DNA of 64,000 nt from Cladosporium halotolerans. Taxonomy: Eukaryota. A model generated the notes under the pieces. It had not been told where the DNA came from. It ran no database searches and saw only the letters and a list, made by a program, of their open reading frames with translations. The number at the start of each line of letters is the position of its first letter. The stretch's first letter is position 1. The translations under genes and the position numbers were made by a program. The stretch covers positions 186,001 to 250,000 of the forward strand of contig NW_027191479.1 in NCBI RefSeq assembly GCF_011745625.1, in the 5' to 3' direction. Below are positions 1 through 64,000 of this stretch, piece after piece.

Positions 1-535
1 CGCAGAAATACCAATGCCAGCCCAAGGACATCATAGAAGCCGTCGTTGACCCCGAGACCGGAAACTCCACTCTCCACTACTGCGCCGCGAACGGCCTGAC
101 AGGTTCGTCTCGAATGCCACCGCATTTCACAAGAATCACCCCGCTGATCGAGAAAATCTACCAGACCTCTTCCCCGTCCTCACATCCTACTCCTCCTCGC
201 CCGCCACTTTCATCAACCGCCCGAACTCCCAAGGCAGCACGCCGCTGCACTGGGCGGCTCTCAACGGCCACCTGGCCGTCGTCAAGGCCCTCGTCGCCGC
301 CGGCGCCGACATGTGGACGAAGAACGAGGCCGGCCACCTGGCGATGTTCGAGGCCGAGCGCGCGGACAAGAACGACGTCGTGCAGTTCTTGCTCGAGGCG
401 GGCGGCAAGGAGGTCGAGAGGGCGGGCGCAGAGGGCGGCGCGAGCGAGGAGGATATGAGGGATATGCAGGTTGAGGAGGATGCGGGGGAGGGCGGGAGTG
501 GGGATGTTAAGATGAGTATGGGCGATACGAGCTGA
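1..535 (+). CDS. YAR1: Ankyrin-repeat protein, Yar1-like (5' truncated by window edge)
   Basis: Splicing intron 103..164 (GT..CAG) gives GNSTLHYCAANGLTD...GSTPLHWAALNGHLAVVKALVAAGAD...: two ankyrin repeats followed by an acidic tail, the Yar1 architecture. Confidence 0.75.
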
Positions 536-1791
536 ATTTCACCTCGAAGGATACTCGGGGGAATGGTATTTTTGCAGCTGGGGAGGCTGGCGTTCTGCCT
601 GAATGCCCCGCGAGGAATGATTTAGGGAAGGACGATGTTGGATTGTGACAAGTCGGTGTTTTTGCCAGGTCCGCGTGCTTCGGAGGACTAAAACGGCTGG
701 CTGGAAGCCGAACTCGATACCCTGCAATCCGAAGACGAAGGCTGAGCCCGGACATTATGGCGCTACAGATCGCTGCCTGACTGACTGTGCACACCAATAC
801 TACAGAGAGTGCTGTTAGATCTATAGGGAAGACCACACACTTAGAAGAGCAAGTCCGCGGGCTCAACGCTTGTTTCAACCCGATCTCGGAAGCAATCGTA
901 ATTCATTTGAGATATCGAGATATCCGAGGATGCATTGAAATTTTTACAGATCTCTCGCTCCTGAGGCCGCATTTACAGTAGATCCGCCGAGACGACCGCC
1001 TTCAGGCTGCATCTCCCAAGGCGTTCCTGAGTTGCCTGCTTCAGATACATCTGCGAGACGTGATACGAGACTTGGCAACAACTCCGCCCAAACAAAAGAC
1101 TCCCACGTCGCCTTTCCAGTCACGAAAAATCTCTCCCTCATCGTAGAGCGGACCACGAAAATTGTGAATTAGAATGTCTCAAGACCGAGGAGACGATTAT
1201 GGTCAATACCGGTTGCCGCATCTACCAAGCTGCCAAGTCGCCAGCTCACAGCTCATGGCCTGGGTCTGCAGCTCAGCCGCACGCACGGCAATCCGGGCGA
1301 TCCTCCATGTAACACACTAAGCAGCTCCCTACTTCTAAATCCAGCGATCGAATGCAAGGACGCACCAATCACAGCATGAGTTGGAACAGTCGAACCTTGC
1401 CTCTCGCAGCGGGTTCTCCGAGCACGCCAAGTAAATCGAGAGCTAAGCCAATGACACGTTCGGCAGATATATTGCACTGCGGCCAGGATTCAGATCCTAG
1501 TAGACATACTAGTGGGCTAGCCAGCGGCGCGTCTATTTCAGCAAGTCTCTGATCTTGGTCCTGAGCCGAGTCATATCTCGTCTAAGCCTTCCACGGGTTG
1601 TTTGCAAATTAACAAACGCCCTCATGTCGTTTCATTCTACCTCCTAGCTGTCTTCGAGAACGAATCGCCCCAGTTCCTATTTTGCGTATCCTGGACACCA
1701 TATGCATTTGAACGTCTAGAGGTTGTGGTTCCTTGGATTTCTGTCAACGCAATAGCAGAGCGGCTGAATATTTTCCGAGTCTAGGTCGCTC

Positions 1792-3970
1792 ATGATGACA
1801 GCTGTGACATCGATGTCGACTGGCCTCTACCCCATCGCAAATACCTCGTCCTCTTTCACAGGATGTGAACCTTGCCTTTTCATGAGCATCTATCCTGCGA
1901 TTCTTACTTGGGGGCCGGCGGACTCGTCAATCGCGCCTGTACAGACTGTCCAAGTCACGGTGGATCCGAATCGAAATACCACGATCACCTCGACTCTCTG
2001 CAACTCGTCGCCACTTACTGATTACCAACGGTCTGGGATCTTAGAATATGGTTTAGACGCCAACTGCACCCCGGTGGTAAGTGTGCAGGCTCGAGAGTGG
2101 GGATATGAGACCAGGTGAGTTGCGCCACAGACATGAAACTCATTGTTGAGCGTCGTACTTACCTGTAATAGCACAGTGAGCGGGTCCGTAATGACGACGA
2201 TCAAGCCTGAGGATAATTATTCATGGGTGACTCAGTGAGTTCTTGCTAGGGGATACCTGGAGGAACATCACGCTCATGGAATACAGCACTTTGACGGATT
2301 CTGCTCAAGCAGTCGTCGACTTCGGAGGTAGTGTCGGAGTTCAAGGAGAGCTATCGACTACTGATAGCGATGGATCGCCCACTTGTATCGAAAATTGGTC
2401 GACCGCGAACCGTGATGGCTTGGGAGTCTATTATGGTCCAGTGTTTGCAACGACCGTGCAGGTGCACTACACTTCGTCCTCAGAGGTCTACACCGGTATG
2501 AGGGACGTGTACTACCTGCCGGACTTGTCAAAGAACATGCCAGCACTTGCGGCGTGGCAACAATGTTCATACATCTTTTCGGCGGCGCCTCCGCTTGCGT
2601 TGACGCCTATGAATCAGATTGAACTACCGGCAAAGACGCTTCCGCTGGCCTCGCCCACTTCCACGAAGCAGAGCTCGCCGACTTCTACAGCAGCGCAGCC
2701 TGGTTCAAGTGGCGGAATCGACCTTCCCGCAAGTACTTCGACAGTGGTTACCAGCTCGACGACCGATGGCCCTGATTCTGACTCTAGCCCCTCAGCTATT
2801 GCTCGCCCTACGTCAACCCGTGAAGTCACGACCTCGGAGCCAGCTCTCGAAGCGCAGAGCGGCGGCGATCAAATCCTGTCCTCGAATGATAAGATAGAAA
2901 GCTCTCCGGACACTGCGCGTCCTTCTTTTCCAGCCCAAGCATCTGGTTCTCCCTCGCAGTCCCCAGAAGATACTGTTTCGTCTATTCAGATCGTGGCGGT
3001 CAATTCGGTCGACATCACTCGCCCTTCCAGCCGTACGATTGCCGCCGAAGGAGGATCCAGCATTCAGGACGTGGGTGCCATCGACTCTATGGGGGACGAC
3101 TCGAACGCATATGTTGTCGGCAGCAGAACAACGATCAGCGCAAATGGTCCACCGGTAACAATAGCTGCCACGGTCTACTCCGCTTTGCCGTCAGGCTCTG
3201 GTATCATCGCAGCCGAAGAAGATTCGGCAGACGAATTCGCTTCATACATCAATCTCGGAATTTCTGGCGAGCAGTTCCCGCCCGAGGTCGACAATGCGGA
3301 ATCAAATCGGGTTGTAACAGAGGCCCTTGCTACCCTTGTAAACGGGCAGCAAGCGGCGACTATCTCGGGAACGACCTTCAATGTTCTTCCATCGGACGGC
3401 GGCGTCATTGCAGTTGCCAACGGTGCATCTACAACTATTACTGCTCTCGACAGGGCAACCACACCGTCCACATCGCCTCTGGCCGCGAGCGTTGAGGGCT
3501 ATGCGAATGCTTTCGCAATTGGGGGGACCGTCACGATCTCTGCAGGAGGATCCGCCGCTTCTGTCTCTGGCACCACTTACTCAGCTCTATCCTCGGCGTC
3601 TGGCCTGCTTGTCATGGCGGAAGGAGTCTCAACAATTTGGACCAACTCAGCATCTGCTCAATCAGTACCTAATAGACCCACAAGTGCCTACATAGTTGGT
3701 GGTGTCGCTCCGATCTCCGCCGGCGGCTCAGCTGCTGCAATCTCGGGTACAACGTACTCCGCTCTACCGTCTGGCGGGATACTCGTCGCCGCGAACGGCA
3801 CATCGTCTTCCCGCTCACCGGATGAGATAATGAGATCGGATCCAACAGGGAATCTCAATGAAGACGACGACGTGGTGCCGTTCACTGGGGAAGCTTTCAG
3901 GATGGCGATTTGGTCGATGGCAGCTATATCTTGGACCTTTGGGACTGCGATAAGCTTATTGTTCGCATAA
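1792..3970 (+). CDS. Ser/Thr-rich, probably GPI-anchored cell-surface protein with internal repeats
   Basis: ORFs 1792..2118 and 2243..3970 are joined through small introns. Ser/Thr/Pro-rich stalk, four ISAxG..xISGTTYSALPSGxG-like repeats, and a C-terminal PFTGEA plus hydrophobic tail typical of a GPI signal. Start is uncertain (no clear signal peptide). Confidence 0.65.
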
Positions 3971-3985
3971 TTAATTGCATCGCTT

Positions 3986-5923
3986 CTAGTCATTAGGAAA
4001 GGTTCCTTCTGCAACGGAGAACAGCACCGTATCATCCGCCATCCACTCGTCGGACTCGACTTCAAATCTTACAGCTTTCAAGCTTTTGAGTTCCACAGCT
4101 CGTGCCAAAGCATCCACATAGCCGTCGGTGAAGAAGCAAAGCTTGCCGGGTGCTTGTGAGTTGAGCGTTGCTTCGCACATGAGCTTCGTGAAGTCGGTGA
4201 GATTGCGAGTGTGCTCACGGTCAGAGCGATTTTCGAGCACCTGCAGGCCATCGATCACATACAGTACTGATCTTGTGACAAGAATTTGAAGATCGCTCAT
4301 CAAAGAAAGACTAATAGCTGCATCGGTGTCTGTTCTCATCGCCAACTCAAATCGCTCCGGGGACAAGTCAACCGCGGTGGACACACGTGGCGGCAAGGAG
4401 GAGACTAATTGAACAATCAGGCTCCTGGTCATCTCTCGTAAAGCCTGTCTATGGCTCCGTGTTTCCTGAGAGTTACAGAAATAAAACGCAACACAGTGAC
4501 GCTGCTGCAGTAGTGCGGTCAAGGCAGCGGAGGTGAGGGTGTTCTGTGAGGGCGTCGACACGGCAGCCGGGCCTTCGATCCAATGAGTCACTGATTTTGA
4601 GTCGAACATCATTTCTCGCAGTGCTTTTGTCACTTTTCGATCAACTTGTAGATGTGCAGCCCGTTCAAGCAGTCTCTGAAGTTCGTCGTGCCCCTGCTTC
4701 CGTTCGTCTAAGTCGAGTATCTTGGATAAGATCTCATGCTGTTCAAACGTCCGCGAGGTCTCCCCGACGATGCTTTCTACATCCTCTCCATCGGCAGACG
4801 AGAGTAGATGCTGAGCTGAAGGAGGCTCGGCGATCATCCGTCGCTGATACCTTTCTGCGTCAACAACATACTCTTCGAACTGGACCTGAAGATCCCGACC
4901 GAGCCGATACAGCATATCTTTGACCTCTTTCGAGTTCCCTTCGAAGAGCTGTTTCAGCTGAGAGATATCTTCCTGCGTTTTTGCATGTTCATGATCTCGA
5001 ATGACATCGTCGAGCTTTGAGGTCAGCCGGGCCAGCTTGTCCTTGTGAGGCTGAAACAGCTTGCTCAGGGAGTTTCTGTCGAAGCTTTTCATGAATCGTT
5101 TTCCCTTGGACGCGTACCATTCCGTGAAGATGTCGGTCAAGAATTGAAAGACGATCGTGTACAGCTCGCGGACCTTGTCCCTCACCAGTGGAAGGTCCAG
5201 ATGCTTAAGCACCCTCTTCTTCCAATGTGCGATATCCTCGCACAGCTGCTCGAAGCATTCCGAGAGTGCTAGAGCGGTATCTTCGTGTCGAACGAATGCC
5301 TACTGAGTGTTAGAAAACTCCGCCAAAATGAGAAAAGGCTGTTCCCATACCTGCACGATGGCTGACATGGAACCTGCAACCAGCGAAGTGTACTTGTCAT
5401 TAGACGGTATGATTGCCAACAGGTCACTGTGATCATTTGCTGATCTGCTCATCTTCGCAAAGAACACCTTCATCCTTCCCCACCTAGTTTCCTCGCGTTG
5501 CGTCTGCCAGCTGGCGGAAGCCGATTTGATGACATCGAACAGCACAGACATCTGGGGTGGCGTATCATGCAAAAGAGCACTCTGGCCGGCCGGCAACGAC
5601 AGCTGGAATCTTTTCCAAGCTCTGGCAAGCTGTGTGCTACATCTCAAGAGCTGCTCTTCTCCCGGTTCAGAGGCTCTATGGGCGTGTCAGTAATTCAACC
5701 AAAATAGCGAAAAGATCTCCGCTCAGTCTCACATTTGCGACAAGTGATCTACGTCAGAAAAGAGCAGCGGCCATTCCAGACTCAGTCGCGCAGACTTCTC
5801 CTCCTGCTCCCGGTCATGCTGAATCTTCCAGCTCAGACTCTTGACAAGGGTTCGATTTGGACCGTCTGTATCAGCCTCTCCCTGCAGACTGTCGCTGAAG
5901 TTGCGGACCAACGTCTTAGACAT
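3986..5923 (-). CDS. Protein with fungal NACHT-associated N-terminal helical domain and a degenerate NACHT-like P-loop module
   Basis: ATG 5923; introns at about 5732..5677 and 5350..5300. Contains LLAIIPSNDKYTSLVAGSMSAIVQ, then WIEGP-AAVS (no GKS), VAFYFC, RSLIVQLV and VLYVIDGLQVLE, which follow the NACHT motif order. Confidence 0.6.
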
Positions 5924-6652
5924 CAGTGAGCTTGGAAAACGCACTCCTGTGTGTATGTTATTGTAGAGCCAGATAAGTAGCAACCGCGAGCGGGAATCCT
6001 GATTTTACTCCGCCGCCGGTCTCGTGTCATCATGTGATGCTTCGAAGTCGAAGCTTCAGCGATCGGAGGCAGAGAGAGATCTGTGGGTTCACCGATGGCC
6101 GGCAGCAAATGCGGCGATAGCGAGTTTAGCGAGCTTACGCACAGCGAACTACTGCAAAGACAACGCATGCAAATATATCTTTTCCAGCTCCCTGCAGTGC
6201 TGTTTGGCGTCCACCAATGAGATCGGATCAACAACCGCCAGCGGCGTCTTGGGACCGCTACAGCAGCTGATCTTTCATCCTCGAGTATGGCAGATATGGG
6301 GTCTGGACTTGCTTACAGGTTCTGTTACAGCTAAAAGTCATTGATGTTATGGATATCGGCTGATAGCTTACTTTTCTCTGTTTTTGGCCTGCGGCTGACC
6401 AGTCATCTAGCCCGCTAGGTGAGCGAGAGCGTTCCTCAGCGACTTGCTAACAGCCTTGCAGCATGCAGCCAGGGTGTGTGTCGATCACGGACTCCACGCT
6501 TGCATTAGTGGCGGAACGATAACTGCTTATGTAGAGTCGAAAATGTCAAGGTTGCAGTCTCATGCTCCAGCCGCCCATTCCCTCGGATACATCATAGCGA
6601 GACAGTCGGCATTTCCTCCTACTTGTAGCGAAAATTGCACCACGAGAACAAC

Positions 6653-9523
6653 ATGGATCGTGTTGGGCCTTATCTTGACAGCATGGAAGCTCAAACAGGT
6701 TGGCAAAAAGACGCAGGGCACTCTACTCATTCACTGACCACCAGCGCAGCTGATCACGATCCTTGGCCAAGCTCTGAACGACGAGATCCATTCAACGAAA
6801 CGATGATGGACGATGAGATCTTCATTCGGCAGCAAGAAGATCTTAGAATCTCCAGTATCCCACCAAGATCGCGTGTATCGCGATCTCCCAGTTTCAGTGC
6901 ATCGTCTTCTGCCAGTGAAATGTCTAAGGATGAGGCAGAAGAATCTCAAGTGGAAGCTGATATCGTGTACACGCTTGCCATTCGCAGAAGATTCGATGAA
7001 AGATCTCCCGGACGAGTTGTTAACGACGAGCAAATGAGACAGGATGTTCCATTTGACATACCACTCTGCGTTGAATCCCCGGAGAAACCAATGAGTGGCT
7101 TCGATAGTCGCGCAACGCTTCCGTCACGGACCCGCAGATCATCCAAGATCCTCGAAGTGCTCACAAAGGTCTTGGATGCCCGCTACAGCTCAAGGGAAAT
7201 GTCAAAGATTCGTCGTCTGAAGGATTCGCCTCGACCTGCGATCAGCGAATTGCGTCTATCGCGCATCGCGCGACGCTTAGTTCTAATACACTCGGACTAC
7301 ATCAAACAGATACTCGGAGGCCTTATTGAGTACTACCCCGAAGCGGCGGACTGGCAATCAGCGCATCCTGTCGAAATCGAAGAACCATTTCATGTCCTGA
7401 TGCACCACTACTCGGGTATACAATCCTGGATTGGAGCCAATGAGAAACAAATCACCCAGCAAGAAAACAATACCGGAGACAGAGCTGCGCAGCTGAAGCA
7501 CATGCACGTCTTGGATGGCTTCCTGCGCGACGGCTACCAGGACAACATACTACCAACGGTTGCGTTACTATCAGCAACGACACCGACCATCAATTTTGAG
7601 ATGCTTTGGTACTTGTTCAGACCAGGGATTGACGTATATCTGCAAACGTCAGAGGGTATCTCTGTTGCTGTCGTATACAAGGTGGAACGTGAAATCATCG
7701 CAATCGACAGACCGTATCGTCGATGGTATCTCAAATGTTGGAGAATGGCTGCTAATGGCTCTCGCGTCGCTCGAGTCCCGTGTATTGGTGTCATTACCAG
7801 GTACGACGGGTGTCGAGAAGTTACATCCTTGCCAGTTTGCCCCACCGACGACTGGGATGTTCACGACAACGGTTCTCGACGAGCTAAGATCATACAAAGG
7901 AACAAGATCTATTTGCAGGCACTTCAGAAAGGCAGCTTGCATGTGCACTACGATGGTCCCGACCTGAGTGACGGCCGCCACGTGAGTATAAACATTCGTG
8001 AAGTGGAGCATTCAAATTGCATTTGGCTGACTAGAACAGTACTCCGGCAAAGTCGTGATTGATCATTCCCGAGCATGGAACCTCGACGGCGAGGTCAGCC
8101 CTCACACGCCAGTATTTGATCAAGTCCAGGACTTTAGCAAAAAGTTTGCTGCATACGACCGCATTTTCATAATCAACGACAGGGCCAAAAGACTGACCAA
8201 GCGGGGGAAAATGCCAGCCGCCACAACCACTGCAGATTTGTGGAGTTCCGCCGCCACGGCAGGAGCAACTGCGAGTGTCGGTGCCGGTGATTTCACGGTC
8301 GATTGGGAAGAAACCGACGAAGACAATCAATTTAACACTCTGACCGATCACCAATTGTTGCTGCTTCAACCAGAAGCCCTAGCCTTTGCACTGAGTGCGA
8401 AAGATTGGAGTGAGTAACACCCATTCCTAAAGAAAACTTTTACTGACAAGCCGAAAGTGTACATAAGCATGGATTACGTTCGTCCACTGCAGTCTTCCCC
8501 CGACAGTATCGACAATCTTGTCCTCGTCGATCCGCATGCTCTTGAAACTATTCAAGCTCTCTCCATGAAGCAGACCTCTGCGTCCCGCTCATGGTCGGCT
8601 GATTTCATTGAAGGCAAAGGAACAGGTCAGATCATCTTACTGCATGGTGAGTTACCCAAATTGGTTGAAGGATCACTCTGATCGCCCATAGGACCTCCTG
8701 GAGTCGGAAAAACGTACACTGTTGGTAAATTTGAGCCCTCCTACGTGACAAAACCATCGATCGAGCTAACACTACTACGTAGAGAGCATTGCTGCTTGGC
8801 TGCAAAGACCTCTTCTGGCACTCACCGTCGCCGACATTGGCACGAAAGAGGTCAAAGTCGAACAGGAATTACTGAAGTGGTTCGATATTGCCGAATCTTG
8901 GAACGCTGTGCTGCTGGTCGATGAAGCTGATATATTCCTGGAACAACGGAAAACTCGAGATCTGGCCAGGAATGGTCTGGTGTCTGGTATGGATATAGAC
9001 TCGTTCTATATTGGAGACTCACACTGACCCTTTGCCAGCTTTCCTGCGACGCATGGAGTACTTTAGCGGTCTGCTGTTTCTCACGACAAACCGTGTCGGA
9101 CAAATCGACGATGCGTTCATGTCCAGAATTCATGTCGCCATCGGATACGAGGGCCTAACGCCAGAAGCACGGCGTAAGATCTGGTCTGGCTTTTTCAAGA
9201 AGCTCAAGAAAGAGAAAGGAGACAAAGTTTACGTCGGCAAGAATGCCCAAGAATATGTACTCGACAGCGAAGAAGTGAGAAAGATTGACCTCAATGGCCG
9301 TGAGATCCGCAATGCTCTACAGACCGCGCTTACCTTGGCAGAATACGACACTGTGGGCGAGAACAAGGACTTTGTCATTATCGAGGAAGGGCATTTCAAA
9401 AAAGTCTTGGGCATGGCTGACAAATTCCATAAGTATGTGGGAAGTATCAGGCGGGAGAACGAGGCGAAAAGGGCCCAGGGAAGAGGCGATCGAAACGACT
9501 TTCCGACAGATGATAATAGCTAG
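6653..9523 (+). CDS. Fungal AAA+ ATPase with long N-terminal domain (DUF7025-type)
   Basis: Six exons. After splicing: GKGTGQIILLHGPPGVGKT (Walker A), VLLVDEADIFLE (Walker B), FLRRMEYFSGLLFLTTNRVGQIDDAFMSRIH and LNGREIRNA. N-terminal part contains FEMLWYLFRPG. Confidence 0.9.
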
Positions 9524-10582
9524 GTCTGGGACAAAGGAGGCAATGCGCAATGAAAGTGTCTTTTGTTTAATGCCCTTCGCCCAATAGATTCCGTTCGAAA
9601 GCCTTTCGCGGATTTTAGCTGTCAATGAGAGCAACTCTGAGCAAACCCGTCGAGTGTACAGAGCTGCCGCACGCAGAAGACCCTAGTCGCGACATCAGGT
9701 CCTAGGAGTGTACAAGCTCGCATGTGCAGCTGTTAGTCTGAGCATACCTTTGCCGCCGTGGTCTGAACTGTCTTGTTACGCCCTGGAAGTTGCAAACCTA
9801 GCCTGTGAATGTTCGCTAGCACATCGGAGGACCAACTATTCCTCGTGAGGTTGTCTTCAAGAAGCATCAAACATTGATCAATCTTATTATGGGCTTTCAG
9901 GAGTGCTATGACTTGCGATGCGGTGGGAAACCGTGCGGTCGGTCAATAACGTAACGCGCGCTGGCTTATCCACGGACCATGGGGTCCTGCTGCTTAACAG
10001 AAGCAGACATCACACATTCACCAGTGAGATTCTGAACGACCAAAAGCTCAAAAGCCGCATCATGGCTAACCTGTGTACTGTAGTCAACCTCATACCTACA
10101 TCCAAAAGAGCAGCAACCAATCGATCGGTAGAGCAACTACAACTCCACAGGCAAAGTACAGGACATCCTTCGGTCGAGCTTCCATAGATCTGCTGCAATG
10201 ACTGGCATCACCTACATCTTCAAGAAGATCCGCGTCGGCACGGTTGTCAAAGACGGCAAAGAAATCGTTCTCTCTGTCGCAACGAAGACTCAAGCCTGGA
10301 CTAGAACCGAGGTGGCTAAGGGGCAGGGCTGGGGGTTTCGCGCGGCGGTAGAAAAGACTCTCGATCAGGTGGCTTCTGACACGAGGGAGATTTGCTCGAG
10401 GTATCGCTTTAGTTGTCGGGGTAACTTGGCAAGGTTACTGATTGATCCTGCAGGGACAGTGTCCATCCCAGCACAGACCCACGCCAATACTACTCCGCTC
10501 TTGAACTCAAGAAGGTTGCTCCGGATGATGACATTCCAAAGGACGGAAAAATCACGCATTTTCTGGTAAAAGACACTCAGAC

Positions 10583-10586
10583 GAAG

Positions 10587-10616
<30 letters not shown>
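10583..10616 (+). repeat. (GAA)11 microsatellite
   Basis: Perfect GAA tandem run read directly from the sequence. Confidence 0.95.
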
Positions 10617-10617
<1 letters not shown>

Positions 10618-10887
10618 GACCAAGTAGGCGGTAACGATTAGTTTACGACTCATGCCTTCGGATGATCGATGCTTCAGTGGTGTTTGATTTTTTGTATGGC
10701 GATGTATTGAGAGCAGCATGATACCCACAGATGGCTGGATCCAGTGTTTGTATTTTCCTTCGATCGATGCTACGAAAAATGTGCCAGGATGTTGTTGAAA
10801 AGGGGCACGATACTAGAAATTCTGGGCTTTCAACAAAGAAGGTCCTAGACATCGGGATATTCGTTTAGCGTTGATGCGATAGCACAT

Positions 10888-11427
10888 TCAATCCTCTTCA
10901 AACCAGACATCGTTGAGCAGGTCTTCCACTCTCGACCTCGCCCTTGGGTCGAGCTTCATCATCTTGAGTAGAAACCTCTTGTCCACTTCTGAGACTTCTT
11001 TGTTGGCCGTCCTCGCAAACGGCCTGAAAGTCTCCGGCGGACTGTTGGTCATCAGCCAAGTGGCAATTTCGAGCTGCTCTTCGCCTGCGATTTCTTGGAA
11101 AGAAATTGGAAATGGGCCGAAATGGCGGACGTGTCGCAGAAGAATTTTGATCTCGTAGTCTTCGTGGTCAATACCGACGTCAGGCTGACAAATATGAAAG
11201 TGCTCGCCATAGATCAAGCTGAATGCTCTGAGTGCTTGACGATGACTGACTGGTTCAATCGGTTGGTTGCGCTGATCTTGTTAGGATCACGGCTTCGAAA
11301 GTGAGGCATTGTGCATGGATGCTTACGTTGCTAGCCAGATTGCATTTTCGAGCTTGGAGGTGATCTTGTATGAGCCGATCTTGTATGAGCCGATCTTGCC
11401 TTTCAAGACTTGCCCGAGACTCAGCAT
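10888..11427 (-). pseudogene. Ser/Thr protein kinase remnant with internal deletion
   Basis: The N-lobe start (MLSLGQVLKGKIGSYKIGSYKITSKLENAIWLA, intron, ...QSVIVK) abuts the C-terminal part (LIYG...RHFGPFP...FLLKMMKLDPRARSRVEDLLNDVWF) out of frame. The catalytic loop and DFG region are absent. Confidence 0.7.
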
Positions 11428-11797
11428 GGCGAACGATCGATGTAGTTCCGACGGGATGCCTCTTGTTATTGCTTGTGCAATGCGGAGTGAACTGTTGTGG
11501 TTGTGGCAACAAGATAGGTTGCGCGAGCGTCGAGGGAAGTTGCGAGGCGGAGAACGTCAGTCGTGTGACCAACGCGCTGCGCGAACGATTAGCCTTCACT
11601 GCCGCCTTTTTCTGAGCCATCGCGCTTCACTGTAGGTTTCCTGATACCAGCCCTTGATCGGGTTTGCGTTCATAGTAATGTATACAAGCTCGTGTATGGC
11701 ATGGTCCTAACTCCAAAGCCTTGTGCCCATCAATATTATCTCCCAGACTTGCCCAAAACACATACACTTACGTAGTAACTTCATAAAGATCCCACAC

Positions 11798-13798
11798 CTA
11801 ACAAGGCCCCATCATATGCGTCAACTGCACGACATCCTCCCCAGCCTCCTCACCCTTCTCATCCTCATCCAACAAATCCTCAATGACCTTCGCATCCCTC
11901 ACCCCAAAGAAGCTCTTGACACCGTCCGCCAACCGCTCCGAAACCTTGCCTAGCTCCTCCTCATCGATCGCCGCAAAGCAAAGCCTGAAATACTTCCACC
12001 CCTCCGCGTCCCGGATCTCCGCCGTGGGACTGAACATGGTCCCCGGCGCCACCAGCACCAGCGCCGGCTTGCGCGTCCACCAGATCCACAGTGCCTTCGA
12101 CAGCCGCGGCAGCGCGTCCTTCTTCGCGTAGTGCGAGTACAGAGGGTGGCCCTCGAAGTGCACGCGCAGCCACACGAACATCCCGCCCACGGGCCAGTCG
12201 AAGCTGTACAGCTGCTGCTTCTCGACCACGCTCCACTCCTCCGCGTCGCCGTCGGAGTCTTCCGCGAGCAGCGAGGCGAAGCTGTTCCGCCGCCCGGTCT
12301 TCACGGCGTCTTTTCCAGAGTCGAGAATCCGCGACATCCGGTTCATCCGCCGCTCGTAGTTCCCGCGCAGCCCTTCGAGCCAGCGTACCCAGCCGGCAAT
12401 CCTCCAGCCGTCGCCGGCGGGGAGGCCCGGTTTGCCGGATTTTTTGATGTTGGCGGCGATCCCGCTGTGGTCGGGGCCGAGCAGGAGCTCGGCGATCATG
12501 CTCTGCACGAAGCCCGAGGGCTGCTGTGTGGTCGTCTCGGTGATGCGCAGGATGCGCTCGACGAAGGCCGGCTGCGCGGTGATCCAGCCCAGGCGGCAGC
12601 CGGGCGCGACGGTTTTGGAGAAGGTGTCGAGGCGCAGCACGCGGCCGTCCGTGTCGATGTTGATGTACGAGGGCACGAGGCTGTCGAGGAAGTCGAAGCC
12701 GGAGGATTTCCAGTGTGCTGGGCGCGGTTCGCCGGTTGTCAGGAGGGGGATGGTGGGGTTGAAGGAGGTGTTGGTGGCGTCGGAGGTGGATATTGTGTTG
12801 ACTGCGGTCGCGGTGGGGAATTGCAGGTACCAGTAGGGGTCGTCTTCGACGATCAGCACGTCGTACTTCTGGCATAGGGCGTAGATTTCGCGGCGGCGTT
12901 CGAGCGATTGCACACCGGAGGTTGGGTTCTGGCCCATGCTGTGAGGTGTTAGCTAAGTTGGAGGGTGAAGTCTGACGGGAATTCCTCACGTGACTGTGTA
13001 CATCAAGTGCGGCCTCTTGCCCTTCTTGAAGTCCCAGTTCTCCAAGACGTCCTTCAGGCCGCCTGGACCGTCGGCACGCATACCCTCGTCGTCCAGGGCG
13101 ACAGGTGCAATGTTGAGGCCTCTTGGTGAAGCACTCTGCACAGCGTTCATGTATTCGAATTGCTCAACCAACAAGCCCTCTCTGTCCCTGACCCAATCCT
13201 TCTCCTCGCTCCATTCGTTGGTGAAAGCCTGCAGGACCTTGCTAAAGCCATCGGTGTTACCGCAAGTCAGAATGACCTCAGGACCGCCTTTGTACGGACA
13301 GTTGGGGTGTAGGTTCTCCTGTGTGAACTGTCGGATGAAGTAGTAAAGCGGCGGGTATCCCTGAGCAGTGCCATACTGGAGGGCAGTTGACAGATCGATC
13401 TTCTTGAGCGGGTTCTTCTGCGATGAGGTGTGCGGAACTTCAAGGGTGTTCTGGGGCTGGTGCAGCGGGCTGCTCTGCGTCTTGCTCTTGTCGTTGAGGT
13501 CCAATGCAGCCAGAGCTTCCTCCTCGGACGGCGGATCAATGGGCTTGTTCGGCGTAGGCTGCCATCTCTGCGGCTCGGCGATTTTGGCCTCGAGGGTGTC
13601 GAATGGGAAGTAGTAGTTGTTGGGCAGACCACCGGCGAGCTGGCCAATGCCGGGAATGGCGAAGTACTTGTAGAAGGCCTTGATGGAGCTCGCGGCACGG
13701 GTTTTGGTGCTCCTGCTGAGATGGTGGCTCAAGTCCTTGGGCGGCGGGCGAGTATCATTGCCGCTATCGGTGGACTGGTGGGTTGATGAGGGTGGCAT
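11798..13798 (-). CDS. ARO8: PLP-dependent aromatic amino acid / 2-aminoadipate aminotransferase (Aro8 family)
   Basis: Intron 12989..12939. Motifs ALQYGTAQGYP, GQNPTSG, IVEDDPY, RLDTFSKTVAPGCRLGW and GGMFVW. Confidence 0.88.
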
Positions 13799-14498
13799 GG
13801 CTGTTGCCGATGGAGGCGATTGATATTGGAAAGCCAAAGAGATGAGCTACAATGACCTACCGTGACTGTCGCGATGGGAAAGACGACGTGAGCTTCCCCA
13901 GAGCGGCAGGGCTTCAATTGGGGCGAATGATGTTGCTATCGCGGCCGCAACTCGCGTCTTACAAATCCGGCAGGCGGGCAGCAATCGATGATGCAGAAAC
14001 GCGCCCTTCGGCGTCGGCACTCGGCGTCTGCACCCTGTCCGTCTCCGGTGGCCGTCTGCAGCAGCAAGAGCTCTGCGGCGTGGCGCCGGAGTATATCATC
14101 TTGCTGTATCGTGCGTGTTCGTTGACGGTGTTACCATCCGCCGCACTACTGCATACAAGATATCGCCGGATCGCTACTGTCAGGTACGCCTGTCACACGC
14201 GAGATAATCCGAGGATGTCCCGCCAAGACGACATCCCGCCCAATGCCGAGCGGAGCTCCAACAGCGTGCTTCGCCAGCGGCACGCGTAAGATCTGCGACC
14301 CTTGAAGATGCCTGGGTCGGAAGTGCTGCTCTCTTTGCGACACCCTCTCGTACAAAGTCGTCGCGTTTACTGCTTTTGAATATTTGTTGTGGTCGCTCGC
14401 GAATCCTAATGATGCATCGATAGACTCAGCGCAGGCGCCACATTCACTCCAGACAGGACCACGAAAAAGAGACGGCGAGGTCGGAAATCACACAAAAC

Positions 14499-16547
14499 AT
14501 GGGCCCGCACAGGAACGACGAAGAGGAGGCTGCCGATGCCGACGACGAATCACAACCCATCCGTCCATACCACGATGACCCCGAGGATTCAGACAGCATC
14601 GGCGCAGACTCGCCTCTGCGCCAAACGCCGACTATAGAGCTCGAAGGCTTGCGCGGCCAATTCAACCCATCGTGGCAAGAGAGGATTGCGAATAATGTAC
14701 CACCAGGCGTTCACAGAGCATGGGCTGCCACGAAAGAGTGGGTGAAGGGCCCGCAGCCGCCTCGCATATACACAATCACACCAATCTTCCCGAAAGTACA
14801 ACATGCGCCTCTGTCTTTATTGGATCGCTATGCGCCGAGAAAGACCCATCGTACATTTTTGCTTGGATTCTGGTACCTGGCGTGGCTGCTTGTTTTCAGT
14901 TTGGCATTATGGCGGAGCAGTTTCGCAGCGAAGATTCCCGGATATGGCAGTCCAACGCGCATAGGCTGCTCCGCGAGATACTGGTCTGATTTCAACCGAT
15001 GCGGTCTCAACGGAGATCAGTGTAGACCGTTCTCAAACCAATCTATGGCTTTCAGGTGCCCGGCCAACTGCGACAGGATCCTTGCACTAGATCCGCATGC
15101 CGTGGGTGACAGAGAAATTGTATACAAGCCTCAAGTCATCGGCGGTTCTGTCGAGTACCAGACTGGCTTCTCGGATGATATCGTGGATAACGCAATTTAC
15201 CGAGGAGACAGCTTCATCTGCGCTTCTGCCGTTCACGCCGGCTTCATCAATGACCTTGAGGGTGGATGCGGTGTCTTGACACTCACCGGCGAGCAGCCCT
15301 CTTTCCCCGGTCTGAAGCAGCACAGTATCGAGTCAACTCCGTTCCCCAGTTACTTCCCGCAGACATTTGGATTCCTGTCGGGTACGCGATCGCAATGCAA
15401 AGACCTTCGATGGCCCACACTGGCGATCACTGTATTCTTCACCTCTATGCTTTCGATATTCACGACGAGCCCTGGGGTCTTTTTCTGGTCGAACTTCGTA
15501 GCCTTGTTCTTCCATGTTGGCCTGGTATCCGATCCGCCAAACCTCACCAATTACTATTCTCTACTATCTTTGGCATTTGGTCGCTTTCTCCCGGCCTGCT
15601 TCTGCGCGGCGATTACCTACAAATACACGGTCAAGCGGTCACTTACCGGCCTGACCGCTCAGTTCGAGAAAACTGTTCTTTGGCTGGGACCTGCCTGGGT
15701 CGGTGCTTTGAACAACTACACGTTCGATCGCATTCCGATCCAGCGTCTGACTCCTCATGACATCCAAGCTCAGCCAGGCGCGATTCCAGCATTGATCATA
15801 ATCGTGCTGTCAATCTTCTTCATTGCGCTCGGTCAGGCGTGGTCTTTCCGCGTTGAAGGTCGCATGCCGCGTTACCTGCTTATCTACTCTCTCTTCGTGC
15901 TCGGCTTGCTGCTACTTCTTGCAATCCCCGGCGAAAACCTCCGCATACATCATTACATCCTAGCCCTGCTTCTACTGCCAGGTACCTGCTTCCAAAACCG
16001 GCCCTCCTTGCTCTACCAAGGCCTCCTAGTCGGGCTCTTCATCAACGGCATCGCCCGCTGGGGCTTCGATAGCATCATCCAAACGCCCGGCGAGCTGCTC
16101 AAGGACGCCCAGCAGAAATCTCTCCTCCCGAACATCGACGTCCTCAACGTCGGCCAGAACAACATCACCTTCGACCTCGGTCCGCTGCCAGTCTACGATC
16201 CGAAGAAGAAGAAGTCGTACGACGGCGTCTCAGTCCTCGTAAACGACGTCGAGCGCTTCCGCGGGTACGGTGACGACACTTCGTATTGGGATGGGGCGTA
16301 CGGCACGCTCAATGATCACTACACATGGACTTGGACTCGGCACAGGTTGGGGCGCGAGGTTACTGATTTGGTTTCTGATGAGGAGGCAGTCGACGACAAG
16401 AGGGCTGTCGATGCGCTCAGGGCCCAATACCCGGAGTTCTTCCGCTTTGGATACATGGCTGGCAGTCGTGCTGCGGACTTCACTAAAGCTGGTGTTTGGG
16501 AGGCGGATGGGCAGTGGAGGCATATGGCGAGTGGGCCAAGTCGGTAG
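14499..16547 (+). CDS. LCCL-domain multi-pass membrane protein
   Basis: Single 682 aa ORF. YRGDSFICASAVHAG (LCCL), followed by multiple transmembrane segments, LRIHHYILALLLLPG and a C-terminal DFTKAG. Confidence 0.85.
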   Translation: MGPHRNDEEEAADADDESQPIRPYHDDPEDSDSIGADSPLRQTPTIELEGLRGQFNPSWQERIANNVPPGVHRAWAATKEWVKGPQPPRIYTITPIFPKVQHAPLSLLDRYAPRKTHRTFLLGFWYLAWLLVFSLALWRSSFAAKIPGYGSPTRIGCSARYWSDFNRCGLNGDQCRPFSNQSMAFRCPANCDRILALDPHAVGDREIVYKPQVIGGSVEYQTGFSDDIVDNAIYRGDSFICASAVHAGFINDLEGGCGVLTLTGEQPSFPGLKQHSIESTPFPSYFPQTFGFLSGTRSQCKDLRWPTLAITVFFTSMLSIFTTSPGVFFWSNFVALFFHVGLVSDPPNLTNYYSLLSLAFGRFLPACFCAAITYKYTVKRSLTGLTAQFEKTVLWLGPAWVGALNNYTFDRIPIQRLTPHDIQAQPGAIPALIIIVLSIFFIALGQAWSFRVEGRMPRYLLIYSLFVLGLLLLLAIPGENLRIHHYILALLLLPGTCFQNRPSLLYQGLLVGLFINGIARWGFDSIIQTPGELLKDAQQKSLLPNIDVLNVGQNNITFDLGPLPVYDPKKKKSYDGVSVLVNDVERFRGYGDDTSYWDGAYGTLNDHYTWTWTRHRLGREVTDLVSDEEAVDDKRAVDALRAQYPEFFRFGYMAGSRAADFTKAGVWEADGQWRHMASGPSR

Positions 16548-16650
16548 TACCGAGATATACATATGATAGAGAAGTACACATGCGATAGATTTGGCACATG
16601 GATTGATTCATCATCGAGCCAGGGTGAAACCATTCGATCTCAGCTCTCAT

Positions 16651-18236
16651 TCAAAGCTCATTTCTCTTCCTCGCATTCGCCGCTTGAGGCGGCGGCGGCT
16701 GGACCTTCAAGATCGCCCTCTTATACCTCCTGATCGGCGGGGTCCCACTCCCCGTCACCTCCAGAATAACATGATATTGCTCGCAAACATCCTGCACACC
16801 CTCCGGCGCCCACAACCCCGGCCCCGCCGCGCACGCCACTTCCGCCTCTGGCAACCTCGTCGTCACCACATCCCCTCTCGCACCTCCCATCACCGTGAAA
16901 TTCAGCTGCGCCACCTCATCCACAGTCCCTTGCATCGTATTGATATCCCGATACTGCCACCACTTGAAACCCAATCCCCCGTGCCCTGCCACATCCGCAT
17001 CTGGATCCCACGTCCCGCTCGCATCCAACACCACCTCCTTCCCAGGCTGTACTTCCAGCTCTAACGCACCGCTCCCGCACGACCCATTCATTCCCACAAC
17101 CGGCGGGTGCGAACCCCCCTCTCCAGCTCCCTGCAAACTCCATCCCACTCGCGCCGCCATCTCCTCCTGGTACGCCCGCCGCCACCTCCACACGCTCGCC
17201 TGGTTCGACGAGTACGTCACGTGGTCAACACCTACCACGACATCCGCCGTGTCGGCATAGTGCATGCTCTGCCGGCTCAGATCCACGAGTCTGTACCGAC
17301 CTCCCCATCCACCCCATTCGGGGTGGTCTTGCGGCCCGCCGTTTACTCCGTTCTGCATCGTGTGCAGGAGCGCGGGCGAGTCGCCTTCCATTAGATAGAG
17401 TGTATCGGGGTAGAGGCTGCCGAGGGGCCCGCGTTGGAAGTGCTGCGAGATGTAGGCGGGTGAGACGAGGGAGGGGTCCGAGCCGGGGGTGTCCTGGTAG
17501 GGTTAGTTGGTTTGACGAAGGGAGGTAGGAAGGGAGGAAAGGATGAATTAACTCACGGCATCGCCGCTCATCCCCATCCACGTCGCGCGACTATACTGGT
17601 TCCAAGCGTGGACGGACGCAATATACGGAATCTGCGGGAAGTTCAGCCGGATCCACACCCCGGCGTTGTCCTGGTCCGAGATCGTGTACACGCGGATCTT
17701 GCGCGTGAACTTCTCCAGGTCGTATTGCGTCCTCGTCCCTCGGACGTGCGCGAGCGCTTCGCCCAGCACGTTGACGCCGCCCCAGGCCTGGCAGTGTAGG
17801 ATGCTGTCGTCGGGCATGCCGTCGAGGACGGCGATGAGGTGTGCGGCGCCGGAGGAGAGGGGGCGGCCGATGGCTGCCGTGCCGTAGACGGGGTGCCCTG
17901 ATTTGGCGATTGAGGAAAGGTAGGTGGCGGTGGGAAGGTGCCGGCGGAGTGGGAGTTGAGGTTGTCGACGACGGCGCCGTAGGCGGTGGTTAGGTCGAGG
18001 ATTGCGTTGGGCGTTGTCGTGCTGTTCAGCCAGTAGCTTGTTGTGGCGACCATGCCGGTTATGGTGTATTGGTCGGAGTGCAGGAGGAGGCGGACGAAGG
18101 ATTGCGTGTCGTCGGGTTCGTTCGAGATGTCGGACATGATGAAGACTTGGGGTTGGGCATCGATTTGAATTGCTGGTGGGCATCTTTGTGTCACGGCGAG
18201 CCCTGCTAGGAGCAGAGCGATGGCGAGATGCTTCAT
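16651..18236 (-). CDS. Secreted DUF1593 (Sde182 / nucleoside-hydrolase-like) protein; apparent 1-nt frameshift at about 17933
   Basis: Signal peptide, VFIMSDISNEPDDTQSFVRLL, QAWGG, VYTISDQD, MEGDSP, WGGWGGRY, LDASGTWDPD. Intron at about 17555..17496. The reading frame breaks in a C3 run. Confidence 0.8.
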
Positions 18237-18793
18237 GGTGGTAAGTGGTGATTGTCCAGTGACCAGGTACCGAACAGGCTCTTCATGTCGAAGTGACGAG
18301 GAGCAAGCATGGCTATAGTTTTATTCAGCGGGAGCACAGCTCGGTGTAATGTCTTCCGTAGCCAGATGCCAGAGAATGCCAATCGTAACTACAAATAGTT
18401 TATCTCATCGCCATGCTCCACACGTGGGGAAGTGTGGAGATCAAAGAATCCGGAGAGACTGGCAATGGCCCTGATCATCTCTTGCATCGGCAGTCAAGAA
18501 CAACGAGAATGCCGGCCTCACTTACTTAATCCCTTGAAGAGGACTTCGAAACGTCTCAAAGTACTCTTCTTTGCTGGAAGGTTGCCTTAGCCGTGGGGGC
18601 TGAACTATAGAGTCTCCACCTATATGACATGCACGTTGTCGGACTTCACGAGAAGAGCCGAGGCGTCTTCCGTGAACGCTACGTACCATGTCAGCTGTAA
18701 CCATTAAGCGTGATTTCTAGTAATACTTTTGAATTGACCGTCAGCCTGAGACTCAATTTGACCTTTAGCCCTTCGCCCACAGATCTTGTGATA

Positions 18794-19755
18794 ATGGCAG
18801 TCGACAGCCGCCTGAAAGACCGCATCGCCGTCATCACCGGAGGTAGTTCTGGGATAGGCAAAGCCACCGCCATCAATTTTCCAACTCAGGAGCAAAAATT
18901 GTCATCGCAGATGTGAAGTCCAGCGGAGTTGAAGAGCAGATACAGAAGCTCCACGGCGCAGACTTGGCCATCTTCATCAGTTGTGACGTCTCACAGGAAA
19001 CTGACATCCAGCAATTGATTCAGAAGACAGTCGAATGGGCGGGCCGCCTGGACATCATCTGCAACTATGCTGGCATCGCCGCGGAATTGGCTTACGACTT
19101 TCCGGTCCGCTGCCACACGATGGACACCAAAGACTTCGATCGCACAATGGACATCAACTGCCGTGGAACGTGGTTGTGCTGCAAGTATGCGATCAAACAA
19201 ATGATGGAGCAAGAGCCCCGCGAGCCGAACGCTCGGGGCGATAGAACGAGAGGATGGATCGTCAATGCGGCTAGTATCGCAGGGTATGATGTGCATCAGA
19301 TGGCGCGCATCGATTTGGACTGACTATGGCACAGAGTGGTCGGACATGGGAATGCTCCAGCCTATAGCACGAGCAAACATGCAGTAAGACATTCAATAGC
19401 GAATCGAGATCTCAGACCAGGATTGACCTTGGCAGGTGGTCGGTATGACCAAGCAGATGGCTCTCGACTATGCTCTGGATCGCATTCATGTCAACTGCGT
19501 CAACCCCGGCTTCGTGAACACTCCGATGATTGCAGGCGCCGTCTCCGTCTATGGAGGCGAGGAAAGGCTGGCCCAACAACATCCATGGAAGGCTCTGGGC
19601 CAGCCGGAGGATATTGCTGATGCCGCCTTGTTCCTTGCAAGCGATGAGGCGTGAGTCAGTCCTGGAGTAATCTTGATCATAGCTAACGACCTCACTCTAG
19701 GGCGTGGGTCACTGGCCATACTTTGATGGTCGATGGCGGGTTCACCGCTCAGTAG
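18794..19755 (+). CDS. Classical short-chain dehydrogenase/reductase; apparent 1-nt frameshift at about 18880
   Basis: TGGSSGIG, NYAGI, YSTSK, VNCVNPG and LMVDGG across three introns. The frame break lies between AINF and NSGAKIVIADV. Confidence 0.8.
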
Positions 19756-20856
19756 CGTCCAGTGGGGCTTGCAATCCAGCGCCATCGTGCCGTATAATGT
19801 GAATGACCTGATGAGGATGTTATTGCGGTGGTATCGTGAGCCAATCTAAAAGAGGGCGAAAGCATTTCTGCTTGACAACGACAAGCTTAAGCGGTAACGC
19901 TGAGGAGGAACGAAGATCCGACGGGAAGTAGCTACCACGCCACCGTAGCCGTGTTGAAAGCCTGTCGATTTCTGTGGCGGACTCCATGTGACTTTTCCTC
20001 TCGCATGAATGTAAGTCCTGCTCCGAGGTGCCGTCCGACATCGTTCACGAGTCGTGGTACGACCAGCCATCCAGCGAGGCGATGCCCCGGTGAATTGGGC
20101 TTAGGTTCTGTTGCGAACATTCCCTTCGACAAGGCTCGCGGCCCGTTTTCCCGTGGCGCAAAACTCAATGCCAAAACCCGCTTCCGGTTATTATCACTGA
20201 TGAAGAAAGATGTGTCCGCCGAGCCCAAGTGCAGCCCAAAGGCGCGGGGTTCTGTAAATTTGCGGAGAAGTGATCTGTCCTTTGTCTCCACTTCATCAAC
20301 ATGCCGCCGCAACCTTTCCGCTGCAGGCACGGAGCAGGCACAGCAAAACCCGGCTGAGATGTGGCTACGAGAGGGAATCTGGTCCCCCGTGTCTGGGCGT
20401 CCATCTTTACGCCTAGCCCGTCTCTGAGCCGCATCCATACTTTCCTCTCCAGGCGATTACATTGGACACATTCGGTGGCAATTGAGCGAGCCGCCGTCTA
20501 AGCGAGTCGCCATTGGACTCCAAATGGCGGACTCAATGCAATATTGGACCTTTTCCAGGGCCTCGCAAGATTTACCGAGGTGTCTTCAGAGGCTGAGCGT
20601 GCTGATGTGCAGACCTCGTGACCGTTGCCAATACACGGCGTCTGAAACCGCAATCTAGAGCAGCCCTCGCAATCTCGGACCGTGTCTGCTCTCGACCATA
20701 CCCAAACACGACGCGATCTGCGCTTTTTCCCTGTAGTGTTGCTGCGATGGGCAATTATTGGCTGCTGCCGGGTGAGCTATATAGGAATGTCGCTCTCCAT
20801 GATCTGAGATACTCATCAATCCAACCACACTGAACTTCGCTCTTCTCACAGGCACC

Positions 20857-22268
20857 ATGGCCCACAAGCTGGCTTTTGTTTTGTCTTCAGCGCTGGCTAT
20901 TCAATCGGTCTTCGCTCAACAGCCAGGCAAAATTCCCGAGAAGCACCCAAAGTTGACCACGCACAAGTGTACCAAGGCCCGTGGCTGCACTGCTCAAAAG
21001 TCCTCCCTTGTTATTGACTGGAACAACCATCAACTTCAACAGAAGGATGGCTCCTCTTGCGCCGTAGGTTCTGCAGCCTGCTTGGACGATGCCACCTGCA
21101 ACAAAAACTGTGTTGTCCAGGGCGTGGACTATCTTAAGGCTGGTGTCCGGACCTCGGGAGATTCGGTGACGCTCAACCAGTACACACCTAACGGCAATGG
21201 AGGATACAACCACGCCTCGCCAAGAGTCTACCTGCTCGACAAAAAGGGCGATAAATACGAGAGCGTCAAACTCACAGGTCAGGAATTGGTGTTCGACGTC
21301 GACGTCTCGACTCTTCCCTGCGGCATGAACGGTGCCCTGTACCTGTCCGAGATGGACATGTCCGGAGGAAAGAGCAAGACAAACCCCGGTGCCGCCTACG
21401 GTTCTGGTTACTGTGATGCTCAGTGCCCCAAGTTGAGCTGGTTTAATGGCACTGTGAACACTGGATCGCTTGGCGCGTGCTGCAATGAGATGGACATTTG
21501 GGAGGCGAATGGCCGCGCCACAGGGTACACGCCGCACCCTTGCAGTGTCGAGAGCATTGGCGGCTGCACTGGCGCGGACTGCGAGTTCAACGGAGTCTGC
21601 GACAAGTGGGGATGCGGCTTCAACCCCTACGCCATGGGACGCCAGCAGTACTATGGTTACAACAACTCCTTTACTATCAACACGTCGAAGAAGTTCACCG
21701 TCTTGGTAAGTTTGAGGTTCTCTCAAAATCACTTGAGATGTATGCTGACCACTACCCAAAGACCCAATTCATCACCGACGATGGTACCACCTCTGGCACT
21801 CTGATCGACGTCCGCCGCACGTACATGCAGGACGGAAAGGTAATCGCAAACGCCAATGCCACCAGCGCATCGGGTCGTGAGGGCCTTACAAGCATCACTG
21901 ATGTATGTTTCCCGTCCATGTCCAGAGAAAACAAATCTAAAAATTCCCAGGAATACTGCGACGCCGCAAGCACCGAAGGCAAGCGCCTCGGCGGCCTCGC
22001 CACCATGGGCGGCGCTCTCGAGCGCGGCATGGTCCTCATCTTCTCGATCTGGAACAGCGACGGCGATTTCATGAACTGGATGGACAGCGGCAATTCCGGG
22101 CCTTGCAATGCCACTGAGGGCGACCCCAAGCTCATCCTCGCGAACCAGCCGGACACCCACGTCACCTGGAGCAACGTTCGCTGGGGTGATATTGGGTCCA
22201 CGCTCCCCAAAGCTGGCCCGGGACCCGTCAAGCCGACTTCGCCGAAGCCGAAGCCGCCGCACAACTAA
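20857..22268 (+). CDS. GH7 endo-beta-1,4-glucanase (Cel7B/EG I type), no CBM
   Basis: Signal peptide then Gln. SPRVYL, LPCGMNGALY, GYCDAQC and catalytic EMDIWEAN; loops are short compared with the CBH at 37576. Introns 21706..21761 and 21903..21950. Pro/Lys-rich tail. Confidence 0.92.
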
Positions 22269-22653
22269 AGGTCTCGTCGCATTTATTATGGGGTTGCTAT
22301 GAGTGAATGCCGAAGTTCTCATCGTCACGAATGGAAAAGGCGATTGGATGTTATGATCATACGAAGGAACTACTCGATTGAAACTAGCTTCGAATTTGAA
22401 CTCTCATGTTTGCTAGACCAGTCGATCGCATGCTGCTTATTTGAGACCTTCCACTGAGTGTCATTGGGAGACTCGATTTCATCTTGAAAAACGATCATCG
22501 CGCCTGGCGGATAATATTGCTTGATCTCTCTGAAGTAAACGAACGTACACCGCACGAGTATGTACGTGCTGAGAACTATACATCCACCGAAAAAGCTAAC
22601 CTGCTCTCGGCCTTCCATTGCCAACTCAAGATAAAGACATCACAGCAGTACGA

Positions 22654-23512
22654 CTATTTCCACCCATCCCCCCAAAGTCGCTGGATCCAAGTATTCTCCC
22701 TCGGCTTGGTGTTCTTGGGCGCTCTGCCATCAAGCGGCTGCGGCCCTTTCTCCGGATCCTTGGTGTCTACGACAAGACCTCGCTTGTGGCCTGGCGGATA
22801 CACGGCTCTGACGGCGGGGCGCGGCGGGCTACCCATACGGATGCCATCACGTCGAGATCGGCGGTTTGCAGAGGTTGAAGTTTGCGTTGTCTTCGAAGAG
22901 CCGCCGCGGCCCGTCAAGCGGCGAGAAGCACGCTTGAGAGTCTGGCGCATGGTCCATTGCCGGCGCTTTGCGATGATGAACAAGACGGTGCTTGCGACTG
23001 GGTAACAGAATGAGCTTGAGGTCTATAGCATGGATCGGACTTGACTTACTGCCAAATAGGACTACGAGGATCACGACGATGAGGATAGCTGCCAAACCCC
23101 CCTTGCTGAGATGAAAGGCACCCGAGCTGGATCCAGAAGCACCGCCCTCTGTGTCAACCTCGCCACTACCCAGACTCGATGCTCCAGGCTCAGAGATCTC
23201 GGGAGTGAGTGTGGGCGTTGAGGTCGCTGTTGGTGAGGTTTGCGAGGAAGTCGCCTCGTGAATGGATTGCGAGCTCGATATCGTCGCTTCCGAGACGGCG
23301 GAGGGCGCTCTTGAACCGCCAGTCGATAGAGAAGTAGATTCGAGGCTTGAATAGGTAGACTCAGCGGTCTCTGCTTGTGCACCGATCGCTGCAGCCGTGG
23401 GAGAATTAGATGGCGGGACGGTCACATAGACAACGACTGTGGTAGCAAATCGGGCGTGAGAGTATGGCAGTGTCGCAATAACGGCGATGATGGGAAGAAG
23501 TAGAGAATGCAT
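22654..23512 (-). CDS. Single-pass membrane protein with Ser/Thr-rich ectodomain (Mid2-like architecture)
   Basis: Signal peptide MHSLLLPIIAVIA, S/T stalk, TM GGLAAILIVVILVVLFG, intron at about 23049..22999, then a basic tail (AKRRQWTMRQTLKRASRRL). Confidence 0.7.
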
Positions 23513-24510
23513 TTCGCAGATTGAGAACCAGCTCGGACACACGAAGAAATCAAAAACCAGACGGAGACGACAGCACAAAGAAGGATGAGAGACGAAGGCT
23601 CTCACGAAGTACCCTTACGTTGAGGGCGTCTCGTGTCGGGCCTCGAAGCGCCCGGTCAGATGCATGTGCGATTCAAGAGACCCTTCTCTGATATGATATG
23701 CATCGTTCTTAAGCAGCTTGAATGCCATAGGACCGTTGATGCGCGCTTGGCGTCAATGGGCGGCTAGAAAGCTGGGTGGTAGGAGTGATGAAGTCGACTC
23801 ATGAGGCTGATTGGTTTTCAGGCTGCGCGACGCCCGGGTCCGTGCGTGTGGCCAGGAAAGGGCGTCGTGCTCTTTGCCCCTGCGCACTGCATCTGTCAAC
23901 AATGTACCCTTCTTGTCCCGGGCGAAGTCGCCGATACGTTTTCATTGGATCTCTTCTGTATAAAAGATTCGAGAGTCTGCAAGAGGTTCGGATGAACGGC
24001 TTCTCAATGCAGTTTGGGACCTTCGGTGAGCTTGATGCGGAGCCGACGAAAAGGCGCTACTTTTCTCAATGAAATGCGTATGCGATGGTTATTTACTGCG
24101 CTTAACTTACAGTGTTAAATTGTGATGGGCTCGCAGGAGTGCGATGGACGGACGATAGCAGCGAGAAGTGCATGGCTATGCTACTTCACTAGGTTGACTT
24201 GCACTGGGTCAAGGAACGGCAAGATTCCATGCACCGAGTGACAGGCCGCGTTTTGTGAAAATACCGTCTGACGGTAGGAGCGCAGATGCTTGTTCTGAGG
24301 TATGGAGTGGAAGCCCGAGGCGTGCCTTCCCAGCATGCCGCAACTTTGTCTTGACCTCACCTGTGGCCCACGCCGCTCACCAAACCCGCGCTCTTCATCA
24401 TCTCATGAGAGCCGAACCATGTGACTGGCGACAGACTGACCCTTTAAAGCCTTGAATAAGGCGTACTAACCTTTCTCCGTAGTTTTCGCGAGTGCATTAA
24501 GCAACACACC

Positions 24511-27500
24511 ATGCCGGACGAGACTCAGCCTGTGACTGGGTCAAGCTATTACGAAGAGGCTTCCACGGCCAACAAGGTACTGATCAGACCTGATACGCCG
24601 GACCAAGGCCCTGTAGATACAACCGACTCATCGCCGGCCGTTCGTACTGCCCTCGATGAGGAGCAGCTTGGAAACCAGACTAGCCCTACTGCTGTCACGC
24701 ATGGTAATACGTGGCTCACTATTTTCTCTGGGCCCTTGCTCACCGTTCCGGAATGCAAAGCACCAAGCTCCGTTCCTACAACACCCATGTCCCAGAAAGA
24801 CCAGTTGCCCGGTCAGTCTGATGGCTGTACACAATCGCCGCGTGAAGGTGCCGTGCAATCTCAGATCGATGCCCAGCTCCAGCACGAGACCTCAACAAGT
24901 CGGGATAGCCAGTGCGGTGACAGTGCGGACCTCAGCAGTGACGGCGAAATGTACATGCGCAACGGAAATACAGGCCGCCAGGCTTCGCATCAACCTTTTC
25001 CCGCCGCAAGAGACAGAGGCCGTGCAATGGTTGGCCGATCGGATGTGAGGAGAGATGTCTTCTCAAAGGAGCTTCGCAGCGAGTTTCACCCAGACGCAAA
25101 TTCAGCCAATCACTACGATGCAACTGACACGAATGAGCTACTTGAAGTCGTTGCCTACAAGTTCAGAGAACAAGAGATGAATCTGAAGACGGCCTTCTCC
25201 GCAGACCACCATGCTATGCGTTCGCAGCTCCAGCGCGCTCAAGGGAACAATGACGCACTACGTGCTAAAGTTGCGAACTTGAAGGAGCAACTGGATCACA
25301 GTGAAGTCTCGATAGACAAGTATAGACGTCAGATCGCGAAAGCAAAGGGCTTACAGAAGTTTCTTGAAGGTCTGGGTCATGACCTGCAAAGCCTCAAACG
25401 CTCACATGATGCTCAGAGATCCTCTTTCACGACTCAAATCGAGGAAAGCCAAGCTGAGATCTCTCGTTTGCAGACCGCACTCGCCAGCAGAGATGATTAC
25501 GAGACGGCGCGGGCCAATGCGAAGAATTCTCTGGAAAAGGTCTTGGTTGCGAGGGAATCCGATCTTCAATCTGTGATTACGCACCGTGACCTACTGAGAA
25601 CACAGCTTGATGAGAAAATTGGACAGCTTGTCGAAGAGCGTGATCACCGCTCAAAACTCGAGGAAGTCATCGGTGCATTTCGCTCCAGTGACACAACATC
25701 TCTGGCCGCTTCTGTTGAGCAATGCCTGCTGTCGCTCCTGCCACGATTTACGTCACTCGGCGAAAAGGGAGACCAGCTTCTTCTAAACGTCTCCTACCTA
25801 CACGAAATGCTGCGTGGTCTCACCGAGCGAGGATTAGCCACATCTCAGGATTGCGAAGAGATCCGTCGTCAGGTCTGCGACTCCGAGTCGAGGGTCATAC
25901 AAAGCTTGCAAATCGGACCTGAGGCAGAATTCCGGGTGGTGGAGCTTGCTCAGATCGTTGAGAGAGTAATGGATCATGCAATCCGCCCTGTCTCGGCAAA
26001 GCTAGATCATCTAGAATCAGCCAAGGGGCAGGCCAAAGTGTGGAGTGAGGCCCACATCAGCTTGAATGCTGAGCTCAAAATCGTTACTAACCGTATGGTG
26101 CATCTTAATGCTGAGATGCAGCTTGCTAGAAAAAAAGAAGCGGAGCAAGCCCAGAGTCTAGAGCTGTCTTCAGCTCGTATCGCGGAGCTCGAAGCTAATC
26201 TTGGACGTGCAATGAATGACCAGAAGTCTCGGACTGACGAGTCTAACGTCGAGGCAAGGGTGAGGCTGACACACGTTTGCTGCTCTTTGCGAAAAAGCTA
26301 ACTTGAACACAGATCAAGGAAGCTGTCAGCGTAGCGCAGAAACAGTTCTCACAAAACGCGAACACCTTTATCGCCCAGGAAAAGGCACGATACAGGAACG
26401 AATTGAAGCGGATCGAAGGCCAACGTCACAAGGCTACGGAAGCACTACAGCTACGGACAGAAGAATTTAACCAACTCAAAGTCAAGTTTCACGAGCTTCA
26501 TGAGCGATCATTGTCGACGGATTCAGAGACGGCACGCAAGCTATCAGAGCTCACTGACAGCTTTCGGACTCTCCACCAACAACACGAGGCACTCAGACAC
26601 GCTTCCGACAGCGACGCCTCGGTCAAATCGCAAAACGATGAGCTTGTCGCTGAGAAACGGTCATGGGCCCTGATTTGCACGGAAAACGAATCGACCATCT
26701 CGACATTGACACAAGAACTTGAAGAGCGCAAGGTTGAACTTCTCCAAGTTCGCTCTGCTGCCCGCGAGGCTGATGCAGAGAGGACTATTGTAAGCAAGAA
26801 ACAGCTGGACGATCTTGAAGCGCTACAGCTTGAGCTGCAGCAGGCACATGAAAGATCCAGGCACGCGGAGAGTCTAAATGCTCAAGTCATTTCCAGTTCC
26901 GAGAAAGCGATATCCGACGAACAGGAAAAAAGCCGAAAGCAACAAGAAGTTCTGCAGCTCCGACTGACCGAATGCCAGACTGAGCTCCAGATCCAGTACA
27001 AAGAAGTAGATGACATCCGCAACTCCCTTGAGCAGGCCTTCGACGAGGAGAAGACTGCATTGAAGCAAAAGTGTGACGATCTTCAGTCAAACGCGGCGAT
27101 GAACGAAGCAATTATTGCAGACTTGAAGACAACTGCCGAAGAGTTGCGCAAGCAGCGGAAAGACTTGCAACAGCAGCTACAAAGCTACATTCCGTTGCTC
27201 GACTTCTCAGGAAAGCCAAGGTTCAGCACGGGCAACGCGGCCTTACACCAATCATCATTCATTCCCTCTACGCAAATTCCGGATGACCAAGAGTTCACAA
27301 TTTTCGAAGATCCGCAGGACAGCCCGAATCCTGCAGTTGTTGCAGAAAGCCCGATTCTTGCTGGTCACGCGTCCACCAAATCCTTTCCGCTACCCAACAG
27401 CTCATCGAAGCGACTCATGCGAGCGGTGTCTGAGAAGTCTTTCGAAGGTCGCCTCTCGTCTCAGGGAAACCCCAGTGAGCTGAAAGGTACTTGCATGAAT

Positions 27501-28042
27501 TATGCCGCGCGTCCTCAGAAAACCCCGGACGCTTCGCAGGAAGCCCTTGGAAGCTCTCCAGCTTTCATGAAACCGACCGCTGCCGGCGTTACGAGAAGGT
27601 ACTCGGGACCCAAAACTTCATTGCTTGCCGAGCGTCGTCCGATCACTCCTGCCCTGGATCCTCGTCTCCTGGCCAAATCAGGTGGTAGGAAGCGTGCTCC
27701 TGACAATGACTCCATTCACCAACATGCAGCCAGAAAGAAGAAGAGCTCTCCATCGACCGCCAATCCAGCCAGCAGACCGCCGACTGCGGGTGATAGCTTT
27801 ATTGCTCGCTCTTCGCAATCTGTCAGCGATCTTCCCCGTGTCGACACCATCAGTTCCGCACGCGTCACAAGGCAGTCTCAATCCTCGCGTATGAGAACTT
27901 CTGGCCGACCTAGACGTGCCGTGACACGCCAGTCGAGAGGTCACAAAGGGAAGTGTCGTCCTTGGACTTTTCGAAGCGTACCTGCTAACATCGTGCAACA
28001 GAGCAATCTTACAGTGCGCGCTTCCGCGAAGAGCTGAAGTGA
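24511..28042 (+). CDS. Long coiled-coil protein of unknown function
   Basis: ORFs 24511..26301 and 26403..28037 are joined by an intron at about 26260..26312. Extended E/Q/L/K heptad-rich centre with disordered ends. 5' and 3' exon limits are uncertain. Confidence 0.7.
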
Positions 28043-28329
28043 CATGACGAAGGTCCTGCGCCGCAATTATTCTGGAATTGAGGGATGCTTTTAGCTTCTC
28101 CTTTGTCTTCGGCTCGCTTTGCCCCATATTGGGACGTTCCTTGCTTGCAATTCTAAAGGACTTGCACCCTTCGAGAGAAGAGATGGTTACGTCGCTCGAT
28201 CAGTGGAAACATGATGTAGCTAGACAAGTGACAGCCGAATTCAACAAACTTCAGACCATGACCAAGACCTGAGCGCTTAAATCTGCAATCAGGCGCGCGC
28301 GATCACAGCCGCGAGCGACGTCCTCTATT

Positions 28330-30282
28330 CTAGATATCACTCTCCTTGACTTTCTCAACCTGCTCGGCAACATCTTCCTTGCTGAGACCCCTCTCGGCGA
28401 CACGCTCAGCAGCCATCTCCGGCGTCATGCGGATCCTAGGATTGCCGTTGAGACCACCCATCTCTGTTGGCAGGAAGATGAGGTCGATGTCCTCAAGACT
28501 GAGATTGGAGGTTTCGGGGTAAAAGAAATAGATCACCGGGATGAACAGAGCCTGGATTGGAAACAGCGATTAGCAAGAGTTGTTTTGAAGGTAGATGAGT
28601 GTCGTGTTGTAGACTTACCAAGAGGACCATGAAGATCAGGTACGTTCCCCATGAGATACGGTTGATCAGGACGGGAGACTGGATGTTTTGTCAGCGGCCA
28701 GGTCGAGTGCAGCCAAGATTGTAGATACTTACGATCATGACGATGAAGAAGTTCCAAAGCCAGTGAGCGGAGACAGACTGGAGAGGGTGTCAGCAGCAAT
28801 ACTGTTAAAGCCCAAATGATAGTTGGAACTCACAATAGCCGTTCCACGCGTGCGGGCCTCGAGCGGTAGGATCTCAGGTCCATAGACCCACGGCACGACG
28901 TTGATGGTTCCTCCGAAGATCAACATGTAGAGAAAAAAGAAGGCGACAGCACCCGAGGCCGGTCCTCGCTGGCCAGCGTCGGTAGCCGCTTTCGAAGCCG
29001 TCGCCAGCAGGGCGGCCAACATCATCATACAGATAGAAAGGCCTGCACAGCCCCAGATCATCGTCCAACGGCGTCCAATGCGGTCCAAAGCCAGGGCGGG
29101 GAGAAGGTTACCGATTGGGAACATGCTGCGAGACCATATGTCAGCGTCTTACTCTGGGCATTCATTATACGAATTACATGTACTGACAGCTGGATGAAGC
29201 CGGCAATCAACAAGACGGTTGGGCGTGGCAGTTGGACGAACTCGCCCAAGGCAGATGGCAAATAATAGACGACTAGAATCCATGGTCAGCTCTGAGCGTT
29301 CGGCTTGATTCCACGGACAGCCCACATACCAAGATTGATGCCGGACAATTGGTTCATAAACAAACCAAACCAAGCAAGACCGACACGTTTCCTCGTCTGA
29401 AGAGCATCTTTCTTGAATACCGAAGTCCAGCTCTGAGCTCCTTCATGCTGTTCCAGCGCGATGACCTTTCTGATGGACTCCATTTCGGCTACGACATACT
29501 CGTCGTCAGGCGAAAGATCGTTGACAGCACAGATGACCTCGAGAGCCTCCTCGACGCGACCCCTCTTCGCCAGCCAACGTGGCGATTCGGGTAGACCCCA
29601 GACGATGAAGATCACGGCGATGGCGAAAGTCAGCTGGATAGCGATCGGTGTGCGCCAAGAAGCCGGTCCGTCCACGAAGGAAAATCCGTAATCGATCCAG
29701 TAAGCCTACATAAAATTAGCCCGAATCGAAGACCAGGTTCTTGTTGAAGGGCTCACCAAGACGATACCGATACCAATGAAGAGGATCTCCCATGAGACCA
29801 GTCTACCACGCCATTCTCGCTTGGACAACTCACTCTGGTACATCGGGACGGTGCTCGAATCGATACCGGTTCCGAATCCAGTGATGATGCGACCAACGAT
29901 CAAGTGGGCGACGCTGTACGCCGAGGTCTGCAGACTCGCGCCAACCACAATCAGGCCCATGGCAATCCAGATCATGTATCTGCGGCCCAGCAAATCTCCG
30001 ACAGCGAAGTTGATCACGCATCCGATAAGAGCGCCCAAGCAGTAGCTGGAGACGATGACGCCTGTGATGACATCTGAAGGGTCACCGAATTGTTCGCGGA
30101 AGTCTGGGTTCTCGAGCAAGCCGGACAAGACACCTTGGTCATAACTACGAAGGAGGTCAGTTCATTGTCCAAAAGGATTTAGTAGGTGGGGAAGCGTCAT
30201 ACCCGAAGAACAAGAACGCAGACAGACAACAAGCATACACTGCCCAGCGCAGCGGCGCGCCTCTCCCATAGCAAGACCTCAT
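28330..30282 (-). CDS. MFS sugar porter (Stl1-like subfamily)
   Basis: Eight exons assembled by hand: FGYDQGV, GDLLGRR, VPMYQSE, PESPRWL, QLSGIN, PWVYGPEILP, YFFYPET. Confidence 0.92.
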
Positions 30283-31555
30283 GGTGGACTAGGATCTGTA
30301 TCGCACTCTGTGGGGAAAACCTGGAGAGAATGGGGTCTGGATCTGGGGAAGCAAAAGCAACGGGCGGCCAGCGTGTTCATATACCGTTGGGTCAACGGCA
30401 TCGGCGGTCTCCATCTTCCAAGAGCTGCCAATCCTGCCCATTGCGTATGCGCGAGCACGCACATGGGCTTACCAGATCTGCACTGCCGGCGGCTCGGGAG
30501 CACGTGAGGGTAGCTTTAAACTTTTATTACCGGTACTCCTGAAGCGCTCGTCTTACTTTCCTGGACACGAGCCTCCATGTCTCACTCAGAAAACGTTGCT
30601 GGTAGCCACTAAATATGTGACAACAATGCCATCAACTCTGGCTTTCTGATTGACATGCCCCTCACAGAGTCCGTTCTGATCAAACGATCATCTTGGAGCC
30701 ATATTGGAGGTTGGGCCGGCTGTATGCATGCTGGTATAGAGAATGACTCGCGCCAGTGAAATCGCGCCTCTGCCGGGCGGCAGCTGGCAACAATGGGGTA
30801 GTGGGTATCAGAGTTTGTTGATGATGCGGGGGAACCGCGGAGTCACTTTCATCCTGCGTCTTGTGTCTCGCAAGCATTGCCAGTCTCAGGCTTGAAGATT
30901 GCATATTTGATGCGTTCCAAGATGCATCCCAGCCTCGGAGTAGTGACCTCGTTCTCCGCTTCTTACCAGAGAAAGCAGGCATTCCAGGCCCTAGAAAAAT
31001 ATGGGTAGCGGATCTCACATTGAAAACAACTCCAGTCTTGACTTTCGGACCGAGCTTTGGCTTGGTGCTTCTGACCGTGTGGCTTGAAGAGGCTTAGGCC
31101 GGAAGCCCAGAACGAGACAACCACCCCTTGCCCGCCAAGTGCCCAGCAACAGGGTGGCGCGCCTACCGGTATCTATTACCCCGGGCACCTCTTCGAATTG
31201 CGCCGCTTAGGTTGCATCGTCTCGGGGCGGCAATTATTGCTGGAGGCATATTGAGATACCGTAGCCCAATCGCCGACGTTCTGCCGGTCAGAGCGACATG
31301 CTAAGCGTCAGCGATCATCACTTACTCGTTTCAGGTCTACCGTACAGACACTGTGACTATCGTCCACGTGGAGGCACTCAAGGTTCACGCACACGTGGAG
31401 ATCATCGCTTCGAGAAGAACTGTCAAGTTCAAGGGCTTGAGGGAAATTGGCGATTTTGCATTGCAAGACGAGAAGCCATTTCAAGCACGAAATGCGTGGT
31501 TCGAGATGGCCTAACGCACGGCCCTCCAACAGGCTTTCCATTCTCACCCATGCGC

Positions 31556-33099
31556 TCACAGGCACTGCGAGTACCAGTCGTTCGACTTCTGGCAGGTGCT
31601 GCCGCTGACGCAGCAGAACGGTCCATTCCATCCATTGCCCTGTCGAATTATCAACATTTTGAAGCCGCTTTCGCAATTTGCGGGAAATACTCACGCCACA
31701 CTGGCCCCATTTGGACGCACAGTTTCCAGTTGGGGAAGGAGATGAAGTTGTCCTGGTTGTGGTTGCGGTTGAAGTGGTTCTGGCCGTGGTCGAGGTTGTT
31801 CTGCTGGAAGTAGTCGACGTGGCAGTGGTGGTGCCGCCGGATCCAGAGCCGGCGAAAGCAGATTGCAGGATCGGCATGTAGGCATTATACGCAGCGCCAT
31901 TGGTAGGCTCAAGGCCGTACATGTAGGTTCCCCACCACGGTCCAGCAGCCCACCAGAGAGCGCCTTGCCACACGTCTATCGGGGGGTCAGCGATGAGCGA
32001 ATGGACAGTGAGAGCTTAAACCTACCAGAGTTATCGTTCATGTACTGGAGCATGCCCGCGATGGCAGTCTGGCACTGGGCGTTGACACCTCCCGCGAACT
32101 CGCCGATAAGACCGATCTTCTTGTTGGCGCGAAGCCAGTTTGTAGCCGCCACGAGACGTTCGGCACCAACCGTGGAGGACACGCAGTTGGGAGAAGTACC
32201 GGATCCATCGGTGTCAAGGTATTGGTGCATCTGGTAAACCAGCTTGTTCTCAGGGTCGGTGAGCGAGCCCATCAGGTCACTGAAGCGGCGGTCAGCACGT
32301 TCTAATCCCCTTTGCGTGATGCTGTCGCCAAGTACTTGCGCATTCGTCTTGCCATCAGTGCCCTTGGATGTGGTCCATGTCCAGGCACCAGTCCACGCTG
32401 TTTGAGATATCAGTATGCTGCTGGTTGCGGCTCGTAGGCATTAGAGGAGACAAACCGTTGCCTTCCACATTGATCGTTTGCTTGGCACCCGCAGCGCGAA
32501 TGCCGTTGATCGCAGCCTGATTGAGCTGGACAACGAGTGCAGTGGACATGGTGTGAAACCTGACAGTAGTTTAGCAACCAAGAGGGACCCCATCAAACTC
32601 AAATTCACTGGAAGAAGACGCACTCGTTGTTCGTGTCCCAGATGACCCTGGGATTGTCCTTGTAAACAGTTGCAACGGTCTGCCACCATTTTCCGAAGGC
32701 GGCCGCATCGGTAATGACCTCCTTGTAGTACCGCCCGTAATTGTGCGGCTGAATCATGGCATATGCGCCCCTGCTAGTCACGTAGTTGACCTGCTCGGTG
32801 AGGTTGCTGAGGTACGCCGGATCAAGGGAGCCTGTCATGCTGTTCGGGATCAAACGCTCCATGTAGAAGTTGATTCGGAACGTATTGAAGCCGCGCGCGA
32901 TAAAAGTGTCGTACGTAGACAGGGTGGGCCAGATGTAGTCCTTGCCGTAGAGGCCTGGGAAGATGCCGTCGCCGAACTCAGGGCCGCTCTCGTTGACGCC
33001 CACCCACTGCATCTTGCCGGCGCGTTTGGCCACCCTGTTGGGAGCTGAGAGCACGAGCCCCAGCGTGCTCGCCGCGGCGAGGAGAGAGACGAAGTGCAT
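31556..33099 (-). CDS. GH5 (subfamily 5-like) endoglucanase with linker and C-terminal CBM1
   Basis: Signal peptide, [24 protein letters not shown] (acid/base), [19 protein letters not shown] (nucleophile), WWAAGPWW, Thr-rich linker and [21 protein letters not shown]. Confidence 0.93.
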
Positions 33100-33694
33100 G
33101 GTGAGGGGGCAACTGTGGAAGGTTGGAAGAGAAAGAGAGCTGATTGACTTGCAATCGTTGTGGTCCAGAGAGAAGGGAAAGTGGAAAATATTTATAGTAT
33201 GCCAAGGGCATCCCTTATACCATCAAGCCTCGCCAGTTGATTTCATTCGCCTTCGTTGTCCTGGTAGTCCGGCGTCTTTCCGGACGACCTCAGCGGAGGT
33301 GAGGTCTCCGGAGCCCCGGAAAGTAGATCTCGGCTCGAGGCGATGGCTTGGATATAGTCTCTCTAGCCCTACAAAGAAGAAAAAGCGCCATTCCGTTGTA
33401 GGCGAGGCAGGGTCGTACAGGTGCATGCGGCTCAAAGCCCATACCGCCTCGTTTTCCGATACGGAGCTCCATGGTCCGTCGGCTCTTGCACTTGTGGGAC
33501 TCGAGCATCTACACCCATGGGAAGCCTCGCTAAATTGCTCTTTGTGCGCGCAATATGGCTGTCATGTCTTACTTCCGACGGTCATGTCTGTGTTGGCGCG
33601 CGAATGTCACGCGTCGGGCGATGTTACACAAGGCCATGACATGTGGAAACGCGTGCCGATCGTGTACAGCACGAAAGTCGCAGATCAGCGTGCT

Positions 33695-33701
33695 GGCTAA
33701 A
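33695..33701 (+). promoter_or_regulatory. Putative XlnR/Xyr1 site GGCTAAA in the divergent GH5/SDR promoter
   Basis: Exact GGCTAAA between the GH5 and SDR start codons. The motif is short and could occur by chance. Confidence 0.35.
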
Positions 33702-33999
33702 TAGGATGGCTCAACGTGTCATTCTTCTTGTGTATACACAATTGCGGTGATAAGATCGAATGTTCGAGTGAAAGTTGAGTTTCCGGTCGCAAGGTGTGCC
33801 GAGAGGGTCCGGCAAAAGACAGGTCGACGTCGGCGGACAACCTGGAATGATGTCGCCGCCGAGCACAAAGTGGGGCACTGGCTCGCATGTCAGCCATCTC
33901 CAATTGTGCAACAACGACAAGCACTCAATTTCTGAAAAAGTCTTATGATATGTGCTAGTTTTTTCCAAGCGAGTTATTCTTTTGTGATACTGCTTGGTC

Positions 34000-35015
34000 A
34001 TGAACCGTGCCCTCTCCTCTCGCCTCGCCATCATTACAGGCGGCATCGGTACGTACACAGGCAATTGCCGAAAGCACATGGCTTGTTGCCGAAGGATCAT
34101 CGCTCATGAAAACGTTCTTGTAGGCGGCATTGGCTCATCAGTCGGGACTCTTCTTCGCTCACAAGGTGCTAAGCTGGCCCTTCTGTATGCACCGTTCGAA
34201 GCGGACAAAGTCAAGTCTACGCTCGATGGCGTCTACGGATCCATGAGCGCAGCCGAAGTCAATGACGTGAAAGCGTATGCATGCGATGTGACCAACCCGA
34301 AATCCGTCGACGATGCTTTCAAAGAGATCACTGGCGACAGGACTGCTTTCCCATCTATCCTCGTCAATGCTGCCGGCTACGTCGCCCTGAGGTGAGTTTG
34401 CGGGCTTCTTCGCGATATCTTTCGGAAGTCCACTCGTTGATTCATTCGTCCGTACAGTCCATTCGAAGCCACACCACCAGAGGACAGTTTGAAGCATTAC
34501 CTCGTCAACCTTTACGGACCGACTCTCACTAGTCAGGCGTTTGCGCGGGCATTCTTCGCAGCTAAACAAGCCCACTCAGATAGCAAGAACAGCGTGCCGG
34601 CACCACCTGGACGTATTGTCAACATCGCCAGCCAGGCTGCCCACATTGCTCTCGATCAGCACGCAGCTTACTGTGCAAGCAAAGCTGGACTCCTTGGTCT
34701 CACTCGTAGCTGTGCCCTCGAGTGGGCTCCGAAGGGGATCACCACAAATTCCATTTGTCCCGGACCAGTCTGGACCGCTTTGGGACGGAAAGCTTGGGCA
34801 GATGTCAAGGTCAGAGAAGCGTGAGTATTGCACATGATCTCAGACATTCATATCAAAATCTAATCCCCGCGTGTAGATATCAGAGATCAATTCCGACAGG
34901 TGACTTCGCCGAGCCGGAGGAGGTTGCACACGCTGTCTCATTCCTTGTTCAGGATTCAGCACGCAACATCAACGGCGCGGACATCAAACTCGATGGAGGG
35001 TTCACCGTGCACTAG
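34000..35015 (+). CDS. SDR, polyol dehydrogenase-like (GolD/DthD-like)
   Basis: TGGIGGIG after splicing, [33 protein letters not shown] and IKLDGG. Three introns. Confidence 0.8.
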
Positions 35016-35580
35016 CGAAAGACACCGTTGGCTTTTGGGCGATTACGTAGTAGACACACCAAGGCTTTGGTACTGTCATGACCGGGTTGGAAGCTATCAA
35101 AGTTGGAATGATCTTGATTTTGCTGTCGTATCCTCCAGCCTTGACGTGCCATTATATTTGTCGCGGTGATATTATAAAGAGTCACGTTCATCTGACGGAC
35201 CGCCTGGTCTCCGGTCCGATGTCAACAATGCGATCAACTTATGACGTCACATTCGCCACTCCTCGATTGATGATACTTGTGGTCTTGTGATACCAACTCG
35301 GCTTCTTCAGCTCATCAATCGCGTACAAATCGCTGAATGGAATATGGAATCAACCATTTGGCTGCTTACAGCCACGAGCGAGGCATAGCATGCCATTCAC
35401 TGGCAAAGCTCGAAAGGTAGTTGCGGAGATAGGACCGCTACAACACCCTGTGAAAGGTGGGTAATGACATATGCCTGCACCTCGATGCTTTGGGTTGTCT
35501 TGCTCTCGTCTGTCTTTTAAATCTCCTCATCCCACCCACATTCACTCATATTTTTTACAAAAACAACTCAATCAGCCATC

Positions 35581-36345
35581 ATGGTCCGCGTCTTTATCAC
35601 AGGCTCAAGCGACGGCATTGGTCTTGCAGCCGCTAAATCGCTCATCGAAAGAGGCCACAAGGTCACCCTACATGCTCGCAACGCCGACAGAGCCAAGCAG
35701 ACGCGCGAGGCTGTCCCCAATGCCGAAGGTATCCTCATTGGCGACTTGACATCAATCAGTGAAACCAAGAAGCTTGCCGAGGATGCAAACAAGACTGGCA
35801 CCTTCGACGCGATCATTCAAAATGCTGGCATCGGATATGGTGGCACTTCGACTCGCGAAATGACGCCTGACGGCATCTCTGCCGTCTTCGCCTGTAACAC
35901 CCTGGCACCTTACATCCTCACATGCCTCATGAACAAGCCCAAGTCCAGAATTCTCTTCATGAGCTCCGACAGCCACTACGGTGGCGATGAGTCCCTCAAA
36001 GACTGCACGACATCTTCCTCCTACGGTAACAGCAAGCTGCACGACACGATGCTCGCCAACGCTTTCGCGCGACGCTGGTCGGACGTACAGAGCGTCAGCA
36101 TGCATCCCGGATGGGTGCGGACGAAGATGGGCGGCTCTGCCCCCGGCACGACGGACAAGCCGGCCAAGGTCCTCACGGAGTGGGCGGCCGGAGAAGGCTT
36201 TGCGGCGAAGCTGAAGTCAGGTGCTTTCTTCACTACTAGTGGCGAGGACTCCGCCCACCCGGGTGCGGGCAAGGTCGACAAGCAGGAGGAGCTGCTGAAG
36301 ATCTGTAGTGATCTATCGGGTGTTCCTGTGCCTGGTAACGACTGA
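35581..36345 (+). CDS. Intronless short-chain dehydrogenase/reductase
   Basis: VFITGSSDGIG, NAGIG, YGNSK and MHPGWVRTKMGG. Confidence 0.88.
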   Translation: MVRVFITGSSDGIGLAAAKSLIERGHKVTLHARNADRAKQTREAVPNAEGILIGDLTSISETKKLAEDANKTGTFDAIIQNAGIGYGGTSTREMTPDGISAVFACNTLAPYILTCLMNKPKSRILFMSSDSHYGGDESLKDCTTSSSYGNSKLHDTMLANAFARRWSDVQSVSMHPGWVRTKMGGSAPGTTDKPAKVLTEWAAGEGFAAKLKSGAFFTTSGEDSAHPGAGKVDKQEELLKICSDLSGVPVPGND

Positions 36346-37241
36346 GGATTTAGGAACACTTGGTGTCTGCTCATACCTCAGATCTTCGGCAAGATTAGAT
36401 TCATGGCGTTATTTAGTTCAGAATCGAGGAATATTGCAAGATGTTCAATGATATCTTACGTGCAAATCCGCGTGAACCTGAGTTGTTGACGGCTTTCCAG
36501 TTTCATTTGGACTTCACGCCAATGCCATTGTTCAGATCGTCGACTTCCGCCGATAAAGTACACATCAAAACAATATTCGTTGAGTAAAATTGAGATTGCG
36601 ACTCGGCCACGACTCGCTTGCGAGGACATGAGCGCGTAGGGATGCGTCGCCAGAGCGGGCCGGTCGCGTCGCTACGAACGGTGTGGCGCCCTGGAGTCGA
36701 CAACAAAGTCACCGGGCGAAACGTATCGCTTACCATAGTTACTGCAACACTGGCATTGAGCTATATTCTATACAATTGATCTTGATGAATCAATGAAGGA
36801 GATTTTCCGGTGCCGATAACGCGACAAGCAATGTGGTTGATCGGAGCAGATGGTCAACCACGCTGGCCATTATACAGTCGCAGCAAGCTTTGTTCCGGCC
36901 GAACCATGGATAAACTTCTATCAAGGTGTCACAAGCACTTGAAGACAGACTTCGGCAAGTCCGTTTCTTGTATGGCTGCATAGATTAAATGCAGCTCAAG
37001 CTGCGCGGAGACACCCTTGGCAGCGCCTTGCCCTTCTTACCCGGAGGCCTAACCCATTCGGACGACAACACATTTTGCTCCGGACTACTTTCTGCTATAT
37101 TACACACCTCATCCAAGATGGCTCGGGCCTCCCTAAGCAACGCATGGGGGAACTTTCGTGAATAGTGTGGCGAGTGGGTACCTGCATGTCAGCTGGTCAC
37201 TCAGCCATCCAGACCTGGCCTTTGTTCGGATGTTACGATGC

Positions 37242-37248
37242 TTTAGCC
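37242..37248 (-). promoter_or_regulatory. Putative XlnR/Xyr1 site upstream of the cellobiohydrolase
   Basis: TTTAGCC (GGCTAAA on the minus strand) about 330 nt before the ATG; TATAAAA at about 37497. Confidence 0.35.
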
Positions 37249-37575
37249 ATGGCTGGCACAGACTTTGACTGGCTACACAAGGACGGGCTCCCCTCTCCGT
37301 TGTCTGTGCCCTACTCCAGGGAATGGCAAGTCATGGCCGGTTGTGGAACAGGCTCCGTAGGACCTCTCCTCCGACGGACCGCGCGAAGACAGCAACTTGT
37401 GGGCCTATCATCCTAAGAACTAGGGCAGACACCACGATGCGGCGAAACCTGCTGTAAGTCGCTTGCCATGAGCGTGTTTTTCAGGCAGGTGAATCGTATA
37501 AAAGTCCTTGTCGCCGCGGACCAGTCGTCCATCTCCAGCAAGCCCATCAGTAGATTCTCCGACCAATCTGCAAGC

Positions 37576-39547
37576 ATGTCTGCCTTCTCTCTCGCCCTCG
37601 CCGCCCTCTCTTTGGGTTCGGCAGTCCACGCTCAGCAGGCTGGTACTCTTACTCCGGAGAGGCACCCCGCCCTCTCCGTATCGACCTGCACCGCCAGCGG
37701 CTGTACTGCTAAGACGCAAAGTGTCGTCCTTGACGGCAACTGGCGCTGGCTCCACTCCACCTCGGGCTCGACCAACTGCTATACCGGCAACGCCTGGGAC
37801 CCCACCCTCTGCCCCAATGGAGTCACCTGCGCGGCTAACTGTGCCATGGATGGCGCTGACTACTCCGGCACTTATGGTATCAAGACTTCTGGCAACCAAT
37901 TGAGCCTGCAGCTCAAGACGGGCACCAATGTCGGCTCTCGTGTCTACCTCATGGATGATCAGGACAAGAATTACCAGATGTTCAACCTGAAGAACCAGGA
38001 GTTCACCTTTGATGTTGACGTCAGCCAGCTTGAGTGTAAGAACCCAAACATTTCGACTAAAACCTTGGGTTTCGCTGATAACGATCCTTAAGGCGGCCTG
38101 AACGGTGCGCTCTACTTCGTCTCCATGCCAGCTGACGGCGGTGTGTCCGCGACCAACAAGGCTGGTACCAAGTTCGGAACCGGCTACTGTGACTCGTAAG
38201 TTCCCATGAATGCCATCAATGGCGCGCGAACGTAGTAGACTGATGACGGTATGACAGCCAATGCCCGAAGGATATCAAGTTCATCGAGGGCAAGGCCAAC
38301 GTCGAGGGCTGGGGCGGATCCTCCAACAACCAGAACACCGGAGCTGGCGGCACTGGTAAGTGAAATCACCTTGGACATCCAGATGAGCGCTCTAACATTG
38401 CCAGGTTCTTGTTGCCACGAGATGGACATCTGGGAGGCCAACAAGATCTCCACTGCCGTGACTCCTCACGTCTGCGTCCCAGGCAACGCTCCTTGCACGA
38501 CCGATGTCGACTGCGGTGCTGGCGATGGCAACCGCTACAAGGGCTTCTGCGACAGGGATGGTTGCGATTTCAACCCTTGTAAGTCTGGCAAAACCCACTC
38601 GAACTCCCCTTGGCTGACGTTATGGCGCAGTCCGCATGGGCAACCAGAGCTTTTACGGCCCGAGCAAGATTGTCGACACCACCAAGCCTATGACTGTTGT
38701 GGTAAGCACATTGACCGCGGTGCGTGTGTGGTACAGCTTAGTGACCTCGTCTCCAGACTCAGTTCATCACCTCCGACAACACCGCCAACGGCGACCTCGT
38801 GGAGATCCGCCGCCTCTACGTCCAGAACGGCAAGGTCTTCGGTCAGCCTACGTCCAACGTCGCCGGCGTCACCGGCAACTCTGTCACCGACAGCTTCTGC
38901 GCAGCTCAAAAGTCCGTCTTCGGTGACAACAACCACTTCAGCACCAAGGGTGGCATGAAGGCCATGGGCGATGCCTTCGCCAAGGGCATGGTGCTCGTCA
39001 TGTCTCTGTGGGACGACTACGAGGTCAACATGCACTGGCTCAACTCCCCGTACCCTCTCGATGCTCCCGTCGACAAGCCCGGTGTCGCCCGTGGCACTTG
39101 CGCCAGGGACTCTGGCAAGCCTGCAGACGTCGAGGCGAAGTACCCTGGTGCTACCGTCAAGTTCTCCAACCTCAAGACTGGCCCCATTGGTTCGACTTAC
39201 TCTGGCACCCTCCAGCCCGGTGGAGGCAGTGGATCTTCCAGCTCTTCTTCTTCCTCCAGGACTTCGAGCACCAGCTCCACCTCCAGGTCGAGCTCGTCGA
39301 TCACCACCACCACTCGGGTCAGCACCACTTCCACCACTACCTCCAGGGCGACCACCACTACGGCGTCCGGCGGTGTTGCTCAGAAGTGGGGACAGTGCGG
39401 CGTAAGTGCATCATTCTCCAGCAAGTCTCACCCACTTTTTCACGCGTACTGACTTTCATCCAGGGCAACAACTGGCCTGGCCCCTACGTCTGCGTCAGCG
39501 GCACCACCTGCACCAAGGTCAACGACTGGTACTCCCAGTGCCTGTAA
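37576..39547 (+). CDS. cbh1: GH7 cellobiohydrolase I with linker and CBM1
   Basis: Signal peptide then Gln, [39 protein letters not shown] linker and QKWGQCGG...[12 protein letters not shown]. Six introns. Confidence 0.95.
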
Positions 39548-41272
39548 GCGAAGGCGAGAGTTTATGCGGTCTCGACAGGAGATGGTTGAGGCGAACGATG
39601 CGAGAGTTGCTCGCGACCGGAGAAGAGATGCATAACGAGAGACGATTTGGAATGGCCAATAGTTGTCTGCAGTTGAAATCAGTTCACGAGACGCAAGCTT
39701 CGCGTGCCTCTCCAAGTTTCTCATCCTTGCGCCGATCGCAGCCTTCATTGTCTCTGATATACCCAGAAGGCTGACATATCGTGTCTTCCCCGCAGCTGAA
39801 TATTCCCAACAGACGCGATGAATACGATGCCGCGACGCATAAGTGTAGATCAGTAGCCACCTTAATGCATAAGCTTACCCGCAAATGGCGTGCAGGCGAG
39901 TATAGGCGACGCGCCTATAGCAAAGGCCCAAAACGCGCAGCGCGCACGCGTTGGACCTGCATCGGGAGGAACGTGGCGCGCACGCCAGCCCGAGACGTTG
40001 CGATATTTCGCCGCTGATATAAGCTGCGAGGGCATGTCACTGCGGGCGCTATCGGCGGATGATCACTGAAACAGCGACGCTATCTGGAGCGGTTCCACAA
40101 ACGGCCGGACGCTGTGTGCCGATGAATTCGCGGAGAGGCAGCGTCGGGACAGATGCTGCTTTCGTCCGCTGGCAGAGTCAGGCGAAACAGCCAAGGCCGC
40201 TGCGCTGGCTTCTAGACGACAAAACAGCGAGGATCTGCTGTTCTAGCTGGGCAACATTGATGACACAGCCGGGGGCGACGTGAGGGCTCGATACGTCTTT
40301 TCTCTCGCTTAGCCGGCTTTGGTGAGAGGGCTCACAACTGACATCTACTATGCCCTAGACGCCGGGCTACTTGTCGATAGTGTCAGCCAATGAAATGATC
40401 CTATATCAGCGACACGACCTACACTGCAGGAGTCTGCTCCGCGGCGGGCCTTTTGTGCCCCACCACCTTAGCTCCCGGATCTGTCAAAGGGGCTGCCGTC
40501 CAATCCTTCCTTCGTGCGAGCTCAGCCCGTCCATGCCGTCTTGCTATTTTCCCGGCATCGCAGACGCTACCTTGTATGATGCGGATTGCAAAAGCTTACC
40601 TGGCTCCCGGTACCGACATAATGCTCGAATGGCTATAGAATCCACAGGAGCTACATCGGGATGCAGGCGTTGCCATCACCTCCCGGTTCCTGAGGGCATG
40701 AGTCAGTGGGTCCGGTATCTCTGTTCGCTTAACAGCAGTCATCGTCCATTTCGTACAATCAATACGTCAGTGACAGGAGTGTCGGTGTGAAGGCAATTAA
40801 GCAGCGGCTCTTACCCTTGCACCATTTCTTCATGCAGCCTCGACTCCGTGGCGGATCGTAGGCGCGGCTTCGATCACCGGCAGGGAAACGCCTAGGGTTG
40901 CACCACGGCTTCGGACCCTGGAGCCTTTAATCTAGCAGGCCTAAGAAACCGGCGCGCAGACGGCGCCGGCAGGCCTACCCACACCTCGTCGAAGACACTT
41001 CCGGGGTGCATGGGGGTTCGACTCTGACTTGCGGCATCCGATGCTCCCCATCGTGGTAGTAAGATGCGTGCGCCATAACAAGAGCTAGACCAAGCTTCCC
41101 GGGCCATCGTCCATCCCCTGACCTGCGCGAACGTGTCTCACACATGCAAGTACAAGGCCTCGTGGCCATGCACCGTTGCGCTTTCTTCTAAGCCAGCTGT
41201 GGCTTTTGCTTCTCGCTCTTGTGCTCTGTCTTTGCGAGGAAGAGGTGGCAAAGGCGTTTCAATTCTTTCACC

Positions 41273-42802
41273 ATGGCGGAGAACATCCAGCTTCCGCCCA
41301 CGCCGGCGCCTGAGGACATGCCGGTCAACAGGAATATTGGCGACGGGCTGTGTGTTATGACATGGGTCCTCCTGGGAGTCTCGACCGTGTTGGTCGGCGG
41401 TCGTATGATGTCCAAGACTTTGGTGTTACGGCGATTCCGATGGGACGACGTCTTTTTGTTATTGACTTGGGTAAGATCGCCTCGTTTCAAATGCTGCCTT
41501 GAAGAATGCAGGTGTCTGACGAATTCTCAGGCCACATCTATTGGTTACTCTATACTCATACAACTTGCGTACCACCATGGATTCGGTCGACATTCCTGTA
41601 TGTCTTCCTTGGTGCTCACATCGAATGGAGAACGAACAACAACTGATCAACTCGTCACGTCTCAGTATACCTCGAGATTCCCCACGCTTTGAAGCTACTG
41701 AAGTATGCGTACATCTGCCAGATGTTCTGCGTACTCACGCCTATGTTAGGTCGCATCGCTGTCACTCTTTACACCCTCTCGTTACTTGGGAGAACCAAGG
41801 CCTACCTGCGATACTTCTTATGGTCCTTGCTCTGGCTGCAGGTGATCTTCAATATCGCCATTGCCATTACTCTCTTGAGTGCCTGCGGCACTGACATGAC
41901 TATCATTGCCAAGTAAGTTGCTTGTGCATTTCCTCCGTCTCGATTTCATCGATCACAAAATGCTGACTATTTCTCAACAGCCCCGCGACCACTTGTTACC
42001 GACAGTCTCCTTGGTCTCGCTTTGCCCAGTTCATTGGAGGTAAGCCGACTGCAATCGCTCTTTCATCTCAACGCAATCGGGCCTAACATCATCCAGCTTT
42101 CAACGCCTTCACCGATGGAGCCCTCTCGCTTGCTCCTGGCTTCGTCATCTCCGGTCTGCGAACAACCACTCGCGCGAAGTTAGCAGCCTGCTGTCTGCTA
42201 TGCCTAAGCAGCCTCGCCAGCGTCGCCGCCATCTGGCGCACAATCGAAATCGACAAGATCTTCGACGCAGACTGGGACTTCACCTGTAAGCACCCTCCCC
42301 AGAACCCCCAAAAACCCCAACATCCTAACTAACAACCCCTCCAGTCAACGCCGTCCCCTACTTCTACGCCTCCTCCTTCGAGCAAAGCATCATCATGATC
42401 ACCGCCTCGATCCCCACCCTCGGCCCCATCGCCCGCCACATCCGCCACAAGACCTCCACGACCTTCTCCGCCAGCAAGCACGGCAGCGTCGTCCTCTCCA
42501 ACAGCACCGCCAGCGCCAGCCGCCACGACTCCTCCGAGAGCACCGAGCTGCAGAAGAACCTCTCGCACGCCCTCGGCATCCACCTCCCCGGCCTCGGCAA
42601 CACCGTCGTCATCACCGGCGGCGCGGCGAAGAAGGGGCGCAAGAATAGCAGGGACAGCGTCCTGCCGCTGTCGGATATCAAGGCGACGACGCGCACGGAT
42701 GTGAAGGTCGAGACGGCGCCGGCGTACTCGACTGCGAGTGGCGAGGAGGATGTGGAGAGTCTGTTCAACATGCCGAAGACGATGAGTCGGGAGGGAAAGT
42801 GA
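41273..42802 (+). CDS. PTH11-like (fungal rhodopsin-domain) integral membrane protein without CFEM
   Basis: Six exons: RFRWDDVFLL, HHGFGRH, GRIAVTLY, FNAFTD and EQSIIMITASIPTLGP, followed by a Ser-rich cytoplasmic tail. Confidence 0.85.
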
Positions 42803-45800
42803 GATGGGGTGTGTGGGGTTGAGGCCCTCGTTTTTCTCTCTCTTTTGTTGTATTACCTGGTATTCTCTGTTATTGTATATGACTAACGACTTTTTCTCTT
42901 CTTCGTTTTGGATCGGGGGTCGTGCGACGGATGTACCGTATGGTCGCCATGGCGTCGATTGGCTTGTCTGATGCTTGAGGCTGAGGAATGTCAAGTTTTC
43001 GCTCACCTCGTTGCATACTTTCTCTCAACCTCAACAGGCCGACTCAATATATCGATAGACGGAAAGCGAGACAGGTCCAGATACCCAGACACACCAAGTC
43101 ACGGCCAGAGCAACTTCTCTTCCAGGCTTCCAGCATTGCCCGTCCGAACCTGAGTCTGGGCCAGACGTCAAAAAGGCGAGACTCCTTGTCGGTTTGGAGG
43201 TGACTGATTCTTGAGATCACCAGCTTCATCGCCGACAGAAAGAATGAACCAAGTCTTGCTTGCGATTCTCGGCACCGGCTGACGATTCGTTCCAACCGTG
43301 AAAAAAACGGGCAAGATCTGGCAAATCAGCAGAAACCCATTTCTGGTCGGTGTATCCCAGCCTCTGAAAGGCCGGAGTGGGCTGACGTTACGGGGAGGAG
43401 GCAGTCGGCCAGCTCCGAGAACCCAGCAAATGAGAAACCCGAGCCGGATGGCGCACGATGGTGATGGGGGAGGGCATAGGAGAGCGAGAATCCCGATGCT
43501 GGAGGGAAGAATGGAAGGGAGAGAGCGAAACGTCACTACATGCAGGGAGCTCTTGAGGCGGAGCCCGTCAGCTTGTTGCACAAACTGCAAAAGCAGCAGC
43601 TGCACGTATCCGCGCTGCAGCCTGTGACTACTACTTCCAGCCTAGCTGTCCGGAAGCTATACCTTAGGTATATTGCAAGCAGTGGCGAGCGGTTTGTCCG
43701 TGCATGCTAGCAAGCGGACTGAGGACGGTAGACATGTAACCAACCTACTTTTATGAACGCTGCAAGCATGTGATTGACACGTCTGAGTGCTTACTCGATT
43801 TGGGCAGTGATAATGGTGTACAGCGGAAAACCGTTCCATGGGTCGCTCCGACCTACTTGTCCCTTGGCGATCGTGAGGCGGCGAAAGCGGTCAGCCTCAA
43901 GCGTGGGATGTATAAGGTACGTTCATCACGTCGTGGGTCGAACTTGGCAGTCTGCGGAAGCGCCGACTCAGGCCTTCCATTTGTGCCTGAGGTCGGAGTC
44001 CGACGTGTACTTACGCGTAAATTGACGTCTTGTTGCCAACAAATTGATAGCATCGCATGTACATGTAAATGTGACTCAACACATCGCGCAGCGATGCCGC
44101 TGACCATGATGTCGATGCGCGCACCCTGACACCAGCAGACAGAGCCAAAGAGTGCGCGGACGCTGCCGGCAAGCTGCCGCAAGGAACGACGTGAGAACAA
44201 CGTGCGAACGATGCTGTATCGGGATTCGACACCCGTGTGATCCGGTCTGGACCAGGAACGCGACGACCCTTTCACGGACAGGGCGACTTGGCTGGAGCGT
44301 GCGGCGCGGCGTGACCGCAAGCTCCAAGCCTTGGGCGAGTCTGCCGCTGTACATTTCACCAAAAGCTTGGTCTCAGTCCAATACACACACGGGGAACACA
44401 GCAGCTCTTTGACTCATAAGCTCCACAGACCGAAGTCAATGGCCACAGAAAGACCACAGATCTAGCTAGGCCGCACCCACGTCCGATGTGACTCGAAGTC
44501 AAGCTGCCCGCTCCAAGCCTCCGACCGGTGTCTGTAGAGTTTGGCACCGACGACTGCGGTGTCGAAGAAGGTGAGGATGGCACGCATGGCTGGCCCCACG
44601 CATGACTCTTCCGCGCTGCAGCTGCACCGCTGCTGCACGAGTGCGGGCTCAGCCTTGTGCTGCGCCCAGACGGCTGTGCCATCCACTCTCACGCGATCGC
44701 AACGCACGAGCGAAGCATCACTGCGCAGCGCAGCGCACAGCAAGACGGCAGCCCGGAGCCCTCGGAGAGGAGACGGGATGCCAGCTGGGCTGTCTATCAG
44801 CGCGCGCTCAGCACTGCCGCCACGGAGTCTTGCGTGCGCCTCCACGCGCTTTCAGCTGGTAGGGCAGTGTTAGAGTTGAGACGCAACGGCGTGGCGCCCT
44901 GACCTATCACGAGGTCTGCAGCGGCGCATGATCACGAGTCGCCGTGCGAGAAGCAGGGCCGCTCGAGCGAGCCAGTCCTGCGAGCGCGTGGGACGAGCTA
45001 GAAGGTGAGTGCATGATGAGCGTTCGATGAGCCATGGCGTTCGGCGTCGTTCGCTCCACGCTATCGCGCAAGACCTCCAGGCACGCCAATTGCAGGCGCG
45101 CAATGGACTCACCGGCACGCCCGTCTCGGCTCTGCCTGGCCAAGGCACCATGGTGAAGAAGGGCTGGCCGGGACCAACGGCGATACGACACGGCGTGGGA
45201 GCCGGAGTGGGAGGCGGACCAAGAATGGCACGCGGGCGGCGATGACGAACGTCCACGCAGGCTACGGCGGTGACGTGCAGAATCGCGCCTCTCCCACCAG
45301 GTGCTCGCCGCCGCTGATTTGACAGGACGGCGTCACCCTGTCGTGTACCACCACTGCCAGGCCCCTGGAGATCCGTCATCTCGTCCGTCACTCAATGTCA
45401 CTCGAGCCGCGACCGGCCGTGTCGGACGAGTTGGGACACCTCGCGTGGGCGAGAGCGTTCGCCCGTGCTGGCCTGCCATCACGAGATGCTACACTCTCAC
45501 GCCATTGGCATGTGGCCGTCAGCCGGAGGGCAAGGTGTAGGTTTGTCGAAAAGGCAGCCATGCGGGCGGGCGAGCGAGCTGCGGACGGCCAGAGGGTTGC
45601 CTCGAAGCACATCGCCCAGCTGGCCCGGCGGCCGTTGTTCTGCAGCTGATGGAGACAGCCGGCCGGCGAGTGTTGCGTGCCGCGCCCGCAGCCAACGTCG
45701 CCCCCACCAGTTTGCGCGGGCTTCACAGCCTGGCAGCCTGGCTGCCTGGCGACGTTAGCTCCACCCTCGAACCAAGCATCGCCACCGTCCTTCACCCATC

Positions 45801-45818
45801 GTCACCGGCCCAGTCTTT

Positions 45819-45845
45819 CCCATGCCCATGCCCATGCCCATGCCC
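45819..45845 (+). repeat. (CCCATG)4 short tandem repeat
   Basis: Four perfect copies plus CCC. Confidence 0.9.
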
Positions 45846-46237
45846 TCCCGGCCGCGGCGTCGCAATCGAGTCTGGTCCCGCCGGTACCCTGCGCTCTCCG
45901 CGCACGCTCGAGGCACCGCGGTTGCCTGATCCTGTGCATGCCTAAGCCCCCAAGGCCCTGACCCTTCTCACACCCTCCCGTGCATTACACCACCACACCC
46001 TCTGGCCAGCAGCCAGAGCTGCCGCAGGTAGGTCCCATCTATATATCCCCTCCTCCCGCCCGTGTCCGCGCCCTACTCCTCCTTCCCCCAATCATACCAC
46101 AACACATCTACCATTCGACGCCTTCCTGTCCGCCTTCCAAAGCATCACTGCCCAAGCAACCACCAACCGCCCACCCAATCCTGTCGCAACCCCACTGGCC
46201 CAGCTTGCCGCCCAGGCACAGCACGTCACCGCCCACA

Positions 46238-47116
46238 ATGCCCACCCGCGGCACCAAGCCCATCATCATCGCCGCCGCCCCCTCCACCACCACCACCTAC
46301 ACCACATCCAACCTCTCACCCTCCACCCCGCCCTCGCCCAAAACCGTCCGCTTCGCCCCGCGCTCCGACGAACTCCCCTCCCGCCCCGCCACCTCCCAAG
46401 AAGCCTGGTCCCTCTACCACTTCGAGAACCACGCCCACGGCTGCGCCGCCTGCCACAAGGCGCGCCGCAGCCTCCTCTGCGACACCGGCTACCACCTCGC
46501 CCAGGACGTCGCCGTTCACGTCCGCTTGCACGCCGGCGAGCTCTGCAGCACCCGCCCGGACGACGACGGCAAGCTGCTCCGCGTCGAGATCCCCCACGGC
46601 TACAATAAGGTCAAGACCCTGTTGGGCGCCGAGGCCAAGGGCAAGAAGGTGAAGAAGAGCGCGCCGGTCGTCAGCTACGAGGACGCGGAGCGCAGGCGTT
46701 CCTCGTCTCTGTCGCCCCGCAGGAGGGACCGCGAGCACCACCGCGAGAAAGTGACGGTCGAGCCCTCGCGCTCGTCGCACGAGGAGAAGCGCGCCTCGGC
46801 TGCGAAGCCCAAGGCTAAAACCCAACACTACGCCACCGTCGAAGTCAAGCCCATCGCCGGGAACGACAGATTCCACGAATACGAGCAGGGCGGCCCCGTG
46901 CGGCTGCCCGAGCGGCCCAAGCGCGGCAGCTTGTACGAGGCTGATATGAAGCGGCCGCGCAAGGAGTTTAGGATCGAGGAGCGCGCGCCGTTGGAGAAGA
47001 AGGTTGAGCGCGGGCGGGATCGTGAGAGGGAGAGGGAGGAGAGGAGGGAGATGAGGAGGCGGGAGAGGGAGAGGGGGCCTGAAGACAGGGAGAGGGAGAG
47101 GAGGCGCGTGTATTGA
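46238..47116 (+). CDS. Hypothetical protein with His/Cys cluster and Arg/Glu-rich tail
   Basis: Strong C-ending codon bias from ATG 46238. Motif FENHAHGCAACH...LCDTG, RVEIP and a terminal RE repeats region. Confidence 0.7.
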   Translation: MPTRGTKPIIIAAAPSTTTTYTTSNLSPSTPPSPKTVRFAPRSDELPSRPATSQEAWSLYHFENHAHGCAACHKARRSLLCDTGYHLAQDVAVHVRLHAGELCSTRPDDDGKLLRVEIPHGYNKVKTLLGAEAKGKKVKKSAPVVSYEDAERRRSSSLSPRRRDREHHREKVTVEPSRSSHEEKRASAAKPKAKTQHYATVEVKPIAGNDRFHEYEQGGPVRLPERPKRGSLYEADMKRPRKEFRIEERAPLEKKVERGRDREREREERREMRRRERERGPEDRERERRRVY

Positions 47117-48115
47117 GAAGTTGTGCAAGGGTGAGCGGGCTGGTTCGCGCTCTGGGGTTGTAATTTCTTGGTGATTCGCTGGTCGATTTTGGGGAGTGGT
47201 AGTTTTGAATGGATGGGTGGGATGATGGATGGAAAAGATACCCCGGCTTTGAGTCTTAGAGTCTAATGGACACATGGAAGGAGGATACACCGTACAGGTG
47301 ACGACAGATGAAAGAATGAAGACATCTTCGCATTGCTCACTCTCGTTCTCTTTCGCTCATGTCCTTGACCTGTGGACCGAGCTTCGTGTGCCGTCCGTAT
47401 CGTTCTGTCATGTCAACGACCCTAGAAGGGTACAAAATGACCTTCAGACCCGACTTGAGATATCACACGTTTATGACATGAACTCCGAGCCACCCGCATG
47501 AAAAGCACATTGCCTGTAGTGAGGTGGTTGTCATCGCTGAAGTCTAGGTCCCACAATTCCTGGCTGCTCCCGCGAAGCTTGAAGGGACGACCAGTGATGA
47601 AGCTTTGAGGAAGCGCGGACTGAATTCCAGAGTTGACAGCAACCATGTTCAACGAAGGCCTTCACGAAGCGTTGATGTCGCGTCAGGCGACATATGCGTA
47701 TTACCAGCCTCGATACTACCAATGATGGACTGTACGCTCTAGGACCGGAAGCGGTCTTAGCAACGCGCATGTGAATCCACGTTCGCAGTTGCGACAAGGC
47801 CTGGACGCTGTCATGACGACTGTTCGTTGGACGCACAAACATACAACGACCGTGGACTCGAGACTGCAGATGCACAGCCGCGTCGACCGTAAGGCGCAGC
47901 TCTGGCTTCGCCACCCTGACCGGTGAGAGTGGGCGCAAGTTCCACACCACGAAAGAGGGAATCAGCCTGCTGGCCATGCAAGCCTCATGCACCTTCCAGC
48001 TGGCTCTCTGAGTACTTCAGGCCCGGTCTGAGCCTTCCAATTTCTGGTTCCTTCTCTGGTTCTATCGTTATCCATTGCGAGATCATCGCTATTGCCCTTA
48101 GTCTCCGCAGCTGAC

Positions 48116-49964
48116 ATGTCTGATGCTGACCTAGACCCGCAGGCGGAGTCGGCAGAAAATGCGGCTAATGCAGGAAATGTACCAAAAGATGCAGCACAAC
48201 CCACTCCTGACGCGCGAGGGTTCTTTGAGAGACTCAGAGATGTCGTCGGAGAGGAGCGGTTCAAAGACTTCGAGTACGCCACTTTTCGCAAACAGCGATC
48301 TCGAGTGAGAATCTGCGGCGATCAAGGGACGCAAATCTTGGTTTCTGGGGGATTGGTTTCTGGGGAATTCGAATCCATGGATTGGCTCACATCCGGCGTA
48401 CTCCGGGAATCCACATCGACGGTGACGGGTCGACCTGAGCGGGCGGTGATTATCGTCGAAGACATTGGCCATCGCTGGATTGAGAAGTTAGACGCGGCCT
48501 TCGGCATCGACCCTCTATTTGTCCTGGCATACGCTCGTGGAATAAGGGATGGCCCTCAAAGAATGGAAACGAAGTTGAGGGAACGTTCGCACCCATTGAT
48601 GGTCAACGGCAACTCCTTCTCGGACAACATCAAGGGCCATTGGGCCATGTTTCAATTGTCCACATTAATAGAACATTCTGATTGGCGCGAGTTGGAAGTT
48701 ACACGTGCGAAAGACCCCTGGTGGTTTTATAGGGCTCTTACAGACGAGTGGCGAGATCGTTGTGAGATTATGCTCACACTGGGATGCTGCCAACTGGACA
48801 AGAATACATGTAAGCACGATGAGTCTATTTGAGAGGGTCTGGGGATGGATATCGACCTCTAACGATCCCGCAGACCTTCTCGCTTCGGATTCTCCGCCAG
48901 ATTCACGCTTCCCGCGCAATATAGACCTACTGAGACCGGCTGGTCGAATTCGATCGCTGGACTACGAGATGCCGTGGTGTCTGAGGCAGTTCCCGCAAGG
49001 CGCATGGTTTGATACGCTAAATTGCTTGACAGAGGCCTTCAATCCTACTATTGCTGGGGAGTTTTACGGTCTCACTTTCGACCTGATTTTCGGTGTCAAT
49101 TTCACCAAAACCCCACAAAAGCTGAAGGGAACCCTATGGGAGAATGAAAGGCAGGTGGAATATCGGTTAAGAATTCTAGCGCAGCTCTTGTGGCCACTTG
49201 CATGGCGCCAAAACGTTTCAGCTTTGAGGGACAAGCTGGAGGCTCAGCGATATGCAGCGCTTCTTTCGCCTTCCGGTTCGTCGTACCGGCCTCTTATCAC
49301 TCTGCGTCGGGCCGTTGCAGATACTCGAGCTGCTATCGTCAATGTAAAAGGCAGCATTGCGTCTCTCACTGAGGAGACCATTCAAGCGATACAAACAGAT
49401 CCGAAAATGACGCTGAGCGGGGTGTATGAGTCTCTTTTGACCGAAATCGACAATATAAATGGGGAGCTGAACGATGACATCCAGCTGATCATCGGCGCGG
49501 TTACGATCCAAGATTCCGAGGCGATGAAGCTACAAGCTGAGCGGGCTACATTGCTGACTCTACTCGCAGCAATCTATTTGCCTTTGACTCTTGTGACTGG
49601 AATCTTTGGCATGAACACACAAGAAATCAACGGTGCGAGTCCATCGTTCAAAGCTTGTGTCCAAGCATTGGTCGTTGTGGCAGTTGCCACGGGTATCTTT
49701 GTGCTCAGCCACTCGCGTTTGAGGCATTGGCAGAAGACACAAGAGCAGCGGCGTCGAGAAAAGGAGGTGGCCGAGCGTAAAGATCTTAAGGCCTTGTTCG
49801 AAAGAGCATCAAGCGATGGAACTCATAAGGGAAATAGCATCAGCAAGATGGGCAAGGCGGTAGAGATTATCAGAAAGGGCTGGGAGGCACCCAAGGCCGC
49901 AGTTTCGAAGGTCGTCAAAAGGAAGCGCAGAGCGTCGCCAGGGGCTTCACTGGAACTTGGATGA
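48116..49964 (+). CDS. Fungal CorA-like membrane protein
   Basis: Intron 48810..48873. C-terminal helical region followed by LLTLLAAIYLPLTLVTGIFGMN (GMN signature) and a second TM segment. Confidence 0.75.
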
Positions 49965-51113
49965 CGAAGATAATCCGGTATGGGCCGCCGTCAATGACTC
50001 GATTGCCTCTGATCCGATTTCATGCCGTGGTGGCTTGCAACCGCCATATGGCAGATGTGTCAGTTGCACGTGAAGCGTCTGCACGGCCGGTTTCTCCCGC
50101 GAGACGGAGGACTTGGAATGGCAGATGGGGCCAGACGGAATAATTACAATGCGCCACGCCGGATTGGCTGGCCGCGGAATCAAGGAAGCCACGGAAAAGC
50201 GGTGCCGTAGAGGACTCCTACTCTCCAGCTTCCACAGCGAAAGACGTCTGCTTATGAAGAGTGAGGCAACAAGATCGCGAGTCCTTTTTCGGCAAACCGG
50301 AACAGCGACACCAAGACTTGGTCGTCACAGGCAAGTCACGTTACTTGCTCGGGCGCCGGCAGCAGGGCCGGCGGGTGACGAGGCTGGAGCTCTGGATTTG
50401 GCTTTTTTCCCCGCATTGCGGAGATGCGGCACGGCGAGAGGGTGGCACGGGCGGTCGGATGGGGCAGCAGCAGAGCAGCAGCTGGCCGGCAAACCACGCG
50501 GCGTGAGAGCTGAGCTGGCCGTTGTCGCGCTGATCCGGACACAAGCAAACCATGTACAATAGCATTAGCCTTCCCGGCGGCCTGTACTCACAATATACAT
50601 CTCACGTCTCACCCCCTATACTGTTATGCCACGTTGAAAGCCACTCGTCTGATCCTCACGCTGTTGACCGTTCAGCTGCAGCCGTTGAATGCGTGACGCG
50701 GGGTCGCACTGCCCGCCAGAGAGCTCCCGCCAGCTCCTCAGCCCTCGTGAGTCCGCCATCTCGTCCCGCCCAGCCAGCGCGAGGCGACGGGGATAATCGG
50801 ACGTCCACGCGCCCATGGTACCTTTCCGAGGGTATCTGCCCCAGCGCCAGAGCCTCCTCGTCGCAGGCACGCACTTAACTTTTGCCGATGACGGACTTCC
50901 TGCTCTTCTGCTGTTCACTACACTCGAGACCTGATTGACTGACCGGCGGGCAATAGACTTGCCAGCATCCTGTGTGATCTTGTCTTTTCTTGTGGACAAC
51001 ACCGAGACATAAGACAAGCTCCACCCACCTCTGCATCGAGCCGCCCACGAGCCTCGGCCGCCTTGATCGACCTCCACCTCCTCTACCACGATCCCAACCC
51101 ACCCCTAGACAAG

Positions 51114-52139
51114 ATGAGCTCCGCCGTAGAAGCGGCCAAGAGAAAGACCGAGGCCGCAGTGACCACCGCCAAAGATGTCGCCGCCGACGCCCCGGCCGTC
51201 CTGCAAAAGGCCAAAGAGAACCCCAAGCAGGCCACGCAGGACTTCCTGCACTCGCCGCTCATGCGCACCGCCCTGCCCTTCCTCAACGGCGGCGCCGCCG
51301 GCATGGTCGCCACCACCGTCATCCAGCCAGTCGACATGATCAAGGTCCGCCTACAGCTCGCCGGCGAGGGCGTCAAGACCGGCCCCAAGCCCACCCCTCT
51401 CAGCGTCACCCGCGAGGTCATCGCCGCCGGCCGCGTCCTCGACCTCTACACCGGCCTGTCCGCCGGCCTCCTCCGCCAGGCCGTCTACACCACCGCCCGC
51501 ATGGGCTTCTTCGAGACCTTCATGAAGTCTCTCACCGCCCGCGCCGAGCGCAACGGCACGAAAGTCGGCTTCGCCGAGCGTGCGGGCGCCGGCCTGACCG
51601 CCGGCGGCCTCGCAGCCATGATCGGCAATCCGGCCGACCTCGCCCTCATCCGCATGCAGTCCGACGGCCTCAAGCCCGCCGCTCAGCGCGCGAACTACAA
51701 ATCCGTCGTCGACGCGCTGGCGCGCATCACGCGCAGCGAGGGCATTGGGGCCCTGTGGAACGGCGCGTACCCGACCGTCGTGCGCGCGATGGCGCTGAAC
51801 TTCGGGCAGCTGGCTTTCTTCTCCGAGGCCAAGAGCCAGCTGAAGGACACGAGCCTGAGCCCGCGCGCGCAGACGCTGACGGCCAGCGCGGCGGCGGGGT
51901 TCTTCGCGTCGTTCTTCAGCCTGCCGTTTGATTTTGTCAAGACGCGCTTGCAGAAGCAGCAGAAGGGTGCGGACGGTCGCTTGCCGTACAGGGGTATGGT
52001 GGATTGCTTCCAGAAGGTTATGAGGGAGGAGGGTCCGCTCAGGTTTTACCGTGGCTTCTTGACTTATTATACCAGGATTGCGCCGCACGCGATGGTCACG
52101 CTGATTGTTGCTGATTACCTTGGTTTCATCACAAAGTGA
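51114..52139 (+). CDS. Mitochondrial 2-oxoglutarate/malate carrier (SLC25)
   Basis: Three carrier signatures (PVDMIKVR, PADLALIRMQSD, PFDFVKTR), GLLRQAVYTTAR and RIAPH. Confidence 0.93.
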   Translation: MSSAVEAAKRKTEAAVTTAKDVAADAPAVLQKAKENPKQATQDFLHSPLMRTALPFLNGGAAGMVATTVIQPVDMIKVRLQLAGEGVKTGPKPTPLSVTREVIAAGRVLDLYTGLSAGLLRQAVYTTARMGFFETFMKSLTARAERNGTKVGFAERAGAGLTAGGLAAMIGNPADLALIRMQSDGLKPAAQRANYKSVVDALARITRSEGIGALWNGAYPTVVRAMALNFGQLAFFSEAKSQLKDTSLSPRAQTLTASAAAGFFASFFSLPFDFVKTRLQKQQKGADGRLPYRGMVDCFQKVMREEGPLRFYRGFLTYYTRIAPHAMVTLIVADYLGFITK

Positions 52140-53282
52140 TGATGGTGATGAGGTCGGCTGGAGAATATGAATGACGATTTGAGAGGTTAAGAGATTGGAT
52201 TTTCGCGCGAGAATGGATGGGTGCTTGGACATGCCGGAGTAATAAGAATCCTACCGGGACGAGGAGGATCATGAGCATGGATCGTGGCGTCGGCGTATAT
52301 TCTTTCATCTGCGATGGAGATTTCATCAATGGCCATAGTGCCAGTTGTCTCGTCGTGTCTCGTAGCGTTTGAATGAAGCTGGTCTCTCACTAAAGCAAGC
52401 CGGCCTTTCAAGTTCTGTCACTCGTGATTCTTGCGATGTTGTCTGGTGCATGGTTGGTTGAGGAGCAGTCTCTCGCGTCGTGTTGCTCGCACGCTGTTGT
52501 CTGACGAGGGAGGGGTGGACGTAAAAGTCTCGTCACTGAACGGAGTCTGGAATCCGAGCTCGACCTGAGGCATCCGACACTTGTCTTTCCAGCATTTAGC
52601 CGATGGACAACAGTACGCAGAGAAGATGCTCTTCATATTTGTATTAGCCAGACAGACGGGGAAGGATTCATTGTCCCTTGATAATGATCATAATTCTCCC
52701 TTTTTCACAAAACGAAACGCTGAAAGCATCCTCATGGTGATGCTGCGAACTGCCACTGACGGACGATACGAGACGTCTCAGGCATTTGGATACGCTGGAA
52801 TTCGGTCGACGACTGCGCATATTGCGAGTTCCCAATGGCAAATTGCGAAGAAGGCCGTGAGCTCAAAGTCGAAGAAGAACTATCATCTGCACAAGGGAAG
52901 TCTTCAGTGTCGTTCCAGAAAAGTGTCACAAATCAACATGGCTCTTCAAGCCTTTGCAGGGTCCAAATTGACTGATCGGCGAACCATGCGGAGTCGCGCG
53001 CCGCGTCTTCTGAGCCAGCACTTCCGGCTGTGACAGCTACAAACCGCTTGCCTCAGGCACCTGACCTGGCACGCCAGCACGGCCAGCATGCTAACTCAAT
53101 GCGTTTCGAGATAGAGTTATCATTATAAGTATATTACTTCCCGGAGAAGCGCCGGACTCACCCATGACAATGCTTACCAATATGGAGGCAAGCAACGCAA
53201 CAAGTGCAATGGCTCCTCTCGCTACTACTGTACTCGAAATGTCACAGTCTTTACTTCTACACAAGCATCGTTTGTCAAAATC

Positions 53283-54368
53283 ATGCCGGCCCCAGAAAAG
53301 CCGTTTCGCCCATACCTTGAGCGGTTCAGAGACACACAAGGTCCTGGAGACCAACGCCCTACCGCTGCTGAGGTCGTGAGAGACCAGCATGGCGAAGGCA
53401 AATTGCATGGCAAGGTAATCCTTATCACAGGCGGCACCGGTGGTCTTGGACTGGAATCTGCGAAAGCCTTGCAGTTGACTGGGGCAAAGATCTTCGTCAC
53501 TGCTCGCAGCGAGGAGAAGGGAAAGGCTGCTGTAGAGGCCCTCTCACAGAATGAGACAGCCGTGGCTCCCGAGTTCATTGTCATGGATCTGGCGAGCGCA
53601 AAGAGCATTCGGTCTGCCGTTGCACACTTCAGTGCACGAAGCCCGAGGCTTGACTTCTTGATCACCAACGCCGGTGAGTGGCATCATCGACCAAGAGATC
53701 CCAGATCAAAAGAGGCACTCACACTTCGTCTAGGTATCATGGCAACTCCCTACGGACTCACCGAGGACGGCCACGAACTGCAGCTCGGCAGCAACCATTT
53801 CGGCCACTTCCTACTATTTCGCCTGCTCGAACCCGTCTTGGCCGCTTCCGGCACAGCCACCACGCCCAGCAGAGTCATTGCCCTCTCCAGCGCCGGACAC
53901 CGCTTTGGTCAATTCCGCTTCGACGACATGAACTTCGAGAAAGGCCCCTACGACCCGCTCGCCGCCTACGCTCAGTCGAAGCTGGCCAACATCTGGATGG
54001 CCAACGCGATCGATCGCCACTACGCGCCGAAGATCCGCGGCTTGTCTGTCCATCCGGGAACTATTTTGGAGACGGGTATCACGCGCCATTTCGAAGCGGA
54101 CACGCTGAGCAGCGCGGGCGATCTCGAGCACTTCAACAAGACTGGTTGTAATGTCAGCCAGGGGGCTGCTACGACTGTCTGGGCGGTTTTTGAGCCGCGG
54201 TTCAATGAGTATGGTGGGGTCCATCTGGCGGAGGTTGGAGAGGCGCGTCCGGTCAAGGATGGAGAGCCTATTAATGTTCCGGCTTATGCGCCGTATGCTT
54301 ATGATCCAGAGGGGGAAGAGCGCCTTTGGGAGTTGAGCAATCGGGCTGTTGGATTGTCTGCGGATTGA
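53283..54368 (+). CDS. SDR, retinol dehydrogenase/WWOX-like subfamily
   Basis: TGGTGGLG, NAGIM after removing intron 53674..53733, NHFGHF, YAQSKLAN, VHPG and QGAAT. Confidence 0.9.
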   Translation: MPAPEKPFRPYLERFRDTQGPGDQRPTAAEVVRDQHGEGKLHGKVILITGGTGGLGLESAKALQLTGAKIFVTARSEEKGKAAVEALSQNETAVAPEFIVMDLASAKSIRSAVAHFSARSPRLDFLITNAGEWHHRPRDPRSKEALTLRLGIMATPYGLTEDGHELQLGSNHFGHFLLFRLLEPVLAASGTATTPSRVIALSSAGHRFGQFRFDDMNFEKGPYDPLAAYAQSKLANIWMANAIDRHYAPKIRGLSVHPGTILETGITRHFEADTLSSAGDLEHFNKTGCNVSQGAATTVWAVFEPRFNEYGGVHLAEVGEARPVKDGEPINVPAYAPYAYDPEGEERLWELSNRAVGLSAD

Positions 54369-54606
54369 TTAATGACCTGTGATACAGTCGGGTTAAAAGT
54401 CGTTGTACGAGGCCACAGAGGTGGTTGTCAATGATCTATGAGCATAGGCATCACTGTGCATTGGCCACCTGAGTCGATAGATTGAGCTGGTATACTCTAC
54501 AGCCTTTGAACCGTTTATGGCCTCAATGCCTGAGTGAAGACCCAAGACCCGGGTCCTCAGTATATTCGACCAAGCGAGCAACCGTCCCATGTCTCAGGTC
54601 CAGGGA

Positions 54607-55659
54607 TCAGATACGAATAGTCTGGGTGCAATCGCGCTGGCTCTTGACCGCAGCGGCAGTCTGGTTGCCAGCACCAGCACCGGAGGCAGAGGCAGAGCTA
54701 CCGCCGCCAATCGGCACAGAGAAGCCCTCGATGTTCTGGCTCACAGCATCGCTCCAGCCAGCCGACGTGCCAGCGCCGTTGGCAAAGTATGCGCCGGCCT
54801 CGGCGTCGCCCTGGTACAGCCACAGCATCCAGTTGGCGGCGGCTTCGGCGAAGAGCCCACCGTTCGGCTCGCCGTAGGTTCCGCCGTGGCCGACGCTGTT
54901 GAGGTTGCCCTTCCATGCGGGGAGAGTGGAGGAGAGTGCGGCGTAGTCGCGCTCGCCCTGGGATCCGATGTCAGTATACAGAGCTACACATTGGCCCGTG
55001 ACAGACGAAGTTGTTGATCGCATGATGCGATGTGGGTCAACTTACGTTTCCGTAGGCGATATCGTTCGGTCCACCAAGAGCGAAGATGATTGGCTTGGTG
55101 ATCTGCCCGGCGAACTCGTAGTTGCCAAGGAGGCCCGAATTGAAGATGCCGATCGACGAGACGGCATCGTTGTCCTGCATCTGGTACGCTTCAGTGCCAC
55201 CACAGCTGTATCCCGCAGCCATGATACGAGAGCTATCGACATTCAAGCCGTTTGCTCCGTTGACGACCCATTCGACGGCTTCGGTCATCCAGTCTGCGGT
55301 CGTGGATCCGCCGTTGCCACCAGGGTTGCCGGACGCGATGGCGACGAAACCGTACGAGGCGACCTGGGCGAGGAAGTTCTGCGCCGATGTACCATCGTCG
55401 CTGCAGGCTCCGTTGCCCCAGACGAGCACTGGCATGGGGGTGTCGGGGCCCGATTCTGGGGCGTAGATCGTGTGTCTCGTCAGGGTATCATCGGTGGTGT
55501 AGGATACCGGGCCATATGGGCTACAGGAGTGTGAATGGTTAGCAATCGAACCCTAATGCCGGATGAAAAAGAACGCTCGTACCCATCGCCTTGGTTTTGG
55601 CGCTTGACGACTGCGGCCGATGCCGCGGTAGCAGCGAAGAGAGCGAAGGCAGCCTTCAT
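54607..55659 (-). CDS. Secreted alpha/beta-hydrolase (esterase) with GYSCG nucleophile motif
   Basis: Signal peptide plus KR; introns 55582..55521 and 55045..54958. PVLVWGNGAC, AAGYSCGG, LGGPNDIAY and GHGGT give a Ser-Asp-His triad order. Confidence 0.8.
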
Positions 55660-56360
55660 CGTGCCAGCACAAGAAGGATGAGTAAGGATTTAGTGAGATA
55701 AGGTCAATGAAAGAATGTCGAACTTAGGGCTTAGGGCTCGATTGTTTGAGCGGCGTCGTCTTGTATAAGTAGACGTTCTTCGGACCTCACTATGAACGAG
55801 ATCGCCATACTATGATCGAGCCCTCCAAGCGAGGGTTGCCGATATATTACAGAGCATCAAACCGTGACATGCATCGTGGAGGCAGCGACTTGGCGATTTC
55901 TGGGCGATGTATCGAAGATGAACTCTCTTCTTCGGTTCCAGCACTACCAACTCGATGGAGACGGTCACCCGTTGGCACGTTTTCTTGGCACGTGGTGATG
56001 CGACGTTTTCAGAGCAGCGGGCGTTTCGAGTTGAGCGATTGCCGGAGAGCCGACGCTGGCCTGGCTAGACGCGTGCGCTTGCGATTCATCGAAAACGATT
56101 AAGCGTCAACCTAGCAGCCACCCTGAGTCATGCTAACAACCTCTTTCTCCGCATAGCTTGAGTTATACGTGGACTCCGAACGATCAGCGAACAATTAGTC
56201 GTCTCAACAATCGGAACCAATGTAACGTTAGCACGAAGCTTATTGAGGGGGTCGGAAACGCTACTAGTCACGGCTTTCGCTTGAGAGCCGTCGAGGATGC
56301 TACTACTGCTGCTACTGCTTCTACCTAAACTACGATACTGATAGACCCTTGATCCTAAAC

Positions 56361-57490
56361 CTACGGAATCTCATGCAAAATTCGATCTCCTTCCTTCGGC
56401 GGCTCGAGGAAATCCTGAGGAACGCTATCTGGCATTTGACGTTCTTCTGCCCATCTCCTAACATCATCAAAGTTCCGGCAGATATGCTTGGTGTTGAAGT
56501 CCACGAAAGCATGAGGCATCTCATTCGGGTTTGATTGAATCCAAACTTGTCCGAGCACGCCGATGTCGATAGTACACATCAGTTGTTGGCGTAGGATATC
56601 AAGACAGTGAGCTGCATAATGTGAGATTGAGTTGAGCTTCCTGCATGTGCAAGCTGGGACTTACAGACGTGCTTCCGGACAATGTGTTCTTCATTCGAAA
56701 AAGCACCTTTCCCTTGAGTGTTATAATAGTTGAAGTTATAGTAGAGTGACTGTCGCAGAAGATTCTATCGCACGTTAGTCGTGGACAATTGAAACACCTG
56801 AAGTACAGCCTTACAAGACAGTGCAATTGATGTCTTTGAATATTCATAGACTGCATCAGCTCTTGTCTACCGCTTGGTATCTGATTTGACTTACTGCGAA
56901 CAGTATCAGTCTTCGTCCGTGAAGGAGGCATACAAGGTTGACTTACCAAGCCTTCCACATTCGCTGGGTAACCTCCTCCATACTTCTTGTTAACCTTGAC
57001 TTGATCTCGGCGTAGGCCTGCCTGGTCTGCAAGTGTCTCTGGCACCGCAATACTACGATCTATGTTCTCCGTCAGCATTGCATTGTTGTGAGTATACTAG
57101 GGCGGTCGTACAGTTGACACCCAAACCCTCCCACGCCGCATCAACTTCGGGGCTCGCAGCCTGTCGGTAGATATTCTCTTTCAAGAGTGACCCGTTGAAT
57201 CTTTCCTCTTGGAACGTGATCTTGACATCCTCGGTGATAGGTGATGTCCGGGTCACCACGCAAGTGCAAGAGGCAAAGCGATACCACAACATGAATCCAG
57301 CAAGTAGCTCAAGAATAAGTAGAACGATGACTATCACGAGAATGGTGTTCTGGAGCGGTACGAAGCCAATGCGACTTGATCGTTTTTGGCAACGCCCTTC
57401 CGACGAGCCGACCAATTCTTCGCACTCATGATCGTCGCCCAGTGAGGCTACTTTCCCATAGCGTTCGCCCCAATGAAATAGTGATGCCAT
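56361..57490 (-). CDS. DUF3328 / UstYa-family oxidase (fungal RiPP macrocyclase type)
   Basis: Exons 57490..57112, 57059..56948, 56833..56815, 56764..56665 and 56611..56361. N-terminal TM, VDAAWE, EGLHQLHCLNLLR and HVSHCLDILRQQLMC (two HxxHC motifs), HICRNFD. Confidence 0.93.
56834..56947 (-). other. Candidate [D1,2] stwintron (intron nested within a splice donor)
   Basis: Minus strand reads TT-G|GTAAGT...CTGAT...CAG|TAAGTC...CTGAT...AAG|ACATCAA. Removing 56946..56894 rebuilds a GTAAGT donor, and the second excision yields EGL-HQLHC. Confidence 0.75.
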
Positions 57491-58792
57491 GTTGCCCAAG
57501 GTCACCAAACGGATGAACAAGAAGAGCCTCGGACGTCAAGATCTTAATAATTCGACAGGTCTGTAATATGGCAGGCGGATAAGCCGTCAATCCTAGACAC
57601 ATCGCGGTCGTGCGTGACTTGCCTCGAGACGTAAACAACTCACGTGGGGCCAGGCTTGCGCCGACTTCAAGAGTATTGGAACCGCTCACCACACTGTTAT
57701 GCATATCGTTTTACCACCTTACCAGTCATGAATCTGGAACATCACACTGCGGTTGGTGTTGTTAAAGGGTGAAGGCGCTGATCTCACGACCGTTCGGTAG
57801 CATGAATTGGTCTCGCCACCATGGCAAAGCGCGGGACGCCACAATAGCTAGAGCTCTTCAACTGCGCAGCACGCACTACCTGGGTATCGATAGCGGGGTG
57901 ATTACAACGCGACTCGGACGTCATGTCATACTCAGCATCTGTGTGAGCGTGCACAAATTTCTAATCAACAGCACTACAGTAGTAACTCGTCCCTACGAAA
58001 GCTTGACCAGCTTGGCAGGCTCAATCAAGATTTCTTATGCGAATGCCAATGGAAGCGCTAGGCTAGGTGAGTTCACGTTGTTGTTGCTACGACCTTCTTG
58101 AACCTTCCAGACGCCATGACTGGTGATCACGTATCTGCATCAGGGCAGATCTCGCCATCAATGACACAGAATATCTCAAAGTGTTCCGGTGTAGACACAT
58201 CTTCGGATAGCGAGAGGTCTGCCACTCGGCCCACTGTCTCTATGTTTCCGTGGCTGGAAGAGTCGACACGGGAAGACAAGAAAACCTCCGGCACGATACT
58301 TTCAATAGTGCTTACGGTTTTGTGAAAAGAGAGACTCCTAGATCGGGTTCGGAGCTTTCAGATCTCCAGGATGAAGCAGTGTTGACCAGCTTTCCCCACT
58401 GAAGACGCGTTAGCGTCGCTCGTCGAACCGAGAGCCATGTCCAAAGGTGGACACGATGGTCCCTCAGCTTTCGGGAGAAACCTAGAAAGTGTCATTTCTA
58501 TTGAACGGCGGCCTGCACCAGTTGTGGTGACGATCTCGTCACCCTGAGTGCAGCTCTGCTGATGGTCACGTAATGTCTCGGAAGTAGGAAGCTTGAGCAG
58601 CGACTTCAGCGGGCGTGAGGAGACCAAGCCTTGCAAAGGCATATAAGACTTAGAAGGCGCGGAGGGCGAAGCTATATTGCTTCCAAGTCAGTTCTCACTC
58701 TCAGGTTCTTGTTGACCAGTGCCCCGAATTGACGTTCCTACTTCCAGCATCTACATAGCCTTACCGCACCTACGGGTCACACATTCGCCGTC

Positions 58793-59140
58793 ATGAAGCT
58801 CACAACCTTTACGCTTATCTTCGGAGCGTCTCTATCAACAATTGGTAACGCAGCACCGGTGGACAGGAAGCCTGAAGCTGCTGAGGTCTCTGTAAGAGAC
58901 CCAGCCGAGTACTCCGACTATGGCTCGTACCCGCCACTAGCAGGAGGCTACGGCGAATACTCCAATTATGGGACATACCCACGCGACGCCGATCCTGAGC
59001 CCCAGCCTGAAGCACTCGAAGCCCGAGCAGGATACGGGAAGTACAACCCCTACAGCAAGTACGGCAAATACGGCAAATACGGCAATTATGGCAGCTACAA
59101 GCGCGAGACTGAGGCAGAGGCCGGACCCGAAGCTGCGTAA
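58793..59140 (+). CDS. Secreted Tyr-rich Kex2-processed repeat protein; putative RiPP (dikaritin-type) precursor
   Basis: 115 aa intronless ORF: signal peptide, basic cleavage sites (VR, PR, AR, KR), X-P/X-A acidic spacers and 15 Tyr in YxxYxxY register. TATAA at about 58642. Divergent from the DUF3328 gene. Confidence 0.85.
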   Translation: MKLTTFTLIFGASLSTIGNAAPVDRKPEAAEVSVRDPAEYSDYGSYPPLAGGYGEYSNYGTYPRDADPEPQPEALEARAGYGKYNPYSKYGKYGKYGNYGSYKRETEAEAGPEAA

Positions 59141-59499
59141 TGATACTATTCGAAAGCTTGGATGCGATGAACAGGTGGCGTTGAATGACCAAAATCAATA
59201 TTCATGGTGGTGCTTTCCATTCATACACGTTCAATTGTGCCGTTCTTTTTGATTTGAGATGGATATGAGTCGAAAGTACTGTCCTCAGCTTTCCCACTCA
59301 TCAGCTTGAAAATCTGTCTTGTAAATGTATCAGCTTGACTGCTTAGCAAAAATACCTGGTATTCTTTCAATATCGTCGCTCGTCGATGTCCCAGAATATG
59401 CTCGGAAGCCAACGCTAGTGTCGTAGGAGTACTCCTTCCGACAGAAATTGGTCGTTGGAGGGGTGTCTCGGCCCGACGGTTCTCTGCTAGCGACGAGTT

Positions 59500-59687
59500 T
59501 CGCTAAACTTCAACAGCTGCTCGACGTCTGCATGAACTTTAACGTGAAGAAGTGCGGTTACATAGCACCGTCGAAAAGCGGTGGCGCCGCCTACCTGAAC
59601 GGTGAGGAGATGCCGCGAGTGGAGGATTACACCTATCTTGACTCTGACATGACGGGCGCCGGGATTGCTTTCACCAACGCAGATTAG
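59500..59687 (+). mobile_element. Relic of non-LTR (LINE) retrotransposon reverse transcriptase C-terminal region
   Basis: LQQLLDVC..FNVKKCG...YLNGEEMPRVEDYTYLD resembles the LQxLL...FNxxKC...YKYLG segment after the RT YADD motif. It is short and degenerate. Confidence 0.55.
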
Positions 59688-60071
59688 GGAGGGATCTGAA
59701 GATGCCTTTCAAAGATTAATAGGCTAGATCTCGGGCTACGAATCGAATCCTCACCATAGTTAGAGAACAGCGACCTAAGATTGACCATGTGATCACCGTG
59801 CAGAAACAGATTGACTCGGTCGCTTGACGAGTCGTGGGGAGAGTATGTACGGGGTTGATTGAATCAGTTGACGCAATGATTCGGGATATGCAGGTGTCAG
59901 GTCTTGCTCTGTCGTCTCGATGGGTGAAGCGTCATTTGCAGGGTCCAATTCGAATGATCCGCAAGCGACGCGCTGTCGACTGCGCGCGTCGCGTCTTCCC
60001 ATCGCCGACTTTCAACACTACTTTCGCTCCCGTCCTCAACAACACAACGTCGAGAGACAGGGACCTCAAAT

Positions 60072-61454
60072 ATGTCAACAAGGACCCGCCGCTCCGTCGC
60101 ACCAACCGCGACAGCGCCCTCGCCATCCCAAGGCCGACCCTCGTCCACAGCAACCCGCTTCGAATACGAACGACCACAATTCACTCTCAACCCGGACGCT
60201 CAACGCGCCCTCGCCGACCTCGTCCGCAAACACAACCTGAACAAGCTCGACAAAAGCCTGCAAGACGCTCAAGATGCCGTCACGGTCTCTGCGGGCGAGA
60301 TCAACGATCGCCTGAAAGACAAGGAGAACGCGAGCGTGAAGCTGCGCGCGCGGCTGCAGCACCAGCAGCAACAGGAAGGTGGCGGAGGTGATGATGCCGA
60401 TGTGGAGGCTTTCGAGGCCGATCTGGCGCAGATGAAGGTTAAGGTAGAGGCCATGACGAAGCGCATGGAGGAGGGTATGAGGAAGATGATCGATGGGCAG
60501 CATGCAATTATGGCTATGAAGGAGAAAGTTGCGGGCGCGGCGGAGAGCGCGAGGGAGGGCGCGAGTACGCAGGCGAGTACGCTCAATACGCGTAGTCAGG
60601 GCAGGAGGAGGCGGGAGGGAGATGGGGAGGAGAGAGATGAAGGGACCGAGGAATACCAGGACTTCACTCCTACGGATCCAGCGGGAGGCACGCAAGCTGT
60701 GCCGAGTATCAGCGAGACTTGGATGCAGCAGGTCGATGATGCGAAGACGAAGTATCAGAACTTCACGATGCAGCAGCGATACGCGCAGAACAACAATTAT
60801 CGCAATTTCAAGGGCATCGTGCACGGTGCGCGCTATCCAGATGGCGAAGTGGAGCTGCCGCATGAGAGCGCTTGGTTCGATGAGGCTCGCGCCGTACCTG
60901 AGCCTGGCGTCACGGGTGCTGGAGCGGATGATGATGAGGAGGACGATGACATCCAGATTCAGCGCGCGAAGACCAGCACCAAGTGTCCACTCACACTACA
61001 GGAGTTCAAGCAACCGTTGACTAGCACGAAGTGCAGGCACAGCTTCGAGGCCAGCGCGATCCTGGAGATGATCAAGAACTCGCACGAGACGGTGGGAGGA
61101 CATCCGGGCCCTCGCGGGAGGATGACTGGCGGAGAGAAGGCTGTGCGGTGCCCTGTCGGCAGTTGTGATAACATGCTTACGAAGAACGATTTGCACAAAG
61201 ACAAAGTCATCATACATCACATCATGCGCCTGCAACGAGCAAAGAGGCTGGAGGAGGAGGAAGCAGAGGACGATGATGAGGGCGAGGAGAACAATGGCAG
61301 GCCTCAATTGATCGATAGCGATGCTCCGGATCCTGATGATTACCGTCGGCCGGTGAAGAGAGAGCCGAGGGCATCAGGCATGTCAAGAGCGCCTGCAAGC
61401 TCGCCACCTAATGGCTTGGATGAGGATGGCGATGCGACAATGGAGCAGTGGTAG
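60072..61454 (+). CDS. NSE2: SUMO E3 ligase Nse2/Mms21 (Smc5/6 complex), SP-RING finger
   Basis: Coiled-coil N-terminus, then DDDIQIQR..KCPLT...STKCRHSFEASAI...CPVGSC. Confidence 0.88.
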   Translation: MSTRTRRSVAPTATAPSPSQGRPSSTATRFEYERPQFTLNPDAQRALADLVRKHNLNKLDKSLQDAQDAVTVSAGEINDRLKDKENASVKLRARLQHQQQQEGGGGDDADVEAFEADLAQMKVKVEAMTKRMEEGMRKMIDGQHAIMAMKEKVAGAAESAREGASTQASTLNTRSQGRRRREGDGEERDEGTEEYQDFTPTDPAGGTQAVPSISETWMQQVDDAKTKYQNFTMQQRYAQNNNYRNFKGIVHGARYPDGEVELPHESAWFDEARAVPEPGVTGAGADDDEEDDDIQIQRAKTSTKCPLTLQEFKQPLTSTKCRHSFEASAILEMIKNSHETVGGHPGPRGRMTGGEKAVRCPVGSCDNMLTKNDLHKDKVIIHHIMRLQRAKRLEEEEAEDDDEGEENNGRPQLIDSDAPDPDDYRRPVKREPRASGMSRAPASSPPNGLDEDGDATMEQW

Positions 61455-62108
61455 GACGCATGTGTTAGAGCGTGTTGTAGATTTTCTATCACAGGCATGC
61501 CGATTTGGGCGCGTTCTGATCGATACCCCATGAGTGAATGTAAGACCTTCAATGTGATGAATCGCTTATCGGCGATACCCCAGACCCTGAAACTCCATTC
61601 ATTGCTGATCTTATTATCATGCATAGTTGCAGCATTACAGAGTCTGACAAATCCCCAAGCTTTTCTGCCGCGTATTGCCCAGGCAGATCTTGAAGATAGC
61701 AACGAGCATAGGAGAGTCCGCATAATGGGCCCTGAAGACTGCTGGCATGGACCATCAAATTGCCGGCTTGGCTTTACCCCAGAATCGGCTAACGGCTGGG
61801 TCGAAGAAGCCAGACCTGCCCCGAAGCTACCGTACCTTGTCGTAATCTTGGCTGTTCCACCTGTCCATCTGCGTGCTGTGAACCTCACCACCCGCACTTC
61901 CACCACCTCACCCGCCCCATCCCTATTGTGTCGCCTGGTGCAGTCGGCACTCCACACCTATTTCCTCCGCCTGCCATTGATTAGTCGTGCGCATGCACAC
62001 TTCCGCAAACTAATCTTCCTGGTCTCATTGTCCCTGTCCATCGGCACGGATCCCAAAGTCTACCGGTCACCTCTATCCGATTTGAAAGCTTCGACACCCG
62101 TCTGAAAT

Positions 62109-64000
62109 ATGTCTGCCGAAGCATCCAACGCTGCCAGCGCCAGCGCTGACGTCCCGACGTCCGCGGCTGAGCGCCTTATGCAGCAGCACGCCGCCGACGA
62201 GGCACACAAGGCTACGGTACGCATCCGTCCCGAGCAAATGGATGGAGGGATCTGCGGGGACGGGAAATCGTTCGGACTTTACTGACTTGCAACACTCAGG
62301 TCGAGGAGATTCCCGACGAGGACGCTCCTCACCCAATGCCTTCTGCCGCGCCCTCGCTGCCCATTTCTACCGACCCGTCTCGTGTCCAGACCCCTGCTCC
62401 CGATGCCAGCGTCTCTTCCAAGGCTGCTGGCAAGCAGCCCGCTCGCGAGAACAAGCTCGACACCCAGTCTGAGGAGCTCTTCCCAGCCCTTGGTGGTCCC
62501 AAGGCCGCTGCTCCCGCCGCCCAGTCTCTGTGGTCTCGCAAGCCTGCTGCCGTCGGCAAGGCTCCTAACGGTACCTCCAATGGCATGAACGTTCCTCTCG
62601 CCAGCAACGCCTCTTCTCGCGCTTCGACCCCGCTTCCTGGTATCCAGACTCCCGGCTCGACTGCGCCGGCTCGTGGACAGCCCCAGATGAACCTTCCGGG
62701 TCGCCAGTCTGAGCAGATCGTCTTGGACCCCAGCATGCTGAAGAAGAGGGACCAGCTGAAGAAGCCTGTTTCTGAGGTTCTGAGGGATATCAACAAGAGG
62801 AGCAAGGCCAAGGTTGAAATGAAGAGCGGTCCTGGCGGTGTCCTCATCTTTGAGGGTACTGGCCCTACGGACGCTGTCAGGATTGCCCTCAAGGATGCTG
62901 CCAGCCAGATCTGCGCTGGCCAGAACATTTCTCTGCCGATTCCTGCCTCCATCCGCGGTCGCGTTGTGGGCAAGCAGGGTGCTACCATTCAGGCCATCTC
63001 TAAGCGCACCGGCGCCCGTATCAACATTTCTCGCCAGGAGGCTGCCGAGATTCTCGAGGACGACGATCTGGACCAGACTGTTGATGTCACGATCGAGGGT
63101 GACCCCTTCGCGGTTCAGATGGCCAAGCAGGACATTGAGAAGATCGTCAACGAGCACACTTCTTCTGCCAGCACTCGCCTGAAGCACATTCCCGCAGAGT
63201 ACTACCCCTTCTTGGGCAACAACGAGCGTCTGGCTGCTCTCCAGCAAGGCCGCGACCTGCGCATGCAGATTCCCGAGTACAAGACCTTCGGCCAGCAGGC
63301 ACCTCAGATTCCCGCCAACCGTGGTCCCGCCTCTTTCGCGCCCCAGGCCGGCTACCCTATCCAGCTCTCTGGTGACCGCCAGGCTGTTGCGGAGATGAAG
63401 GCCGAGCTAGACCGCCAGGTCGCTGAGCTTCAGCGCCAGCTCACCATGGAGCAGGTCGAGATTGAGCGCAACAGGCACCAGTTCGTTGTTGGCGATATGG
63501 GTTCTTCGATCAACGATTTCCTCGCTGAGACTGGCTGCTCCGTCATCATGCCGCCTGACGGACACGACGCTGACGAGCTGATTGTTGTTGGTCCTGCGGA
63601 CCGCATCGATCAGGCCGTTGACAAGATCCAGGATCTGGCTATGCGCATGTCTTCCTCCACTGCCGACATCGTCAAGCCTCACGCCAACGCTCCTCGCGGT
63701 GGACAGAGCCACGCCCGTGATGTCACTAGATACCTGCAACGCCGCCAGGCCATTCAGCAGATTGAGCGCCAGCACAACGTTCGCATTGTCCCTGAGGAGT
63801 CTGGTTCGTGGCAGATCTTCGCTGCCGATGGCAAGAACGCACTGAAGGCCCGTTCCGATATCATGAACCTCATCAGCGGCCACCCGCCGACTCGCTTCTC
63901 GCCTCTCCAGGTCGACCCCTTCTTCCACGAGCACATCCGCTCGCAGGCTGCCCGCCAAGTTCGCGATCAATACGGTGTACACTTGCTTGTTCCGGATGAG
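62109..64000 (+). CDS. SCP160: Multi-KH RNA-binding protein Scp160/vigilin (3' truncated)
   Basis: Intron 62217..62299. VEEIPDED, SEELFPALG, KH loop VVGKQGATI and repeated KH-like units; the frame stays open to the window end. Confidence 0.9.

Follow-up and report, generated by a model that had tools for sequence, protein, structure and literature searches.

A head-to-head gene pair of Cladosporium halotolerans, a UstYa/DUF3328 oxidase and a predicted secreted tyrosine-ladder protein, as a probable member of an undescribed conserved family of enzyme-modified peptides

Two genes of Cladosporium halotolerans, one coding for a UstYa/DUF3328 oxidase and the other for a short, predicted secreted protein full of regularly spaced tyrosines, are placed head-to-head; does the enzyme act on the peptide? 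We analyzed a window of 64,000 nt (assembly GCF_011745625.1, contig NW_027191479.1, positions 186,001-250,000 of the forward strand), to which all coordinates below refer (Table 1). An earlier note, made from the sequence alone, had placed a DUF3328 gene and a small secreted-protein gene head-to-head at 1.3 kb, and this was the arrangement found: the UstYa gene is on the minus strand, the precursor ORF is on the plus strand, and 1302 nt separate the start codons. Both genes are real and transcribed; the UstYa gene is spliced with its catalytic motifs intact, and the adjacency of the two genes recurs in two other lineages. The window contains one copy of each gene. The intergenic region is presumed to be a shared promoter; transcript contigs enter it from both ends, reaching 57715 from the UstYa side and starting at 58378 on the precursor side.

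Table 1. Coordinates of the features of the gene pair within the 64,000-nt window (a slash marks the point where an intron or a predicted cut falls)
Feature	Position	Strand	Remarks and evidence
UstYa/DUF3328 oxidase CDS	56361..57490	-	5 exons, stop included, 286 aa; Pfam and RNA-contig joints
UstYa exon 1	57490-57112	-	PF11807 match
UstYa exon 2	57059-56948	-	
UstYa exon 3, micro-exon of 19 nt with the whole first HxxHC (HQLHC, H165-C169)	56833-56815	-	
UstYa exon 4	56764-56665	-	
UstYa exon 5, including stop	56611-56361	-	PF11807 match
Intron cutting the second HxxHC (HVS/HC)	56612..56664	-	GT..AG; joint 56611>56665 in X2, X3, X23
5' UTR intron of the UstYa transcript, GC..AG	57561..57622	-	Joint 57560>57623, one X2 contig
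Divergent intergenic region	57491..58792	.	1302 nt, start codon to start codon
Precursor ORF, 115 aa, stop included	58793..59140	+	RNA contigs, homologues
Predicted signal peptide, residues 1-20, cut before conserved A-P-V	58793..58852	+	Sequence inspection
Core unit 1, residues 36-64: Tyr ladder, P-P-L-A-G-G hinge, Tyr ladder, P-R	58898..58984	+	Family alignment
Acidic spacer, residues 65-78, ending in A-R	58985..59026	+	Read from sequence
Core unit 2, residues 79-104: unbroken eight-Tyr ladder, then K103-R104	59027..59104	+	Tyr positions, family conservation
Acidic C-terminal tail, 11 residues and stop codon	59105..59140	+	

Considering the enzyme first, its spliced coding sequence of 861 nt is translated into 286 aa. 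The exon structure was read from contigs of runs X2 and X3, treated as cDNA-derived because their contigs lack four introns, and of X23 (X23 and X24 are RNA libraries). The introns 57060-57111 and 56612-56664 are absent from contigs of X2, X3 and X23. The micro-exon (56815-56833) appears as 19 letters between the flanking pieces in X2 record 1 and X3 record 15; in X23 record 5, 35 letters extend past the 56665-56764 piece, 16 of them loose-end letters, which leaves the same 19, and the X23 loose end at 56833 runs on into the end of exon 2. The intron behind exon 2 has GG..AG borders, which may be genuine or may reflect a one-base assembly error at 56946-56948. The Pfam model PF11807 matched exon 1 (E 4.2e-9, 37 bits) as well as the last exon (E 1.2e-9, 38.8 bits), the Pfam cut-off being 25 bits. 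In the RNA-supported spliced product both HxxHC motifs, HQLHC at 165-169 and HVSHC at 202-206, are intact, and the most hydrophobic 19-mer, residues 50-68 (mean Kyte-Doolittle 3.15), is a predicted N-terminal membrane helix; the membrane-anchored DUF3328 protein with two intact motifs described in the earlier note is thus confirmed.

The motif pair is described as a marker of RiPP-related DUF3328 proteins (PMC12048977) and as the copper site in a DUF3328 enzyme (PMC12435403); a short N-terminal tail, one membrane helix and then the catalytic domain make up the UstYa plan given in PMC9632046 and PMC12435403. An AF2 model of the Geoglossum umbratile orthologue, P0153 (mean pLDDT 77), is disordered at its N-terminus and then forms a helix at 38-67; two further helices, 150-164 and 184-204, bear the two HxxHC motifs; the layout as modelled is the one described for the cyclochlorotine hydroxylase CctR. 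A search of PDB by sequence with the UstYa profile gave no matches, and Foldseek on the P0153 model gave none at E <= 0.001.

The precursor ORF is covered in full by an X2 contig (58378-59161) and in parts by RNA contigs of X23 and X24. By eye, its product begins with M-K, a hydrophobic stretch and G-N-A/A-P-V, a start conserved in 16 aligned relatives. Its 15 tyrosines are at positions 40, 43 and 46, at 53, 56, 59 and 62, and from 81 to 102, with a gap of exactly three residues in 12 of 14 cases: in core unit 1 three of them (Y40, 43, 46) precede the hinge and four (Y53, 56, 59, 62) follow it, while in core unit 2 a tyrosine occurs at every third residue from Y81 to Y102. The spacer between the units opens with five X-Ala/X-Pro dipeptides (DA DP EP QP EA). 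Among related-strain variants in X23, 11 of 12 substitutions in the ORF were non-synonymous and none removed a tyrosine. In X2 and X3 the precursor contigs exceeded those of UstYa in k-mer depth by a factor of 30-100; this figure was set aside, as contig depth cannot rank genes.

The ORF and all three Tyr-rich cores quoted in the earlier note were found in place; comparison with the family, though, replaced three short cores with two units of ~25 residues, the family scheme being ladder, PP-x-GG hinge, second ladder and dibasic site. The assignment as a Kex2-type precursor stood in part: its hallmarks are present once the family is compared, but the window's copy has a single canonical KR (103-104), unit 1 ends in P-R (63-64), and the tail is without the V-K-R-x-W present in 42 of 171 relatives.

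The family consists of unnamed ascomycete secreted proteins (117 cluster representatives) from at least five ascomycete classes, with named members in Cladosporium, Rachicladosporium, Geoglossum, Mollisia, Xylographa, Venturia and Gaeumannomyces. Its members share a plan: signal peptide, Tyr ladder, Pro/Gly hinge, second ladder, dibasic Kex2-type site and, often, X-Ala/X-Pro spacers. In 16 aligned members L8, A20 and P22 are invariant; M1, A21, Y102 and R104 are nearly so, and the Tyr positions together with R104 form the conserved columns. Three or more YxxY were counted in 168 of the 171 family sequences, at least one Y[KR]R in 117 (at least two in 25), and two or more X-Ala/X-Pro dipeptides behind a basic site in 68; KR, RR or PR stands after 153 of 497 ladders. 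The genes have one or two exons and often go unannotated. Clear KR-delimited repeats are present in three relatives (P0004, P0243, P0247).

Pfam has no family for the precursor; sub-threshold compositional matches to a plant GRP family were obtained for 7 of 17 relatives. None of eight family accessions occurs in Table S2 of PMC7329392 (7878 KEPs), which lists 20 other KEPs of Phialocephala (Mollisia) scopiformis, and none of the motifs tried occurs in the tables of that paper. Supplement files 5 and 8 of PMC9632046 do not itemise the genes of its nine dikaritin clusters. The DUF3328 and macrocyclisation literature searched holds no Tyr-ladder precursor, and literature matches to YGKYG-type motifs came from two animal papers only. 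The claim that the cores match no known product therefore held for the fungal literature and tables searched. An Atlas feature search gave a best score of 0.82, with an alpha-factor cluster fourth at 0.79; we take these as leads only. A scan with the family profile produced 14 loci; 11 of them were rejected, being by inspection long ORFs resembling bacterial Wzc-type tyrosine-kinase/co-polymerase proteins with C-terminal Tyr clusters, and only L007, L009 and L011 were of fungal type.

If the two genes function together, their adjacency should be seen elsewhere. The earlier note had suggested looking for (YxxY)n ORFs beside DUF3328 genes, and two such cases were found. On the metagenome contig L011 a 72-aa single-core relative is ~1.24 kb head-to-head from a UstYa gene whose product has 58% identity to the window's UstYa over 136 aa (E 1.6e-44); the outer flanking gene differs from that of the window. 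The L011 UstYa is cut off by a probable contig-end fold-back, and its frame changes ahead of motif 2. Geoglossum umbratile has the two genes in direct succession (M1839_000997, KAI9775596.1, and M1839_000998, KAI9775597.1) on a contig of 101,775 nt. Counting the window, there are three linked cases (the L007 and L009 contigs are too short for linkage), and the UstYa proteins of these three lineages are only 50-58% identical. The spacers of the window and of L011 share no 11-mers (shuffled controls gave a mean of 0.32). On the other hand, Mollisia scopiformis and Mollisiaceae sp. DMI_Dod_QoI each have one UstYa relative (among the 120 of 385 matches listed), which is on a scaffold other than that of the family member; the expectation of linkage thus failed for the single listed relative in these two genomes. 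Given its recurrence in two distantly related fungi, the pair probably represents a conserved but so far undescribed family of secreted peptides that are modified by an enzyme.

Genes around the pair code for an SDR, an alpha/beta-hydrolase-like secreted protein, an Nse2-type zinc finger, a KH protein, a mitochondrial carrier and a CorA-like protein; the SDR, two genes from the pair, is the sole reductase-type gene found nearby. No tyrosinase, methyltransferase or MFS/ABC transporter was seen in the 10 larger flanking ORFs scanned (45962-64000; 14 sequences overall), in agreement with the earlier note, and there is no NRPS within the 64-kb window. Still, a 'minimal two-gene' pathway cannot be shown, since Kex2 and Ste13-type enzymes act in trans.

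With a little better than even confidence, and by analogy with known systems, we read the locus as a dikaritin-like pair in which a copper oxidase would modify the Tyr ladders before Kex2-type release. The 115-aa protein would enter the ER by means of its predicted signal peptide. UstYa would span the membrane once, its catalytic domain facing the lumen of the secretory pathway, and would be, as in CctR and AprY, a dimeric, O2-dependent binuclear-copper enzyme using the HxxHC...HxxHC site. We infer that it oxidatively modifies the Tyr ladders of both cores, the likeliest chemistry being Tyr-mediated links between side chains, perhaps several in each core; one might go on to conjecture that the cores become polycyclic. 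A Kex2-type protease would cut after the dibasic or P-R site that directly follows the final Tyr in each unit. The X-Ala/X-Pro spacers would be trimmed by a Ste13-type dipeptidyl aminopeptidase, and the secreted product would be modified peptides of ~24-29 residues. Counting against a dikaritin-type reading, all known dikaritin cores are several times shorter, and the window's copy has the one canonical KR only.

The alternative that survives best, rather unlikely in our estimation, is that the small protein is an ordinary secreted Tyr/Gly-rich peptide, Kex2-processed or not, which stays unmodified, while UstYa serves another substrate; the peptide could have a signalling, antimicrobial or effector-like role, and the adjacency could be inherited synteny or the result of a shared divergent promoter. 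Linear Gly/Tyr-rich antimicrobial peptides do occur in animals. The distribution of the enzyme also speaks for such an alternative. The window's UstYa has 50-70% identity to the best 120 of 385 PF11807 matches; among those listed, its clade extends over Pezizomycotina, including Aspergillus, Penicillium, Chaetothyriales and other groups. Judged from these matches the clade reaches far beyond the precursor family, since Aspergillus and Penicillium belong to it and are absent from the 94 named precursor-family matches; with clade members there having no listed precursor relative, the window's enzyme may have other or additional substrates. The unlinked UstYa relatives of the two Mollisiaceae genomes point the same way, as does the Venturia inaequalis member g14174, which the table of PMC9632046 gives solely as an effector candidate and assigns to no family. 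Against an unmodified peptide stands the adjacency itself, kept in three lineages in spite of the low UstYa identity and, in L011, of a different outer flank; with only a handful of DUF3328 genes per genome, adjacency by chance is very unlikely. Moreover, the Tyr register is strictly kept while neighbouring residues vary, which suggests that the tyrosines are chemically used.

A broader proposal, unlikely and put forward tentatively, is that the pair is an old system of several Pezizomycotina classes, in which a highly conserved binuclear-copper UstYa would act on hinged Y-x-x-Y ladder peptides, and not a lineage-specific toxin cluster. The product might be a hairpin peptide stitched by several Tyr cross-links, or else hydroxylated, DOPA-like adhesive or pigment-associated surface peptides. 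If true, the products would form a class apart from all known dikaritins, and a UstYa clade that most filamentous ascomycetes possess would gain a function; the DOPA-like variant would mean a housekeeping role at the cell surface.

Least probable of all is that the oxidase acts but makes no small RiPP, the oxidised or hydroxylated Tyr/Lys/Gly-rich chains being cross-linked into wall, adhesive layer or pigment-associated matrix. The cores are long, of low complexity and Tyr/Gly/Lys-rich, seemingly similar in composition to the DOPA-type adhesive proteins of mussels, and named members of the family are largely darkly pigmented or surface-attached ascomycetes (an anecdotal pattern); also, CctR is a proven C-H hydroxylase among DUF3328 enzymes (PMC12435403). 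We regard this possibility as quite improbable, as a dibasic site right behind the last Tyr of nearly every unit, with X-Ala/X-Pro runs after it, argues for release of defined peptides and not for a polymer.

Returning to the dikaritin-like pair, its interest is partly practical: UstYa/DUF3328 enzymes were only recently shown to be binuclear-copper oxidases and few of their substrates are known, so a locus with one enzyme and one short precursor, both transcribed, is a compact pair for study. The precursor family, present in at least five ascomycete classes, is absent from the published KEP table checked and has no Pfam model. Should the ladders prove to be the substrate of the enzyme, its products would far exceed ustiloxins, phomopsins and asperipin in size and in density of Tyr links, and its strong conservation would point to a physiological role rather than to a sporadic toxin. 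Otherwise, the family would still be an unrecognised class of abundant secreted fungal peptides, one of which at least one plant pathogen lists among its effector candidates.

How the pair compares with known systems depends on which half is considered. On the precursor side, yeast alpha-factor precursors and fungal KEPs have a signal peptide, as predicted for the window's protein, K-R-ended cores, as at its unit 2, and similar acidic X-Ala/X-Pro spacers, the latter typical of Kex2 and Ste13 processing; alpha-factor differs in being linear and unmodified, and Saccharomycetes are reported to be without DUF3328 (PMC7329392). On the enzyme side, CctR likewise has an N-terminal tail and one membrane helix ahead of a helical domain, lumenal in CctR, and the motif HxxHC(x)nHxxHC, which in CctR binds two coppers; its substrate differs, as CctR hydroxylates a non-ribosomal cyclic peptide (PMC12435403).

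The combination of UstYa with a Kex2-processed precursor is an established mining pattern: in PMC7329392, which counts 9399 DUF3328 genes across 1461 strains, it applies to 1758 of 7878 KEPs, DUF3328 genes peak at the position adjoining KEP genes, and Tyr is enriched in DUF3328-linked repeats (65.6% versus 38.2%). In its original five-gene sense, as recounted in PMC12048977, a dikaritin cluster combined several DUF3328 genes with a tyrosinase, a methyltransferase and a transporter or peptidase, requirements that later definitions dropped; the window has one UstYa gene and, in the 10 larger flanking ORFs, none of the others. With ustiloxin and phomopsin the pair shares a DUF3328 protein with two HxxHC motifs and, putatively, a signal-peptide precursor with KR-delimited cores, the cross-links of those systems being Tyr-centred (PMC7329392, PMC6514808). 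Their clusters, however, comprise many more genes, among them a tyrosinase, a methyltransferase and several DUF3328 paralogues, and their cores have 4-6 residues (YAIG, YVIG, YVIP) in up to 16 copies. The epichloecyclin cluster (gigA precursor, gigB DUF3328, gigC methyltransferase, kexB) is likewise small, with a secreted multi-core precursor, and its single DUF3328 gene is required to cyclise Tyr-containing cores; it differs in having its own kexin and methyltransferase, cores of 8-9 residues with one Tyr, and a range of few genera (PMC10540207).

Asperipin-2a of Aspergillus flavus (aprA precursor, aprY DUF3328 cyclase, aprR reductase, aprT transporter) also has a single UstYa enzyme and no tyrosinase. 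Its precursor is Tyr-rich and Kex2-processed, and one oxidase makes the ether links from Tyr side chains to beta-carbons (PMC6514808); AprY is reported, and CctR was shown, to be Cu- and O2-dependent (PMC12435403). The asperipin-2a core is the hexapeptide FYYTGY in many repeats, whereas the window's precursor has two ~25-residue cores in which Tyr returns every three residues, and a Pro/Gly hinge. Furthermore, the window pair has no reductase or transporter directly beside it, and its enzyme belongs to a clade that is broadly conserved and not lineage-restricted.

The UstYa (DUF3328) gene and its neighbour, a precursor gene with a Tyr ladder (tyrosine at every third residue, YxxY), are most likely a conserved variant of the UstYa-plus-precursor (dikaritin-like) type. 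The locus carries the current dikaritin-type marker as described in PMC12048977, a two-HxxHC UstYa protein beside a signal-peptide precursor (the signal peptide being predicted here); it falls outside the older five-gene definition. Both genes are transcribed.

The minus-strand UstYa gene is recognised by Pfam family PF11807 (cut-off 25 bits) at both ends, with 37 bits in exon 1 (E 4.2e-9) and 38.8 bits in the last exon (E 1.2e-9). We compared the window region 56000-59500 with contigs of X2 and X3, two runs of the same organism whose kind is not on record, and of X23, one metatranscriptome. Positions 57060-57111 were absent from the X2 and X3 contigs and 56612-56664 from those of all three runs (spliced out); in X2 and X3, 19 extra letters stood between 56764 and 56948. 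An X23 contig showed 35 letters after the piece 56665-56764, and the 16 of these that form a loose end identify the 19 letters as 56815-56833, joined straight to the end of exon 2. The resulting CDS of five exons has 861 nt and encodes 286 aa. HQLHC, the first HxxHC motif (residues 165-169), is wholly within the micro-exon, and HVSHC, the second (residues 202-206), is interrupted by the last intron. Thus, the membrane-anchored protein with two intact HxxHC motifs described in the earlier note is correct, though only after splicing: the 286-aa product has both motifs, and its most hydrophobic 19-mer is residues 50-68. Automatic annotation of this gene could easily miss the needed splicing.

The intron 5' of the micro-exon (56834-56947, minus strand) reads GG..AG in the window. 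No shift of the 56948/56833 junction gives GT; the junction was fixed by the X23 loose-end letters, and the X2 and X3 piece lengths agree with it. Either the donor is genuinely non-canonical or the assembly has one base too many here (an extra G). One X2 contig of the transcript extends to 57715, across a 5' UTR intron.

Features of the locus and its surroundings (window coordinates, except for the last line, in coordinates of metagenome contig L011)
Feature	Coordinates	Strand	Basis
CorA-like protein	within 45962-64000		flanking ORF scan
Mitochondrial carrier	within 45962-64000		flanking ORF scan
KH-domain protein	within 45962-64000		flanking ORF scan
Short-chain dehydrogenase	53283-54368		flanking ORF scan
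Secreted alpha/beta-hydrolase-like gene, several exons	54607-55659	-	best solved relative: dienelactone hydrolase, E 8e-6
UstYa exon 5	56611-56361	-	contig splice joints and extracted letters
UstYa exon 4	56764-56665	-	contig splice joints and extracted letters
UstYa exon 3, 19-nt micro-exon	56833-56815	-	X2/X3 extra letters, X23 loose end
UstYa exon 2	57059-56948	-	contig splice joints and extracted letters
UstYa exon 1	57490-57112	-	contig splice joints and extracted letters
5' UTR intron of UstYa transcript, 62 nt, GC..AG	57561-57622	-	one X2 contig
Precursor ORF, 115 aa	58793-59140	+	
Nse2-type zinc finger	60072-61454		flanking ORF scan
L011 precursor, predicted splice model, GT..AG ends	2170-2318 + 2377-2446		sequence

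Between 45962 and 64000 the larger ORFs on either side of the pair include, in agreement with the earlier note, no tyrosinase, methyltransferase or MFS/ABC transporter; there is no second UstYa in the window. Immediately downstream of UstYa is the alpha/beta-hydrolase-like gene.

The precursor ORF is identical to the sequence quoted in the earlier note; its start codon and that of UstYa are 1302 nt apart, the genes facing away from each other. An X2 contig (58378-59161) spans the entire ORF, and RNA-library contigs of X23 and X24 cover parts of it. The X2 contig begins 415 nt upstream of the ATG; a loose end of 73 letters precedes 58378, and one base is missing at 58461. The extension could reflect a long 5' UTR, another exon upstream, or chimerism of the contig. 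The 15 tyrosines fall into three blocks (residues 40-46, 53-62 and 81-102), and 12 of the 14 intervals from one tyrosine to the next measure exactly three residues. The three short cores first read from these blocks gave way, on family comparison, to two units: residues 36-64, ending in P-R, and residues 79-104, an unbroken eight-Tyr ladder with K-R at its end. In X23 contigs of a related strain (58793-59030) the ORF has 12 substitutions, 11 of them non-synonymous, and all of them leave the tyrosines in place; from 59030 onwards one variant contig is wholly different, with other sequence in the second ladder. In the UstYa gene of that strain three of five differences are synonymous.

A word-indexed search with the window precursor gave three relatives; a four-sequence profile found 117 matches at E <= 1e-3 (25 at E <= 1e-10) among 1.84 billion cluster representatives, and a 16-sequence profile found 94 family members in a named collection, every named one annotated as 'hypothetical'. 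The genera represented are Cladosporium, Rachicladosporium, Zymoseptoria and Phyllosticta (Dothideomycetes); Mollisia, Mollisiaceae sp., Acephala, Pseudogymnoascus, Coleophoma and Amylocarpus (Leotiomycetes); Geoglossum (Geoglossomycetes); Xylographa (Lecanoromycetes); Coniochaeta, Sporothrix, Niveomyces, Gaeumannomyces, Colletotrichum and Dactylonectria (Sordariomycetes). Pfam has no family covering the window precursor or its relatives, no member was found in the published table of Kex2-processed repeat proteins (KEPs) with eight accessions looked up, and the family motifs had no fungal match in the literature searched. Supplement file 5 of PMC9632046, a paper that describes nine dikaritin clusters, gives a family member from Venturia inaequalis, g14174, only as an effector candidate; it is placed in no family there and is flagged as not being up-regulated in planta.

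Family members begin with M-K-hydrophobic-A-A-P, and the short pro-region that comes next has R-D or R-E at its end. Then follow between one and three units (Tyr ladder, PP-x-GG hinge, second Tyr ladder, K-R or R-R), with acidic spacers of X-Ala/X-Pro dipeptide runs and, often, a V-K-R-x-W-type tail. Regular expressions were counted on 171 sequences pooled from both profile searches, fragments included: at least three YxxY were present in 168, Y[KR]R in 117, two or more X-Ala/X-Pro dipeptides after a basic site in 68, and the V-K-R-x-W-like tail in 42. The two residues past a ladder were KR, RR or PR in 153 of 497 ladders and a proline pair (PP, AP, PA or PS) in 148. The conserved alignment columns are the tyrosines and the dibasic-site arginine. 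A tail of K-R-x-x-D-F-V-K-R-L-W-S type is conserved after the last core in P0004, P0010, P0020, P0022, P0243-P0245, P0248 and other relatives (the 42 of 171 just counted); the window protein and its Cladosporium-type relatives are without this tail, which could serve as a recognition or follower sequence or else be an amphipathic peptide of its own.

Eleven of 14 loci from YGKY-type patterns (L001-L006, L008, L010, L012-L014) were long bacterial ORFs with C-terminal Tyr clusters, by eye looking like Wzc-type tyrosine kinases or co-polymerases; any search for (YxxY)n motifs would pick up such ORFs as a class of false positives.

The earlier note had staked its claim on linkage of precursor homologues to DUF3328 genes. 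Linkage was seen in three independent cases, the window, L011 and Geoglossum umbratile, while two Mollisiaceae genomes point the other way. L011 (3498 nt) encodes a 72-aa single-core precursor relative, with a UstYa on the opposite strand ∼1.24 kb upstream (58% identical to the window UstYa over 136 aa, E 1.6e-44; closest named relative among matches listed, Hyaloscypha, 79%); its far-side neighbour is a coiled-coil protein, in place of the Nse2 gene of the window. The L011 UstYa homology breaks off near the contig end, at a 37-nt inverted repeat (L011 120-217) whose arms are 97% complementary with 24 nt between them; this repeat is probably an artefact of fold-back in assembly. The frame also changes just before motif 2 relative to a 97%-identical protein. 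In G. umbratile the family member M1839_000997 (KAI9775596.1) and the same-clade UstYa M1839_000998 (KAI9775597.1) are on one 101,775-nt contig. Loci L007 and L009 were too short for the linkage test. Mollisia scopiformis and Mollisiaceae sp. DMI_Dod_QoI each have one UstYa-clade protein among the 120 of 385 matches listed, on a scaffold differing in length from that of the family member; as 120 of 385 matches were listed and several genomes have two clade members, this counter-evidence is not decisive. For KEPs in general, PMC7329392 reports that 1758 of 7878 have DUF3328 among their 15 closest genes, the count being highest at the adjacent position, with 9399 DUF3328 genes in 1461 strains and Tyr enriched in DUF3328-linked repeats.

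The catalytic domain of the window UstYa is 50-70% identical to each of the 120 listed relatives of 385 matches (63.6% over 236 aa to Aspergillus fischeri, 59% over 279 to Neophaeotheca triangularis, 50% over 286 to G. umbratile), and the clade, among matches listed, includes Eurotiales, Helotiales, Dothideomycetes, Lecanoromycetes and Chaetothyriales. We lean towards the reading that UstYa acts on the neighbouring Tyr-ladder precursor. Its main weakness is that no Aspergillus or Penicillium was among the 94 named precursor relatives matched by the 16-sequence profile: there, either precursors have diverged past the profile, or they are unannotated, or UstYa has other substrates. An unmodified peptide, its linkage to UstYa being inherited, appears unlikely; a wall, adhesive or pigment polymer is more doubtful still.

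If UstYa does act on the precursor, a pathway can be proposed from the precursor anatomy, the established Kex2/Ste13 processing route, an orthologue model and the CctR/AprY mechanism. The precursor would be co-translocated into the ER, and UstYa may then carry out copper-dependent oxidation at the Tyr ladders; the precursor would be cut after the (K/P)-R next to the last Tyr, X-Ala/X-Pro dipeptides would then be trimmed off, and the processed peptides would be secreted. According to PMC12435403, CctR, a DUF3328 protein, forms a disulfide-linked homodimer anchored in the membrane, binds two coppers at its HxxHC(x)nHxxHC motif, requires O2 and electrons, and has its catalytic domain in the lumen (Golgi, endosome, vacuole); AprY, the asperipin cyclase, is similar in behaviour. 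For the G. umbratile orthologue, an AF2 model built on 62 aligned sequences (mean pLDDT 77) places a helix at 38-67 after a disordered tail, and the two motifs on helices 150-164 and 184-204; sequence-profile and model searches found no solved structure resembling the window UstYa or the orthologue model.

The UstYa-plus-precursor pattern is already well known; what is undescribed is the Tyr-ladder precursor family, which is conserved widely and readily testable. The nearest analogue is asperipin-2a, whose system, as PMC6514808 states, has a single UstYa, lacks a tyrosinase and makes Tyr-to-beta-carbon ethers. Unlike asperipin-2a, the family has few repeats, cores of two ladders and a hinge, and a broad and conserved UstYa clade; its cores are ∼25 residues long, in comparison with 4-9 in known systems.

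Follow-up and report, generated by a model that had tools for sequence, protein, structure and literature searches.

Donor-disrupted [D1,2] stwintrons (spliceosomal twin introns) are a rare but already described type of intron. In the lipS genes of Aspergillus nidulans and A. niger, an internal U2 intron lies between nucleotides 1 and 2 of the donor of an external intron (PMC5639578). The A. niger stwintron associates a 52-nt internal with a 57-nt external intron, and its splicing intermediate was confirmed by RT-PCR (PMC5639578). Sister [D1,2] stwintrons were reported from Hypoxylaceae and Xylariaceae, where they form sequence-similar families with near-terminal inverted repeats; the same source mentions occasional missplicing, nearly the whole stwintron leaving as one canonical intron (PMC12403724). 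One of them, HE7c050A, is listed in Table S1 of that publication on a Xylariales contig: it measures 167 nt (76 + 91), is in phase one, and is located downstream of the second HxxHC of a gene annotated as encoding a 294-aa DUF3328 protein. Concerning this protein family, the HxxHC(x)nHxxHC motif of CctR was described as forming a binuclear copper centre essential for activity (PMC12435403), and DUF3328 genes are already known, as a general pattern, to be paired with Kex2-processed repeat proteins (PMC7329392).

We report here a 114-nt element at positions 56947..56834 (minus strand) of a 64-kb stretch of Cladosporium DNA, hereafter the window, which is very probably a [D1,2] stwintron in a UstYa/DUF3328 gene; its mature junction was seen in transcript contigs, and the order in which its two parts leave would be that of the lipS type. 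As in lipS, an internal U2 intron separates nucleotides 1 and 2 of the external donor, both halves have an ordinary fungal intron size and a codon is split (PMC5639578). The gene and the position differ from lipS, however, and the lipS intermediate was cloned and sequenced where the present locus offers the mature junction only; moreover, the lipS position is old and shared across classes, whereas the Cladosporium position appears lineage-specific (PMC5639578). In this last respect it is closer to the Hypoxylaceae and Xylariaceae sister stwintrons, which are of the same type and also sit at new positions unoccupied in relatives (PMC12403724). It differs from HE7c050A in its size (114 nt, 53 + 61), its phase (2) and its location before the first HxxHC. 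The preliminary description of the locus, which was aware of no DUF3328 gene with a stwintron, has to be amended on this point in view of HE7c050A as given in Table S1 of PMC12403724: the family is not new for stwintrons, and the novelty lies in the position and the lineage. The text of the other stwintron literature searched holds no mention of DUF3328 or UstYa, and the supplement of PMC9024468 no DUF3328 entry. The locus is thus a well-supported new example of a described type.

The oxidase gene lies on the minus strand and its transcript extends at least over 56295..57715. Apart from the stwintron, it is organized as follows, X20 and X21 being two of the sequencing runs compared below.

56361..57490, minus strand, UstYa/DUF3328 oxidase CDS, ATG to stop, five coding exons (gene model, Pfam PF11807, spliced contigs)
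57561..57622, minus strand, 5' UTR intron, 62 nt, GC..AG (GCAAGT..CAG) (joint 57560/57623, X21 record 13 only)
57112..57490, minus strand, exon 1 (CDS part), N-terminal region and hydrophobic helix (gene model, contigs, Pfam)
57060..57111, minus strand, intron 1, 52 nt, GTACGA..TAG, phase 1 (joint 57059/57112 in X20 and X21)
56948..57059, minus strand, exon 2, ending in GAA GGC TT (record 10 of X20 and record 12 of X21)
56815..56833, minus strand, microexon, 19 nt, A CAT CAA TTG CAC TGT CTT, encoding HQLHCL (record positions 415-433 in X20 and 180-198 in X21)
56765..56814, minus strand, intron 3, 50 nt, GTAAGG..TAG, phase 0 (gene model, contigs; position widely shared in the family)
56665..56764, minus strand, exon 4 (gene model, contigs)
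56612..56664, minus strand, intron 4, 53 nt, GTAAGT..CAG, phase 1, splitting the second HxxHC (HVS|HC) (joint 56611/56665 in X20 and X21)
56361..56611, minus strand, exon 5, through the stop codon (gene model, contigs, Pfam)

The assignment to PF11807 (UstYa, formerly DUF3328) is given by exon 1 (36.3 bits) and the last exon (63.9 bits), while exon 4 alone (14.7 bits) falls under the cut-off of 25 bits. Identity to the named Aspergillus 'oxidase ustYa family' proteins is at most 58%, over 60% of exon 1. The spliced product contains HxxHC(x)nHxxHC in the form HQLHC ... HVSHC, the first of these copper-binding motifs being carried by the 19-nt microexon between the stwintron and intron 3. By its PF11807 match and this double motif, the protein is predicted to resemble the binuclear-copper oxidases of the CctR type (PMC12435403). 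Both copper motifs of the gene depend on exact splicing.

Within the 114 nt, the minus strand reads GGC TT G|GTAAGT...ACTGAT...CAG|TAAGTC...GCTGAT GCAG...AAG|A CAT CAA TTG CAC TGT, from which the following parts were delimited.

56834..56947, minus strand, [D1,2] stwintron, 114 nt, net GG..AG, phase 2 (absent from X20 and X21 contigs, present in run X19; grammar unique in the window)
56894..56946, minus strand, internal intron, 53 nt, GTAAGT..CAG, branch site ACTGAT (sequence and grammar; predicted to leave separately, in a first step)
56834..56893, minus strand, external intron minus its first G (56947), 61 nt once joined, acceptor AAG (sequence; use of AAG from the contigs)

The internal U2 intron begins at the second nucleotide of the element, after G56947, and has a donor (GTAAGT, 56946-56941), a branch site (ACTGAT, 56910-56905, branch A at 56906) and an acceptor CAG ending at 56894, 12 nt further on. 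Immediately after this acceptor, a T opens the donor-like TAAGTC (from 56893), so that a complete GTAAGT is obtained only once the internal intron is removed and G56947 is brought against it. The external intron possesses its own branch site (GCTGAT, 56860-56855, branch A at 56856) and its own acceptor, the AAG ending at 56834, which is 22 nt downstream of the branch A, is used in the RNA contigs and is followed by A56833. A CAG is present at 56851 between this branch site and the AAG, and it is skipped in the RNA contigs; this arrangement is unusual, though the CAG is only 5 nt past the branch A. The letters and coordinates given in the preliminary description proved right throughout, as did the sum of 53 and 61 nt, and its remark that both lengths match other introns of the window agrees with the 52, 50, 53 and 62 nt of the other introns of the gene.

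The consequences for the reading frame were obtained by script assembly from the window coordinates. Joining 56948 to 56833 restores the Leu codon split by the stwintron (TT|A) and gives an open CDS of 861 nt, which contains the stretch NVEGLHQLHCLNLLRQ. Removal of a single intron from the same donor to the same acceptor (56946..56834, 113 nt) shifts the frame, and removal of the inner intron alone exposes a TAA stop. Two other forms remain in frame: a 96-nt intron (56946..56851), which adds SMNIQR, and retention of the whole 114 nt, an open read-through of 38 codons. The frames announced beforehand for the Leu codon, the one-step form and the SMNIQR form were recovered in this way.

Four sequencing runs (X2, X19, X20 and X21) were compared as contig assemblies, in which rare forms are lost. 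In run X19, which is DNA-like and from which the window itself may derive, a single contig spans 56000-57900; it is identical to the window and retains the 114 nt. Run X20 originates from the same sample as X19 and X21 from a second sample of the same study, so that the transcript evidence comes from one study. The library kind of X20 and X21 being unrecorded, we infer that they are RNA from the lack of introns in their contigs, the lack of depth inside introns and their short contigs (the longest 6.7-7.5 kb). X20 record 10 (983 letters, depth 20.6) aligns in the blocks 56298-56611, 56665-56764, 56815-56833, 56948-57059 and 57112-57549, and X21 record 12 (644 letters, depth 11.4) in the same blocks up to 57178; in both, the record positions are unbroken, with no other letters and no gaps. 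The joints 56611|56665, 56764|56815, 56833|56948 and 57059|57112 are therefore common to the two runs, those flanking the 19-nt exon being read from the table of aligned pieces and absent from the joint table. On the minus strand the junction cannot slide, since G56947 differs from A56833 and T56948 from G56834, and the mRNA therefore lacks exactly 56947..56834, a segment starting with GG and ending with AG. The predicted junction GGCTT-ACATCAA, expected to appear to aligners as a GG-AG intron, is thus present without mismatch in contigs of both runs.

Two kinds of doubt can be raised against this junction. The first is that it is an artefact, produced by misassembly of RNA contigs or by a strain whose DNA does not contain the 114 nt. 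The evidence consists of assemblies, not reads, and of a single study; against this, the identical junction was found in two separately assembled runs, X19 retains the 114 nt in the very sample from which X20 derives, and the junction restores the family frame and motif exactly, which makes an artefact extremely unlikely. The second is that the main transcript is the 96-nt intron form (EGL-SMNIQR-HQLHC) or the 38-codon retention, the stwintron product being minor. Both forms are in frame, and minor isoforms could be lost from contigs; nevertheless, every contig covering the site (of the two records aligned for X20 and the three for X21) carries 56948|56833, the CAG at 56851 is very close to the nearest branch A, and the six additional residues of the 96-nt form occur in none of 19 aligned homologues. 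We regard this explanation as very unlikely. Neither of the outcomes named in advance as contradicting the stwintron (sole use of the 96-nt intron, or retention) is present in X20 or X21, and the search of their contigs for the 96-nt intron, the 113-nt one-step form and retention found none of the three, nor any contig of the intermediate devoid of 56946..56894 only, rare and minor forms being of a kind that could escape contigs.

The route leading to the mature mRNA can be approached by enumerating the canonical possibilities. In a first step, the spliceosome would excise the 53-nt internal intron through the GUAAGU at 56946, the branch A at 56906 and the CAG at 56894. G56947 would then meet UAAGUC to form a new GUAAGU donor and, in a second step, the 61-nt external intron would leave through the branch A at 56856 and the AAG at 56834, this acceptor being the one documented by the RNA contigs. 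The product, as read in those contigs, is GGCTT joined to ACATCAA, with the Leu codon (TT+A) and the family motif EGL-HQLHCL restored. Since inner-first then outer is the sole GT-AG route to the observed mRNA, which cannot be obtained with any single canonical intron, we infer this two-step order. Only one other internal AG is followed by T; it ends at 56851 and would leave an outer intron of 18 nt. As in the alternatively spliced [D1,2]/[A2,3] stwintrons (PMC5587772, PMC5639578), the G of the inner acceptor and the following TAAGT also make a GTAAGT at 56894, and two overlapping introns can be drawn. For the [A2,3] route, however, the downstream exon has to open with G (PMC5639578); it starts here with A56833, so that prior removal of 56894..56834 leaves no acceptor, and only the [D1,2] route gives the mRNA.

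The same mature mRNA would also be obtained by a one-step, non-canonical GG-AG excision of the 114 nt, with cleavage one base upstream of GTAAGT and a merely coincidental internal acceptor and donor, and the intermediate that separates the two routes is not observable in contig data. To our knowledge, GG donors are essentially unused by U2 spliceosomes. The one-step excision moreover needs a complete internal intron to be present by chance. Among 200,000 random 114-mers starting with GGTAAGT, an internal branch site and an AG followed by a donor-like T[AG][ACT]G[TC] were found in 228, and the strict form AG|TAAGT in 8. In addition, the two-step route was experimentally demonstrated for stwintrons of the same build (PMC5639578). 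A one-step GG-AG event consequently appears improbable. When the full grammar (G|GT donor, branch site, AG|T-donor, branch site, AG) was searched on both strands of the window, a single match was obtained, which is the stwintron site; 200 Markov-1 simulations gave a mean of 0.005 matches, with any match in only 1 of the 200, and the grammar is thus more than a chance occurrence. Taken by itself, the loose two-donor pattern has no informative value, with 10 occurrences in the window for 4.34 expected.

The comparison with relatives bears on the history of the site. Aligned to the product of the two-step route, 13 of 19 homologues display EG[LF]H[HQ]LHCL without gap. The remaining six comprise three frame-shifted ORF calls and three Aspergillus predictions without the motif. 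The ORF calls, made on relatives' contigs (P0001, P0004 and P0013), read exon 2 in a shifted frame, and their sequences are compatible with a contiguous EG[FL]HHLHC. Four Aspergillus database predictions (P0016-P0019) are aberrant at this place, three of them lacking the first HxxHC and one having a long in-frame insert right after HCL, reminiscent of a retained intron; this short segment has probably been misannotated in these predictions.

At the DNA level, EG[LF]HxLHC is contiguous in all 80 related metagenome loci, a set biased to contiguity by one of its two search patterns, which requires it. The other search pattern (FNGSLLKE) is also held by 18 of the 80 loci, and the motif is contiguous in 18 of these 18. 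Among the 80 loci, 62 different sequence contexts can be distinguished, and transcripts probably account for some of the loci. In 39 of the 80, a GT directly follows the HCL codons, at the position of intron 3 of the window. In a rough check, tblastn breakpoints in the related loci were concentrated around the positions of introns 1, 3 and 4; as an intron map they were set aside as too coarse, short in-frame introns being read through. The contiguity of the site in all related loci, in a set biased in this direction, makes the stwintron look like a lineage-specific gain, most likely by insertion into a coding stretch that was otherwise continuous. Its apparently newly occupied site lies beside the older and widely shared intron 3, an arrangement that would have created the microexon.

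No second copy of the stwintron was detected by blastn in the 64-kb window or the 80 related loci, where only chance-level matches of 10-15 nt were found. Folding of the 114 nt revealed no end-bridging structure (-20.5 kcal/mol, z = 0.42; an equal or better fold in 123 of 200 shuffles). The ordinary fold and the single copy in the window would set it apart from the sister stwintrons of Hypoxylaceae and Xylariaceae, with their families of similar sequences and near-terminal inverted repeats, as described in PMC12403724. The nearest named relatives of the neighbouring mitochondrial carrier ORF are Dothideomycetes (about 82% identity), which places the organism outside the Xylariales with their catalogued stwintrons.

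The fourth run, X2, has another organism label. It is mostly 90-99% alike the window, DNA-like (it covers introns) and without depth in 56832-56895. One 140-letter contig of this run, at 56930-57067, shows no difference from the window and stops at 56930, 18 nt into the stwintron. Other X2 pieces differ from the window by about 4-10%, which suggests the presence of two related genotypes in the run.

The neighbourhood of the gene was also considered. About 1.3 kb upstream of the oxidase, the sequence contains a divergent ORF.

58793..59140, plus strand, divergent ORF of 115 aa with a signal-peptide-like N-terminus, Tyr/Gly-rich YG.Y repeats and a KRE site

A 9-nt tandem array occupies 59051-59093 in this ORF. 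Similar Tyr/Gly-repeat ORFs, upstream and on the opposite strand, were found in 18 of 47 related metagenome loci, counting redundant contigs, the 47 being those with upstream DNA of 1 kb or more. Many KRE-separated units are present in some of these ORFs; locus L011, for example, has many GYGKY...KRE units. The 115-aa ORF is a possible RiPP precursor for this oxidase, and the arrangement looks like a conserved pair of an oxidase and a Kex2-processed repeat precursor, that is, a candidate RiPP cassette predicted from gene order and repeats. A classic multi-gene RiPP cluster was rejected, as neither a methyltransferase, a tyrosinase nor a second UstYa was among the Pfam matches of 98 ORFs; these matches comprised SDRs, the mitochondrial carrier, CorA, an Nse2-type zinc finger, a KH protein and cellulases. 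The window also contains two GH7 cellobiohydrolase genes, one with a CBM1 tail, a GH5 cellulase gene and an Sde182-like gene, at 20803-22265 (+), 37417-39544 (+), 32608-33222 (-) and 16654-18320 (-). This gene set points to a putative plant-biomass-degrading fungus.

The preliminary description presented the stwintron as controlling the assembly of the active-site exon. This wording is unsupported: both runs just show fully spliced mRNA, the fold is ordinary and no alternative product turned up in the contigs. An extended form of the idea can be formulated, in which the stwintron would have been inserted recently, in this lineage only, where the coding sequence of the oxidase is most conserved, and would now act as a splicing gate. 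The productive mRNA would need a slow inner-then-outer order, the 113-nt one-step excision (GT at 56946 to AAG at 56834) would shift the frame before the copper site, and the ratio of the two routes would set the amount of active oxidase relative to the divergent Tyr/Gly-repeat precursor. The frame-shifting 113-nt excision would be the counterpart, at the Cladosporium locus, of the missplicing described in PMC12403724. We consider such a gate improbable.

The locus adds a clean, transcript-supported stwintron from outside the Xylariales, the order of most catalogued cases. It provides a data point on the origin of complex introns at new sites and on the creation of microexons, the site being uninterrupted in the relatives examined. 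The in-frame read-through and the GG-AG-looking junction imply that gene callers are likely to mis-annotate the first copper-binding motif of this oxidase, and the apparent pairing of the oxidase with a Tyr-rich precursor makes its correct annotation relevant to RiPP mining.
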